64,000 bases of DNA from an uncultured Planctomycetota bacterium (GCA_963823665.1 CAWGMQ010000011.1:32001-96000); one strand, 5' to 3'. Positions 1 through 64,000 are shown, counted from the first letter of the stretch. A program made the numbers and translations. Notes: generated from the letters alone by a model not told the origin.

Positions 1-94
1 AGCCCAGATATGGCAAGATTGCTCCTGGCCTGGTGGCCGCACATTCGGATCGGGATTTTCAACTCGTCCGGGACGATTCAAGCGGAGACGCAAC

Positions 95-535
95 ATGACG
101 CTCGCGAAAACGCTCTTGCTGGTCTGTTTGCTCGCCACCGTCGCTGCTGACGACCCCCCAAAAAAAGACGATGCCGAGTCGTTCAAGGGCACCTGGAAGG
201 CTCTATCCATGAAGCAAGGGGGCCAGAACGTCCCGGAGGATTTCGTGAAGTCAATGACATTCAACTTCGACGGCAAGAAGTACATCCAGAAGGTCCAGGA
301 TGAGAGCGAGGAGGGGAACTATTCCATCGACGCATCCCAGAGCCCCAAGACAATCGACCTGGACATCAAGACGGGCAACGACCAGGGGAAGAAGCAGATC
401 GGCATCTACAAGTTTGAAGACGGCAAGCTGACCTTCATCGTCGCAAAGGCCGGTTCCACGGATCGGCCGAAATCGTTCAAACCCGAGAAGGATGCTGACG
501 TCATCGAATTCGTGCTCGAGCGCGAGAAATCCTGA
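95..535 (+). CDS. Exported Planctomycete TIGR03067-type domain protein
   Basis: Signal peptide (MTLAKTLLLVCLLATVAA); motifs FKGTWK, IDASQSPKTIDL, GIYKFEDGKL typical of this family; GGAG SD upstream. Confidence 0.85.
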   Translation: MTLAKTLLLVCLLATVAADDPPKKDDAESFKGTWKALSMKQGGQNVPEDFVKSMTFNFDGKKYIQKVQDESEEGNYSIDASQSPKTIDLDIKTGNDQGKKQIGIYKFEDGKLTFIVAKAGSTDRPKSFKPEKDADVIEFVLEREKS

Positions 536-575
536 GGTGCTGTGCGCTCGCGCCGGATACGACCCAGAGGAATCG

Positions 576-779
576 TTACGAGCTGTTCTTCCCGGAAGCT
601 CGCAACCCGGAAATCGGCTTCGAAGCGCTCATCAAGAGTCTCGCGTAGCAACAAACGTCTTCCGCGTCGCCTGCCACCGCGGGGCCCGCGCCACGCCCCT
701 GAACGCGAATGATCCCAACCGGAGTGCAGAGAATTGCGACGAGTCCAACGAGGATCCGGGCGACGTTTGACTTCTTCAT
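576..779 (-). CDS. Small hypothetical protein with hydrophobic N-terminus, possibly truncated
   Basis: ATG 779 overlaps the TGA of the upstream gene (ATGA); MKKSNVARILVGLVAILC is signal-like; no recognisable domain. Confidence 0.3.
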   Translation of the reverse strand: MKKSNVARILVGLVAILCTPVGIIRVQGRGAGPAVAGDAEDVCCYARLLMSASKPISGLRASGKNSS

Positions 780-1599
780 TCCTCGGTCCGCCAGCTTTCG
801 TTCAGTGTCCCTCCGCGCACCTTCGCCGCCAGATCGGCGTCCTCGCGGTCGCGGCGGCGCTGGCGACGGTCCGTGCGCCACGCCTCGAACAGGAGAACCG
901 CGAACCAGACGGCGCCGCCGACAATAACGAACGCGTCAAGGTCCGTTTGCCCGGGCGCACAACTCCTTGCGCAATCACACCCGCGATCGCCACAACGAAC
1001 CAGAGCAGCAAGAATGGCAGGAAACGATCCGTGTCCGAAGTAATCATCGATGATAGTTTCTTCGCGATCATCCCCTCGGCCGGCGTGATGGCGCGCATCA
1101 GCGCCCACGCCGCCAGCGGAAACAACGGCGCGGCCAGGAAGCCGGGCTGGCCCAGGATTCTCCACGCGACAATTCCCCCGAGAGCCGCCACCACGAGCGA
1201 TGGCACGAGATAGCGGTCCCATCTCTGCCGTCGGAAAAGGATCTCGCTCGGCCCCGGCTTCATGCGAACCGATCGCGGCTCGAGCAGCGCCGTCTTGTAT
1301 GCAAACAGATTCCAGCCGGTCTGGACCGCGAGTGAAAGCGTAGCTCGCAAATGCTCGACGATGATCGCGCGCTCTTCGATCTCATAGTTCTCAAAGTAGA
1401 TCGCGATTCGCGCCGACCCGTCGAGCAGCACGATACGACGTAACCGTCCGGTGGAGTACACGCGGCTAAATGCGCGCGGCCGCGCGCGACTTGCTTCGCG
1501 CGCCTGGGAGCTCGGGGCCGATCACCGAGGGCATCCAGGCCCGCTCGACCGCCGGCCGCACCAGCACGCGCGCAAGCTCTCTGCTCGTGACCAGCGCGG

Positions 1600-3161
1600 T
1601 CACTCCACCGGCTTCGTCTCCGCTGCCACCCGTTCTTTCTTCCACTGATCCGGCAGCAACTCTCTGATTCGCCGCGCGGGGTGCGTGCTGATCCGCTCCA
1701 GCACGTCACGCAGATAGGCAAACGCATCCACCCCCACGTTCTTGCACGTCATGCACAAGCTCATCAGCGTCGCCGCCGTCTTGCCGCCGGCGTCACTCCC
1801 GGCGAATAACCAATTCTTTCGACCGAGTGCCACCGGCTTCATCCCGCGCTCGCTGGCGTTATTGTCGATCGACAGCCAACCCGCCTCGGTGAATCTCTCG
1901 AGCGCCTGCCAGTGATTCAAGGCATACCCGATCGCTTCGCCGATCGGACTCTTGGGCAATACGCGACTCTTTTCCTGTAACAACCAAGCGTGGATCTCAT
2001 TCAAGATCGGCTTCGAACGCTCCTGGCGCAATGCCCCGCGCACCGCGTCGTCCTGATCCTTGGTGTCCTTCTCCACCTTGTACAACTGCTGAATCATGGC
2101 CATCGCCACGTGCGCCCTTACCGCGTCGCTCGACTTGGACTCGTGGAACTTCCGCCGCGCATGCGCCCAGCACCCCACTTCGATGATCTTCTTCCCGGCG
2201 TAGATCGCGTCGTAGGCCGAATACGCGTCGGCTTGAAGGTAGCCTTCATAACCATCGAGCATCCGCTGCGGTCCCTCGCCGCTGCGATCCGGCGTGTAGT
2301 CGTACACCACGTGGGGATGATCGCGATCCCCCAGGTAGTCCCAGAGCCGGCCTGTCCGCGTCTTCCCCAAACTCCGGTCCAGAACGGGTACTGGCGTGTC
2401 GTCAGTCTGAATGACCCGCGATTTGAGGATCTCGCAGTGCATCTCCGCGACGATCGGTTCCAACAATTCGGCAGAGACCGCCATCCAATCGCACATCGTC
2501 TGACGAGACAGCTCCACGCCGTGACGGCGGAAGATTCCTTCCTGCCGATAAAGCGGCAAATGGTCGGCGTACTTGCTGACGATCACCTGGGCCATGAGCC
2601 CTGGGCCAGGCAAACCTTTCTCGATCGGCTCAGGAAGTCGTTCGGCAATGATCACGTTGGCCTGGCATGCCTTGCACGCGTACTTGGGCCGCACATGCTC
2701 GACCACAATCAAGCTGGCCTGAACAAATTCAAGCTGCTCGCGAACCTCCTCGCCAATGCCGGTGCGGATGACGCCGCAGTCGGGGCACGGGAGTAGTTCG
2801 GGGAGAACGTCGTGGACCTTGCGCCGCGCTCGAGGCTCCTGGGCAGCGGCTTACGACCGTGCCCGTTCTTCTTGGTTGGTTCCGCTTGGCCAACCGACTC
2901 GGTTGTCTTCGCGTCGGCAGCCGGTGGGGCCGCAGCGGGGTCGACTCCGGTTGCTTCCAAGATCTCGCGGGCGAAAAGGAGGAGTTGGTTGGGGTCGAGC
3001 TTTTCGGTCCTGGGGCCGTAGATCCGCCGCAGGAGCTTTTCGAGCTGATGCTGGAGGTGCTCGTTCAGGACGGTCTGCTGGCGCAGCGTCTCCAAGAGCT
3101 CGCGGATGAGCTGATGGGCGGTTTCCAGATCGGTGGGGAGTGAATCGGCCGCCGTCGTCAT
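1600..3161 (-). CDS. tnpC: IS66 DDE transposase TnpC, one frameshift near 2827
   Basis: N-terminal coiled coil (RRIYGPRTEK); zinc finger CPDC...CKAC; KYADHLPLYRQ, QTDDT, CWAHARRKF, IDNNASER, GRKNWLFAGS. Confidence 0.95.
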
Positions 3162-3211
3162 ACCGTTATTACGGTCGACCGCCGTCAATGTGACGAGAGA
3201 TTCTCAGAAGA

Positions 3212-3592
3212 TTATACGAGTGCATCTGCCTGCGAGATGGGGATGGGCGCCGGCAAAGTGTAGCGTCGCTGGCGGCCCGCGGTGCGTAAATCGATGCCGG
3301 CGAGGATGGCAGCCATCTCGGCCGGCGAGACTTCGATGCGGTTCGCCGTGGGTTGAGGGAAGCGGAAGACGCCTCGCTCGAGCCGCTTGTACCAGAGCGC
3401 GTAGCCATCGCGGTCCCAGTAGAGGATCTTGAGGCGATCGCCCCGCCGATTGCGAAAGACGAAGAGATGGCCGCAGAGGGGATCCAAGCCGATGGTCGAA
3501 GAGGTGAGGGCAGCGAGGCCGTCGAATCCCTTCCGGAGATCCGCTGGCCCAACGGCCAAGAAAATGCGGACTGTGGGTGGGAAGTTGATCAC
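3212..3592 (-). CDS. tnpB: IS66 accessory protein TnpB
   Basis: DLRKGFDGL, LFVFRNRRGDRLKILYWDRDGYALWYKRLERGVF signature. Confidence 0.96.
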   Translation of the reverse strand: MINFPPTVRIFLAVGPADLRKGFDGLAALTSSTIGLDPLCGHLFVFRNRRGDRLKILYWDRDGYALWYKRLERGVFRFPQPTANRIEVSPAEMAAILAGIDLRTAGRQRRYTLPAPIPISQADALV

Positions 3593-3985
3593 GGCCGATC
3601 TTCCAGGACGTCGAGGAGTTGATGAAGGGTCGCCGGATCAAAGCCGGGTGGAATGCGGACGAAGTGTCGTTCACTCACGACGAGCTCGAGCGAGGCGGGT
3701 GGATGGGAGACGTGGGGGTCGGCCGTAGAAACCCTCGATTGGGGACGGACAAGCACAGGAAGGAAGGCGGGGAGCGCGGGAGCTCGCCGGGGCAGAGACC
3801 GGCGCCGGGCGACGGCTTTCCGAGGGGCCGGCGGTAGGAAATCCGCCACGGAGACCGTATAGCCAACTGCGGAAGGAGCTGACGGAGATATGACGGCGGC
3901 GACAAAACTCAGTTTGGGTCAAACCAGAGCGGTGGAAGTCAGCCAGTATGGCTGACCAATCGCATTTGGGAATAGCGCGGGACAT
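3589..3985 (-). CDS. tnpA: IS66 accessory protein TnpA, frameshift near 3850
   Basis: SGLTQTEFCRRRHISVSSFRSW HTH in one frame; FLPV...LELVV...VRIPPGFDPATL in another; stop overlaps tnpB GTG. Confidence 0.88.
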
Positions 3986-4715
3986 GCGTGGACTCCGGTG
4001 CGTGAGGGCACCGGCTTATCCTGACACCAACCCCCGCCCGGATAAAGATGCACTTCACCGGACGGTTACATACGACCGCCGTCGCGCCCTCCCGGCCGCC
4101 ATCGCGCGTCGGTCACCTGCGTGAGGTCGATCTCCCGAGTCCGGATTACCCCTCGACTGATGATCCGTGTACCCCGGATCGTCAACGTTTCTCGCAGATA
4201 TGCCAGCAGGAGCCACACCGAAACGCCGGTCATGAACACCGGCACTCCCACCAAGAGCGCCGCGGCCGCAACTCGATCCACAATCTTGGTGTCGGTAGCA
4301 ACCACGATTGCGTCGATGACAGCCCACGCCGCGTAGCCGATCACGCCGCCCAGACCGAGGTTGCGATACCAGCGCCGAAGTCGAAAACTTGCGTCCAATG
4401 GCGCCTCGGAGCCCATAACCGCTCAAACTGATGTTTCGTCGCCACACCCCTCCATCCAATCTTAATCCCCGGCATCAGGATTGCTCAATTCATCGTCGAG
4501 GCGGCTTCGCTCGGAATCAACGGCAGTTCTCGATCCGCCATGATCGATTAACGGCTCCATACCCCCAACCCGCCGCCTGCTCTGGAATTCTCCGATCCAT
4601 AGGCTTATTCTCAATGGCATCTCAAGTCGAACCCCACCGATCCTTTCGCGTCAAAAGCGTGCGAGTCTGCATGTAATCTCGGATGAATCGCGGAGTGGAG
4701 CGGAGTGATCGCCCC

Positions 4716-6245
4716 ATGATTGAAGACTCGAAGACCGCGAAAAGACGTCTCTCCACACCGGAGTTCCTCGCCGCGCTCGAACGGTCCGGAATCCTGCCCG
4801 ATGCGACCTGCCGGGAAGTGCAGTGCCGATTCGCACGCCGGGCGCAAAAGCTGGATTCGCTCGCGCTGGCCCATGAACTCATGGCCGAAGGTACGATCAC
4901 GGAGTTCCAGGCCCGCCGGCTTCTGTGGGGGAAGAAACTGCTTTCGTTCGGCCGCTATGCCTTGCTCGACAGCATCGGCAAGGGGGGCCGCGGCCGGGTA
5001 TTCAAGGCTCGACACCGCTTGATGGATCGCGTGGTCGCCCTGAAGGTCATGTTGCCCGAGACCGCGCTCAATGAGGGCGCGGTCTCCCGTTTCTTCCGCG
5101 AAATGAAAATCGTCGCCCTCCTGGAAAATCCACACGTGGTTCGCGCCATCGATGCCGACGTGCATGAGGGCTGCCCATACATCGTGATGGAGTATCTCGA
5201 CGGCGATGACCTGGAACGCGTCCTGTCGCGCCGCGCGCCTCTGCCGCCGAGTGATGTGATTGGATACGCCGCGCAAGCCGCGCGCGGGCTCGCACACGCG
5301 CACTCAAAGGGCGTGATTCACCGCGATGTCAAGCCGACGAATCTGTTCCTCGCCAAGACGGGGGTTGTGAAGATACTCGACCTGGGATGCGGCGAGCTGG
5401 TCGGAATGGCGGGCCAGCCCGCAAACGTCTTTGACACCGACGAAGGCGTTGTCGTGGGGACGACCGATTTCATGTCGCCCGAGCAGGTCAGGGATAAGCC
5501 GATCGATGCCCGGACCGACCTCTTCAGTCTCGGCTGCACGATGTACCGTCTGTTGACAGGGGAATACGCGTTCCCCGGAACGACCAGGGAAGAGCGGCTC
5601 GTTAAACGGATCCGCGATCCGCATCACCCGATCGGGAAAGTTCGGCCGGGCCTCTCCGACGGCCTGGTCACCGTCGTTGACCGACTGCTCGCCCTCCGCC
5701 CGGACGATCGCTTCGCATCGGCGACCGAAGTCGCGGAGGCCCTCGAGGCACTGGGCAGGCCCGCCGGCTGGTCCGAGTGCGCGCCGACAAGGGCGCCGGA
5801 GCCAACGCCGTCCGGCGACGCCTTGCCCGCTCTTTCGTCCGAGCCCGAAGAAGAACTGGACTGGTCGCTGATCGAATCGGCACTCAGTCCCAAGAGTCAG
5901 CACGCCCGCGACAGCTCGCGCCTTGTGGAACGCAGTGAGCCCAGGCGGCGATCCACCAAGGATCTCTCTTCCCATCGACAGGTCCTCGAGCAACAGGGCG
6001 TCGAGACCGGCCGAGACGTGCACGCAAAATATCGTCAAGAGTTGATTCAAATGAAGAAGACGATGACCGCGCTCGGCGAAATGGACGCGAATGACCCAGC
6101 TCCCTCCGCGGTACAGACCTGGTTTGAGCGAATCGGCGAAAAGATCGGCGATTTCCTGGCCGAGCCCAGCGCGGGCCAGATCGTCATCTGCATCCTCCTG
6201 GTCCTCCTCGTATTTGTGGCGGCCTTTGCGTTCCTGGTCGGATAG
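4716..6245 (+). CDS. Ser/Thr protein kinase with C-terminal membrane anchor
   Basis: GKGGRGRV, VALK, HRDVKPTN, DLG, GTTDFMSPEQ, DLFSLG; hydrophobic C-terminus. Confidence 0.93.
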   Translation: MIEDSKTAKRRLSTPEFLAALERSGILPDATCREVQCRFARRAQKLDSLALAHELMAEGTITEFQARRLLWGKKLLSFGRYALLDSIGKGGRGRVFKARHRLMDRVVALKVMLPETALNEGAVSRFFREMKIVALLENPHVVRAIDADVHEGCPYIVMEYLDGDDLERVLSRRAPLPPSDVIGYAAQAARGLAHAHSKGVIHRDVKPTNLFLAKTGVVKILDLGCGELVGMAGQPANVFDTDEGVVVGTTDFMSPEQVRDKPIDARTDLFSLGCTMYRLLTGEYAFPGTTREERLVKRIRDPHHPIGKVRPGLSDGLVTVVDRLLALRPDDRFASATEVAEALEALGRPAGWSECAPTRAPEPTPSGDALPALSSEPEEELDWSLIESALSPKSQHARDSSRLVERSEPRRRSTKDLSSHRQVLEQQGVETGRDVHAKYRQELIQMKKTMTALGEMDANDPAPSAVQTWFERIGEKIGDFLAEPSAGQIVICILLVLLVFVAAFAFLVG

Positions 6246-6590
6246 TGGGTGCCATTCACATCCCACCAAGCCATGGCGCTCCTTGCCCGCCACTCGCCAT
6301 TTTTTGACGTCACTTCCACGCGCGTGTTCTAGGTTAGCAACAAGAGGATTGCGAGCGCGTGGCGAGCGGCAGAGTGCCGCACCATCCCGCCCGGCCGAAG
6401 CACTGCGAGAATCGGTGCTTGCGAGGCCATTTTCGTCGCGTTGGATCTGAAGACGTCAAGTTTGCGGGTCGGCCGTCCCCGCGGCTCCGATCGCGTTCGC
6501 GCTCTCACGAGCGGCGCTCGCCGCGGCGCCGCCGGAAGCCGGCCCGCGCCCTGGCTCACGCTTTTTTCACTCGCTCTGGAGTTGCCGCTC

Positions 6591-9500
6591 ATGTCGTCTT
6601 TGAATCGTCCCGGCAGTCGGATCGCCAGTTCGCGCCGCGGCCAGACCCCTATCGCCCGGCGGCGCTTCGCGTGCAGCCGCCGCAATTCATCGCCCCGCCT
6701 CGAGTTCCTGGAAGAACGCACGCTGCTCTCCATCGACATGGTATCGAACAGCAACGACAGCGGCCCGGGATCGCTGCGCAACGCAATCGCGACTGCCGGC
6801 GCCGGCGACATGATCGAATTCAACATGACGCCCGGTCATGTCACCAGCCCGATCACGCTCACGACCGGGGAGCTCACGATTGCCCAGAACCTGAAGATCG
6901 TGGGGCCCGGCGCGTCGCATTTGACGATCAGCGGGAACGGAGCCAGCACGGTCGTCGCCGTTTCGACGGGAACAAACGTCGCGATTTCCGGAGTGACGAT
7001 TGCCGACGGAGTCAACGGCGGAACCGGCGGCGGCGTTGCCAACAAGGGAGACCTGAAGCTGTTGGACGACGTGCTCAGCGATAATTCGGCGCAATCCGGC
7101 GGGGCAATCTACAACAGCACCGGCAGCCTTTCCGTGACGGGGTGCACGATCGAGTCGAATCACGCGAGCAACTCCGGATTCGGCGGGGGGATTTTCGTCA
7201 CCGCAGGCTTCGTGACGATCGAAGACTCCACGTTCCAGGGAAACTCCGCGGAGGGCGGCGGCGCACTCGTCAACGGGGGAGGCACGGTCTCGCTCATCAA
7301 CTCGACGCTCACGTCCAACAGCGCGACGGACTGTGGCGCGATCGACAACGCGAGCAATGCGGAGCTGATCAATTGCACCGTCGCGGGCAACACGAGCACG
7401 GGTATCGCCGGCGGTATTTTCAATGGCGTGGTCGCCTCCCTCACAATCGGAAACACGATCATCGCCGGCAACTCAGCCGGCGGCGCTGCCTCCGATTTTG
7501 ACGGCGCTGTAACGACCGACCTGGGAAATAACCTGATCGGTGATACCTCCGGCAGCTCCGGCTTTACCGGGCCCTCGGACCTGCTCGGCGTCGCCTCCGG
7601 CCTTGCGCCCCTCGAGAACAACGGCGGGCCCACCCAGACGATGGGTTTGACGCCCGGCAGTCCGGCGATTGACGCCGGTAATAATGCGCTCATCCCCGCC
7701 GGCGTTGGCACCGATCAGCGCGGTTTTTCCCGCATCGTGAACGGCACAGTCGATGTCGGTGCGTTCGAGGTCCAGTTGTACGTCGTCGACAACACGAACG
7801 ATCAGGGCCCCGGCTCGCTGCGCGCGGCGGTGACGAACGCCGACCAGGCCGGCGGCAGCTCCATCCTCTTCGCCACCACCGGAGTGATCACGCTGCAAAG
7901 CGCCCTTCCGGCGATCAGCGCTGACGTCAACATGGTTGGCCCCGGCGCAAACACCTTGAGCGTGAGCGGCAATGCAGCGTTTCAGGTCTTCGACGTGGAG
8001 ACGGGTGTCACGGCGGGCATCTCGGGCCTGACCATCACCGACGGCTCCTCCGGCGGGAATGGAGGCGGCATCGAGAATGATGGAACACTGACTCTGACCA
8101 GTTGCACGGTATCGGACAGCAGCTCCGGGAACGATGGCGGCGGAATTTTCAACTCGGGCACTTTGACCGTGATCGCCAGCACCGTTTCGGGAAATACGTC
8201 ATCGAATGATGCCGGCGGCATAGAGAACAGCGGCACCGTCGCTGTGGTCAACAGCACGGTCGCGGATAATTCGGCGAACAGCGGCCAAGGGGGCGGAATC
8301 AATAACGCCGGCACGCTCGATCTGGTGAACAGCACCATCGCCGACAACTCCGCATTTAACGGCGGCGGCATCCAGGCCGGCGGTGCGGTGACCATGGCAA
8401 ACACGATCGTCGGTTACAACACCTTGACCGGTGGCACCGGGGCCGACTTCGACGGCAGCATTTCCACCGATTCTGGCTATAACCTGATCGCCGACTCATC
8501 CGGTAGCAGCGGCTTCACGCAGCCGTCCGATATCCTCGACGTCGATCCACTCCTGAGCGCGCTGGGAAACTATGGCGGCCCGACCCAGACAATCTCACTT
8601 CTGCCCGGCAGCCCCGCCATCGACGCAGGCAGCAACGCACTGGCCGCCTTCGACAGCAGTCCCCTCACCACGGACCAGCGCGGAGATCCCCGGATCAACG
8701 ACGGCATCGTCGATATCGGAGCGCTCGAAACCCATCTATTCACGATCACAATCCTGTTCGGCGACAACCAGTCCACTGCCGTGAAGACCGATTTCAACGT
8801 CTTGCTCACGGTGGTACTCACAACCTTCTATGGCGAGCCAGTCGAGGGTGGCATCGTCACCTTCACAGCCCCCGGCAGCGGCGCCTCGGCAACATTCCCC
8901 GCAGGCAGAACCATCATCACCAGTCCGGCCGGCACTGCCAGCGCTCTGGCGGAAGCAAACACCATCACCGGCAGCTATCAGGTCGCCGCCTCTTCTGGGG
9001 GCGCCGGCACCAAGCACTTCAACCTCACGAATACCCCCGGCGCAGCCACGCAACTCGCCATCCAAACTCAACCTTCGGCAACGGCGTCCGCCGGCCTGCC
9101 GTTCGGCACGCAGCCGGTGATCGATATCGAAGACCAGTACGGCAACCTGGAAACCGGCGACAACAGCACCCAGGTCACGGCGGCGCTCGCCACCGGCTCG
9201 GGAACGCTGGAAGGCACTACGACCGTCACCGCTTCGGCCGGCGTCGCCACGTTCACAAACCTTGCATTCAGCATTCCCGATACCATCACGCTCAAATTCA
9301 CCAGCTCGCCCGCTCTCACCTCGGTGACCTCGAACGCCATCGTCGTCACGGCTCCGCCCACTCAGTTAGTGATCGAAACAGAGCCTTCCGCCACGGCCAC
9401 GGCCGGCGTGTCGTTCGCAACCCAGCCGGTTGTCTACGTCGAAGATCAATACGGCGACCTCGAGACCAATGACAACACCACGCAGGTGACCGCCTCGCTC

Positions 9501-12500
9501 GCGAGCGGAGCTGGGCCGCTAAACGGCACCGTCACCGTGACGGTCACCGGCGGCATCGCCACATTTACGAACTTGTCGGACAACACGGCCGAGACCATCT
9601 CGCTCCGGTTCACCAGCGTGCCGGTCCTGACAGCGGCCACATCCAGCGACATCGTGATCAGCCCGGCGGCGGCAAGCAAGCTGGCCGTGAGCACACAGCC
9701 TTCGCCGACCGCGACCGCCGGCGTCGCTTTCAGCACGCAGCCCGTGGTCGACGTTGAAGACCAGTACGGCAATCTCGAGGCAAGCGACAACACGACCCAG
9801 GTGACCGCCACGCTTCATACGGGAAGCGGGCCGCTGCTAGGCACGACGACCGTGACGGTCTCTGGCGGCATCGCCACGTTCACCGATCTGTCGGACGATA
9901 CGGCCGAAACGATCTCGCTCCAGTTCACCAGCGTTCCAGCCCTGACGTCTGCGACATCCAATAACATCGACGTCAGTTCGGCGGCGGCTACCCAGCTCGT
10001 TGTGCAGACGCAACCCTCCGCCACGGCGACAGCCGGCGTGGCCTTTGCCACGCAGCCGGTCATCTGGCTCGAAGATCAGTATGGTAACCTCGTAAAGGGC
10101 AACAGTGCGGCACAGGTCACGGCTTCAGCGCTACCCGCCGGCTCCGGTCCGCTCCAGGGGTTCACAACGATCACAGCCTCCAATGGCGTCGTGGACTTCT
10201 CCGGTCTTGCGTACGATACAGCCGCGACCATTTACCTGCACTTTACGAGCGTGCCGGCGCTCACCGTGGCCAACTCGAGCAACATCGTGGTCAGCCCCGC
10301 AGCCGCCAGTCAGCTCGCCATCATCACGCAGCCCTCGCCGACAGCGACGGCAGGCGTCGCCTTCAGCACCCAGCCTGTCGTCTACGTTGAAGACCAGTAC
10401 GGAAACCTCGAGACTGGCGACAACACAACCCAGGTGAGTGCCTCGCTCAACACGGGAAGCGGGCCGCTCCAGGGAACCACGACCGAAACAGTCTCCGGCG
10501 GTATCGCCACATTCACCAACCTTTCCGACAACAAGGCCGAGACGATCTCGCTCCAGTTCACCAGCGTTCCCGCCGTGACCGCCGCAACATCGAACAACAT
10601 CGTCGTCAGTCCTGCGGCCGCCACGCAGTTGGTTTTGATCACGCAGCCATCCGCCACGGCGACAGCCGGCGTCGCGTTCGCGACCCAGCCGGTCGTCTAC
10701 ATCGAAGACCAGTACGGCAACGTCGAGACCGGCGACAACACGACAGAGGTCACTGCCGCGCTCAACACCGGCTCCGGGCCACTGCAAGGAACGACGATCG
10801 AGACGGCCTCCAGTGGCATCGCGACATTCACCAATCTCGCGGATGACAAGGCCGAAACGATTTCGCTCCAGTTCACCAGCGTCCCGGCCCTGGCCGTGGC
10901 GACATCGAACAACATCGTGATCAGCCCCGCGGCCGCCAGTCAGTTGGCGGTGATCACCGAACCCTCGCCCACGGCGACGGCAGGCGTCGCCTTCGGCACG
11001 CAGCCCGTCGTCTACGTCGAAGACCAGTACGGCAACCTCGAGACCGGCGACAACGCGACCCAGGTGACGGCCACCTCCTTGCCGAATGGCTCCGGTCCGC
11101 TGCAAGGAACCACCACGGAGACCGTTTCCGGCGGCATCGCGACATTCACCAATCTTGCGGACGACCGGGCCGAGACCATCACGCTTCAGTTTTCGAGCGT
11201 CCCTTCGCTCGCCGTCGCGACTTCAAGCACAATCGTCATCAGCCCGGCCGCAGCGACTCAGTTGGCGCTCGTCACCGAGCCGTCCGCGACAGCAACAGCA
11301 GGCGTGCCATTCAGCACGCAGCCGGTGATCTGGGTCGAAGACCAGTACGGCAACATCGAGACGGGCGACAACACGACGCAGGTGACAGCCGCTTTGAACA
11401 CCGGCTCCGGACCGTTGCTGGGAACCACGACCGAGACAGTCTCCGGCGGCATCGCCACGTTCACCAACCTTTCCGACGACACGGCTGAAACGATTTCGCT
11501 GCAGTTCACCAGCGTTCCTGCCCTGACTGCCGCGACATCGAACAACATCGTCGTCAGTCCTGCGGCCGCCACTCAGTTGGTGTTGATCACGCAGCCTTCC
11601 TCCACGGCGACGGCCGGCGTCGCCTTCGCGACACAGCCGGTCGTCTACATCGAAGACCAGTACGGCAATCTCGAGACCGGAGACAACACGACCCAGGTGA
11701 CAGCCGCCTCCTTGCCGATCGGCTCCGGTCCGTTGCAAGGCACCACGACGGTGACGGCCTCGGGTGGCATCGTCACGTTTACCGATCTCGCCGACGACAC
11801 GGCCGAGACCATTTCGCTGCATTTCACGAGCAGCCCTCCTCTCACCGTGCTGAATTCCAACAACATCGTGGTCAGCCCAGCCGCGGCCAGTCTGCTCGCG
11901 ATCAGCACACAGCCCTCGCCCACGGCGATGGCCGGCGTCGCCTTCGGCACCCAGCCGGTCATCTGGGTCGAAGACCAGTATGGCAACCTCGAGACCAGCG
12001 ACAACACAACTGAGGTGACCGCGGCGCTGGACCTGGGCAGTGGTCCGCTGCAAGGCACCACGACGGTGATGGTCTCCGGCGGCATCGCCACATTCACCAA
12101 CCTTTCCGACAACCAGGCCGAGACGATTTCGCTCCAGTTCACGAGCGTTCCTGCCCTGACCGCCGCGACGTCGAACAACATCGTCGTCAGTCCGGCGGCC
12201 GCCACGCAACTGGTTTTGATCACGCAGCCATCCGCCACGGCGACAGCCGGCGCCACGTTCGCGACCCAGCCGGTCGTCTACATCGAAGACCAGTACGGCA
12301 ACCTAGAGACCGGCGACAACTCGACAGTAGTGACTGCCGCGCTCAACACCGGCTCCGGTCCCCTGCAAGGAACCACGCTGCAGACGGCCGCGAACGGCAT
12401 TGTGACCTTCACGAATCTCGCGGACGACAAAGCCGAAACGATTTCCCTCCAGTTCACCAGCGTCCCGGCCCTGGCCGCGGCGACATCGAACAACATCGTG

Positions 12501-15500
12501 ATCAGCCCCGCGGCCGCCAGTCAGTTGGCCGTCATCACCCAACCCTCGCTCACGGCGACCGCGGGCGTCGCCTTCGGCACGCAGCCGGTGGTCTACGTCG
12601 AAGACCCGTACGGCAACCTCGAGACCGGCGACAACGCGACCCAGGTTACGGTTACGTCGCTGCCGCTCGGCTCCGGTCCGCTGCTGGGGACGACGACGGT
12701 CACGGTTTCTGGCGGCATCGCGACGTTCACGAATCTTCAGGACAATACGGCCGAAACCATCTCCCTCAGTTTTTCGAGCGTCCCGGACCTCACTCCTGCG
12801 ACGTCAAATGACATCGTCATCAGCCCGGCCGCAGCGACGCAGTTGGCGCTTGTCACCGAGCCCTCAGCGACGGCAACAGCAGGCGTGCCGTTCAGCACGC
12901 AGCCGGTGATCTGGGTCGAAGACCAGTACGGCAACGTCGAGACGGGCGACAACACGACGCAGGTGACAGCCGCTTTGAACACCGGCTCCGGACCATTGCT
13001 CGGAACCACCGTTCTCACCGTCTCCGGCGGCGTCGCCACGTTCACCAACCTCGCCGACGACACGGCGGAAACGATTTCGCTAACCTTCACCAGCGTTCCT
13101 GCCCTGACTGCCCCGACATCGAGCAACATCGTCGTCAGTCCCGCAGCCGCCACGCAGTTGGTTCTGATCACGCAGCCATCCGCCGCGGCGACAGCCGGCG
13201 TCGCCTTCGCGACGCAGCCCGTCGTCTACATCGAGGACCAGTACGGCAACATCGAGACCGGCGACAACGCGACACAAGTCACGGCCTCGGCGCTGCCTCT
13301 CGGCTCCGGCCCGCTCCAAGGAACGACTACGGTGACGGCCTCGGCCGGCATCGTGACCTTCACCAATCTCACGGAAGATGAGGCCGGGACGATCTCCCTG
13401 CAGTTCACGAGCTCTCCAGCGCTCGCCGTGACGAATTCCAATAACATCGTGGTCAGCCCGGCAGCCGCCAGTCAGCTCGCCATCAACACGCAGCCCTCGC
13501 CGGCAGCGACGGCAGGCGTCGCCTTCAGCACGCAGCCGGTCGTCTACATTGAAGACCAGTATGGCAACCTCGAGACCAGCGACAACACAACTGAGGTGAC
13601 CGCGGCGCTGGACCTGGGCAGTGGTCCGCTGCAAGGCACCACGACGGTGATGGTCTCCGGCGGCATCGCCACATTCACCAACCTTTCCGACAACCAGGCC
13701 GAGACGATTTCGCTCCAGTTCACCAGCGTTCCTGCCCTGACCGCCGCGACGTCGAACAACATCGTCGTCAGTCCGGCGGCCGCCACGCAACTGGTTTTGA
13801 GCACGCAGCCATCCGCCACGGCGACAGCCGGCGCCACGTTCGCGACCCAGCCGGTCGTCTACATCGAAGACCAGTACGGCAACGTCGAGACCGGCGACAA
13901 CACGACAGAGGTCACTGCCGCGCTCAACACCGGCTCCGGGCCACTGCAAGGAACGACGATCGAGACGGCCTCCAGTGGCATCGCGACATTCACCAATCTC
14001 GCGGATGACAAGGCCGAAACGATTTCGCTCCAGTTCACCAGCGTCCCGGCCCTGGCCGTGGCGACATCGAACAACATCGTGATCAGCCCCGCGGCCGCCA
14101 GTCAGTTGGCGCTGATCACCGAACCTTCCTCCACGGCGACGGCGGGCGTCGCTTTCGGCACGCAGCCCGTCGTCTACGTCGAAGACCAGTACGGCAACCT
14201 CGAGACTGGCGACAACGCGACCCAGGTGACGGCCACCGCCTTGCCGAATGGCTCCGGTCCGCTGCAAGGAACCACCACGGAGACCGTTTCCGGCGGCATC
14301 GCGACATTCACCAATCTTGCGGACGACCGGGCCGAGACCATCACGCTTCAGTTTTCGAGCGTCCCTTCGCTCGCCGTCGCGACTTCAAGCACAATCGTCA
14401 TCAGCCCGGCCGCAGCCACGCAGTTGGCGCTCGTCACCGAGCCTTCAGCGACGGCAACAGCAGGCGTGCCGTTCAGCACGCAGCCGGTGATCTGGGTCGA
14501 AGACCAGTACGGCAACGTCGAGACGGGCGACAACACGACGCAGGTGACAGCCGCTTTGAACACCGGCTCCGGACCATTGCTCGGAACCACCGTTCTCACC
14601 GTCTCCGGCGGCGTCGCCACGTTCACGAACCTTTCCGACGACACGGCGGAAACGATTTCGCTAACCTTCACCAGCGTTCCTGCCCTGACTGCCCCGACAT
14701 CGAGCAACATCGTCGTCAGTCCTGCGGCCGCCACGCAGTTGGTTCTGATCACGCAGCCATCCGCCGCGGCGACAGCCGGCGTCGCCTTCGCGACACAGCC
14801 GGTCGTCTACATCGAGGACCAGTACGGCAACATCGAGACCGGCGACAACACGACCCAGGTCACGGCCGCGGCGTTACCCCTTGGCTCCGGTCCATTGCAA
14901 GGAACGACAACGGTAACAGCGTCGGGTGGCATCGTCACGTTCACGAATCTGGCGGAAAACAAGGCCGGGACCATCTCGCTGCACTTCACGAGTTTCCCAT
15001 CGCTTGCCGTGGCGAATTCCAACAACGTCGTGGTGAGCCCCGCGGCGGCGAGCCAGTTGGCGGTAAGCACACAGCCAGCACCGACGGCGACGGCCGGCGT
15101 GGCCTTCAGCCCGCAGCCGGTCATCTGGGTCGAAGACCAGTATGGCAACCTGGAGACCGGCGACAACGCGACCCAGGTGACCGCCGCGCTTAACACGGGC
15201 ACCGGTCCTCTGCAAGGAACCACCACCGTGACGGTCTCCGGCGGTATCGCCACATTCACCAACCTGTCGGACAACAAGGCCGAGACGATTTCGCTCCAGT
15301 TCACGAGCGTTCCGGCCCTGATCGCAGCCACATCCAACAACATCGTGGTCAGTCCCGCGGCGGCAACCCAGTTGATATTGAACACCCAGCCCTCGCCGAC
15401 CGCAACGGCGGGCGTGCCCTTCAGCACCCAGCCGGTTATCGACATCGAGGACCAGTACGGGAATATCGAAACCGGCGACAATAGCACGCATGTGACGGCC

Positions 15501-17189
15501 TCTGCATTGCCGCAGGGCTCCGGTCCGCTGCTAGGGACGACCACGGTCACGGCCGCGGCGGGCATCGCCACATTCACGAATCTCGCGGAAGACACCGCCG
15601 AGACCATATGGCTGCACTTCACGAGCACTCCCGCGCTCACCGTACTCAACTCGAGCAACATCGTGGTCAGCCCCGGAGCGGCCAGTCAGTTGGCGGTCAG
15701 CACACAGCCCTCACCGACGGCGACGGCGGGCGTGGCTTTTGCTACCCAGCCGGTGGTCTACGTCGAAGACCAGTTTGGCAATCTGGAGACAAACGACAAC
15801 GCGACCCAGGTGACGGCCACATCGTCGCCGCTTGGCTCTGGTCCCCTGCACGGAACCACCACCGTGACGGTCTCCGGCGGTATCGCCACGTTCACGGATC
15901 TATCGGACAACAAGGCCGAGACCATGTCTCTCCGGTTCATCAGTGTTCCTTCGCTCACCGCCGCAACGTCCAGCAGCATCGTGGTCAGCCCCGCGGCGGC
16001 GAGCCAGTTGGGCATTCATACGCAGCCTGGGGCCACGACGACGATCAATGTGCCGTTCAGCCCGCAACCGGTAGTTTACGTCGAGGACCAGTACGGCAAT
16101 CTCGAAACCGGCGACAATAACACGCAGGTGACGGCCTCTCTCAATACCGGCTCGGGTCCTCTGCTCGGTACCACGACGGTGACAGTCTCCGGTGGCGTAG
16201 CCACGTTCACAAACCTTGCCGATCCGACTGTTGAGACCATCACGCTACGGTTTACCAGCAATCCCGAGCTGGCGCAAGCCGTCTCGAACGCAATCGTCGT
16301 GAACCAACAAGTCCCCTATCAACTGGTGCTGCAGACGCAGCCCTCCTCGAGCGCCACGGCCGGTCAGGCATTTTCGCCACAGCCGGTGATCTACGTCGAA
16401 GACCAGGCGGGCGATCTCGTTGTCGGCGACAACACAACCCAGGTGACGGTCTCGTTGCGCACCGGCACCGGCCCGCTTCTGGGAACAACGACGGTCACTG
16501 CGTCGGGCGGCATCGCCACCTTCACCAACCTCACGGATGACAAGGCCGAGTCGATCATCCTGCTGTTCACCGCATCCGGTCTGGTCAAGGCGCAGTCGAA
16601 TCAGATCACGGTGAGCCCCGCCGCAGCCACTTCGCTGAGTATCGTCGCTCCGACGCTCGACACCGCGCGTAAGCCGTTCAGCGCGACCGTGACGGCGTAC
16701 GACCCCTATGGAAACGTCGCAACCGGATATCGCGGGACCGTCCATTTCAGCAGCACCGACCGCGGGGCGGTGCTGCCCGCCAACTACACCTTCACCACTG
16801 GCGACGCCGGTATTCACACATTTGGAAACGGTGTCACGATGAAGACGGTCGGTCAACAGACGATCACCGTTTTCGACATGTCCAACCCGTCGATCACCGG
16901 GAGCATCGTTGTGTACGTGAGCCCGGCCCCGGCGGCCGCCGTGCTCGCTGCTCTCGCGGACAACGGATCATCAGCAGGCCCGGCCGTTGCTGCCGTCTCA
17001 TCGCCAAGCGCCCATCCCATGGCCATGGTCGATAGCGCGCATGTGTCTCACGTAAGAACGGCCCGGGCAGACAGGCGCCGGATGCTTGCTCGAGCGGATC
17101 GAGCTCGCGATCGAGTGCTGGGCGGCTTCATGGGGAGCCTTCATGCTCTTCTGATGGCGGAGCGACTTCTCGATGGTCAGAGCGACTGA
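6591..17189 (+). CDS. Giant exported adhesin-like protein (~3,530 aa): LEPR-xLL-type leader, two beta-helix/choice-of-anchor-Q-like modules, 24 Ig-like repeats
   Basis: Uninterrupted ORF; RLEFLEERTLLS leader; GG-I-N repeats; GGPTQT...GSPAIDAG...DQRG...DxGAxE twice; 24 EDQYG-type units; ATG 6591 with GGAG upstream. Confidence 0.92.
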   Translation: MSSLNRPGSRIASSRRGQTPIARRRFACSRRNSSPRLEFLEERTLLSIDMVSNSNDSGPGSLRNAIATAGAGDMIEFNMTPGHVTSPITLTTGELTIAQNLKIVGPGASHLTISGNGASTVVAVSTGTNVAISGVTIADGVNGGTGGGVANKGDLKLLDDVLSDNSAQSGGAIYNSTGSLSVTGCTIESNHASNSGFGGGIFVTAGFVTIEDSTFQGNSAEGGGALVNGGGTVSLINSTLTSNSATDCGAIDNASNAELINCTVAGNTSTGIAGGIFNGVVASLTIGNTIIAGNSAGGAASDFDGAVTTDLGNNLIGDTSGSSGFTGPSDLLGVASGLAPLENNGGPTQTMGLTPGSPAIDAGNNALIPAGVGTDQRGFSRIVNGTVDVGAFEVQLYVVDNTNDQGPGSLRAAVTNADQAGGSSILFATTGVITLQSALPAISADVNMVGPGANTLSVSGNAAFQVFDVETGVTAGISGLTITDGSSGGNGGGIENDGTLTLTSCTVSDSSSGNDGGGIFNSGTLTVIASTVSGNTSSNDAGGIENSGTVAVVNSTVADNSANSGQGGGINNAGTLDLVNSTIADNSAFNGGGIQAGGAVTMANTIVGYNTLTGGTGADFDGSISTDSGYNLIADSSGSSGFTQPSDILDVDPLLSALGNYGGPTQTISLLPGSPAIDAGSNALAAFDSSPLTTDQRGDPRINDGIVDIGALETHLFTITILFGDNQSTAVKTDFNVLLTVVLTTFYGEPVEGGIVTFTAPGSGASATFPAGRTIITSPAGTASALAEANTITGSYQVAASSGGAGTKHFNLTNTPGAATQLAIQTQPSATASAGLPFGTQPVIDIEDQYGNLETGDNSTQVTAALATGSGTLEGTTTVTASAGVATFTNLAFSIPDTITLKFTSSPALTSVTSNAIVVTAPPTQLVIETEPSATATAGVSFATQPVVYVEDQYGDLETNDNTTQVTASLASGAGPLNGTVTVTVTGGIATFTNLSDNTAETISLRFTSVPVLTAATSSDIVISPAAASKLAVSTQPSPTATAGVAFSTQPVVDVEDQYGNLEASDNTTQVTATLHTGSGPLLGTTTVTVSGGIATFTDLSDDTAETISLQFTSVPALTSATSNNIDVSSAAATQLVVQTQPSATATAGVAFATQPVIWLEDQYGNLVKGNSAAQVTASALPAGSGPLQGFTTITASNGVVDFSGLAYDTAATIYLHFTSVPALTVANSSNIVVSPAAASQLAIITQPSPTATAGVAFSTQPVVYVEDQYGNLETGDNTTQVSASLNTGSGPLQGTTTETVSGGIATFTNLSDNKAETISLQFTSVPAVTAATSNNIVVSPAAATQLVLITQPSATATAGVAFATQPVVYIEDQYGNVETGDNTTEVTAALNTGSGPLQGTTIETASSGIATFTNLADDKAETISLQFTSVPALAVATSNNIVISPAAASQLAVITEPSPTATAGVAFGTQPVVYVEDQYGNLETGDNATQVTATSLPNGSGPLQGTTTETVSGGIATFTNLADDRAETITLQFSSVPSLAVATSSTIVISPAAATQLALVTEPSATATAGVPFSTQPVIWVEDQYGNIETGDNTTQVTAALNTGSGPLLGTTTETVSGGIATFTNLSDDTAETISLQFTSVPALTAATSNNIVVSPAAATQLVLITQPSSTATAGVAFATQPVVYIEDQYGNLETGDNTTQVTAASLPIGSGPLQGTTTVTASGGIVTFTDLADDTAETISLHFTSSPPLTVLNSNNIVVSPAAASLLAISTQPSPTAMAGVAFGTQPVIWVEDQYGNLETSDNTTEVTAALDLGSGPLQGTTTVMVSGGIATFTNLSDNQAETISLQFTSVPALTAATSNNIVVSPAAATQLVLITQPSATATAGATFATQPVVYIEDQYGNLETGDNSTVVTAALNTGSGPLQGTTLQTAANGIVTFTNLADDKAETISLQFTSVPALAAATSNNIVISPAAASQLAVITQPSLTATAGVAFGTQPVVYVEDPYGNLETGDNATQVTVTSLPLGSGPLLGTTTVTVSGGIATFTNLQDNTAETISLSFSSVPDLTPATSNDIVISPAAATQLALVTEPSATATAGVPFSTQPVIWVEDQYGNVETGDNTTQVTAALNTGSGPLLGTTVLTVSGGVATFTNLADDTAETISLTFTSVPALTAPTSSNIVVSPAAATQLVLITQPSAAATAGVAFATQPVVYIEDQYGNIETGDNATQVTASALPLGSGPLQGTTTVTASAGIVTFTNLTEDEAGTISLQFTSSPALAVTNSNNIVVSPAAASQLAINTQPSPAATAGVAFSTQPVVYIEDQYGNLETSDNTTEVTAALDLGSGPLQGTTTVMVSGGIATFTNLSDNQAETISLQFTSVPALTAATSNNIVVSPAAATQLVLSTQPSATATAGATFATQPVVYIEDQYGNVETGDNTTEVTAALNTGSGPLQGTTIETASSGIATFTNLADDKAETISLQFTSVPALAVATSNNIVISPAAASQLALITEPSSTATAGVAFGTQPVVYVEDQYGNLETGDNATQVTATALPNGSGPLQGTTTETVSGGIATFTNLADDRAETITLQFSSVPSLAVATSSTIVISPAAATQLALVTEPSATATAGVPFSTQPVIWVEDQYGNVETGDNTTQVTAALNTGSGPLLGTTVLTVSGGVATFTNLSDDTAETISLTFTSVPALTAPTSSNIVVSPAAATQLVLITQPSAAATAGVAFATQPVVYIEDQYGNIETGDNTTQVTAAALPLGSGPLQGTTTVTASGGIVTFTNLAENKAGTISLHFTSFPSLAVANSNNVVVSPAAASQLAVSTQPAPTATAGVAFSPQPVIWVEDQYGNLETGDNATQVTAALNTGTGPLQGTTTVTVSGGIATFTNLSDNKAETISLQFTSVPALIAATSNNIVVSPAAATQLILNTQPSPTATAGVPFSTQPVIDIEDQYGNIETGDNSTHVTASALPQGSGPLLGTTTVTAAAGIATFTNLAEDTAETIWLHFTSTPALTVLNSSNIVVSPGAASQLAVSTQPSPTATAGVAFATQPVVYVEDQFGNLETNDNATQVTATSSPLGSGPLHGTTTVTVSGGIATFTDLSDNKAETMSLRFISVPSLTAATSSSIVVSPAAASQLGIHTQPGATTTINVPFSPQPVVYVEDQYGNLETGDNNTQVTASLNTGSGPLLGTTTVTVSGGVATFTNLADPTVETITLRFTSNPELAQAVSNAIVVNQQVPYQLVLQTQPSSSATAGQAFSPQPVIYVEDQAGDLVVGDNTTQVTVSLRTGTGPLLGTTTVTASGGIATFTNLTDDKAESIILLFTASGLVKAQSNQITVSPAAATSLSIVAPTLDTARKPFSATVTAYDPYGNVATGYRGTVHFSSTDRGAVLPANYTFTTGDAGIHTFGNGVTMKTVGQQTITVFDMSNPSITGSIVVYVSPAPAAAVLAALADNGSSAGPAVAAVSSPSAHPMAMVDSAHVSHVRTARADRRRMLARADRARDRVLGGFMGSLHALLMAERLLDGQSD
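9040..16610 (+). repeat. Intragenic tandem array of 24 x 315/318-bp units
   Basis: QPS.TATAG..F.TQPV..VEDQYGN.ETGDN.TQV recurs every 105-106 codons; boundaries approximate. Confidence 0.95.
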
Positions 17190-17343
17190 CATCGTCGATA
17201 TTCCCGCCGCCTGAAGAGGCAGCCCCTGACTGGTCACTGATCGGCTCGTCGGGTCGGCCCGCGCTCCCATGCATCTCCGCCAGTGATGCGCGAACGTCGG
17301 CGTTATGCGCCAGCAGGGGAGCCCGACGCCACGACTGATCGCT

Positions 17344-17376
17344 CCCTCTCCCTCCGGGAGAGGGCCGGGGTGAGGG
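17344..17376. repeat. REP-like palindrome
   Basis: CCCTCTCCC-TCC-GGGAGAGGG followed by CCGGGGTGAGGG, a widespread extragenic palindrome type. Confidence 0.75.
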
Positions 17377-17494
17377 TCCTTCCGCGCGCGACCGCAATTC
17401 GCAGACACGCTCTAATCTCCGACCGATGGCCCGACGCCGGCAATCCGCCCGATCGCTCCACCGCGAACGGGCAACCCCACTCCCGTGACCTCCG

Positions 17495-17834
17495 CGCGCA
17501 TAAGAGATGCTGCCCTGCGTCATCTGCGTCATCTGCGTCATTTTTCAGCCCCAAAACCTCCGCATTGTAGCGATTCTGAGTTTGACGCGTTCTTTGACGC
17601 TGCGCTCGTATCGCTCGACGTCTTGCCCCCGGGGCGAGGCATCGAACGCGCGCCCGACTGCGATCCCCGCGGAACCGGCCCGATGCCCGGCCCCCCCGAC
17701 CGCTCCGTCATGACCGGCCAGTTCTTCCCCCCCGAGTCCCACGCGCATAACAAATGCTGCCCTGCGTCATCTGCGTCATCTGCGTCATTTTTCGGCTCCG
17801 ATTTTCCACATTGGAGCGATCGTTCCGTTGATGC
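17495..17834. repeat. Two degenerate ~93-bp direct repeats (17495-17588, 17742-17834), each containing (CTGCGTCAT)x3
   Basis: CGCGCATAA.A.ATGCTGCC(CTGCGTCAT)3TTTTC repeated at a 247-bp offset. Confidence 0.85.
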
Positions 17835-17838
17835 TCGA

Positions 17839-18191
17839 ATATCCCAAGCCCCAAGGGGCGACATCGTACAACCTGGCGGCGTGACCCCCCGGTCGGGACC
17901 AAACGCCCGCCATATCCCAAGCCCCAACGGGGCGACATCGTACAGCCTGGTGGCGTGAGCCCCCGGTCGGGACCAAACGCCCGCCATATCCCAAGCCCCA
18001 ACGGGGCGACATCGTACAGCCTGGCGGCGTGAGCCCCAGGTCGGGACCAAACGCCCGCCATATCCCAAGCCCCAACGGGGCGACATCGTACAGCCTGGTG
18101 GCGTGAGCCCCAGGTCGGGACCAAACGCCCGCCATATCCCAAGCCCCAACGGGGCGACATTGTACAGCCTGGCGGCGTGAGCCCCAGGTCG
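17839..18191. repeat. Tandem array of ~4.8 x 74-bp double-hairpin REP-like units
   Basis: Units start at 17839, 17912, 17986, 18060, 18134; hairpins GCCCC-AAC-GGGGC and CCTGG..GGC-GTGA-GCC.CCAGG; linkers identical. Confidence 0.93.
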
Positions 18192-18357
18192 CGAGTTCGC
18201 CCTCCAATCCAATCGAACTCGAGCGGCTCCGACAGGCCTGTAACGCTCGCGCTCGCCTTTGCATATCTCTCGTGTCCCCCATGCAAGATCGCCGTATCCT
18301 CCTCCACTCTGCGGCAAGGCGCACGACACCCGCATCCCACCTTCCAAATAAGTAGAA

Positions 18358-18406
18358 GTTGGGCGCGGGTCTCCACACGCCGCCCGTGCCCCGAGCGGAG
18401 GTCTCC
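18358..18406. repeat. REP-like element, copy 1 (copy 2 at 29371-29419)
   Basis: GTT.GGCGCGGGTCTCC...CGGAGGTCTCC; 41/49 identical to 29371-29419. Confidence 0.8.
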
Positions 18407-18428
18407 ATCCGATTTCTTTTCCAGATTT

Positions 18429-18463
18429 TCGATGCAAGGTTTTCGGGGCGCGTGCGTAACAGA
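18429..18463 (+). promoter_or_regulatory. Putative ECF promoter TGCAAG-N16-CGTAAC upstream of the sigma/kinase/CHAT operon
   Basis: 29/35 ungapped identity with 29445-29479; same spacing seen at 50716-50743. Confidence 0.6.
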
Positions 18464-18678
18464 GGGAAAAGCGATCAGCACCGCCGGTCCATCCCGGCCC
18501 GGCCCGATCCGCGATATGTTGATTTTACTGGCATGAGCGGTCGACCGATGCTTATCCTCTGGAATGAAAAAGACTTGCGGGCCCTTGATCAGCCGCGCTG
18601 CGCGACGGAAGTATTGTCGCCCTTAGCTCCGCGAAGGGATTTTCCGACCATCCGCGCATGCGCGACGGAAAGAAGCTC

Positions 18679-19299
18679 ATGTCCGACACCGACACACGAG
18701 TTTCCCTGATCGTCGGCGTTTGCCAGCGTGATCCCGAGCGATGGCGCGAGTTCGACGCCATGTACCGGCCCATGTTGCTCGCCTTTCTGCGCAAGCAACA
18801 CCTAAACGAGTCGGACGCCAGCGACGTCGTCCAGGACATCTTCGTCAAGCTGCTCGACAAGATTCAGACTTACAAACGTGAAAAATACCGCTTCCGGAGC
18901 TGGCTCTTCGCCGTGGCACACAACACGTTGATCGACAAGGCCCGGCGGCGGGCCGCGCACAAGAAGGCCGTCGACGGATGGGTTGTCAACGTGCTCCGCT
19001 CAACCCCGTCGGATAGCCTGAAGATGGCCGAAGAGTGGGTGCGGCTCCATCGCTCGAAAATCCTCGCTCACGCGCTCGAAACCGTGCGCGGCCGTACGTC
19101 GCCGCGGGTGTGGGCGTGTTTCGAGCAACGGCTGTTGCGAAATCGCCCTGGTGCAGAGATCGCCAAGGAGCTGGGTTATGAGCCACCGACCGTTTACGCG
19201 AATGCCCACCGAGTGCTGAATCAGGTGCGTGCAATCTGCCAAGAATTCGACGAGGACCTGACCAATGATGGCGACTCTGGCCTGCCCCGACGAGACTGA
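18679..19299 (+). CDS. ECF sigma factor, Planctomycete kinase-associated type
   Basis: TRVSLI...WREFDAMYRP, DASDVVQDIF, FRSWLFAVAHN; region 4 GAEIAKELG...VYANAHRV; overlaps kinase gene. Confidence 0.93.
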   Translation: MSDTDTRVSLIVGVCQRDPERWREFDAMYRPMLLAFLRKQHLNESDASDVVQDIFVKLLDKIQTYKREKYRFRSWLFAVAHNTLIDKARRRAAHKKAVDGWVVNVLRSTPSDSLKMAEEWVRLHRSKILAHALETVRGRTSPRVWACFEQRLLRNRPGAEIAKELGYEPPTVYANAHRVLNQVRAICQEFDEDLTNDGDSGLPRRD

Positions 19300-21213
19300 G
19301 CTCCTGGTGCTGGCGATGGGCGAGCCCGTGGCTGCCGCACTCACAGCGCACGTGGATGGATGCGCAGCCTGCCGGGCGAACCTCAATCGGCTCCAGGCCG
19401 AGGTGGCAATGTTGCGGCAGAACCACGAACGCGGGACGACGCCCCCCTCGACCGAACGCGACCCCGCACTGGAGCACGACGCCGACGCGGCCGACGCCGG
19501 CGACGACCAAGGAGTGGATTCCGCTCGATCCGGCCGGGGCCCCCGGTCCGGAGGCGGTCGCCGCGGCCCGCGAGCTTGCCGAGGGGCTGAATGCCATGCC
19601 TGACGCGATCGGCCGGTACAAGGTCGTCGGCCAGCTCGGTTCCGGCGGCGAGGCGGATGTCTACCGCGTCGTCCACATCAAGCTGGGCAACGACCTGGTG
19701 CTGAAGCTGAGTCGCCGCCAGGTTGGTCCCGACAACCTTAGTCGGCCTGATCGACGAAGGCCGGCTGCTGATCGATTTGCAGCATCCCAACCTGGTGCGG
19801 ATCTACGACCTCGATTTCCACGATAATCGCCCGTTCCTGGTGATGGAGTACGTGCACGGCCGCAATCTGGAGGATTTTGCACGCGACGAGCCGGTAAGCC
19901 ATCGCCGTGCGGCCGCGCTGGCCGCGAAGCTGGCGGAAGTGATGGCCGTGGCGCATCAGCATGGGATCACCCACTGCGACATCAAGCCCAAGAACATCCT
20001 GATCGACAAGCTAGGCGAGCCGCGGCTGATCGACTTCGGCATGGCAAGGCTGCGGCACGCGTGGTCCGATCGCGTCGATTCGTCCGTGGGTGGGACGGTC
20101 GCGTTCATGGCTCCCGAGCAGGCGCGGCTGGAGCTCGATCGGATTGGACCCCGCAGCGACATCTTCGCGCTCGGCGGCGTGCTCTACTTCCTCCTCACCG
20201 GTTCAGCGCCGTTCCAGGGCCAAACCCACGAAGAAGTGTGGGCCCGCGCCCGCCGCTGCGATTTCGAGCCAGCAGCCCTGCGTGTCGCCAAGGTCCCGCG
20301 CCCCCTCGAGCGAATCTGCCTGAAGGCCATGACCGCCGAGCCGGCCGGCCGGTACGAAACGGCTGACGCCATGCAGCGTGCGCTCAAGCGCTATCTCGCA
20401 TGGCCGAAGGTCCTGGCCACGGCGGCTGGCGTTTGCGGCGTTGCGCTGCTCGGGCTCTTGCTCTACATCTTCGGCCCCCGGCCGGTGAAGGAAACGGCAA
20501 CGCCGCCGCTTGGCGGGTCTCAGGTCGCGCCCGCTGCAGATCGCCGGCCGATCCCCGCCCCGACGCAGCCGCTGAAAGGCCGGATCAATCTTCTGGTCGT
20601 CAAATCGAAGGATGGAACCCGGCGCAGGCTCCGGCTCCAGGATCCCCGGGCCGTGCCGTTGCGCGCCGCGGACGAGTTTCGGATCGAGGCCCGGCTCGAC
20701 CGTCCTGCCTACCTCTATCTCTTCTGGGTCGGCTCGGAGGGGAAGGTGGCTCCCCTGTATCCCTGGAAGGAGAACGACTGGTCGCAGCGGCCGGCCGAGG
20801 AACACAAGGTGTCGGGCGCCGAATTGCCGGGGATCTTCGACGACGTTCTGGAAATGCCGGTTTCGCCGCCGGGCCTGGAGACGCTCGTCCTTCTGGCTCG
20901 CGAAGACTCGCCGCTACCGCAGGAAGACGAGGTCAAGCTGGCCCAGGCTCTGTCGGGAACGCCCGTTCCCTTGCCCGACGATCTGACCAAGGCCATCTGG
21001 ATCGAAGATGGCGAAGAGGTGGTTTTCGAGCGGAGCTCTGGTACCAGGAGAAACCGCGCCGGCGAAGACGACTTGAGCCGCGGCATCCCCAGCCCCAAGA
21101 CCCGGAAGAGCGACGATCCGGTGCTGCGGATCCGGGCGCTCTTGAACGAGAAGGTGAAACCGCTGGGAAGTTACAGCCAGGCCGTGTTGTTTCCCAATCA
21201 GGGGGGTTCTTAG
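19265..21213 (+). CDS. Zinc-finger (HxxxCxxC) anti-sigma / Ser/Thr kinase / TM / DUF4384-like protein; frameshifts near 19490 and 19738
   Basis: CPDETEL...HVDGCAAC; LGSGGEADVY, LVLK, HCDIKPKN, DFG, APE; TM VLATAAGVCGVALLGLLLYIF; FRIEARLDRPAYLYLFWVGSEGKVAPLYP. Confidence 0.88.
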
Positions 21214-21273
21214 ACCGCTTCGGAAGGCGTCTTGCATCCTGTCTGCCGTCATCTCCAAGTGAGGATTATCCCC

Positions 21274-24200
21274 ATGCGCGATTCCGCTTCAGAACAGAAT
21301 TCACTCCGACCAGTTCTGCTGGCTGCGGCCGCGCTGACCTTATTCCTGGCAGGCTTAGTCTCATCGACGGCCAGCGCCGCGCAGCCCGCCCAGCGGCTGA
21401 CGCTCGAGCAGCGCAAGGATCTGAAGCAACGCGCGATCGAATTAAACAATGCCGGGTTCCAACTCTATCAGGAAGGTGAGATCGCTCGCGCCCTGGAGAA
21501 GATGAAGGAAGCGCTTCAGCTCTGCGAACGGCTTTACCCAAAAAGCGAATATCCAGGCGGTGACCCACACTTGGCCGCAAGCCCGAACAATCTGGGCTCG
21601 ATGCTCCAAGATCAGGGATCCTACGTCGAGGCGCGGGGCTTTTATGACCGGGGGCTGGCGATGTGTCAGGCCCTTTACCCCAAGGAGCGGTATCCGGACG
21701 GTCACCCCGACCTGGCCAACAGCCTGAACAACCTGGGCGACCTGCTCGAGGACCAGGGGGCCTTCGCGGAAGCGCGGGCCTTTCTCTAGCGGGCGCTAGC
21801 GATGCGTCAATCCCTCTACCCCAAGGAGCGTTATCCACACGGTCACCCCGACCTCGCCTCAAGCCTTCACAATCTAGGCCACGTGCTCGAAGACCAAGAG
21901 GCCCACGCCGAGGCGCGGGATTATTATGAGCGAGCGCTGTCGATGAACCAGTCCCTCTACCCCAAGGAGCGTTATCCACAGGGTCACCCCGATCTGGCCA
22001 CGAGCCTGCACAACCTGGGCCACCTGCTCGTCGACCAGGGTGCTTACGCCGAGGCGCGGGGATATTATGAGCGAGCGCTGTCGATGAACCAGTCCCTGTA
22101 CCCCAAGGAGCAGTATCCGGACGGTCACCCCGACCTGGCCACCAGTCTGTACGGCCTGGGCTACGTGCTCGAGGACCAAGGTGCCTACGCCGAAGCGCAG
22201 GCCTATCTCGAGCGAGCGCTGACGATGCGCCAAAGCCTCTACCCCCGAGAGCGTCATCCGCAGGGTCACCCGGACCTGGCCAACAGCCTGAACACCCTGG
22301 GCTCTGCGTTAATCCTCCAGGGGGCCTACCGCGAGGCGCGGGGCTATTACGAGCGGGCGCTGTCGATGAACCAGTCGCTCTACCCCAAGGAGCACTATCC
22401 GGACGGTCACCCTGACTTGGCCGCCAGCCTGAACAACCTGGGCCAACTGCTCAAGGACCAGGGTGCCTACGCCGGGGCGCGGGGGTATTACGAGCGGGCG
22501 CTGGCAATGACCCACGCCCTCTACGCGAAGCAGCAGTATCCGCAAGGACAATCCCACTTGGCCATCGGCCTGAATAACATGGGCGGGTTGCTCCAGGCCC
22601 AGGGTGCCTACGAACAGGCGAGGGACTATTATGAGCGGGCGCTGGCAATATACCAGGTGCGTTACCCGAAAGAGCGGTTCCCGCAGGGTCACGCCGACCT
22701 GGCTAGCAGCCTGAGCCGCATAGGCGCACTACTCGATCTACAGGGAGCCGACGGGAAGGCGCGGGGGTATTACGAACAGGCGCTGGCGATGAACGAAGCC
22801 CTGTACCCCAAGGAGCGTTATCCGCAGGGTCACCCCGACGTGGCCTCGAGCCTGAACAACCTGGGCCAGCTTCTCGAGGACCAGGGGGATTACGCCAAAG
22901 CGCGGGCCTATCTCGAACGGGCGTTGGCGATCCGTCAAAGCCTCTATCCCAAGAAGCGCTATCCGAGGGGACACCGGGAACTGGCCACCAGCCTGAGTAA
23001 CCTCGGCGGCTGGCTTTATGCCCAGGGCCGCTACGGCGAGGCCATGCCCCTCGTCCAGCAAGGAGCAGACATGCAGCAGGGCCTGGCCGACGTCCTGGTG
23101 GCCGCCACGTCAGAGGCCGAGGCGCTGAACTACCTTGCCCAGCTCCCATTGGACCGAGACGCTGTTATTTCCGTCTGCCTCCACGTGCCCGACAGCGACG
23201 AAGCAAGCTACGCCCGCGTCTGGGACGGCAAGGCGGCCGTCGCTCGGATGCTCCGGCGCCGCCGAGCTGAGCTGTCTCGCCAGGCTGCCGCCGACCCCGC
23301 CATCCGTCGGGTCGTCAACACCTGGCGTGACGTCCGCAGCCAACTCGCCCGGATGCTAATGGCCACCGCCGACGGCCGCGATCACCCTGAGCGGCTCACC
23401 AGGCTCCAGCAGCTCACCACAGAAAAGGACCGCATCGAACGGAGACTCGCCGAGGCGATTCCCGACTTCCTTCGTCGTCAGGCCCTGGAAGTTGGACCGC
23501 ATAACAAGCTTGTCGAGATGCTCGCTGATCACACGGTCGTTCTCGACCTCGTGAAGTACATACGCATCGAGCGGGCACCGCCGATCGACGGTGATAAAGG
23601 ATGGAGCCTGACACAGAGCTACATCGGCTACGTTCTCGCCAAGGGCCGGCCGGTGCGCGCGGTGGATCTGGGCCCGGCCACACCGATCGACGAGGCGGTT
23701 AAGACGTGGCGGGAAGCTATCAAAAAGCGCCAAATCAGTCCTTCCGGCAAGACGCTCCGCCGCTTGGTGTGGGAGCCCCTTGCGCGGCAGTTCGCGCCCG
23801 CCACGACGACCGTGGTTCTCGCTCTCGACGGCCTCTTGAACTCAGTCCCCTGGGCCGCGCTGCCGGGAGACAACCCCGACAGTGTCCTCCTGGAGCAGTA
23901 CGCCTTGGCCACCGTGCCCCATGCCCCGTTCCTACTCGACCGGCTCACCACACCGGTACCCCCGACTGACCACCCCGGCACCCTCCTTGCTGTCGGTGGC
24001 GTAGCTTACGACCAGCCTCCCAAGCCCGTCGGGGACGAGAAGATCAAGATCGAGGTGCTGGCGTCGCGCCAGCCCGAGACCGCCCGCGGCCGGGACGACG
24101 GCTGGAAGGAGCTGCCCGGCACGCTCGCCGAGCTAAACGCCGTCGCGCGGCTCGCTGGCACACGCACTGTGATCCGCCTTGAGGGCGCCGGCGCCGGCAC

Positions 24201-24888
24201 CGGTCAGCTCCTCCGCGATCTGCCCCGCGCCCGCTGGGCACACATCGCCACCCACGGCTTCTTCGCCAATCCCAGCATCCCCTCGGTCCTGCGGCCTGAT
24301 CCCCAGCACTTCTCTTTCATCGGCACCGAAAGCGTCGGCGCAGGCCTGCGCAATCCGCTGGTCCTCTCGGGTCTGGTCCTGGCCGGCGCCAATCTTCCCA
24401 GCACCGCAGTCGACCCCACAACGCATGACGACCTGGGCATTCTCACCGCCGAGGCGATCGCCGGCCTCCCCTTGCAAGACCTGGAGCTCGTCGTCCTCTC
24501 GGCCTGCGAAACCGGCCTGGGCTTGGTCGGCGGCGGCGAGGGCGTCTTCGGCCTCCAGCGTGCCTTCCACCTGGCCGGCGCCCACAACGTCGTCGCCAGT
24601 CTCTGGCAGGTCGACGACCAAGCAACGGCCGCTCTGATGGCAATCTTCTACGACCAGCTCTGGCGCGAGCACAAGCCGCCGATCGAGGCGCTGCGGACTG
24701 CCCAGTTGAGGCTTTACCACCATCCTGAGTGTATCGGCCAGCTCGCCAAGCTCCGCGGTACGCCCGACTTCGACAAATACGTCCAGCGCCCGGAGCCCGT
24801 CACTACCAATGGCCAGCCAGCCGGGACGCAACAACACGCCCCGATCGAGAAATGGGCCGCGTTTGTGCTCTCGGGGTGGGGGAAATGA
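21274..24888 (+). CDS. Exported TPR-CHAT caspase-like protease 1; in-frame TAG at 21787-21789
   Basis: Signal peptide ending TASA; 11 x 47-aa TPR-like repeats; HIATHGFF (His), VVLSACETGLG (Cys), VVASLWQVDD, WAAFVLSG; both ORF pieces in the same frame. Confidence 0.92.
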
Positions 24889-24896
24889 GGAGGCAA

Positions 24897-27800
24897 ATGA
24901 TGAATCGACGCGACCGCCACTGGAAAGTCTGCAAGCTGGTGCTTACGACGGTACTGGCGGCCCCCGGGGTCGTATTGTTGGTAGCCGCGGTCGCACCATT
25001 CTTCATCGGCTTGATTTCACCAGCAGCCCGCCTCGCAGATTCTTCGGAGCGGCTGACGCCGGAGAAACGCGAGGAGTTGAAGCATGAGGCGATCGAATTG
25101 CTCGAGTCCGCATCCCAACTCCGTCAGCGCGGGGAGATCGTTTTCGCCCTGGAGAAGACGAAGCAGGCCGTGCAGATCTGCGAACGGCTATATCCCAAGA
25201 GCGAGTATCCGGCTGGTCACGCCGCCCGGGCCGGCTGCCTGAACGAGATGGGCAGCCTACTCCAAGACCAGGGGGCCTACGCCGAGGCGCGGGAGTATTT
25301 CGAGCGGGCACTCGCGATGAACCAGGCCCTTTACCCGAAAGAGATGTGTCCGCATGGCGACCCCGACCTTGCCAGAAGCCTGAACAACCTGGGCGCCGCG
25401 CTTTGGGCCGACGGCGCCTACGTCGAGGCACGGGGTTATTACGAACGGGCGTTGGCAATGAAGGAGGCCCTCTACCCCAAGGAGCATTTTCCGCAGGGCC
25501 ACCCTGGTCTGGCCACCAGCTTGAACAACCTGGGCGCGCTGCTCGGGCACCAGGGAGCGTACAGCGAATCACGCGGGTATGTCGAGCGGGCGCTGGCGAT
25601 GTGCCAGGCACTCTACCCCAAAGAGCATTTTCCGCAAGGACACCCCGAACTGGCCAAAAGTCTGACCCTCCTGGGCGTCGTGCTCCAGCACCAGGGGGCC
25701 TACGTCGAAGCGCGCGGCTATTTCGAGCGGGCGCTGGCGATGTACCAGGCCGTCTATCCCAAAGAGAGGTATCCCCGCGGAAACCCCGACGTGGCTCAAT
25801 GCCTGGACAACCTGGGCGCAGTGCTCCAGGCGCAAGGGTCCTACGGCGGGGCGCGGGGCTATTGCGAGCGGGCGTTTTCGATGTACCAGGCCCTCTACCC
25901 CGAGCAGCGGTATCCGCACGGTCACCCCCGCCTGGCCGAAAGCCTGACCTCTCTGGGCTTCCTGGTTGACGCCCAGGGAGCGCACGCTGAGGCGCAGGGG
26001 TATTTCGAGCGGTCGCTGGCGATGTACTCGACCCTCTACCCCGAGGAGCAGTATCCGCACGGACACCCCGAGCTCGCCCGAAGCCTGCGCAACATGGCCA
26101 CCGTGCTCAAGACCCAAGGGACCCATGCCGAAGCACAGGAGTATAGCGAGCGGGCGCTAGCGATCTACCAGGCCATCTACCCCAAGGAGCGGTATCCGCA
26201 CGGACATCCGGACTTGGCCGCGAGCCTGATCAACATGGGCGTCCTGCTCCAGGTCCAAGGTGCCGACGGCGAAGCGAGAGGCTATTTCCAGCGGGCCCTG
26301 GCGATGTATCAGACCCTCTACCCCAAGGAGCAATACCCGCGCGGGCATCCCGCCCTCTCCCCAAGCCTGAACAAACTGGGCGAATTGCTTTATGCCGAGG
26401 GGAACTATCGCGAAGCGCGAGGGTACTTCGAGCGGGTGCTAGCGATGAATCAGGGCCTCTACCCCAAGGAGCTTTATCCGCAGGGGCACGACGACCTGGC
26501 CACCAGTCTCAGCAACGTTGGATCGGTACTGTACAGCCAAGGGGTCTACGGCGAGGCCAGGCCTTTTCTACAGCAATGCGTGGACATGCAGCAGCGTCTG
26601 GCCGAGATCCTGCTGGCCGCAACCTCCGAGGCCGAGGCGCTGAATCACATGGCCCAGCTCGCATTAACCCGAGACGGTTTCATCTCGGTCTGCCTCCATG
26701 TGCCCGGGAGTGACGAGGCATTGTATGACCGGCTCTGGCGCGGCAAGGCAGCCGTCGCTCGCATGCTGCAGCGCCGCCAGGCCGAGCTATTTCGCCAGGC
26801 TGCTGTCGCCCCTGGCGCCGCTCGCGACATCGAGACCTGGCGCGAAATCCGCGATGAGCTCGCCCGGTTGCTGTTGGCGACGGCGGACGGCCGCGACCAC
26901 CCTGAGCGGCTCGCACGGCTTCAGCATCTCACGGCAGATAAAGAGCGAATCGAGCGCCAATTGGCTGCGACGATTCGCGAGTTCGCCCGTCATCAGGACA
27001 TGGAGCGTAGCCGCTATACCAGGCTCGTGGAAGCGCTCCCAGAGCACATGGTCATCCTCGATATCACAAGCTACACACGCTCCGAACAGGACCCGCAGAT
27101 CAAAGGGGAGAAGGGGTGGCGCGCGACACCCAGCTACATCGGCTTCGTGCTGGCCAAGCGCCGGCCGGTGCGCGCGGTGGATCTGGGTCCAGCCGCGCCG
27201 ATCGATGAGGCGGTTGAAACCTGGCGCGAGGCCATCAAGGGGCGGCGGGCGAGTCCTGCTGCCGCGGTGCTCCGCCGCCTGGTCTGGGAACCCTTTGCGC
27301 GGCGGTTCGCGCCCGAGACGACGACCGTGGTTCTCGCTCTCGATGGCTGGTTGACCGCGGTCCCTTGGGCCGCGCTGCCGGGCGACAAGCCGGGCACCGT
27401 GCTCCTGGAGCAGTACACTTTAACCACCGTGCCCCACGCCCCGTTCCTCCTCGACCGGCTCACGGCGCCGGCGCGCCCGGCCAACGCCCGGGGTATTCTT
27501 CTGGCTGTTGGTGGCGTCGCCTACGACCAGGCCCCCAAGCCCGTCGAGGACGAGAAGACCAAACCCGAAGTATTAGCCCTGCGCCAGCCTGAGACCGGCC
27601 GCGGCCGCGGCGACGGCTGGAAGCAGCTACCCGGCACGCTCAACGAGCTGAACGCCGTGACGCGGCTCGCCGACCCTCGCACTGTGTTTCGCCTCGAGGG
27701 AGCCGAGGCCGGCACCGCGCAGCTCGTCCGCGAGCTGCCCCGCGCCCGCTGGGCACACATCGCCACGCACGGCTTTTTCGCAGATCCGAACATCCCCTCG

Positions 27801-28403
27801 GTCCTGCGGCCGGATCCCAAGCTCTTCGGCTTCGTCGGCAACGAAAATGTCGGCGTCGGCATGCGCAATCCGCTCGTCCTTTCGGGCCTGGTCCTGGCCG
27901 GCGGCAATCGGCCGAGCGCCGATGCGGACAACTCACCGCATGATGACATGGGCATCCTTACCGCCGAGGCGATCGCCGGACTTCCCTTGCAAGACCTCGA
28001 GCTAGTCGTCCTTTCCGCCTGCGAGACCGGCCTGGGATTAGTCGGCGGCGGCGAGGGGGTCTTCGGCCTCCAGCGCGCCTTCCACCTGGCCGGTGCCCAC
28101 AACGTCGTCGCCAGTCTCTGGCAGGTCGACGACCAAGCAACAGCCGCTCTGATGGCGATCTTCTACGACCAGCTCTGGCGGGAGCACAAGCCGCCGATCG
28201 AGGCGCTGCGGACCGCCCAACTCGCGATTTACCGCAATCCCGGTCTGGCGGGCCAGCTCGCCAAGCTCCGTGGCACGCCCGACTTCGACAAGCTCGTCCA
28301 CCGCCCCGAGCCGGTCCCCGGGGCCGGCCACGACCAAGAGCCGAAAAACCGCGCCCCAGTCAATCATTGGGCTGCCTTCGTTCTCTCGGGATGGGGCAAG
28401 TGA
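24897..28403 (+). CDS. Exported or membrane-anchored TPR-CHAT caspase-like protease 2
   Basis: GAGGAGG SD; hydrophobic N-terminus; 10 x 47-aa repeats; intact HIATHG/LSACETG dyad; paralog of the previous gene. Confidence 0.94.
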   Translation: MMNRRDRHWKVCKLVLTTVLAAPGVVLLVAAVAPFFIGLISPAARLADSSERLTPEKREELKHEAIELLESASQLRQRGEIVFALEKTKQAVQICERLYPKSEYPAGHAARAGCLNEMGSLLQDQGAYAEAREYFERALAMNQALYPKEMCPHGDPDLARSLNNLGAALWADGAYVEARGYYERALAMKEALYPKEHFPQGHPGLATSLNNLGALLGHQGAYSESRGYVERALAMCQALYPKEHFPQGHPELAKSLTLLGVVLQHQGAYVEARGYFERALAMYQAVYPKERYPRGNPDVAQCLDNLGAVLQAQGSYGGARGYCERAFSMYQALYPEQRYPHGHPRLAESLTSLGFLVDAQGAHAEAQGYFERSLAMYSTLYPEEQYPHGHPELARSLRNMATVLKTQGTHAEAQEYSERALAIYQAIYPKERYPHGHPDLAASLINMGVLLQVQGADGEARGYFQRALAMYQTLYPKEQYPRGHPALSPSLNKLGELLYAEGNYREARGYFERVLAMNQGLYPKELYPQGHDDLATSLSNVGSVLYSQGVYGEARPFLQQCVDMQQRLAEILLAATSEAEALNHMAQLALTRDGFISVCLHVPGSDEALYDRLWRGKAAVARMLQRRQAELFRQAAVAPGAARDIETWREIRDELARLLLATADGRDHPERLARLQHLTADKERIERQLAATIREFARHQDMERSRYTRLVEALPEHMVILDITSYTRSEQDPQIKGEKGWRATPSYIGFVLAKRRPVRAVDLGPAAPIDEAVETWREAIKGRRASPAAAVLRRLVWEPFARRFAPETTTVVLALDGWLTAVPWAALPGDKPGTVLLEQYTLTTVPHAPFLLDRLTAPARPANARGILLAVGGVAYDQAPKPVEDEKTKPEVLALRQPETGRGRGDGWKQLPGTLNELNAVTRLADPRTVFRLEGAEAGTAQLVRELPRARWAHIATHGFFADPNIPSVLRPDPKLFGFVGNENVGVGMRNPLVLSGLVLAGGNRPSADADNSPHDDMGILTAEAIAGLPLQDLELVVLSACETGLGLVGGGEGVFGLQRAFHLAGAHNVVASLWQVDDQATAALMAIFYDQLWREHKPPIEALRTAQLAIYRNPGLAGQLAKLRGTPDFDKLVHRPEPVPGAGHDQEPKNRAPVNHWAAFVLSGWGK

Positions 28404-28411
28404 GGAATCGC

Positions 28412-29179
28412 ATGACAAATCGACGTGAACTCCGTGAACTCCGTGGACTGCGTTGGAAGTTGGCATTTATCCCGGTCCTGGTGACCGCCGCGTGCGGGGC
28501 TGGCGAAACGCAGGCACCGGCACCAAAGCAAGCCGACCCCGAGCCGCTGAAAGCCGTTCTCCATCTCCGAATCGGCGACCCGGCCGACGTGGGCCGCCGC
28601 AATCTTCGGCTCGACCAGCCCAACGTGCTCCCTGTCAAGGCGGGCGACTGTTTCCACATCGAAGCGCGGCTAAACCGCCGCGCCTACGTGTATCTTTTCT
28701 GGGTCGGCTCCGACGCCAAGGTCTCCCCGATGTACCCATGGATGCCCGGCCACTGGGACAAAAGGCCCGAGCGGGAGGAGAAGAGAGATCGCCTCGACCT
28801 TCCGGACCAGGCTGACAAGGCGTGGACGATCCCGACCGGAAGCCCGGGAAACGAGACGCTGCTCCTGCTCATCCGCGAAAAAAGCCCATTGCCGCGGCGG
28901 GACGAGGAGAAGCTCGCGAGGCTCTTCGCCGACGCCCAGGTGTCCAGCTCGGTCCTGATCAAAGAGGCCGTCTGGCTTGAGAACGGCCGCGAGATCACGC
29001 TCGACAAGCAAGACCGCGCGTCGCCCAGCCCGAAGACCCGCAAGAGCGATGACCCCGTGCTGCGCATCCGCAAGCTATTGAGCGACAAGGTCCAGCCGCT
29101 GGGCGACTTCTGGCAGGCCGTGGTCTTTCCGAACGAGGGGGGCAAGGAAAAGGCGAGTTCCCATCAACAAGAGAAGTAA
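28412..29179 (+). CDS. Stand-alone DUF4384-like protein, probable lipoprotein
   Basis: LAFIPVLVTAAC lipobox-like; paralogous to the kinase C-terminal domain (IEARL.R.AY.YLFWVGS; PSPKTRKSDDPVLRIR). Confidence 0.85.
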   Translation: MTNRRELRELRGLRWKLAFIPVLVTAACGAGETQAPAPKQADPEPLKAVLHLRIGDPADVGRRNLRLDQPNVLPVKAGDCFHIEARLNRRAYVYLFWVGSDAKVSPMYPWMPGHWDKRPEREEKRDRLDLPDQADKAWTIPTGSPGNETLLLLIREKSPLPRRDEEKLARLFADAQVSSSVLIKEAVWLENGREITLDKQDRASPSPKTRKSDDPVLRIRKLLSDKVQPLGDFWQAVVFPNEGGKEKASSHQQEK

Positions 29180-29248
29180 ACGACGCATCGAATCGCGATT
29201 CTGACGGAGAGCACCGCGGACACCCGCACGGATCTTTTCCCATTCGCT

Positions 29249-29419
29249 GTTCGGCGCAGGTCTGCAACCCCGCCCAATGTCGCCCTTCGCTCCGCGAAGG
29301 GATCTCCCGGTTGGCCGCAGGTCTGCAACCCCGTCCAATGTCGCCCTTCGCTCCGCGAAGGGACCTCCTCGTTCGGCGCGGGTCTCCTGACCCCGCCGGG
29401 GCCGCGACCGGAGGTCTCC
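29249..29419. repeat. Composite REP array with 61-bp period
   Basis: Units at 29249, 29310, 29371; the first two contain GTCGCCCTTCGCTCCGCGAAGGGA, a near copy of which lies at 18616-18639. Confidence 0.85.
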
Positions 29420-29444
29420 CGGCGTTTCATACGCCAATCCCAAA

Positions 29445-29479
29445 TCGATGAAAGATTTCCAGCGGGCGTGCGTAACAGA
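29445..29479 (+). promoter_or_regulatory. Putative ECF promoter TGAAAG-N16-CGTAAC
   Basis: 29/35 identical to 18429-18463; ~50 bp before ATG 29530. Confidence 0.6.
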
Positions 29480-29529
29480 AGGTGATAGATGAATTGGGAA
29501 GGTGCATCCTGTACAAGAAAGGGCACGCC

Positions 29530-30132
29530 ATGGCCGTCTTCATCGCCACCACTGTGCAATGGGTCATTCTCCCACTCATCATGTGCGCGATCTTCGCGTT
29601 CGCCTGGATCATCGCCAGCTCGGCAAAGACCGCCGAATTGCGCGTTTCGTCTTGGGCGGGTTTCTGGGCCGGGCTGCTCACCTTCGTTGTCTACGTCGTG
29701 AGCCAGCTCGGCCAGATCCAGGAACCAAAGCTCCAGTTCGAGAAATTGCCGGGCGTGCAATTTCTCGAGCTGGGCTGGGGACTGACCACCGGCTTTGTGT
29801 TTCTCTCGGTTGTCCGGCACGCCGTGCCCACACGCCTGGTCGGGCTGCTCACGCTCATGCTCGCCGGCTCGAGCACATCGGCACTCTTCACTTATGTCTT
29901 TATCAACCCTTCGAGGGTCTCGGTCTTGTACTGGACGCTCGGCACCGCCCTGGGGATTCTCTTGCACATCGTTCTCTTCCCCACGTCCATCGCTCACATT
30001 TTCCCCCTGGCCGATAAAAAGGATCGCTTTCTCATCGACGCACCGCGGAGGCCGGCGGCATCGACCTCTGGCGCTGCGGGAACAGGCGAGTCATCGCTCA
30101 ATGCCCAGCCGCTTCAACCCGCAGCCGCTTGA
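29530..30132 (+). CDS. Hypothetical integral membrane protein (~5-6 TM)
   Basis: Alternating hydrophobic helices; polar C-terminal tail. Confidence 0.8.
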   Translation: MAVFIATTVQWVILPLIMCAIFAFAWIIASSAKTAELRVSSWAGFWAGLLTFVVYVVSQLGQIQEPKLQFEKLPGVQFLELGWGLTTGFVFLSVVRHAVPTRLVGLLTLMLAGSSTSALFTYVFINPSRVSVLYWTLGTALGILLHIVLFPTSIAHIFPLADKKDRFLIDAPRRPAASTSGAAGTGESSLNAQPLQPAAA

Positions 30133-30238
30133 GCGCTGGGTCTCTCAGATCATGTTGGCAAGATTCTGACTCTCCGTAAGTCCGTGTACTGACTACGAGT
30201 GACTTTCAAGGTCCGATCGACGAGAGGAAACACCGATC

Positions 30239-31729
30239 ATGAAAAGCATCGTCCAATGGCTCACGGCAACATTGACCCTTGCCGTGCCGTTACTGGGCGC
30301 CCAGGCCCACGCCGGCGGCTCGGCCGATTCGGTCGTCAAGGTGTTCACCCAGATGCGGCTGCCCAACCCGGTGCGGCCGTGGATCAAGCAGAATCCCGTC
30401 GAGGTGATGGGCAGCGGCGTGGTCATCGAGCGGAAAACGGATCCTCACCAACGCCCATCTGGTCCTCTACGCGGATGAGGTCTTCGTTCAAGGCGGCCGA
30501 GGGGGCGACCGGGTCGAGGCCAAAGTGGCCGCGATCGGGCCGGGTATCGACCTGGCCGTGCTGACACTCGACGACGAGACGTTCTTCGCCAAGCGGCCCC
30601 CGATCGTCCGCGCGTCGAAGCTTCCCGAGATCACGTCGCGGGTCGCGGTTCAGGGCTTTCCGGTCGGCGGCACCAGCCTCTCGACCACCCAGGGAACGGT
30701 GGCGCGCATCGAGTACGACTTCTACGAGACCGGCGCGGCGGGCTTGCGAATCCAGGTCGACGCCGCGATCAACCCGGCAACAGCGGTGGGCCAGCCGTGA
30801 TCGACGGCAAGATGATCGGTGTGATCTCGGGCCATGCCGAGAACATCGGTTACATCATCCCCAACCAGGAGATCGACGACTTTCTGACCGATGTCGCCGA
30901 CGGTCGTTACGAGGGCAAGCCTTACATCTTCGACCAGTTGCAGACGATGGAAAACGAGGCGCTGCGCGGCAAGCTCGGCGCTGGCGAAGGACGTGCACGG
31001 GCTGATGGTCCGCGAGCCGAAGCACCGCGATCCGTCTTACCCGCTCAAGGAGTTCGACATCCTGACGCGAATCGGCACGCACGAGATCGACAACGAGGGG
31101 ATGATCCAGGCGGAGGACAATCTTCCGACTTTCGTTCATGTCGCAGGTCCCGAAGCTCGTCCGCAATGGGACGGTGCCGGTGACCGTGCTGCGTGCCGGC
31201 AAGACGATCGAGGTGGCCCTGCCGGTCAGTCGCGAGCCTGACCAGTTGCTCCGCGGCTATGACGGCGCGCTACCCGTCTTACTTCGTTTGCGGCCCGCTG
31301 GTCTTCTCGCCGGTGGTCTCCAACGCGGTCCGTTACTACTTCCAGTACAACCCTGGTCTCGGCGGTCGCAACAGCCCGCTGTCGACCCGGCGCTCCGACC
31401 GGGCGCACTTCCCGGGCGAAGAGCTCGTCGTGGTCACGGCACCGCTGCTTCGGACCCGGATGACCAAGGGCTACGCAGACCCATTCGGACAGGTCCTGAG
31501 CGAGGTAAACGGGACCAAGGTCAAGAACCTCGCGCACCTGGTCGAGCTGATCCGGTCAAGCAAGGACGAATACCTCACCTTCCGGTTCGCCGAGGACTAC
31601 AGCGAGACGCTGGTCTTCCGCCGCAAGGCGATGCTCGACGCGACCGAGTCGCTCATGAGCGAGAACGGCATTCCCCGCCGGGGAAGCGACGATGTGCTGG
31701 CGGTCTGGAACGGCAAGGTCGGGAAATGA
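30239..31729 (+). pseudogene. Exported HtrA/Deg-like trypsin serine protease with PDZ domains, ~5 frameshifts (pseudogene or sequencing errors)
   Basis: Signal peptide; GSGVVI, ILTNAH, DLAVL, GFPVGG, QVDAAINP(G)NSGG, YFVCGPLVF, VNGTKVKNLAHL spread over different frames. Confidence 0.85.
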
Positions 31730-31832
31730 ATTGAACGAGAGCGGAATTCGCTTTCTCGCGCGGGTGGTGAAGCCAGCCTGGCCTGGCCCCACCCGCAAGC
31801 TTCACGACCAGAGCGCGAGACCGAGTATTGTT

Positions 31833-31860
31833 GTCGCAGGCACACTCCGTGTGCCGTCCG
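31833..31860. repeat. REP-like hairpin between convergent genes
   Basis: GGCACAC-TCC-GTGTGCC perfect stem at 31839-31855. Confidence 0.6.
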
Positions 31861-31883
31861 CTTTGACGTCGGCGCACCCGCTC

Positions 31884-32576
31884 TCACGGCTCGTTTTTGG
31901 CGAACACATCGGGCACGCGGACGACGAACCCTCGCAACACGGTGCCGCCATCGAGCGATTGGTTCTCGTCGAGAAGAATCGACCGATCAAGCGCCGTGCA
32001 CACCCGGACCGTCCGCTTCTTGGGGTCGACGATCCAGACCAAGCGCACACCGGCCGCGAAGTACTCTCTGAGTTTGCGGTCCATTTCGGACTTGGTGTTG
32101 CTCTTGCTGAGCACCTCGACGACGAGGTCGGGCGCCAGATGTGGGATCGGATCCTTGGGCCATTTGCGGCCAGGGAGGCGGTCCCAGGAGATAAAGGCGA
32201 CATCGGGGATACGGACCAGCCCGGAGAAGAGCCGGATCGTACCGGCTTCGCCGGTGACGATCCCCAGCTTGTGCCGGCGTACGAACGAACTGATGAAGAA
32301 GATGATGTTGACCGCGATCCCCGACTTGTCAAAACCCATGGCCTTCTCCACCAGCGTCCCCTCGACCAGCTCACACGGCCGGTTTTCGCGATCCAGGACT
32401 TTGATCACATCCTTCTCGGTGGCAGTTCCGGGCGTCGGAACAAGCCGGACGCGGCTCGCGGGGACGCCGCCGAGCCGCCTGAGGAGGTCGGCGACGGTGG
32501 CGCCATTTTGGAGCGTTGGCCTGGGCTCGATCGATTTGGGGCTCGCCCGGCGCTTCGAGACGCGCGTGATGGTCAT
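31884..32576 (-). CDS. Uma2-family putative endonuclease
   Basis: CELVEGTLVEK, RIPDVAFISW, APDLVVEVLS, EYFAAGVRLVWIVDP. Confidence 0.92.
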   Translation of the reverse strand: MTITRVSKRRASPKSIEPRPTLQNGATVADLLRRLGGVPASRVRLVPTPGTATEKDVIKVLDRENRPCELVEGTLVEKAMGFDKSGIAVNIIFFISSFVRRHKLGIVTGEAGTIRLFSGLVRIPDVAFISWDRLPGRKWPKDPIPHLAPDLVVEVLSKSNTKSEMDRKLREYFAAGVRLVWIVDPKKRTVRVCTALDRSILLDENQSLDGGTVLRGFVVRVPDVFAKNEP

Positions 32577-32802
32577 CGTCGAACGATCTCCCTTTCCCAT
32601 TCTCGAGCCGGTCGAACTCTGCGGAAGAAATCAGGCGCATTGTAACTTGTGGACAGGCGGCTGTCGTGGCTCCGAACACGAGCCGTATCCGACGCCCGCA
32701 GAATCCGCCCTTCAAATGACCGGGAGGAATCGAGATAATGTCCGGTCGCGCCGCGGCGATAGTCACGGACGCGAATTGAGAATATCCCGTCCTGACGCAC
32801 CC

Positions 32803-33765
32803 ATGTCCCAGAGGCAAATCGCTGTGAGTTCTTCCGAGCGAATGCTGGTCACAGGAGGAGCGGGCTTCATCGGTTCACATTTGGTCGAGGCGCTCGTTAA
32901 GCGCGGCTTCGCTGTCCGCGTGGTCGACAACCTTGTGACCGGCCATCGTTCCAATCTGGCCCATCTGGAAGGCAAGTACGAATGGGTCGAAGGCGACTTG
33001 GCGAATTTCGAGCTATGCCGTCGGGCGGTCGAAGGCGTGGCGTGCGTCTTTCATGAAGCCGCGATTCCCAGCGTGCCTCGATCGGTCAAGGAACCGCTGC
33101 TCTCACACCTGACTGGCCCAACGGCCACTCTCAACCTGCTCGAAGCCGCGCGGCTCGCGGGCGTGCGGCGATTTGTGTTCGCCGCGTCCAGCAGCGCCTA
33201 CGGAGAGACGACCGAGCTTCCCAAGCATGAAAAGATGCTGCCGCAACCGCTCAGTCCATACGCTGCGGGCAAGCTCGCCGGCGAAGCCTACGTTGCAGTC
33301 TACGCCCGGACGATGGGGCTCGACGGCGTGAGCTTGCGATACTTCAACATCTTCGGGCCCCGCCAGGATCCGTCGAGCCCGTACAGCGGTGTGATCTCCG
33401 TCTTTGCGCAGCGCATGGCACAGGGCCAGCGGCCGATCATCTATGGCGACGGCACGCAGACTCGAGACTTCACGTATGTCGCGAATGTGGTCGCGGCGAA
33501 CCTCGCGGCCATGGATCATTCACAACCGCTTGAAGGCGCCGTCTACAACGTGGGAACCGGCCGGCGAATCAGCCTGCTCGAGCTTGTGGCAGCCATCAAC
33601 CGATTCCAGGGCACCGACATCCAGCCCGAGTTCCGGCCGGCCCGTGCTGGAGACGTGCGCGATTCCCAGGCCAGCCTCGAGCGGATCCAATCGGTGCTGA
33701 GCTACCGGCCGATCGTCGATTTTGAGGAGGGGCTTCGGTTGACCCTGGGCCAGGTCGATTTGTAG
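32803..33765 (+). CDS. NAD-dependent UDP-sugar 4-epimerase/dehydratase (extended SDR)
   Basis: TGGAGFIGSH, ASSSAYG, YAAGK (YxxxK), LRYFNIFGPRQDP, GDGTQTRDF; start uncertain. Confidence 0.93.
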   Translation: MSQRQIAVSSSERMLVTGGAGFIGSHLVEALVKRGFAVRVVDNLVTGHRSNLAHLEGKYEWVEGDLANFELCRRAVEGVACVFHEAAIPSVPRSVKEPLLSHLTGPTATLNLLEAARLAGVRRFVFAASSSAYGETTELPKHEKMLPQPLSPYAAGKLAGEAYVAVYARTMGLDGVSLRYFNIFGPRQDPSSPYSGVISVFAQRMAQGQRPIIYGDGTQTRDFTYVANVVAANLAAMDHSQPLEGAVYNVGTGRRISLLELVAAINRFQGTDIQPEFRPARAGDVRDSQASLERIQSVLSYRPIVDFEEGLRLTLGQVDL

Positions 33766-33787
33766 AGGCCAGCGGATGATCGCGCGG

Positions 33788-35054
33788 CTATTGCTCGTTC
33801 CACGGCCGGCCAGGCGGCGGTGGGGGCGGTTGCTGCCAGCGCCACGTCGGCTGATACGAAATGTGCAGATGTGGCGTTGTGATTCGCTCTCCTCTCCTGC
33901 TCTGCGACTGCAAGAGCGCATCCAGTACGCCGCTCGTGAGCAGCGTGCGCTCCACCGGCCACGGTGCCGCTCTGGTTAGCATCAGGGTTCTCGATCGCGT
34001 GGAGCTGCACGGTAAAGTGCGCGCCGGGCCGTTCCTCCTGGGTCCAGAACAGCGTTGATTCGATCTTTCGCTCTTTCTCATACCGCCAGGCGGCCGTCCA
34101 GTTGCCCACCTGGTCGTTCACCTCGAGCAAGAACGCCCGCAGGCCGTCTTCATATTCGATTTTCATCAGCTTGGGCTCGCGAACGGCCTTGCGATCGATC
34201 TTCCCTCCCTTCTCATAGCGAGGGTCGCGCTTCAGTGCAGCAGAGAGCAGCTCCGGGTCGACCAGACGCTCGTCGATCGCCTTCCACACGGCATCACCGA
34301 GCAAACACTGGACCGAGCGAACACCCGTTTCGCCGCCGCGGCGCTGTTCCGCCAGCGCTTGCACCGCCTCCAGGCCGTGAAAGCCGTATGAATCTGTCGT
34401 ATGGTACGTCAGTGCGACAATCTCACTCACTCGTTCGCCGCGCGTGACATCGGCTGGCGGGTAGCGCCACGTAACCGGCAGCGACGAACCAGCCATGAGC
34501 GGTATCTTCAGCTCGCGTGCGGAATCATAGATGAACTTGGCGTCGGTCCAGTTGTCCGAGAGATGCTTGTCGGAGAAAACCGGGACCACTCGTCCGGACT
34601 TGCGAAAGACCTTCAAGACCTCCTCCCAGAACCGCCGCTTGGGAAACTGATGATTCCCCGTCGCCGAAAACGGGTAATCGCCGTGTTCGGCGATGAGCAG
34701 GATTCCGTCCACCGCCAGGCGATCGCTGCCCAAGGTGAGTGCATCGGCGATGGTCGCCTTGATCGGGAATCGATGCGAGGCCGCCAGCAGCCGGCTGATA
34801 TCATTCGGCGGCCGCTGGTCGGTGTAGAGCGAAGCCAGCTTGAGCGGCGAATCGCGGCCGGTGCCATCCAGCATGTCGGTCAGCAGCAGCCGGCTGACGA
34901 ACAGATCCGCATGCGAATTGTGTCGATACTCGGTCACGATCGCGGCCACGCGGCGCGTCGGTGATTCACCGGCCAGACCCGGAGAGCCCATTGTGAGCAC
35001 GGCCAGAAGACCGGCGAGAAAGACCGATCGCAATTGAGAGACAGACGAAATCAC
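33788..35054 (-). CDS. Conserved exported hypothetical protein, possibly oxidoreductase-like; frameshift near 33985
   Basis: Signal peptide; [41 protein letters not shown]-terminus PWPVERTLL in a second frame. Confidence 0.75.
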
Positions 35055-37781
35055 GGATGCACCGGTTCCTTTGGTCCCTGGTTCTGGAGCAGATACGCCA
35101 GCAGGTCCAGCACCTGCTCCCTCCGCATCACGTTGACCATTCCGGGTGGCATGTTCGAGAGATCGGATCGTTTGCGGGCGACGATATCGTTCTTGTTGAT
35201 GACCACGCTCTGATCTGTTGAGGGCGGCCGCAGCATCAGCACCTGATCGTCTTCGCGCTCGATCCGGCCCGACAGAGCCGCTCCGGACGCTGTTTCAACC
35301 AGTATGGTCGCGTATTCGTCGGCCACGACCTTCGAAGGCAGGAGGATTGATTCCAGGATCTCTGTCGCCCGCAGGCGGCGGCCGATGCCGGTCAGATCGG
35401 GGCCGACGCTTCCCCCTGCCCTTCGGCGCGGTGGCATTCAAGGCATCCCGTATCACGAAACGCCTTGCGGCCCGACTCGATCGAACGCCCGCTGCCCAGC
35501 CCATCGAGCGATGCGACCAGGTCGTCCATCCGCCATTCGCGCACGAACACCTGGTCGCTCTTGAGCCCGGAGATCCACTCGCGGAAAAGTTTGACCGCCG
35601 CCTCGTCAACGTGGTTTGACACGAGCGGCGGCATCTGACCGCGGCCGCGCCCCGACAGGCGATGAAGCAGCACCGAGCGTTCCGGAGCGCCCGGGGCAAC
35701 CAGCATCGCACTCGTGATTCCGAATGTGTCGTGTTGAGGGCGCGCCTTGATGAGCTCCAATTTGTCGCGCGCGGTTGAAAGCGAGAGCTGCATGCGCGAG
35801 TTGCCACCGCCGGCTTCGACGTGGCAGACCGAGCAATTCACGTGCAGGTAGGTTCGTGCGCGCAGCTCAAGGTCTTGCGAGCTGTCGCGCGGATCAACGA
35901 ATTGCTCGAGGTCTTTGGGCGGTTTGGGGAGCACGCCGGTGAAGAAGCCGATGTGATCGAGCGCCCGGAGCTGGTTGTCGCGCACGCCGTTGTAATCATG
36001 ATCTCGGTTGAGTTGTGAGCCGGTCACGCCGAGGACAAAGTTCGCGGCCCGGCTGTGGCAGGCCATGCACTCCGACCGGCTGGGGAATCGCCATTTCCAC
36101 CGTTTCGCGGCCGCAAGGCCGGTGGGCTTGCCCAGGTCAACCTCGGTGTCTTCACCGTTCTTCTCCACCAGCGATGCATCGGTCTGCTCGCTGTTCCAGC
36201 GGTAGGAATAGCCGGCCCATTCGCCCTGCTGGCGCAGCAGCACGCGAGTCTCGACGCGGGTTGGCTGAGTCACGTTTCCGGCCCGACGGTCGAGTGAGAG
36301 AGTCTGCACCAGTGCCGTCCCGTCCGGGAAAGTCCACGGGTTCGAGGAACCGAAGGCGACCTTGGCCTCTCCCGGCACGGCCATGAATCGCTCGGCCTCC
36401 GCGCTATCGGCCCAGCCGGGCGCGCTGACCGAATAAGGAACGAGCGCGGGGTTCAATCGGTAAGGGCTCGTCGAGGTGAAAAGCCCGGTCTGGCTCAGAA
36501 GCGTGGGAAAAGGTGCGGTGTGTTTTTCTTTCGGGGCGCGCACCAGCCGGTTGATCCCGCCCGCGTAGTCGGCGACGAGTAACTCTCCGCGGCCGTCGAC
36601 CTGGAACGCCGAGATCTGCAAGATCGTATCGGCCAGCTCACGATGCCAGATCACGCGCTCGCCGTCATGCTTCATCCCCCAGATGCGGCCGCTCGAATTG
36701 TCTCCGTAAATGTAGGCGCCCTCAAGCTCCGGCAAGACCGCGCCGTGGTAGACCACGCCTCCGGTCAGAGAGCGGAACTCGGCATGCGAGTGCTCGATTG
36801 TGGGCAGAACCAAAGGAGTCGGGCCGCGCTTTCGCTCGAGATAAAACGGATGACTCCCCTCGTATACGCTCCATCCGTAATTGGCACCGCGGCGGAGCAG
36901 ATACGCCGTTTCCCAGAGATCCTGGCCGTTGTTGCCGACCCAGATACGACCGGTAATCGCGTCTGTGCACATGCGCCAGGGGTTTCGCAGGCCGTACGCC
37001 CAGATCTCGGGACGCGCACCGGCGTGCTCACGAAGGGGTTATCCTTGGGAATGGCGTATGGCAGCTTTCCGTTTTTTCCATGAACGTCGATCCGCAACAC
37101 ACTACCGAGCAGGTCATTCAAGGTCTGGCCCGAATCCCAGCCGTCCGAATCACTGGTGCCATCGCCGGTGGTGATGTAGAACATGCCGTCGAGCCCGAAC
37201 GTCATGTCGCCGCCGTCATGTCCTGCCGATTTCCATTCGATCACGGGTGTCTCAGACGCAGGGTCGATGCGCAGCGGCTCCTTCGAGACCTTGTAACGGC
37301 TGACCCGATTCAATCTCTCGGCCGCATCTCTGGGGCCGTTCGTGAATACGTAAACGAAGCCGTTATTTCGGTAATCGGGATCGAAACAGACCGAGTACAC
37401 GAGTTGCTTGGGAATCTCGATCAGGGTTTCTCGCGTGCCCGATTTGGGATCATCCTCGCTACGGACGATCAACGATCCTTGATCGGGCTTGCTGTTCGAT
37501 TGCACGATCCAGAGTCCGTCACCCGAAGGCTCGCGCGCAATGTAGATGGGTGACTTCCATTCCTGTTTCGCGAAGGCCTTCTCGACCGTGAACGGCAAAG
37601 GAGGCTCAGGCGAGCCCACGAGCCGCGAGCTCGTCCAGGGGACGCGCTTGTCGAGCCCGTATCGGGGCTCGTCGCCCTTCGTCGCGCTCACCACGATCAA
37701 GGCAACAAGGCCCGCGACAAGCGCGGGGATTCTGGCACGGCACAATTGACGGTGGGACTGCAAGGCGGGGCACCACGGCAT
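35051..37781 (-). CDS. PQQ/GSDH-type beta-propeller dehydrogenase fused to c-type cytochrome domains; frameshifts near 37020 and 35412
   Basis: HDGGDMTFGLDG, GSVLRIDV, YAIPKDNPF, YGLRNPWR, GANYGW; CMACH, CSVCH, CLECH; VGPDLTGIG...ESILLPS...SNMPPG. Confidence 0.88.
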
Positions 37782-37967
37782 GCGACTCGGTCGGAATCTG
37801 GGAGGCGGACGACTTATTTAACCACGAGACGCCCGGAAGAACATCATCGAGTGCTCCGTGTGCGAATTTTTCACTGCTGAGATTTTCATGCAAGAATCGC
37901 ACGCCCGGGCGGCAGCTGATTATAAAGGGTGATTGGGAATGGTGATTGAAGACCAGGGGTCTCGCGC

Positions 37968-40376
37968 ATGCCGAGGGGTCGATCGGAGGCCGTGCAGCAG
38001 CCGTTGCGAGCGCTCATCGAGAGCGGATCGATGGCCGGCGTGCCCGATGCGCAACTCGTCGAGCGATTCGCAGCCAAGCGAGACTCGGTTGCCGAATCGG
38101 CGTTTGCGATATTGGTCGCGCGCCACGGCCCGATGGTGCTCGGCGTCTGCCGGCATCTCTTGCGCGACGTGCACTCGGCAGACGACGCCTTTCAGGCGGT
38201 GTTTCTCGTGCTGGCGCGGTGGGCCGGGACGATTCGTCAATCCGACTTGTTAGGATCGTGGCTTCACGGCGTCGCGACAAGAATCGCACGCAAGGCCAGA
38301 GCGCAGGCCAGCCGCCGGAGTCTCCGCGAGCAATGCGAGGTGGAAATGAACCGCATCGAATCGGTCGGCCGCGAAGCCGGCGCCAGCGCGTTTGCAGACG
38401 AGGATGCCGCCGCGTTGCATGAGGAGATCGGGCGGTTGCCCGAGCGCTATCGTCGCGCGGTCGTGCTGTGCCATTTCGAAGGGCTGACGCATAACGAAGC
38501 GGCTCGACGGTTGGGTTGTGCGCCGGGCACGGTCGGTTCACTCGTTTCGCGAGCTCGAGAGATTTTGCGCACTCGACTCGGCCGTCGCGGTCTCTCTGCG
38601 GGCTCGCTCGCGCTCGCGGCCGAGCTCGAGCCGAGGCTGGCCACCGCAGCAGTTTCCTCGGCTCTCGAGCGTGCAACTGTCCGCGCCGCGCTGAGTTTCG
38701 CGACCAACCGCGCGGTTGTTGCCGGCATCGTCTCGAAGCCGGCCGTCGATTTGGCGTGCGGAGCTCTCAAAACCATGACGCTGAACAAGGCGGCAATCGC
38801 CGGTGCGTTCGTGCTGGCGCTGGGCTTCGCGGCCGCGGTCGGCGGCCGTGCCAACGGGGTGTCGGGCGAGCCAGTCCGGGTAACGCGCGCAGCGGGGCAG
38901 AAGGCGCTACGCGAATCAGAGAGAGTTCCCTCGCCGAAGCTGCCAGGCGCCGTCACGCAAAAGCCGGCGTGGTTCAAGCACGCTGCGCCGTTTGATGTCG
39001 CGGCGTTCTTCGATGCACCACCGCCCGACCAAAATGCCGCGTCCCGTTATCTTGAAGCGCTCTTCGAGTTCGGCCCGGAAGTGGAAGTCTGTTTTCCGGA
39101 GGGTGCCGATCGAGAAAGTAGGAAGAAGGCCGTCGATCAGCGTTTGGGCGGCTTCTGGCCCGTTTTTCAAGAGTGGAGCAAGGACCCGCGCGCCGTTCCT
39201 GTCGCGACCATTGACGCGGTGGTGTCCGAATTCGATACGGGGTTTCGCAAACTGGATTGGGCGCAGCAACGGCGCCGTTGCGTGTTTCAGAGCGGCGTCG
39301 GAGCCACTGCTCGCATCCCGCACATGCAAGCCGCTCGACAAGTGGCTTTCGTTGCGCGGCTGAAGGTCCATCGGGAGCTGGAGCGCGGCGAGCTCGACGC
39401 GGCGCTTCGCGACCTGGCTCGATTGCTGCGATTGTCGCGAGACCTGCTCCCTCGCGGCGTCATGATCGTCGGCATGGTCTCCTCACGAATCGATCGGGGC
39501 GCCATCGAGAACGTGATCGTACCGTTGCTCCAAGCGCGTGGCCTGACCGTGCCTCATTGCGATGAGCTGCTCGCACTCGTGAGCCAGCACGAAGCTGATT
39601 CCGGCGACGCGTGTTCTGAAGGTTTGCAGGCCGAGTACATTTCCAACTGTGCAACGCTGCACGATCTCATCTTTGAGCAGAACCGCATGCGCAAGGACTT
39701 CGAGATCTTCGGCAATCCGGCCGGTCCGTCGATCGTCGCCGCGGTCGCTGAGCCTGATCTCTTTGCGGCCGTGGCCCCGAACGGGGCGATGCCCAAGGCA
39801 GCGGGCGGTGTGAAAAACGGGGCACCGGCTGAGCGACTCGTGCCCCTCCGAAGAATTGCCGATCTGGACGCTCTCATGGCGCGGACCACGCCCGATGAGC
39901 TGGCTGTGCAGTTGAACAAGATCAACGAATTCTACTGTGCGCTCCTGGGTGTGGCGAACACAAACGCTCTGGAGCGTATCCGAAAGTCGGACGAACGGCC
40001 GCAGTCCCTCGACGCGGCGGATATTCACACGCGGGTCACTTGCGGGTTGCTGTCATCGTCGTTCAAGGCGTATACGCAAACTCTGACGAATTCAAAGGCG
40101 CGGTTGCACGTCGCGGTCGGCTTGATCGCAGTCCGCCGCTGGCAGCTCGGTCACAACGGGGAGGTCCCGTCTTCACTCGAAGCCGCTGCGAAGGAGGCTG
40201 GATTACCCGCGGTGCCGCTCGATCCCTACGGTGCGCTGCCAGTCCGCTTCACGGTTGTAGACGGACAGCCGACGGTTTACTCGGTAGGGCAGGATGGCCG
40301 GGACGACGGTGGTAAAATCGATAACGCTCGGACACCCGATTCGGGAGACTTGCTTCTGCGATTGCCGAATGCGTGA
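37968..40376 (+). CDS. ECF sigma factor with TM segment and long extracytoplasmic extension (Planctomycete ECF57-like architecture)
   Basis: DAQLVERF, AFAILVARHGPMVLGVCR, DDAFQAVFLVLAR, LPERYRRAVVLCHFEGLT; TM AAIAGAFVLALGFAAAV; C-terminal DPY...VYSVGQDGRDDGG. Confidence 0.92.
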   Translation: MPRGRSEAVQQPLRALIESGSMAGVPDAQLVERFAAKRDSVAESAFAILVARHGPMVLGVCRHLLRDVHSADDAFQAVFLVLARWAGTIRQSDLLGSWLHGVATRIARKARAQASRRSLREQCEVEMNRIESVGREAGASAFADEDAAALHEEIGRLPERYRRAVVLCHFEGLTHNEAARRLGCAPGTVGSLVSRAREILRTRLGRRGLSAGSLALAAELEPRLATAAVSSALERATVRAALSFATNRAVVAGIVSKPAVDLACGALKTMTLNKAAIAGAFVLALGFAAAVGGRANGVSGEPVRVTRAAGQKALRESERVPSPKLPGAVTQKPAWFKHAAPFDVAAFFDAPPPDQNAASRYLEALFEFGPEVEVCFPEGADRESRKKAVDQRLGGFWPVFQEWSKDPRAVPVATIDAVVSEFDTGFRKLDWAQQRRRCVFQSGVGATARIPHMQAARQVAFVARLKVHRELERGELDAALRDLARLLRLSRDLLPRGVMIVGMVSSRIDRGAIENVIVPLLQARGLTVPHCDELLALVSQHEADSGDACSEGLQAEYISNCATLHDLIFEQNRMRKDFEIFGNPAGPSIVAAVAEPDLFAAVAPNGAMPKAAGGVKNGAPAERLVPLRRIADLDALMARTTPDELAVQLNKINEFYCALLGVANTNALERIRKSDERPQSLDAADIHTRVTCGLLSSSFKAYTQTLTNSKARLHVAVGLIAVRRWQLGHNGEVPSSLEAAAKEAGLPAVPLDPYGALPVRFTVVDGQPTVYSVGQDGRDDGGKIDNARTPDSGDLLLRLPNA

Positions 40377-40386
40377 ACAACTGTGT

Positions 40387-42241
40387 CTAATCGAATGCCA
40401 GGCGAACGACGCCGTAGACCAGGAATTCCGGGACCTCGATCCGAGCGCGGCCGTCCTTGACATGGACGGCGAGTGCCCGGACCTCCTTCATCTCAGGAGT
40501 GAGGAATTCCACGGCGCGCAACGTCTTTCCTCTGAGCAAAACGATGTCCGCGATTGCTCCTCGAACCGCACGCGGTTTCTCGTCCTCGATGCCCGCGCCG
40601 AGATTTGGTTTGCCGTCTGGTCCGCTCGGAAGCTCGTCCCGGTCATAATTGACAAGGTGGATGTCGAGCTCGTTGTCATGTCCGGCCGGCCGGCTGGCCG
40701 AGACTCGAACCGAGTCGGGGCAATGGAAGCGGCTGAGCGTTGCCGGCAGACCGCTGATTGCCAGATCGGGCGAGGTTGCAACGGAGACGATCTTCGCGTA
40801 TCGCGCCGCCTGTGCCGGCGGGAATTGATCGTCGGGCCAGACGTCGAACAGGACGTGTGCGTCGAGAAGCGCCTGACCAAGCTTTCGAAACGACTCGACC
40901 GCGGCAACTTTTCCCTGATGCACTTGCCCACGGGGAAAAATGAGCGCAACCTCAGAATGGGGACGGTTGGCCCGGTAAATATTTTCAAATCGCTTGAGGA
41001 ATTGATAGTACCTGACAATTTCGCGGTGCGCCGGCGGACTGGTGAACGTCGTGTAGAACCCCATCGGTGCGCCGCCGTTGGCAGCCAGCTCGGCAATCGC
41101 GGCGCGGATCCTGGTGCCTTCGTATTTGCCCAGCGTGAACGGCCGATCGTCAAACGCGCCACGAATATAGCGGGCCTGGAGTGTCGCCTCACCCAGAATG
41201 TGGTTCTTGGGATCGGTGTAATTTGCAGCGCCCCCGGTGCTATACCACAGGTAGGATTCATCGCGGCCCCAGAGCGCGCCGGGCAGCAGACAGCGTTCGT
41301 CACCGTCGAGTTGCAACAGGTTTCCCAGATGGTTCCATTGGGCGACGATCAGATCGCGCTTGAGCGATCGTCCAAATCGCACAAAGACATCATCAAACAC
41401 GGCCTTGTTCGAGATCTGGGAAAAACGGAGCATCTCGAGACGCAGCGGTGTTGTCTCGGCGGCCGAGTGCCAGGAGACGATCTCGCTGAAGCGGTGCGAA
41501 TCGAGATTGCCGACTGCGAACTTGTCGCGAAGCTCCGCCGCTGTGAACCGCTGCCGCAAGTAAAGTTTGAAGGCGGTCTGGCAATGCTCGCACAGGCAGT
41601 TGTGGCGATAGAAGTAATTGATGATCACGCCGTCTAGCCCGCGGCCCACGGCCTGGCGCAGCCAGGCCTTCAAGACTTGCTGCCAGGCCGGGTTTCGCAG
41701 GCAGGCCCAGTATTCATTCATGCCCCCGATCGAATAGGTGCTGGACTTGATCGGCGAACCGTCGCCATTCTTTTCCAGCAAGTCGACTGGATTGGCGGTC
41801 GGTTTAGGGCCAAGCGCCGTCTCGTCCCACAGTTCGCGGTAGAACTTGAAAAACCCGCGCGGGCCTTCGTGGCTGTCGGGATCACCGATCAGGAATTCGA
41901 CGTTGAAATGGCCGACGACCTTGACCCCGCGCGCGTGCAGCTTCCGGTTAAGGTCTTCGAACCAGGCTCCGAGCTCACTCAGACCGCGCACCGGAAAGTG
42001 TGAAGGATAGCCGCTGTACCGGGCTGTGTGTCCAAGGCTATAGAAATGAGCCCCGTAGAAGCCGACTTGCGCAATTTCGGGCTCTGCTTCCGCGATGAAT
42101 TTCAGGTAGTCAGGATTACCGTAGTCGGCCCAGTGGGCGACGAGACGGGTGAATTCCAGCCGCGGAGGCTCGCCCGCCCGCGCGCGATGCGGCGGCGACA
42201 AAGGTCAAGAGCACGCCCACCGCGATGCTCGAACGATTCAT
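40387..42241 (-). CDS. Exported hypothetical protein, glycoside-hydrolase-like; frameshift near 42177
   Basis: Signal peptide MNRSSIAVGVLLTFVAAASRA in a shifted frame; ACLRNPAW, GLDGVIIN, CLCEHC, C-terminal IHLVNYD. Confidence 0.7.
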
Positions 42242-42404
42242 CAGGTGCACCTGAGGTTCAATGACGCATGCATGCGAGTTACGTCGATGATCGTGATGGA
42301 ACAGTGCGGCCGCTCGGCAGCGCGCCGCACGTCTCACGCGATCGATAGTGTGACGCACCGGCGGCCCCGCGCCCATCGCCGAGGGATTGCCTCAGGGCGA
42401 ATTG

Positions 42405-44558
42405 TTACTTCGCCGGAGGGGATTGCACCGTCTCGGGACCAGGCGCGAGCTCGGTGCCGAGGATCTTGCCGCTCTCTGTGTCAAATCGAATCCTGATGTC
42501 AACGCCCTTGCCGGACCAACTCACAACGATGAGCTTCCGGTCATCCGATTCCCGAACGGTCCATGTACCGGCGAGCGGGTAATCTGGCGGCGGATCGTTG
42601 CGCTTCGCCCTCCACGCTCCGCGGAAAAGACCGGGCTCGAGCGGATTGGGGAAGGTACTCCGCCAGACTTGCTCAGCCTGGTTGGTTTGCGCGCTCAGAA
42701 AGCACTGACCTTCCGTGCTCAGGATGTAGATGCGGTTCTCGCCTGTGGCGAACGTGAGCGACGGCTGGAGCCTCTTGACAGACCCCGAGGCCGGTGGATT
42801 CTCGTTCTTGAAGAAGCCTAATCCGGTCAGCCTCGAATAGTAGCGCGCGATTCTGTCGTCATCGTGCATTTTCTCAGGCGCGGCTCCATCGGCCGGTGCT
42901 TCGCGGCGAAAGGTGTAATCGATCGGCTTGCTCTTCTGAGCGGCCTGCGAATGGGGAGTGGATTGAGCTCCCGGCAAGCCGGCGCTTGCGCGTTCGGCAA
43001 CTCCACGGACATCGTGAGAAAGCAGCTTGCCGGTGTCTGCATCGAGCCGGAAGATGTGCTCATTGCCGGTTGCGGTCCATGTAAAGATGACCTGTTTCCG
43101 GTCGTCCGACTGCTGAAGTGCCCAGTGCCCTCCAGAAAGGCGGCCGGGAAGTGTGCCGAACCGGTACCCTCGCCAGATCACCCGTCCGTCCTTGTCACTT
43201 GCATCGAAGTGGATCGCCTGTTCCAAAGCAGCGGCGGTGTATTTGCGCACATCGCTTTCAAACGTTGCTGCTGTGTTATTCGCGACTGCCTTGTATTTGC
43301 GCCAGAGAGTAGTTTTCTCCCGCTGATCACGTTCGCCTTGCGCCGGCTTGGGTTCATCGGGTCGATCGGTGCGCTCAACCAGCGCGGCGAGCCTTTTCAA
43401 TTCCGCCTCGATCTGCTCCAGCCGTGCAGCGGTCGCGCCTCGATCCGGCTCAAGCTGTGCGGACTCGCCGGCCGGAGCCGCGGCGGGTTTCTGCGCGAAT
43501 GACCAGCCAGGAAGCGCCGCCAGGGCGAGCACACTCGCGGCGAAGATTCCTCGCATCGACATTTTGCCGGATACACGATCGGACAGAATCATGGAAAGTC
43601 TCCTTTCGAATGATGATGGTGACCCGGCGCTGATGCCCAGCACCGGGGCCGGCGCGCCACGGCGGAGGCCGGTCGATAACTCGAGCAATAACTCCGCGTA
43701 AGTTCGACGCCCATCCGGACACGCAGCCAGGGCGATCGCATCGCATGCGAGCTCGGCCGACTCGCGACATCGCCGGCGGACGAACCAGAAGAGCGGGTTC
43801 CACCACCAGACGAGACCGGCCAGCAGCTCGACCCATGACACGAGGTGATCGCCGCGGCGAACGTGAGCCAGCTCATGCGCGATGACCCCGCGTGCGTCAA
43901 CCACTGCCTGTCGACTCGACATCGCTTCCGGCCAGATGAGTCGTAGGCGCCCGAGGAACCATACGAAGGGCGACGCGATTCCCGCTGTCACAAGCGCCCG
44001 AGGAGGCCGCAGGCCGACTAGCCGGGCTACGGCTGCGATTTCGTCCGTGAGGTCTTGCGGCGGCGCGGCTGCTCGCCGCAGCAGCGCGGCATGACGCGCA
44101 ATGCGACGAGATTGCTTGATCACGCATCCGGCCGATCCGAGTAGCCACACCGCCCCGATCGCCCAGAGCGCCATGCGCGCGAGAATTCCGCTCCGCAAGG
44201 ATGAATGCGGTCGCACGAGCAGGGTGATGTCAATCGAATGGGAAGACCCATTCGAGCTTATAGTCCCGCCGGGATCCTTCGGCTCCTTGAAGCGATCGTC
44301 GTGCACGAAGGCCGAACGTGCGCCGGACGCCGGGTCGATCACAGCGGCCGCGGCCGGCTCACGTGACGGCCACACTCGTTCAATCGACCACGGCCACGAA
44401 ACGACCGGCGGCGTGATGAACTTGAACAACAGCACAACCCAGATCGCGTGCTGCACGGCGGGGCGGCTGCGGAAAAGCCGGCAGACCACCACCGCGAGTG
44501 GAGTCAAGACCACGATTGCAAGGGCGTTCTGAGCAAGCCACCAGAAGATCGTGGTCAT
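42405..44558 (-). CDS. BlaR1-like M56 metallopeptidase signal transducer
   Basis: HELAHVRRGD, WWWNPLFW, ELACD, YAELLL, ERRLSMI; ATG overlaps the repressor stop. Confidence 0.93.
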   Translation of the reverse strand: MTTIFWWLAQNALAIVVLTPLAVVVCRLFRSRPAVQHAIWVVLLFKFITPPVVSWPWSIERVWPSREPAAAAVIDPASGARSAFVHDDRFKEPKDPGGTISSNGSSHSIDITLLVRPHSSLRSGILARMALWAIGAVWLLGSAGCVIKQSRRIARHAALLRRAAAPPQDLTDEIAAVARLVGLRPPRALVTAGIASPFVWFLGRLRLIWPEAMSSRQAVVDARGVIAHELAHVRRGDHLVSWVELLAGLVWWWNPLFWFVRRRCRESAELACDAIALAACPDGRRTYAELLLELSTGLRRGAPAPVLGISAGSPSSFERRLSMILSDRVSGKMSMRGIFAASVLALAALPGWSFAQKPAAAPAGESAQLEPDRGATAARLEQIEAELKRLAALVERTDRPDEPKPAQGERDQREKTTLWRKYKAVANNTAATFESDVRKYTAAALEQAIHFDASDKDGRVIWRGYRFGTLPGRLSGGHWALQQSDDRKQVIFTWTATGNEHIFRLDADTGKLLSHDVRGVAERASAGLPGAQSTPHSQAAQKSKPIDYTFRREAPADGAAPEKMHDDDRIARYYSRLTGLGFFKNENPPASGSVKRLQPSLTFATGENRIYILSTEGQCFLSAQTNQAEQVWRSTFPNPLEPGLFRGAWRAKRNDPPPDYPLAGTWTVRESDDRKLIVVSWSGKGVDIRIRFDTESGKILGTELAPGPETVQSPPAK

Positions 44559-44962
44559 CGCGGGCCTCGCTTTCCACGCTTCGCCTCGAGGTCGTCGATC
44601 ATCTGCCGAAATCTCGCGATTTCCCAAGGAGAGAACTGGTGCCGCTCGGCAAACGCGAGCACCAGTGGAAGTGCCTCGCCATCGCACAGTTCTCCCGCCA
44701 GGTCGTTCATCCGTGACCGGATCACGTCCTCACGCGAGACCAGGGCGCGAAAGACAAACGCAAAACGGCTCCTGTCGCTCTCGACGTATCCCTTCCGCTC
44801 GAGACGCTGCAACAGCGTGATCACGGTAGACCTCGTCCATTCCTGGCCTTGCTCCTCAAGCCGCCCGAGAACTTCTCGAACCGCGAGCGGACCGTGCTCC
44901 CAGAGCACCTTGAGCACTTGCAGCTCGGCATCACTCGTCGTGGGTCGACCTTCATCCGTCAT
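44555..44962 (-). CDS. BlaI/MecI/CopY-family repressor
   Basis: SDAELQVLKVLW, STVITLLQRLERKGYV; directly upstream of the M56 gene. Confidence 0.94.
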   Translation of the reverse strand: MTDEGRPTTSDAELQVLKVLWEHGPLAVREVLGRLEEQGQEWTRSTVITLLQRLERKGYVESDRSRFAFVFRALVSREDVIRSRMNDLAGELCDGEALPLVLAFAERHQFSPWEIARFRQMIDDLEAKRGKRGPR

Positions 44963-44986
44963 CGTTTGCGGCCCCCATCCGATCCG

Positions 44987-45037
44987 TTTACACCGTGTCA
45001 ACAAATCGAATCTATCGACATGACGTAGACAAGTCAA
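44987..45037 (-). promoter_or_regulatory. Sigma70-like promoter with two BlaI-type operators
   Basis: Minus strand TTGACT (45037-45032)-N17-TAGATT (45014-45009); imperfect palindromes TTTACA-CCG-TGTCAA (44987-45001) and TCGACA-TGA-CGTAGA (45015-45029). Confidence 0.75.
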
Positions 45038-45133
45038 GAGCGACTGAAGAAAAGCGGTGGGCCGATCCTGGACACGGTGGTGAGAACGTGGGAAGTTTGA
45101 CGTTCGGATGCACCGAGGGGCCGGGAGACCGAA

Positions 45134-45928
45134 ATGGACGACGACACGGCAAGTGCACGACAACCCGATGCGCAGAACGCCTGCCTGGTGCTCCACGGCT
45201 TGGGCGGCGGGCCCTACGAGCTCGAGCCGCTCGTGGCGGCGCTCAAGGCAGACGGGATGCGCGTAGCGGCGCCGGTGATGCCGGGGCACGAGGGGCCGGG
45301 GCCTGTGATGCCGGCCTCCGGGTGGCGAGAATGGGCGGCCACGGTCGAAACGACGTTCGACGAGCTGGCCGCGGCCGGCACGCCGGTTTCCGTCGTCGGA
45401 TTTTCGACCGGCGCCACGCTGGCGTTGCATCTGGCTACGAAAAAGCCCGTCGCCTGCCAGGTGTTGCTCGCGCCGTTTCTGGAGATCCGGTACAGCGGGT
45501 TGATACCGGTCCGGCCGGAATTGTACCTTCGTGCGCTCGCCAGGTTTATCCCGAGCCTGCCTCGCCGCGGCCCGGCCGTCCGCGACCCGGAGATGCGACG
45601 CTGGGCTGCGGGTACGGACCGGTTCCGCACGTTCAACGTCCACGCCGCAATCAGCGCGCTCGATCTGATCGATACCGTCAAGCCGCTCGTGCCGGCGATC
45701 ACGGTTCCGACGCTCATCATCCAGGGCCGTCTCGACAGCGTGGTCGAGCCCGGCGGCGCATCGTGGCTCTACGAGCATCTGGGCGCGAGCGACAAGTCGC
45801 TCGTGGTGCTGCCGCGGTCCGACCACCTGGTATCACTCGACGGCGAGCGAGAGCGGGTGATCACGTTGACGCGAGAGTTTCTGCTGGCACACGGCGGGAC
45901 GGTTCCGGAATTGAGGACAGCGCGGTGA
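45134..45928 (+). CDS. Alpha/beta-hydrolase (carboxylesterase type)
   Basis: LHGLGG, PGH, GFSTG nucleophile elbow, QGRLDSVV, SDHLV. Confidence 0.92.
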   Translation: MDDDTASARQPDAQNACLVLHGLGGGPYELEPLVAALKADGMRVAAPVMPGHEGPGPVMPASGWREWAATVETTFDELAAAGTPVSVVGFSTGATLALHLATKKPVACQVLLAPFLEIRYSGLIPVRPELYLRALARFIPSLPRRGPAVRDPEMRRWAAGTDRFRTFNVHAAISALDLIDTVKPLVPAITVPTLIIQGRLDSVVEPGGASWLYEHLGASDKSLVVLPRSDHLVSLDGERERVITLTREFLLAHGGTVPELRTAR

Positions 45929-45978
45929 TTCCGGGCAAGGGTTTGAGGATCGCCGCGCCAAAGTCGACGTTGCCAGGC

Positions 45979-47496
45979 TCAACGGTCGGCGCCAAGCTTG
46001 ACCGCGACGGACGATTTCTGTCGCGTGCGCGGGTTCACCACCACAAGCTTGAGCGTGGGCCCGCTCTTGCGCACCAGTTCATCCAGTTCCTTCGGATGCA
46101 GCACGGGTGATCCGTTGGCTTCGACGATGATGTCGCCGGGCTCGATCCCTGCGAGGGCGGCCGCGCTGCCGGGCTCGACCTCGGTCACCTTGACGGCCGG
46201 GTCGACGTCGTAAAACACGACCTCGGTAACGGCGCCCAGTCTTTTGCCGGCCCCGGTGGGAGCGGCGGGATCAGCCGGCGGGGGAGCCAGGTTGCCGGGC
46301 TCATCTCCGCCGAGCTTGACGTCGACGCGAGTGTCCTTGCCGGTCCGTGTGTCGCGAACGGTGAGCGACAGCGTGGCCCCGCTCTTTCGCACCACGGCGC
46401 TGAGCGCCTCTGCGCCGGTGATGGGCACACCGTTGGCGGCGACGATGATGTCACCCGGCTCGAGCCCGGCCTTCTGACCGGGGCTTTCGGGCTGTACACC
46501 GACGACCTTCATTGCGGTGCGCTGACCGATCGTGACCGGTTCGGCCGAGACCCCCAACGAGCGTGCCGGCGCTCGCGAATTCGGATTCGCCGCGTCGCCG
46601 GGGAGCACCGGCTTCTCGGGCTTATCGTCCGGCACAGGCAGTCTTCCCGGTGACGCCTGGCCCGCCGGAACGGGAAGATCGACCGGTACGCGTACGGTCT
46701 TGCCGGTGTTCACGTCCAGGAGGACAAGATTGACTCGCCCGCCTCGCTGCGAGAGTGCTTCGAGCTGCTCGAGTCCGGTGAGGGCCTTGTCATTCGCGCC
46801 GATGATGATGTCACCGGGCTCGAGCCCGGCGTGCTGCGAGGCTCCTCCACGCTCCACGCTCGAGACGCGAATGATGAACTTGCCTTGCACTGTCTTCGCT
46901 TCGCCAGTCAGTCCGAGGGCCTGGAGCACCGCCCTGCCGTCTCGCGCCCCGCCGGGACCGGACCCCGAGCCGACCGATCCAGGTGCCCGTTCAATGGCAG
47001 GAGGCGAGGCGTCTGCCGCGCCGGCGGCGGCCAGGTCTCGCGCGGTCAATTCGAACCAGTCGCTTCCCGCGCCTTCCCAGCCGCCGTTTGCCTTGGGGCG
47101 GAGATAAGCACGCACCTGGGATCGCTCGGCCGGCACCACTTGAGCGATCGCGGGGCGAGGCTGCGGCTGGCCCGTGCCCTGCCCTCCCAGGCTAAGTGCC
47201 GTGCTCTGCGGCTGCGACGCGTGGACGTACACCATGTCTCCCGGCGCGGGCACTGTCACACGCGCGGGCGTTCGTGGCGCTCGCAGCGATTCGGAACGCT
47301 TCACCTCGATCTGGACGATGTAATCGACCCGGTCGCGCCGCGGGCTCTGGAAGACCTCGCGTACGATCCCATCGACTGAGAGCACGGCTTCATCTTTTGT
47401 CACCGGCGCTCGATCCTGTGCCCGCGTGCAATCGGGTTCGCTCACGAGGATGGCCAAGACCATTGATCCGTGCACCCACAGTCGGGAAGGCATCAT
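45979..47496 (-). CDS. Exported triple-PDZ protein without protease domain
   Basis: Three AG[LI]EPGDII..AN motifs; signal-like N-terminus. Confidence 0.85.
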   Translation of the reverse strand: MMPSRLWVHGSMVLAILVSEPDCTRAQDRAPVTKDEAVLSVDGIVREVFQSPRRDRVDYIVQIEVKRSESLRAPRTPARVTVPAPGDMVYVHASQPQSTALSLGGQGTGQPQPRPAIAQVVPAERSQVRAYLRPKANGGWEGAGSDWFELTARDLAAAGAADASPPAIERAPGSVGSGSGPGGARDGRAVLQALGLTGEAKTVQGKFIIRVSSVERGGASQHAGLEPGDIIIGANDKALTGLEQLEALSQRGGRVNLVLLDVNTGKTVRVPVDLPVPAGQASPGRLPVPDDKPEKPVLPGDAANPNSRAPARSLGVSAEPVTIGQRTAMKVVGVQPESPGQKAGLEPGDIIVAANGVPITGAEALSAVVRKSGATLSLTVRDTRTGKDTRVDVKLGGDEPGNLAPPPADPAAPTGAGKRLGAVTEVVFYDVDPAVKVTEVEPGSAAALAGIEPGDIIVEANGSPVLHPKELDELVRKSGPTLKLVVVNPRTRQKSSVAVKLGADR

Positions 47497-47809
47497 GGCG
47501 TACCCCTCTCGAGCAAACGACGTTGAAGCGGGCGGGTTTGCCCGCACTTGATATGCGCACCCATCATGATAGAGAGCCCGAAGCGCTCAAGACAAGCACC
47601 GCATGGAGTGGTGGCGCGGCGAGGTTCGCTCATGACGACTATCGCGACTCTGACGCCTCCCCTCCATGGGAAACTGTACGGATTGATTCAGGCTTGCCAA
47701 ACGAATCGAACGGCGCGCGAGGAATCCTCGTGTATCATTGTCATTGCGAGCTGATGAGTCCGATTATTCCGGGGGAGAGGAATGCCAATCAGATCGTGGG
47801 AGGAACGCG

Positions 47810-48211
47810 ATGCAAGGCGCCATTGTGATGCTGTTGGCCCTGACTGGTCTGGGTTGCCAGAACAAGCCGGTCGACTCGACTGATCTGCCAGCCGTATTGA
47901 CGCCCGCTCCCGCGACCCCGTCGCCCGAGGCACCCGCCGCGGCGACGACCGCAATCCCGTCGCCCGAGACTCAGGCCGCGGCAACGACCGCGAGCCCATC
48001 GCCCGAAACATCCGCCGCGACAACGACCGCGACCCCGCCGCCGTATCCTCGTTATTTTCCTGAGACCTACCCCGACATCGAGGAATTGTACAGCACTCAT
48101 CTCGGCAGCCTGTACGCCACGTTTTACAGCTTCGTGTTCGGGCACGACCCGGGCATCCCCAGTGCGCGCGAGATCGAGGCTTCGGTGTTGGGGAACGAAG
48201 GCAGTCCGTGA
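47810..48211 (+). CDS. Small Pro/Thr/Ala-rich lipoprotein
   Basis: GGAGG SD; MQGAIVMLLALTGLGC lipobox; three 13-aa PSPE repeats. Confidence 0.75.
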   Translation: MQGAIVMLLALTGLGCQNKPVDSTDLPAVLTPAPATPSPEAPAAATTAIPSPETQAAATTASPSPETSAATTTATPPPYPRYFPETYPDIEELYSTHLGSLYATFYSFVFGHDPGIPSAREIEASVLGNEGSP

Positions 48212-48459
48212 CGAATTCGCGCGTTGCACGGGTTGCAACGACAGTGAGATCGTAATCGAGCGATCATGCAATTCGTTCGAGCGGCCATGCCGCGGGCGAT
48301 GCCGCCCGCAGCGCGCATGAGCAACCGCCCGCGTTTCGCTTGCGTGGCACGGTGAATAAACGCCGAAAGCGATGCGTCCATTCACCGGGGACTGTAGTAC
48401 CCCGACCCGCGGGCGCGTTGTGATTCGAGTGGGCGTGCTTTCTTTTGTGAGGATCGAGA

Positions 48460-50647
48460 ATGAGCGCCACTTTCTTGCTGGCGGGTGCTCTGGCATGCGC
48501 CCGGCTGGTCGCCTCCGCGGAACAGGTTGCCCAGACACCCGAGGGAAACAGCCAGCCGCAAGCTGAAGCCGGGCCTGCGATTCGTCCGGCCGCGAGCAAA
48601 ATCACTGACGTCACGATCTATCAGGGCCGGGCGCTCGTCACGCGTGAAGTGACCGTACCCGAAGGCAACGGAACTCTCGAGCTGCTGGTCTCGCCTCTGC
48701 CCCCTCAGGTCGAAGATGCGTCGCTTTACGCCGAGGGTACCGACGGAGTGCGTGTGCTCAGCACGCGATTCCGTACGCGCGCCGTCACGACGGACACGCG
48801 AGAGGAGGTACGCGCAAAGCAAGAGCTCGTGAGCAAGCTTCAGACCGATGCAAAACGGCTGGAAAGAGAAGTCAAACTGCAGCAGGTTGACTTGAAGTTT
48901 CTCGACAAGCTCGGCGGATTCACGGGCACAGCGCTCGCCGGGCTCGCGGACAAGGGCCGGATCGAGAGCGAGCCGATCATCGCGCTCAGCAAGTTCATCA
49001 TGGAAAACCGAAGCGTGAAGACCAAGGCGGAGGTTGAGCTACAGCGGCAGCTCGAGGCGAACAACGAGACGGCCGAATTCACGGAGCGACAACTTACCGA
49101 GCTCTCCGCCGGCAAGAGCCGGGTCGAGCGGGATGCCGTGATCGTTGTCCTCAAGTCGCGGAATCAGCCGTCGACCGTACGGCTGGGATACCTCGTGACG
49201 GCCGCGAATTGGGTACCTCATTATCGCCTGCGCGGCGGCGGCGCCGATGCTCCCGTGCGGTTCGAATACCTCGCGTCGGTCGTGCAACAGACCGGCGAGA
49301 CCTGGTCGGGGGTGCGCGTGACGCTGTCAACCGCGCGGCCGTCGCTCGACGCCGCGCCGCCGGACTTGATTCCGCTCAAACTGGCCGTGGCTGGAGGCGG
49401 TAACACAGGGCCTACGGACGCACACGATGATCGATCCCAGAAGGTCTTGACCGAGCTGAACAAGCCACTCTCGATGTCGTTCAACGAGGAGACTCCTCTC
49501 GAGGATGTGCTCAAGTACGTCAAGCACAGCACCGCCGGTTCGGCTTTTCCCAATGGACTGCCGATGTACCTCGACCCGGTTGGGCTCCGCGAAGCTGATA
49601 AAACCGTGGCTTCCACCGTGAGGAACGTCGATCTCGAGGGAATTCCGCTCAAGACCACCCTGAAAATGATCTTGAACCAGATTGACCTGACCTACGTGGT
49701 GAAAGACGGCGTTTTGACGATCACGTCGAACGAGTCAGCAGGTCGGGACGAGAATGAAGATCTCGATCGCGTCACGCTGACGGACGACTCGGCGGCGATC
49801 GGACCAGCACGCGATGAAGCATCGGGCTCCGGGGCCGCGAAGCTCAACCTGGCCGCCGCGAGTGATCAGGCGAGCGAGCTCAAAATCGGCAGCGGACAGG
49901 GTGCGGACTCGAGCGCGGCGGAGACGCTCGGTTCCAAGCGTGACCTTCGCGATCGCGGGCAGGCTCGATCTACCCTCTCGCAAAGACCCGCAATTGCTCG
50001 AAGTCGTCCGACTGGAGATGCCGGCAGAGTATTACGCGAAGGCGGTACCCGTGATGACACCGCGGGTCTATCGCCTGGCGAAGCTTACGAACAAGAGCGA
50101 CGTCGTGTTGCTGCCCGGCGAGGCGACCGTTTATGTGGGCACCGATTTCGTCGGCCGGATGCGCTTGCCCCTCGTGGCCGCGGGCGAACCGTTCGTCGCT
50201 GGATTTGGAGTCGATCCGCAGGTTCAGGTCAGTCGTCGGCTGGTGCACAAGTCTCGATCGGTACAGGGCGCCAATCAGCTTTTCGACTACGAGTTCCGGA
50301 TCGGGCTGCGCAACTATCGAGCCAGCGCAGTCAAAGTACAGCTCTGGGACCGCCTGCCTAAGCCTGAAGGCGAGGCCGTGGCCGTCAACCTGGTCAAGAC
50401 GTCGCTCGACCTGAGCAAGGACGTGAGCTACCTCCGGACTGCACGAATGGACAATCTGCTCCTCTGGGACATCCAGGTGCCGCCGGGCACCATCGGCGAG
50501 AAGACGATGTACTTGAACTATGAATTCCGGATGGAATATGCCCGCGACCTTCCCCAGCCGAAGTTCGTCTCCGGCGGACTACGCGAAGGCCCGATCGGCG
50601 GGGGTGCAATCGCGGGCATGGGGGGCATGGGTGGAGGAATGAAGTAG
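48460..50647 (+). CDS. DUF4140/DUF4139 (MuiA-like) protein with inserted secretin-N/STN-like domain; frameshift near 49930
   Basis: ITDVTIYQGRALVTR, YLVTAANWVPHY, QQTGETWSGVRVTLSTARP; second frame YAKAVP...LLPGEATVY...GFGVDP. Confidence 0.85.
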
Positions 50648-50715
50648 CACCTTCTGCTACCGACGCACTGGCAATTTGGGTCAAGCAGGAAAACCAGCGA
50701 ATTCGTCCGGTCGAG

Positions 50716-50743
50716 TGTAAGATCGCGCTCGCCGCGCCGTTAT
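50716..50743 (+). promoter_or_regulatory. Putative ECF promoter TGTAAG-N16-CGTTAT
   Basis: Same hexamer pattern and spacing as 18433-18460 and 29449-29476; ~64 bp before the kinase ATG. Confidence 0.45.
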
Positions 50744-50806
50744 ACTCTGCGAATGGCGGATTCATGCGCCGGTCTGGACGAATTCCACCCGAGTTGAGAT
50801 CGCGTG

Positions 50807-53800
50807 ATGACTTTCAGATCTTGTCCGACCCGTGAGGACCTCTCTTACTGGCTGGATGATCAGTTCGAGGCATCCGATCAGACGGAGATCGGCATCCACG
50901 TCGACTCTTGCGATCGATGCCAGAGGAAGCTGGAACAACTCACGTGCCGTCAGGCTTACGGGATCCTCGCGCTGGGTGGTCGACCGTTGCGGCCGTTTCA
51001 TCGCGACGGATTAGCAGCAATCGCCCCGGCCAAACAGCGCGCGACCTCGTTCGTGGTCCCGCCGGCACTAGAGGCCCGAACGGGCGAAGTCTCTCGCTTT
51101 CGTGGCGTTTCGACCCACGCTCAGGATCAGGATCCTGGCGACGTCACCGATTTTGGGGATGAGACATCCGCGGAGCCTGTGACCGCGGAATGCGATCGAC
51201 GCACCGGCCGATTTCCGATGGACACAGAGCCCGCCGTGGTACGGGAGCGAACGCCGGCGTGGTCCGCGATCCCTGCTTATGACGTGCTGGGGGTGATCCG
51301 AGAAGGGGGTATGAGCGTTGTCTACAAGGCGCGGCAGCGGGGCCTCAACCGCCTGGTTGCCCTCAAAATGATTCGGGGCAAGGAATGGTCGCGTCCCGAC
51401 CACCTCGCCCGTCTGCGGATCGAAGCGGAAGCCGTGGCCAGGCTTCGCCACCCGAACATCGTCCAGATTCACGAGATCGGCGAGGTCGATGGCCAGCCGT
51501 TCCTCTCGCTCGAGTTTCTCGAGGGGGGAACGCTGGAAGACCATCTGGCGGGTAATCCCCAGCCGGGAAAGCGCAGCGGCCGAGCTGATTGCCACGCTGG
51601 CCCGGGCCATCCAAACAGCACACGACGTCGGCATCATCCACCGCGACTTGAAGCCGAGCAACGTGCTGTTCACGAGCGAGGGCACTCCCAGGATCACGGA
51701 TTTCGGGCTGGCGAAAAGTCTGGAATCGGACAGCCAGCAAACCGAGTCCGGCCAGATCATGGGCACGCCCTGCTACATGGCGCCGGAACAGGCAATGGGG
51801 CACACGAAAGATGTCGGCCCGTCCGCCGACGTCTATGCGCTCGGGGCGATGTTCTACGAGATGTTGACCGGCCGTCCCCCGTTCAAGGGGCAAACTCCGG
51901 TCGACACCATTCGACAGGTCATCGAAGACGAGGTCGTGCCGCCCACCCGCCTTGTTCCCAAGGTCGCCAGGGACCTGGAAACGATTTGCCTGCATTGCCT
52001 CAACAAGGAGCCATCTCGGCGCTATCGCACGGGCAGCGCGCTGGCCGCGGATCTCGAGTGTTATCTCGCCGGTAATCCGATCAAGGCCAGGCGCACGCCG
52101 CTGTGGGAGCGCGGCATGAAGCTGGCCCGGCGGCGACCGTTGGCCACAGCAATGTGCACGCTCAGTCTGGTTGGAACACTCGCGTTCACTGGGTTCGGGG
52201 CGCAAAGCCGCGCTCGGAAGGCTGAGCTCAGAAATGCGACCGTCGTGAGTTTGCTTCAGGCCCAGGGGTTGCTCACTCAACGTCGCTGGAAGGATGCTGA
52301 CTCGATTCTGAGGGGAATCGAAGGCCAGCTTCGCGAAGAAACAGGTTTCGACGATCTGGCGACGCGGGTCGAACAAATGATCGCCCAGTGCAAGACAGAC
52401 CGGGCGATCGAAGAAGCCCGGAGCGAGTGCGAGGCGCGACAGAACAAATTCGAGCGGCTCTGGAAGGATGCCGTGTTCCAGGAAACGAACTTCACCGGAC
52501 TTGACATTCCCGGCGACAAGGCAGCCTTGCGTAAATCGACCCGGGCAGCGCTGGCGGTATTTGGCCGGCCGGGGTCCGAGGATCACTGGGCGCTGGGCAC
52601 GCTGCCGGCGAGTCTGGAAGAGCGGGAGCAAGAAGAGATCAAGAAAGGCTGCTACGAGCTTCTCCTGATCCTGGCCGAGGCCGTCGAGCAGCCCGAGGAG
52701 GGCTTGCGGCTATTGGACCAAGCCGCCGAGCTGCGACCCGCAACCCGATACTATCATCTGCGGCGTGCCGATCTGCTGGCCCGGTGTGGTGACGCATCCG
52801 GTGCGGAACGCCAGCGAGCCCTGGCGAGCGCTCTGGAGCCGTCGTCGGCTTTCGACCATTTCCTGAGCGGCAAGGAACAGTACAAGCGTAGAGACTGGGC
52901 GGCGGCACTTTCCCAGTTCGACGAAGTGCTTCGAATCCGGCCCGATCACTTCTGGGCGCACTGTCTGTCGGCTGTTTGCGCCTTGCAGCTCTCGCAGGCA
53001 ACCCGGGCCAGGGCCGAGCTGAACGCCTGTTTGCAGAGCGAGCCGGGCTTCGCCTGGCTTTACGAGCTGCGAGGCTTCGCCTCCTATCAGGTTGCGGCGC
53101 TCGCGCGCCTGGCGGCCGACGGCTTACAGGCCAAGGGGACCACGCTGCGCGGAGAGGCCCAGGTCCAGCTCAAGGCGGCCGAAGCCGATTTCAACACGGC
53201 CCTCGAATTGCTGTCGGAGCGGCCGAACGCCGAACTGCAATACGCCCTCCTGGTCAACCGCGGGCTGCTCTGGCTCGAGCGGCGTGAGTGGAGCAAGGCG
53301 ATCGCCGATCTGACCTCGGCGATCCGGCTCAAGCCCGCTCAGTGGCAGGCCCACGAGATGCTAGCCCAGGTGTACGACCGCGAAGGTAAACCCGATCAGG
53401 CCATCGAGCAGTTCACCCAGGCGATCGCCCTCCGTCCCGTCATGGCGGCGCTTTACCGCGCCCGCGCCAAAGTCGAGCTGGGGCGCCGGGAACAAATCGC
53501 GAGCGGGCGAGAACGCGCCCTCCGCGACCTCGAGACCGCCATCCGGCTCGAACCTCCCGGCAGCTCTTTTCTGGCAGGCGACCAGACCAATCGGGCTCGG
53601 CTGCTGCACCGCGAGCATCGCGAGAACGAGGCCCTCTCGGCGGCAGAGGCGGCGATTGCCGCCGACCCTGAGTTCCTCGACGCGCATCTGCTGCGAATCA
53701 ATGTGCTCCGGAAACTGAAACGTCATTCCGAAGTCATACGGTCGTGCGACGTCCTGCTCGCAAGAGGCAAACCGTCTGCGGACCTTTACGAGCTCCGCGC

Positions 53801-54389
53801 GCTGGCAAAGCAAGACCTCAAGGATCATGACGGCGCCATCGAGGACAACACTCTGGCCCACGCCATGCGGCCGCGAAGCGCGGCGATCCTGGCACGGAGG
53901 GGAAAGCTCTTCCTGATTTCCGGTGCTTCAAACCTGGCGCTTCGCGACTTTGAGGCGGCGATCGATCTGGATCCGTCGGGCCCCGCGAGCGCCCTAGCCT
54001 ACGTCGGCCGCGGTGAAGCTCGTGCGTCCCTCGGCCTCTTTCGAGATGCCCTCGCCGACGCGGCGCGAGCCGTGAAGCTGGGCAAACCGACCGATGAAAC
54101 GCTCTACAGCGCCGCACGGATCCACGCACAAGCCGCAGGCGCGGCGGCCGCCGAGGTGAAGAAGACGGGCAAGGCCGCCGCGTTTCTGGCATCGCACCAT
54201 CAAGATCAGGCGCTCGAGCTGCTGCGTCAGGCAATCGCCTCCCTGCCGGCCGCAGAGCGCAGGAGTTTCATGCACGATGTTGCTCAGACCGACCCGGCTC
54301 TCGCCGCCATTCGCCATCGCCTTCGCTCTGTGGACCTGGCCGGAGCCGCTCTTCCTTCAGACCGCTCGGAAACTCAACCTCAAGACTAG
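50807..54389 (+). CDS. Zinc-finger anti-sigma / Ser/Thr kinase / TM / TPR protein; frameshift near 51570
   Basis: CPTREDL...HVDSCDRC; GGMSVVY, VALK, HRDLKPSN, DFG, APE; TM LATAMCTLSLVGTLAFTGF; multiple TPRs. Confidence 0.9.
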
Positions 54390-54449
54390 AAAGCGGCGTT
54401 CCGGCCAGTTGATGAGGACCGCTTTGGAACCGACTCGGGAGCTTTGTCG

Positions 54450-55877
54450 ATGACCGCGATGTGGAACTTCGAGCGAACCATCCGCCTGTTATCGGGTCGC
54501 ACACGCCGGGCCGTCCCGACACGCAGGGAAGTTCGCTTCCGCCCCGGCGTCGAAGCGATTGAGGGTCGGACGCTCTTATCCAGCTTCGCGGGGAGCAACT
54601 CCCTCGAGAACGTTGCCGGCCCTCCTACGCTGGCGGTCATCAATACCGACCGGGCCGTCGAGTCCGGCATATTAGCCAACATCGGCCGCGGCGCTCAGAC
54701 CGTCGGACAGCCGGACAACACTCCGGGGCCGTCATTCGTCGGTGACTTTGACGGCAAGACCGATCTGCTGACCGTGAATCCCTCATCGAACGACCTTACG
54801 CTGATTTCCGGTTATGGCGGCCCGAAGCCGGTCACGACGACGATCTCCTCGGCGGGAGTCGACCCTCGTATGGCCCTCACGTTCACCACGCCAAACGGCT
54901 TCGACAATCTGGTGCTGGCCAATACCGGAGACGGAGTCCTGACGCTCTTCGAGGGCACTTCCAAGGGACTGGTGCTGGTTTCCAGTGTGACCTCCGGTGA
55001 CCTGCGCCACGCCACGGCGCTCGAGTTCCTGGGAATCAGTGGCCATGACGTCCGGTTGTTCGTCCTCCGCGGAAACCAGACGGCGGGCGAAGTGGAGGTC
55101 CTCAGCCTGACCGGCGGTAACATTCTTTCGGGTCAGCCGGGGCCGAACTCAACGGGCTCGAGCGGCATCGCTCAGCTTGTCCCGCTGCAAGAATCGTCGC
55201 TGGCCCTGATTGGAACGCTGCTGCCCGTGACGCCGGACGCCCCCGCAAGCGCGCCGTCCTACGCGGTCGAGGCCATGGCGGCCCCGACGCTCGAATCCAG
55301 CACACCCGGGTCACTGGGCCAGCCACTGCTGGCCCGCGCGATTCGCTTCGCAGAGGCCAGGGCGGGGAACGAGGCGCCCATCAAAATCGCTGACGGGCCC
55401 GTCGTGCCCGGAGGCAAGAGCGGCGCGGCCTGGCAGCAGTACGTGCTCGGCACTGATGAGGCGCTCAACCAGTTCGATCGCGAGCATCCGGACCTTTCCC
55501 GGGATGGTTCGCAAGACGTGCCGGTCACGCGGTCCGGCGACGGCAGGAGTGACGCCGATAAAGCCGTTACCGCAGTCATGGCGTTGCCGGAGAGTCCGTT
55601 CTCGACTGCAAACCAGGTCGCGATTGCAGCCACCACTGACCAGGCCATCGACCTGCTCGGTGGCCATGATCCGGTCGTGGGAGGCCAAACATGGTGGCGC
55701 GAAGAGACGACGGTCGAAGCGGGATTCAGGTCCCGGCTGGCGGCGACTCGGGGCCGTTTGTCGGCTTGCCTGTTTATCACAACGGTGGGCGCAGGTTGCC
55801 TTTACCTGCGCCCGGCAAGCCGTCGAGGCCGGGCGAACGGTCGAAGGATCGAGGCTCGCCGGCGCCAGACGACGTGA
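54450..55877 (+). CDS. LEPR-xLL-type exported protein with FG-GAP-like segment and C-terminal TM/Arg-rich tail
   Basis: RPGVEAIEGRTLLS; VGDFDGKTDLLTVN; LSACLFITTVGAGCLYL followed by basic tail. Confidence 0.75.
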   Translation: MTAMWNFERTIRLLSGRTRRAVPTRREVRFRPGVEAIEGRTLLSSFAGSNSLENVAGPPTLAVINTDRAVESGILANIGRGAQTVGQPDNTPGPSFVGDFDGKTDLLTVNPSSNDLTLISGYGGPKPVTTTISSAGVDPRMALTFTTPNGFDNLVLANTGDGVLTLFEGTSKGLVLVSSVTSGDLRHATALEFLGISGHDVRLFVLRGNQTAGEVEVLSLTGGNILSGQPGPNSTGSSGIAQLVPLQESSLALIGTLLPVTPDAPASAPSYAVEAMAAPTLESSTPGSLGQPLLARAIRFAEARAGNEAPIKIADGPVVPGGKSGAAWQQYVLGTDEALNQFDREHPDLSRDGSQDVPVTRSGDGRSDADKAVTAVMALPESPFSTANQVAIAATTDQAIDLLGGHDPVVGGQTWWREETTVEAGFRSRLAATRGRLSACLFITTVGAGCLYLRPASRRGRANGRRIEARRRQTT

Positions 55878-56113
55878 GCACCTGGACCATCCCCCATCGA
55901 AAGCGTTTACTTGCACTTCCTGGATTCTGATCCAGCGCGGCGGCGACAGGCGGGTCAACAGCAACGCTCTGGGAACTGTTCGCCTGCGTCCTGCACCTGT
56001 TATCATGGAGCTCGGTGACGGCCGTATTCTGACGGTCTGGTCGCCACTTCGCTCGCCCAGCCGGCGGTCGTCGCTCCGATCCCGCGCCGCCCTGTAATGC
56101 AAAGTCGCGCCTA

Positions 56114-56713
56114 ATGTCGACGGACCCGAACAAGGAAACATCGGGCACGCTGATGATGCGGATCCAGGAGGATCCGGCCGATCGGGCTGCGTGGGATGAG
56201 TTTGTCGAGATCTATCAGCCGATGATCCGCGATTGGTGTTTGCGGTGGGGTTCGCAGCCGGCGGACGCGGAAGACGTCGCGCAGCAGGTTATCCTCAAGC
56301 TGCTGACCGCCATGAAGAACTACCGCCGCCTGGTCGGCTCGGGCTTTCGGGGCTGGCTCAAGACCGTGACCCATAATGCGTGGCTCGACTTTGTCACTTC
56401 CCGCCAGAACTCGGCCCAGTATCCGGGATCCATCGACTCGATCACCGATTCAAACGATGCCCTCGCGGACCTGGAAGCGGAAATGCAGCGTGCTTTCGAA
56501 AATGAACTGCTGTCGCTGGCGATGAGCCGGGTGGAGGCACGCGTCAAGCCCAGCACGTGGGAGGCGTTCCGGCTCACCGCCATCGAGGACATGCAAGGGG
56601 TCGAGGCCGCGGCGAGACTCAACATGGAAGTGTCAAATGTGTTCGTGCACAAGCATCGCGTGATGAAACTACTGGAAGCGGAAGTGAGGATCTTGAAGGG
56701 CGAGCGCGGCTGA
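56114..56713 (+). CDS. ECF sigma factor, kinase-associated type
   Basis: TSGTLMMRI...AWDEFVEIYQP, DAEDVAQ, FRGWLKTVTHN, TWEAFRLT, VFVHKHRV. Confidence 0.93.
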   Translation: MSTDPNKETSGTLMMRIQEDPADRAAWDEFVEIYQPMIRDWCLRWGSQPADAEDVAQQVILKLLTAMKNYRRLVGSGFRGWLKTVTHNAWLDFVTSRQNSAQYPGSIDSITDSNDALADLEAEMQRAFENELLSLAMSRVEARVKPSTWEAFRLTAIEDMQGVEAAARLNMEVSNVFVHKHRVMKLLEAEVRILKGERG

Positions 56714-56899
56714 CGGAAGGCGAATCGGCGGGAAATGTCGCAAAACGCCGTTCCAAAGGCGAGCGGCAGACCTCGAAGCAGTCGTGAATTCTGCGGACGA
56801 GGTCGACTCTGAGCGCGCAAGAAACGCGGGCGGTCGCAGACGCCCTTGATTCGGTTGCTCTCCTTGTGGAAAATCTGAGGCTCAATCGGAGTCAAAGCG

Positions 56900-57502
56900 A
56901 TGGGCAAGAAAGATCAGCGAGTCGACGCGTATATCGAAAAATCGGCGGAGTTTGCCAAACCGATCCTCAACCATTTGAGAGCGATCGTGCATCAGGCCTG
57001 CCCGGAAGTGGAAGAGGCCTACAAGTGGAGCTTTCCTTGCTTCATGTACAAGGGCATGTTCTGCAACATGGCGGCTTTCAAGGAGCACTGCGCGTTTGGC
57101 TTCTGGAAAAGCAAGCTCATTGTCGATAAGAAGGGACAAAGCCTCGAGAAATCCATGGGTCAGTTCGGGCGGATCACCAAGCTTGCCGACCTGCCGCCCA
57201 AGAAAGTGCTGGTCGAATACATCAAGCTGGCCAAGAAGCTCAACGATGATGGGGTCAAGGCTCCAACTCGCGTCAAGAAACCGCCGAGAGAGCTGGTCGT
57301 CCCGGATGATCTCACCAAAGCGCTCAAACGAAACAAGGCGGCCCAGGCCACCTTTGACAAATTCAGCCCGAGCAACAAGCGTGAATATGTTGACTGGATT
57401 ACCGAAGCCAAGACAGAGGCGACCCGGAACAAGCGGCTCGAAACTGCGATTGAATGGATGGCCGAAGGCAAAACGCGAAACTGGAAGTACATGAATTGCT
57501 AG
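56900..57502 (+). CDS. YdeI/OmpD-associated family protein
   Basis: RVDAYI, EEAYKWSFP, AAFKEHC.FGFW, REYVDWITEAKTEATRNKR. Confidence 0.9.
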   Translation: MGKKDQRVDAYIEKSAEFAKPILNHLRAIVHQACPEVEEAYKWSFPCFMYKGMFCNMAAFKEHCAFGFWKSKLIVDKKGQSLEKSMGQFGRITKLADLPPKKVLVEYIKLAKKLNDDGVKAPTRVKKPPRELVVPDDLTKALKRNKAAQATFDKFSPSNKREYVDWITEAKTEATRNKRLETAIEWMAEGKTRNWKYMNC

Positions 57503-57561
57503 ACTTCCGGCGCGAGGCGCTCTCGAGCAGCGCCTGGCCCAGCGGCTCGCGAGGAAACTCA

Positions 57562-58449
57562 GTGACGGCTCAGCTCCTGGATGGGAAATCACTTGCAGAG
57601 AAAGTCCGCCGCCAGGTTGCGGAGGAAGCGAGCGCATTCACTGCCCGGACGGGCGTTGTGCCGGGGCTCTCCGTCGTGCTCGTGGGCGAAGATCCTGCCA
57701 GCCAGGTTTACGTGCGAAACAAGGCCGCGGCAAGCAAGAAGGCCGGGATGAACGGGCACGTACTGCGCCTGCCGTCGAACATCTCCGAAGCCGAGCTCTT
57801 ATCAACCATCGACCGGCTCAACAGTGCCCCCGCCGTTCATGGCATTCTGGTGCAGCTTCCCCTGCCGCCGCAGATAAACGAGTCGATCGTGGTCGAGCGG
57901 GTTGATCCGGCCAAGGACGTCGACGGCTTTCATCCCGCCAACTTCGGGTTGCTCGCGGCCGGCACGCCGCGGTTCGTGCCGTGCACGCCGCTGGGCATCC
58001 GAGAGCTGTTGCTCGACGCCGGGATCGAGACGCGGGGCGCCCACGCCGTTATTCTAGGGCGATCGCGGATCGTGGGCCGGCCGCTTGCGTTCCTTCTGCT
58101 CCAAAAAGCCCCTGGAGGAGAGGCGACCGTCACGGTGTGTCATACAGCCACGCCCGACGCCGCGGCGTTCGCGCGCGAAGCCGACATTCTTTTCGTCGCG
58201 ATGGGGCGCCCCGAGCTCGTCACGGCGAGCTGGATCAAGCCGGGCGCCGTCGTGATCGACGTGGGCATTCACAAGAAAGCCGACGGCCGGCTTTGCGGCG
58301 ATGTGGAATTCGAAAGCGCTTGCCGCGTGGCCTCGCACATCACGCCGGTTCCCGGCGGCGTCGGGCCCATGACGATCGCCATGCTGCTCAAGAACACGTT
58401 GCAGGCAGCCAGGATGGCGGTCGCGGCCGGCTCGGCAGGGAGCGAATGA
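57562..58449 (+). CDS. folD: Bifunctional methylenetetrahydrofolate dehydrogenase/cyclohydrolase
   Basis: YVRNK, GILVQLPLP, KDVDGFHP, PCTP, GRSRIVGRP, TPVPGGVGPMT. Confidence 0.97.
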   Translation: MTAQLLDGKSLAEKVRRQVAEEASAFTARTGVVPGLSVVLVGEDPASQVYVRNKAAASKKAGMNGHVLRLPSNISEAELLSTIDRLNSAPAVHGILVQLPLPPQINESIVVERVDPAKDVDGFHPANFGLLAAGTPRFVPCTPLGIRELLLDAGIETRGAHAVILGRSRIVGRPLAFLLLQKAPGGEATVTVCHTATPDAAAFAREADILFVAMGRPELVTASWIKPGAVVIDVGIHKKADGRLCGDVEFESACRVASHITPVPGGVGPMTIAMLLKNTLQAARMAVAAGSAGSE

Positions 58450-58453
58450 TCGC

Positions 58454-59314
58454 ATGTTCAAATTTGGAATTTGCAATGAACTATTCGAAGGGATGGAATT
58501 CGCCCAGGTTTGCCGGCTGGTCGAGGACCTCGGCTATGACGGGCTGGAAATCGCACCGTTCACGCTGGCACGATTGATTACCGAGTTGACCGCGGCGCGG
58601 CGCCGAGAGTTACGCATGATGGTCGAGGACGCCGGGCTCGAGACGATCGGGCTGCACTGGCTGCTTGCGAAAACCGAAGGTCTTTATCTGACATCGCCCG
58701 AGGCCTCGGTGCGCCGCGCGACGGGCGAGTACCTGGTCGCACTCGCCGAGGCCACCCGCGACCTTGGCGGCACGCTCATGGTGCTGGGCTCGCCCAAACA
58801 ACGGAGCTTGCTGCCGGGTGTCAGCTACGAGCAGGCGTTCGGATATGCAGGCGAGGTCTTTGATCGAATCATGCCGGCGATCGGTGACGCGGGGGTGCAT
58901 CTGTGCTTTGAGCCGCTGGCGCCGAACGATACGGATTTTGTGAATACGTGCGCGCAGGCCACCGAGCTTGTTCGCCGGGTTGGTCATCCGCACTTCAAGC
59001 TGCACATGGACGTGAAGGCCCAGAGCAGCGAGGTCGGGGCGTCGGTTCCGGAGTTGATTCGCAAGTACGCAAGAAACGCCGGGCATTTTCATGCTCAAGA
59101 CGTCAACCTGCGCGGGCCGGGAATGGGGCAGGTTGACTTCAAGCCGATCATGCAGGCGCTTGTTGATTCGGGGTACGCGGGGTGGGTTTCAGTTGAGGTG
59201 TTTGATTTCTCCCCGGGTGCCGATGAGACCGCGAGGCAGAGCATCGCGTGTCTGAAGGACGCGTTGGGGATAGCTCGGGGTGGAGAGCCCGGAGCGCCGG
59301 CGCGAACCGCATAG
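58454..59314 (+). CDS. Sugar phosphate isomerase/epimerase (tagatose/psicose 3-epimerase-like TIM barrel)
   Basis: GYDGLEIAP, FEPL, HMDVK, HFHAQD, GPGMG, SVEVF. Confidence 0.9.
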   Translation: MFKFGICNELFEGMEFAQVCRLVEDLGYDGLEIAPFTLARLITELTAARRRELRMMVEDAGLETIGLHWLLAKTEGLYLTSPEASVRRATGEYLVALAEATRDLGGTLMVLGSPKQRSLLPGVSYEQAFGYAGEVFDRIMPAIGDAGVHLCFEPLAPNDTDFVNTCAQATELVRRVGHPHFKLHMDVKAQSSEVGASVPELIRKYARNAGHFHAQDVNLRGPGMGQVDFKPIMQALVDSGYAGWVSVEVFDFSPGADETARQSIACLKDALGIARGGEPGAPARTA

Positions 59315-59328
59315 CGGCCCGACCGCCT

Positions 59329-60006
59329 TCACGTATAAGGCAGGTTGTGGATCAGGATTTCAAACTGATCCCGAATCCGCTTGACTGCCCGCCGCAACTC
59401 GCGGGCGAGGATGAAGGGCGGCCAGACGAGGATCAGGCTGATCAGCATTGCAAAGACGTTGTCCGCGCGCGTCGCGAGCTGTTGGCTCGGGATAACGACC
59501 GCGAATTCCACGAAGAGTCCGACCAAGATTCCACCAAGCCCAAGCGCGATAAAGAGCCAGCCGCCCTGCACTTGATCGCGGTAGTTGATTGTTTCGACGC
59601 AGTATTCGATTCGCGTCTTGTTCCCCACAACAGAGAATCGAGCCGTGCCCCGGCGGAAGCCGATCCCATTCCATTTGATCGACTCGAGCGAGGTGCCAGC
59701 CGTCTCAAAGCGGATTTCGTTCTGGTCGGCAGCGGTGATCTTCACGGTCGCGCCGAGGATGCCGAGACCATTGTGCGCCAGCGTTTGAGCGAATTTTGGC
59801 GCGAGCAAGCCGGGCTCACCCGGGACCTCGGCGCTCCCCGCGATCGTCGCTGCAAGGTTCTCGGCGGGGCAAACCCGGGCGGCCTCGTCCGACACAGCCT
59901 GGCGTTCGCGAGTGGCGCGCAGCATCACTTGGATTGCGATTACCCATATCATGAGCCCGATCGTGGCGATCCCGACGACGATCGCCGTGGCGATTTCAGT
60001 ATTCAT
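59329..60006 (-). CDS. Hypothetical membrane protein (paralog A2)
   Basis: Three TM segments; ends HNLPYT; similar to 60049-60720. Confidence 0.8.
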   Translation of the reverse strand: MNTEIATAIVVGIATIGLMIWVIAIQVMLRATRERQAVSDEAARVCPAENLAATIAGSAEVPGEPGLLAPKFAQTLAHNGLGILGATVKITAADQNEIRFETAGTSLESIKWNGIGFRRGTARFSVVGNKTRIEYCVETINYRDQVQGGWLFIALGLGGILVGLFVEFAVVIPSQQLATRADNVFAMLISLILVWPPFILARELRRAVKRIRDQFEILIHNLPYT

Positions 60007-60048
60007 GAAGAACCTCGCTTCAAAGTGTTCTTCGCGTCGGTCAGGCCC

Positions 60049-60720
60049 TCACGCGTAAGGCAAATTGTGAACCAAAGCCTCGAACTGGTTTCGGATCAGC
60101 TTGACGGGCTGCCTTGAGATGTGGGCAAACAGGAACGGCGGCCAGATGAAATGAATGACTTGAATCATCTGGAAAGCCTGGGCGCGAATGGCGGCCTGCG
60201 GGCTGGGAATCACCACGGCGAATTCCACACAGAGGCCGATCACAAGCGCAGCGAGCCCGAGTGCGATGCATAGCCAGCCAAGCGCCAGCAGAGCGCGACC
60301 GGACCCGGCTTCGACGCGGTATTCGATTCGGGTCTGGTTCCCTGCACTCGAGAACCGGACCACGCCCCGGCGAAGGTTTGCCGGTGGGGGGCCGGAGTCG
60401 CCGGGCGTGTTGCCAATCGCTTCGAAGCTGACTTGTTTTCGATCAGCGGCGGTGATCTTGATAGGGCCGAGGAAGCCCAGTCCGTCGCGTGCGAGCCGCT
60501 CAGCCAGCTTGGCTGAGAGGTCGTCTGGATTTCCTGGCACTTCGGCAGTTCCGGCAATCGTGCCGGCCGGGTTGTCGGCTCCAATCGCGAGCGCGTCCTC
60601 GTCTGCAAGGGCGCGGCGTTCCTGGGTGGCGCGCAGCATCGTCTGAAGCGCAAACATCCATACCACGAAGCCGACGATGGCAATCCCGACCACGATGGCT
60701 GTCGCGAGCTCAGGCTCCAT
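60049..60720 (-). CDS. Hypothetical membrane protein (paralog A1)
   Basis: ATAIVVGIA, IAG.AEVPG, KITAAD, TRIEY, VEFAVVIPS, WPPF, HNLPY shared with neighbour. Confidence 0.8.
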   Translation of the reverse strand: MEPELATAIVVGIAIVGFVVWMFALQTMLRATQERRALADEDALAIGADNPAGTIAGTAEVPGNPDDLSAKLAERLARDGLGFLGPIKITAADRKQVSFEAIGNTPGDSGPPPANLRRGVVRFSSAGNQTRIEYRVEAGSGRALLALGWLCIALGLAALVIGLCVEFAVVIPSPQAAIRAQAFQMIQVIHFIWPPFLFAHISRQPVKLIRNQFEALVHNLPYA

Positions 60721-60808
60721 GCACGGCCCCGTTTTGAAAACGTGCGGAAAATTGCGCTGCCGCATTCCAACGAAAGACTGGCCGGCCGTCAAGCGCCTGC
60801 GCTCTGAA

Positions 60809-61441
60809 TCAGAAGCGCGCATGGAAATCCCACCAGCTCGTTAGCGGCAGGGTGACGATCCAGAACCATCCGAGCGTTCGGCCCACACGATCGACCCAGC
60901 TCCGCTCGGGCCGCCACCGGCCGCTTGCGAGCATGAGCATCCAGCTTGATGCCACCGCAAGGCCGATCATCGCCATTGTGCCCAGGAAGTGATCGGTGTC
61001 AAACGAGAGCAAGCCTGGATTCCCCGCCACGATGCATCCCTTTGGCAGGTCAAGGCGGGGGTTCCAGACCGCGAGCCCCGGATCGCTGCCGACACGCCAG
61101 TACATCGTTGCGAATCCGGAAAGACGGAATGCGAGGACCGCAGCGGCCAAGAGCCCTGCGACCAAGCCCGGCTGCCGGATCAGCCGGCGCCAGCGTGGCC
61201 GTGGGCGGCGGAGCCTCAGAACGAGAATCGCCAGCGTCCACGCCATCGCGAACGGGGATGCCAGTACCAGGCAGCTCCAGAGACCGTTAACCCATCCGGT
61301 AAATCGTGGTGCTAATCCGATCGGCGGCCCCCAGTACACCCAGGTCACGCCATAGTACGGCTTGAAAACGGCGAGCCCGACCGCCGTCGCCGTGATCAGC
61401 ACGATCGCATCCGAAAGGCGAAACCTTCGTGGGGTCGTCAT
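60809..61441 (-). CDS. Hypothetical membrane protein (paralog B2)
   Basis: RRF.LSDAIVL, LRLR.P.PRWRRL.RQPG, W.PER.WVDR.GR, WWDFH.RF. Confidence 0.82.
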   Translation of the reverse strand: MTTPRRFRLSDAIVLITATAVGLAVFKPYYGVTWVYWGPPIGLAPRFTGWVNGLWSCLVLASPFAMAWTLAILVLRLRRPRPRWRRLIRQPGLVAGLLAAAVLAFRLSGFATMYWRVGSDPGLAVWNPRLDLPKGCIVAGNPGLLSFDTDHFLGTMAMIGLAVASSWMLMLASGRWRPERSWVDRVGRTLGWFWIVTLPLTSWWDFHARF

Positions 61442-61523
61442 GGGGATCCTCGCTCGCGAAATTATGCACAATGAGCCAGGTTTTCGAAGCCATCGATCGC
61501 GATCGGCGCGAAGAGGGTTCGCT

Positions 61524-62156
61524 TCAGAACCGCAAGTGGAAATCCCACCAGCCAGTCAGCAGAAGGATGGCGATCCAGAACCATCCGAGCACACGGCCGG
61601 CGCGGTCGACCCATCCGCGCTCGGGCTTCCATGCTCCACTGGCCAGCAAGTATATCCAGCTCGCCGCGACCGACGCGCCGACGAGCGCCATCGTGCCCAG
61701 GAAGTGATCGAGCTCGAAACGAAGATTCCAGGAAGGTTGCCCCAGGAAGGCTCCACCTCCGCCCGTGCGCCGCACGCTCAAGCTCCATAGCTTCGGCTGA
61801 CCGAAGATGCGCACACACATCGTCGCGAAGCCAAGAAGACGCACCGCCAAAACCACGGCGGCCACGAGCCCAGCCACGAACCCCGGCTGCCGGAGGAGGC
61901 GGCGCCAGCGTGGGTGAGGTGTGCGGAGTCTTAAACCGAGTATTGCCAGGGTCCAAGCCATAACGATCGGGGACGCGAGCACCAGGCAATTCCAGACGCA
62001 ACGAATCCACCCAGAAAACCTGGGCGCAGTTGCGTCAGGCGGAGTCCAGTCGAGCGACGTAACTGCATAGTACGGCCGGAGCACGAACAGTCCGACGGCC
62101 GTGGCGGCGACCAGGACGATTGCGTCGGAAAGGAGGAACCTGCGTCGGGTGGTCAT
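61524..62156 (-). CDS. Hypothetical membrane protein (paralog B1)
   Basis: Same motifs as 60809-61441. Confidence 0.82.
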   Translation of the reverse strand: MTTRRRFLLSDAIVLVAATAVGLFVLRPYYAVTSLDWTPPDATAPRFSGWIRCVWNCLVLASPIVMAWTLAILGLRLRTPHPRWRRLLRQPGFVAGLVAAVVLAVRLLGFATMCVRIFGQPKLWSLSVRRTGGGGAFLGQPSWNLRFELDHFLGTMALVGASVAASWIYLLASGAWKPERGWVDRAGRVLGWFWIAILLLTGWWDFHLRF

Positions 62157-62412
62157 GCGGAGAATCTCCCGCGCGCGGACGGGCTCCGGGTTTGGTCGAC
62201 GGTAGAATGTCGGAGGGCATGGTCGAAATTGCGCCCGAGGCGCATTCGATCGGACGCCGGGTGGTTCGTCAAGCGCCTGGACATCCGGGCGGCCTTGTCG
62301 TACAAAAGAACATGGTCCGCCTGATGCGATTTCCCCCCTGGAATGACCGAGCCAGATGAATCCAGCGCCCGCTGGAGCCTTGGCCGGGATGCAGAGAACG
62401 AGGACGCGAGCC

Positions 62413-63333
62413 ATGTCGTGGCGATTTCTGGCAGCGACCGGAACACTCATCGTCTTGTTGGGATCCGCCGGGGCTCTGCGAGCTCAGGATCCGCCCGCGT
62501 CGAGCAAGGCAGACGGCAACGCGAAGGCCGCTGAGCCGGCTCAACCGGCATCTGAAGAGACCAAAGCGACAACGGCGAAACCGGCGGGCAAGCAGGCGAA
62601 AGCTTCGACGGCCAGCAAGGCGAAGTCCAGGAAGAGCAACACGCGGAGCAATTCAGACACATCGACGAGCTCGCGGTCATCGGAACCCAAGTACGAGCTG
62701 GCCACGTTCGGGGCAGGCTGTTTCTGGCATGTCGAAGCCGATTTCGAGCGGCTGAACGGGGTGGTCTCGGCCGTCTCGGGCTATGCGGGCGGAAATGTCA
62801 GGAATCCGAATTACGAGATGGTGCACGAAGGGTTCACCGGGCACGCCGAAGTAGTAATGGTGCAGTACGATCCCGATATCATCAGCTACGAAGACCTGCT
62901 CAAGGTATTCTGGCAGTGCCACGACCCGACCACGCCAAACCGGCAGGGGCCTGACGTGGGGACCCAGTATCGTTCGATCATCCTCTACCACAATCAGGAA
63001 CAAAAGAAGGCCGCGCTCAAGTCGTATGACCAGCTTGTCGAGGCGCGGGCGTTTCGCAATGCGATCGTCACCCAACTTGTGCCGCTCAAGACGTTTTATC
63101 GCGCTGAGGATGAGCATCAGGATTATTACGGCGGCAAGCCGCGAACGTCGTCGCGACGGCGCACGGCAAGCTCTGCGAAATCCAAGAAGCCAATGTCGAA
63201 GGTGGCCAAGGCGCTGGCGAAGAAGCCGGCGGATGATGCGGCGGTTGAAGCGCAGACCGGTGATTCGAAAGACGGCGAAGCCAAGCAAGCCGGCGATGCA
63301 GGGACGGCCAAGGGAGCGGAAGGGAAGCCGTAG
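62413..63333 (+). CDS. msrA: Peptide-methionine (S)-S-oxide reductase, exported, with low-complexity extensions
   Basis: FGAGCFW, SGYAGG, TGHAEVV, HDPT, RQGPDVGTQYRS, AEDEHQDY; signal peptide ending ALRA. Confidence 0.94.
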   Translation: MSWRFLAATGTLIVLLGSAGALRAQDPPASSKADGNAKAAEPAQPASEETKATTAKPAGKQAKASTASKAKSRKSNTRSNSDTSTSSRSSEPKYELATFGAGCFWHVEADFERLNGVVSAVSGYAGGNVRNPNYEMVHEGFTGHAEVVMVQYDPDIISYEDLLKVFWQCHDPTTPNRQGPDVGTQYRSIILYHNQEQKKAALKSYDQLVEARAFRNAIVTQLVPLKTFYRAEDEHQDYYGGKPRTSSRRRTASSAKSKKPMSKVAKALAKKPADDAAVEAQTGDSKDGEAKQAGDAGTAKGAEGKP

Positions 63334-63446
63334 CGCCGTTCTGACGCAAGGGCTCGGTGGCGTTGATTTCGGCGGCGTTCCAGATTGAGAAAGCGATCGG
63401 CAGAGTGGTCGCGCCGCGAGCGCACGGGGCTGCTCGCTCACATTCT

Positions 63447-64000
63447 CTACGCCGACGGAGTTGCGATCGCCGCCGGCGCGAGGATCTCGCGTTCTCTCTT
63501 CGCCTTCTTGGCGGCTTTCTCGTCGGGAAGGAATACGGGCTTGTGGGTGGTGCCGTGGACCATGGCGTCGACCGTGGTCGCGAGTGTGCCGCCGGCCATC
63601 CGCCCGGCGATGCGGTCAAAGCGGAAACTGGTGTCGGCGACCAGCACGATTGTCAGCAGCAGCGTGGTCAGGTTCGTCGTCAGGTCCCAACCCATCTGGA
63701 AACTCATGGGGAACCATGGGCGCGCATTCGCCGGAATCAGACTGTATGACATCAAGAGCGCGAAAATGCTCATGCAGGCCAAGAAGACGAAGCCGATGAT
63801 CGCAATCGCGACAAAACCGATCACGAGCCAGGCGCCCAGACGGACGCCGATCGTCCAGCTCATGGCGCGTGTGGCCGTTGGCATCGACAGCGAAAAACGC
63901 ACTCCGACGGCGGCCATGAAGCACCCCATCACGAAGGTTCCAATCAGCCAGATTACATATGCGTGGATGCTCACTGCTTGCACGACGACCGCCAGCGTCC
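63447..64000 (-). CDS. 3' end of a polytopic membrane protein, possibly ABC-2-type permease; truncated by window edge
   Basis: Hydrophobic helices; AAVGVRFSL...ATRA; RFDRIAGR near the end. Confidence 0.55.
   Translation of the reverse strand, partial: TLAVVVQAVSIHAYVIWLIGTFVMGCFMAAVGVRFSLSMPTATRAMSWTIGVRLGAWLVIGFVAIAIIGFVFLACMSIFALLMSYSLIPANARPWFPMSFQMGWDLTTNLTTLLLTIVLVADTSFRFDRIAGRMAGGTLATTVDAMVHGTTHKPVFLPDEKAAKKAKREREILAPAAIATPSA

Follow-up and report, generated by a model that had tools for sequence, protein, structure and literature searches.

Can an exported caspase-like protease act on a receptor kinase and so switch genes on? To our knowledge, most bacterial CHAT proteases lack a known substrate, and we know of no function assigned to DUF4384. 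Both occur together at a locus of a soil planctomycete, within a 64,000-nucleotide stretch of DNA (the window), where five co-oriented genes with overlap or spacers of about -32, 60, 8 and 8 bp follow one another: an ECF sigma factor, a receptor composed of a CHCC zinc finger, Ser-Thr kinase, transmembrane (TM) helix and DUF4384-like domain, exported TPR-CHAT proteins, and an exported DUF4384-like paralogue (Table 1). An earlier reading of the sequence alone (the sequence-only reading) had described this run of sigma, kinase, two TPR-CHAT and DUF4384-like genes, and it was borne out, with one further co-oriented gene that had been overlooked. Matching short tags on the outer domain of the kinase and on the protease suggest that the protease may cut the receptor, thereby switching genes on.

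Table 1. Features of the locus in window coordinates; a slash follows the Arg of each tag.
Feature	Position	Strand	Remarks
ECF sigma factor, 206 aa	18679..19299	+	Sigma70_r2, TIGR02937; region 2.2 = DASD at 18814
Zinc-finger/Ser-Thr kinase/TM/DUF4384-like receptor gene	19268..21213	+	~650 aa in orthologues; three frames as assembled
CHCC zinc-binding anti-sigma-type domain	19283..19372	+	C6, H28, C32, C35
Two kinase-gene frameshifts	19501..19744	+	+1 at about 19501; net +1 at 19738-19744, relative to three intact orthologues
Single TM helix	20413..20469 (about)	+	basic residues on kinase side
DUF4384-like Ig-type ectodomain, ~215 aa	20563..21210	+	longer than the 81-position Pfam model
Near-invariant ectodomain loop Arg	21079..21081	+	SR/GIPS; candidate cleavage or docking site
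TPR-CHAT 1	21274..24888	+	signal peptide, 11 TPR repeats of 47 aa, CHAT; in-frame TAG 21787-21789
TPR-CHAT 1 sites	His 24253, Cys 24505, tail-loop Arg 24754	+	LR/GTPD
TPR-CHAT 2, intact	24897..28403	+	signal peptide, 10 TPR repeats, CHAT
TPR-CHAT 2 sites	His 27768, Cys 28020, tail-loop Arg 28269	+
Stand-alone exported DUF4384-like protein, 255 aa	28412..29179	+	Arg 29015 (DR/ASPS); lipobox-like Cys 28493
Multi-pass membrane protein, ~200 aa, accessory	29530..30132	+	sixth co-oriented gene; five long predicted helices

Conservation of the gene module

The sigma-kinase-CHAT-DUF module is real and conserved. Among 54 evaluable related kinase loci, found through the DUF domain alone, 45 carried a CHAT gene downstream (42 of 51 when 5 kb of downstream sequence was required), in keeping with the conserved synteny for which the sequence-only reading had suggested a search, and nine of the 54 had no downstream CHAT. 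The loci are spread over several families of the class, and tandem CHATs and inserted trypsin-like genes were seen among related loci. A scan of genome contigs returned one locus only, and searches of viral contigs and plasmids with these queries returned no relatives. An upstream alignment of the clade gave no clear ECF -35/-10 pair; TTATCCT and CACGTCAA occur in part of the clade, and the window copy is without CACGTCAA. Among public runs, no RNA run listed carried the locus, shares being at most 0.18.

A defence role had also been proposed, and it found no backing: no cas family was present among the window ORFs scanned, neither Cas7-11, Csx30/31 nor a CRISPR array was present at the locus, and PADLOC returned only generic kinase and TPR matches. 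Between 17000 and 64000 the tandem arrays consist of 74-bp and 61-bp repeats of identical units together with TPR repeats.

The sigma factor and the receptor kinase

The first gene matched Sigma70_r2 (7.8e-15) and TIGR02937 (64.8 bits against a cut-off of 42.9, residues 22-184), with sigma2 and sigma4 only, the make-up of a group 4 sigma, confirming the earlier call of an ECF sigma factor. In 22 aligned sigmas the region 2.2 motif D-A-x-D/E was retained, its third position being S, N, Q, H, F, G or D. Phosphorylation of the sigma at DAED was rejected because the Ser is not conserved in these 22 sequences, and an ECF43-type, phospho-activated sigma was rejected because no uncharged replacement of DAED with a conserved Thr was found.

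The CHCC ligands of the receptor are unchanged across all 19 copies aligned. The zf-HC2 model matched 11 of the 19 zinc domains at E<=0.05, the window copy falling below the cut-off, and the top PDB matches were RslA, RsiW and DdvA (E 0.006-0.05); the HxxxCxxC anti-sigma (ZAS) finger seen in the sequence-only reading was thus upheld, and these comparisons support a predicted anti-sigma domain of the DdvA type. The kinase motifs GxGxxG, K, HCDIKPKN, DFG and APE were found. The finger-kinase-TM-DUF4384-like domain order described earlier stands, but the frame of the window copy is not continuous, being interrupted by two frameshifts. Among 84 long relatives, 81 have the TM helix and only 16 the zinc finger, and in a crude selection of 27 loci outside the family just 7 had an ECF gene directly upstream, so the sigma arm is variable.

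The DUF4384 (PF14326) matches at the locus (6e-5 and 4e-5) scored 23.5 and 23.9 bits against a Pfam cut-off of 27 bits, PF14326 is precomputed for most relatives, and the best Atlas matches (0.93-0.94) are DUF4384 clusters. Fold searches with the ectodomain returned nothing at E<=0.001 in Foldseek and generic Ig-like matches in VIA (best Z 6.4, rmsd 3.5, 125 aligned), Csx30 being unlisted in the latter; the DUF profile search gave nothing meaningful.

TPR-CHAT genes and the stand-alone DUF4384-like paralogue

Both protease genes matched CHAT (PF12770), a clan CD protease domain, at about 200 bits (5.9e-59 and 6.3e-60), with the catalytic His in HIATHG and Cys in LSACET, and the C-terminal half of the second is 80% identical in DNA to the first. 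The His/Cys dyads reported earlier are therefore present in both, but an intact gene was found for the second CHAT and not for the first, which carries an in-frame TAG. Catalytic motifs were present in 114 of 120 CHAT relatives. The predicted export of these proteins, judged by hydrophobicity only, agrees with the sequence-only reading: an N-terminal hydrophobic stretch occurs in 54 of 89 CHAT relatives not starting inside the TPR, versus 2 of 120 at residues 100-170. The CHAT profile search gave TPR proteins in the 60 matches listed, and a sequence search against solved structures matched no CHAT. For the first CHAT (584 aa, 126 alignment rows) paired with the ectodomain (243 aa, 137 alignment rows), complex prediction scored 0.00 both times, which speaks neither for nor against a contact.

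The stand-alone DUF4384-like protein shares 47% identity with the ectodomain of the kinase, and R-[AST]-x-P was retained in 111 of 112 matched free proteins. A basic/hydrophobic signal peptide is general among its relatives; a lipobox Cys occurs in only 5 of 120, the window copy included, so the earlier designation as a lipoprotein is not supported. Free exported copies with the tag, found at 12 loci in 11 genomes, are most likely candidate decoys or inhibitors. The idea that a short loop makes the free protein uncleavable was weak, since kinases of other clades have equally short loops.

These free copies, together with tags that differ between lineages, tandem CHATs and inserted trypsin-like genes, would also fit a reading in which the CHATs are outputs of the operon acting on outside targets, the DUF4384-like domains are bait or inhibitors, and the receptor reports an uncontrolled protease, either its own or a foreign (kin) one. 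The PCi protein of Haliangium type III-B, described in the preprint text as both inhibitor and substrate and encoded beside sigma, kinase and caspase genes (bioRxiv 2023.06.23.546230), is a precedent. However, free copies occur in a single clade, and no outside target or secretion system was linked to the locus among the window ORFs scanned; we consider this reading unlikely.

The membrane-protein gene follows the sigma-kinase clade with or without CHAT. Its model (pLDDT 62) gave generic helical bundles as structural matches, the window copy matched no Pfam family, SpoIIM was matched weakly in 12 of 88, and Atlas has no entry for it.

Covariation of tags after a near-invariant arginine

The ectodomain loop Arg (Arg200) is one of 3 invariant columns among 137 sequences, and 142 of 146 distant representatives keep it although the residues around it vary, those after the Arg being mostly G, A or S; an Arg in the C-terminal loop of the protease was found in 106 of 126. 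The residues that follow the Arg co-vary between ectodomain and protease, locus by locus (RGIQIG/RGIQIG, RDLNL/RDLEL, RGPRL/RGPRL), with a score of +93 versus -89 +/- 23 (p<1e-5, 22 loci), and those before it do not (p=0.54, the same 22 loci). With 12 clusters at 45% identity, the worst p in 20 resamplings was 0.002; coarser clustering weakened the signal (with 7 clusters the median p was 0.006 and the worst 0.097, and with 4 the median was 0.04), and several loci (L037, L054, L064 and L067) carry non-matching pairs. It is these co-varying tags that point to a putative Arg specificity of the CHATs; separase cuts after Arg (PMC11506125). The C-terminal domain of Csx30 mediates its binding and contains the loop that is cut, and in one group of Csx30 proteins this domain is DUF4384 (PMC10028731, bioRxiv 2022.08.17.504292). 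Together with the tags, this group lends support to the direct CHAT-DUF4384 link that the sequence-only reading had postulated.

Matching confined to the after-Arg side is unusual for protease specificity, and it would fit an alternative in which the DUF4384-like domain (or the TPR array) has a pocket that holds the Arg-tag loop of the receptor until the protease loop displaces it, with catalysis directed at other proteins. In the ectodomain model (pLDDT 89) Arg200 closes the least confident loop, and the residues directly after it score high in confidence, as though they lay against the domain. The Arg also persists in kinases without a nearby detected CHAT, so it may be structural or bind another partner. 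Such a peptide swap is nevertheless unlikely in our view, given the conservation of the catalytic His and Cys noted above, the small residues after the Arg, as at cleavage sites, and the Csx30 precedent of cleavage in such a loop.

Breaks in the window copy

As assembled, the TAG in the second TPR repeat of the first CHAT severs its catalytic part from the signal peptide. For this stop and the frameshifts, long-read error is a likelier cause than decay. Over 9.4 kb of ordinary flanking genes the two same-genus assemblies differ by about ten single-base indels, many long-contig relatives are likewise frameshifted and short-contig ones intact, the in-frame part differs from a same-genus genome (G029) by 102 synonymous and 83 non-synonymous codons, and every catalytic motif is retained. 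Whatever the family does, the window copy alone could still be a decaying pseudogene cluster: three breaks fall within 2.3 kb, an HtrA-like neighbour is also in pieces, a nearby 3,582-aa ORF is unbroken, and the CHAT block is lost from G029. That genome (84% complete) has an intact kinase and lacks the equivalent of window 21285-31831 with both CHATs; elsewhere in it no close CHAT was found, the best long matches being 35-37%. Weighing these points, we regard decay as doubtful. Contigs from public runs, aligned over 18600-24900, gave no indel at the breaks, positions that the pieces listed do not span.

Proposed mechanism

We favour, at a probability of roughly 0.55, a mechanism in which the protease nicks the ectodomain at the Arg and so acts on the kinase and anti-sigma domains, like a split DdvA. 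Judged by their sequence features, the TPR-CHATs and the free DUF protein would be exported to the periplasm, the site of the kinase ectodomain, where the TPR arrays, variable in repeat number, probably sense a protein signal. CHAT would be a protease directed to Arg, with the few residues that follow the Arg serving as the tag of its substrates; the tag in the protease's C-terminal loop may act in self-cleavage or self-inhibition, and the same tag in the ectodomain loop would be cut. The nicked ectodomain would change the state of the receptor, and in this clade the output, by analogy with DdvA, would be an ECF sigma set free from the N-terminal CHCC domain, probably with help from the kinase or from additional proteolysis in the membrane. 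The free DUF protein, which keeps the tag, would most likely compete and set a threshold.

Linkage, export, catalytic motifs, the near-invariant Arg, after-Arg co-variation and precedents support this mechanism; it is weakened by the Arg kept without a nearby CHAT, the kinase of G029 kept without CHATs, after-Arg-only matching, unmatched pairs, the weaker significance with coarse clusters, the variable sigma arm and the broken copy. More tentatively, the protease may activate both itself and the receptor by the Arg cut, with the new N-terminal tag, common to both and different in each lineage, forming a transferable address code that insulates parallel modules or distinguishes kin from non-kin, and the secreted decoy tuning the threshold.

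The module supplies a candidate substrate, residue and specificity code for CHAT. If the mechanism is true, caspase-like signalling would extend to the periplasm and to receptor kinases, the locus would offer a possible non-CRISPR source of DUF4384-type Csx30 domains, and orthogonal protease-tag pairs could serve as tools.

Comparison with known systems

Searches of openly accessible papers and preprint texts did not turn up the module. Planctomycete pairs of ECF and zinc-finger kinase are already catalogued as ECF62 (PMC7826278). The kinase-associated groups ECF59, ECF62 and ECF217 share an ECF with a single-TM kinase at +1, and the ECF62 kinases have an N-terminal zinc finger, an arrangement also seen in our module; the ectodomains described for them, however, are WD40 or TPR, and the supplement text examined gives no CHAT or DUF4384 (PMC7826278). 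The ECF43 pairs EcfP-PknT and EcfK-PknS likewise place a receptor kinase beside an ECF sigma, and the periplasmic domain of PknS may restrain its kinase. As described there, ECF43 sigmas are without the acidic DAED and are activated by phosphorylation (PMC8999054, PMC13147305), whereas the clade studied here keeps D-A-x-D with an unconserved Ser.

The Haliangium type III-B cluster (SAVED-CHAT, PCaspase, PCc-sigma, PCi and PCk) resembles the module in uniting CHAT, sigma, kinase and protease inhibitor, but it is a cytoplasmic cascade triggered by cyclic nucleotides, with no receptor ectodomain in the preprint's description (bioRxiv 2023.06.23.546230). In the type III-E CASP system (Csx29, Csx30 and CASP-sigma), a TPR-CHAT also cuts a loop in the C-terminal domain of an anti-sigma; that system differs in being cytoplasmic and RNA-triggered via Cas7-11 and in cutting after Met or Leu, and its published account places no kinase or TM in it (PMC10028731).

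The sequence-only reading had drawn its analogy with type III-E CRISPR; DdvA-DdvS of Myxococcus xanthus, which it did not name, is nearer. DdvA-DdvS has an ECF sigma, a cytoplasmic CHCC zinc anti-sigma domain spaced C6/H28/C32/C35 as in our receptor, a single TM and a periplasmic TPR-CHAT proposed to cut the receptor (PMC11506125). As that source presents it, DdvA differs in that one polypeptide carries all parts, its active site is incomplete, it lacks a kinase, and its cleavage is only proposed (PMC11506125). A one-polypeptide ZAS-TM-TPR-CHAT of this type was rejected for our locus: intact orthologues are ZF-kinase-TM-DUF proteins, and the TPR-CHAT genes are separate. Compared with DdvA, the module has no adjacent defence island, a separate exported protease and a receptor with a kinase and a DUF4384-like ectodomain, and it offers a simpler test case for the unproven idea of DdvA self-cleavage.

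Organization of the locus

Domain searches bore out the five genes and the domains described in the sequence-only reading, which had missed three breaks. Compared with three orthologues, the finger-kinase gene is split over three frames (+1 near 19501 and net +1 at 19738-19744), and a TAG at 21787-21789 interrupts CHAT1 where other TPR repeats mostly have Glu. Among relatives (e.g. L007, L008, L012, L014, L015, L020, L021, L024, L027 and L031) finger, kinase, transmembrane (TM) segment and DUF share a single frame. The genome of the window (G000; 16.5 Mb, 12 contigs, 92% complete) and a same-genus genome (G029) differ by about ten single-base indels across 9.4 kb of ordinary flanking genes, which favours long-read error as the source of the breaks and makes real decay of this copy less likely.

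A 3,582-aa repeat-rich, adhesin-like surface protein is encoded shortly upstream of the module, as it is at the syntenic G029 locus. A 74-bp unit (4.8 copies, 96% alike) looks like a REP-type repeat rather than a CRISPR array; on the minus strand, three of its copies match Rfam Acido-Lenti-1. The free DUF gene is followed by 2.4 copies of a 61-bp repeat, and a related stretch occurs in the sigma leader and twice in G029.

Features of the window and of related loci
Feature	Location	Strand
Window	G000:C11:32001-96000	
IS66 element	window 1600-3592	-
Surface protein	window 6441-17189	+
74-bp repeat	window 17839-18191	
Stretch related to 61-bp repeat	window ~18617-18645	
ECF sigma	window 18679-19299	
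Finger-kinase-TM-DUF receptor	window 19268-21213	
Arg200 codon	window 21079-21081	
CHAT1	window 21274-24888	
CHAT2	window 24897-28403	
Free DUF protein	window 28412-29179	
61-bp repeat	window 29244-29397	
Membrane protein	window 29530-30132	
HtrA/DegP-like protease	window 30200-31730	+
ECF sigma with long C-terminal extension	window 37968-40376	+
BlaR1/BlaI-like pair	window 42405-45826	-
Kinase-TPR gene	window 51489-54389	+
Trypsin_2 gene (plus WD40)	L004:5296-9489	
Trypsin_2 gene	L008:5386-8538	
Trypsin_2 gene	L017:2997-4733	
Second module of G000 (L039)	G000:C4, ~2125700-2144000	
Kinase and three CHAT genes (L042)	G000:C7:826000-845999	
Sigma, kinase, membrane-protein homologue, VgrG-like gene	L084:13711-18999	

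The kinase-DUF and CHAT pair is conserved

A search with the stand-alone DUF found matches in 22/121 family genomes, and one with the DUF alignment in 45/401 class and 7/401 phylum genomes; the alignment counts are lower bounds because only 7 candidates were scored per genome. We compared a subset of all matches, namely 34 regions around family-genome matches and 40 around class or phylum matches. These held 62 kinase genes with a long DUF domain (window included), of which 54 were evaluable; a co-oriented CHAT lay within 9.5 kb downstream in 45 (42/51 when restricted to loci with 5 kb downstream), so the synteny that the sequence-only reading had proposed to check is conserved. A sigma of the window clade was found upstream in 28/35 family loci, and outside the family, under a crude ORF selection, an ECF gene was upstream in 7/27. 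In 84 long distant representatives, the kinase catalytic motif was present in 81, a TM segment preceding the DUF in 81 and the HxxxCxxC finger in only 16. Given these finger and ECF counts, the core of the module is the kinase-DUF and CHAT pair, with the zinc anti-sigma arm as the version found in the window's family. G029 is syntenic and lacks window positions 21285-31831, retaining only the first CHAT1 codons; thus the protease block can be lost. The HtrA/DegP-like gene, which carries PDZ_3 and lies in several frames, is absent there along with the CHAT block. At three loci (L004, L008 and L017) a Trypsin_2 gene sits between the kinase-DUF and TPR(-CHAT) genes, possibly forming a protease cascade.

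Both catalytic motifs were kept in 114/120 CHAT relatives. Export of the CHATs, judged by hydrophobicity alone, agreed with signal-like N-termini: a hydrophobic stretch occurred within the first 70 residues in 54/89 CHATs not starting inside the TPR, versus 2/120 at residues 100-170. The free DUF protein (12 loci in 11 genomes, one partial match excluded) has a signal peptide throughout its family; it had been called a lipoprotein, a designation we dropped on finding a lipobox in only 5/120 relatives. Its members clustered apart from the cognate kinase domains, in a tree whose bootstrap is not fully settled, suggesting an old, retained duplicate. R-[AST]-x-P was present in 111 of 112 pattern-matched free DUF proteins, of 119 examined.

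An arginine tag co-varies between ectodomain and protease

The ectodomain model (pLDDT 89) is an Ig-type sandwich whose single poorly ordered loop spans residues 181-200. Arg200, which ends this loop, is among three invariant columns in 137 sequences and is present in 142/146 distant representatives. In 106/126 CHAT sequences an Arg lies in the loop between the last helix and the last strand, presumably near the active site as in caspase topology. We paired 40 kinases, each with the nearest co-oriented CHAT having a readable tail (upstream in L073), and all 40 had Arg in the reference column. Left unpaired were L003/L016, L018, L028 and L033 (frameshift in either motif), L020 (near-identical to L025/L030), and loci lacking a CHAT tail, cut by a contig end or with a short DUF.

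One comparison let each pair use its best Arg and worked with 12 clusters at 45% identity. Here the six positions following Arg scored 8.3 vs 1.9, with p no worse than 0.002 over 20 resamplings, and the six preceding positions gave no signal (median p 0.56). The post-Arg signal was weaker at coarser clustering (7 clusters, median p 0.006, worst 0.097; 4 clusters, 0.04, worst 0.42). With the CHAT Arg fixed partner-blind in 22 loci hand-chosen from the 40 pairs, positions 2'-6' gave +93 vs -89 +/- 23 (p<1e-5, optimistic because of kin among these loci), and the near side gave p=0.54. Tags match in L049 (RGIQIG/RGIQIG), L025 (RDLNL/RDLEL), L073 (RGPRL/RGPRL), L046 (RGLxF/RGLxF) and the window (RGIP/RGTP), and mismatch in L037, L054, L064 and L067. 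CHAT and ectodomain are non-homologous, so shared ancestry alone does not explain the matches.

G000 has a second module (L039), in which a sigma gene and a kinase with a short classic DUF4384 and no detected TM segment diverge from clustered CHAT genes; the encoded CHATs have a short tail loop without the Arg tag. At L042, where no DUF domain was detected, a kinase gene is followed by three TPR-CHAT genes in tandem, whose exported products have ERG in their tail loops.

The output arm

The finger is spaced like the DdvA CHCC centre, and the top PDB matches to the finger profile, all weak, were RslA, RsiW and DdvA. The sigma retains D-A-x-D, in which the Ser seen in the window copy is not conserved; EcfP-style activation at that motif is therefore unlikely. 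No regulon was identified from the regions upstream of the sigma genes. In L011, L021, L023, L024, L026, L031 and L033-L036 these regions share a TTATCCT-like element roughly 70 bp from the start codon and a CACGTCAA-like element roughly 25 bp from it; both are possible promoter parts. The membrane-protein gene was found once in each of 9/121 family genomes: six of the copies sit at DUF/CHAT modules, two follow sigma-kinase pairs that have neither DUF nor CHAT, and one is unlinked. It follows the sigma-kinase clade, and its product may be an output. In L084, a homologue and then a VgrG-like gene come after sigma and kinase.

Proposed mechanism and comparison with known systems

The CHATs, the free DUF protein and the receptor ectodomain would meet in the periplasm, where an Arg-specific CHAT might process itself and nick the receptor, leading to sigma release, with the free DUF protein acting as a decoy. 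Domain scans of the window ORFs and PADLOC gave no pointer to phage defence. The module is real and conserved, and it offers a large orphan protease family a candidate substrate and cleavage code open to testing, although the window copy is broken as assembled.

The module is apparently undescribed as a unit: it was not found in the literature searched, subscription papers and some supplements lying outside that search, nor in the available sections of PMC8195603, PMC11032199 and a Haliangium preprint (bioRxiv 2023.06.23.546230). It is assembled from known parts. Zinc-finger kinases of ECF62 (PMC7826278), CHAT genes near ECF54, kinase-DUF4384 fusions and DUF4384 on orthocaspases are already catalogued. 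In type III-E systems, Csx30 is bound to CHAT by a C-terminal domain and cut in a loop of the same domain, and one group of these Csx30 domains is DUF4384 (PMC10028731; bioRxiv 2022.08.17.504292). The nearest system is DdvA-DdvS of Myxococcus xanthus, in which DdvA joins a zinc anti-sigma, a TM segment and a periplasmic TPR-CHAT in a single chain, and for which self-cleavage has been proposed (PMC11506125). Our best reading, to which we give slightly better than even odds (about 0.55), is that the protease nicks the ectodomain at Arg200 and so acts on the kinase/anti-sigma, the module working as a DdvA divided into separate proteins and equipped with a kinase.
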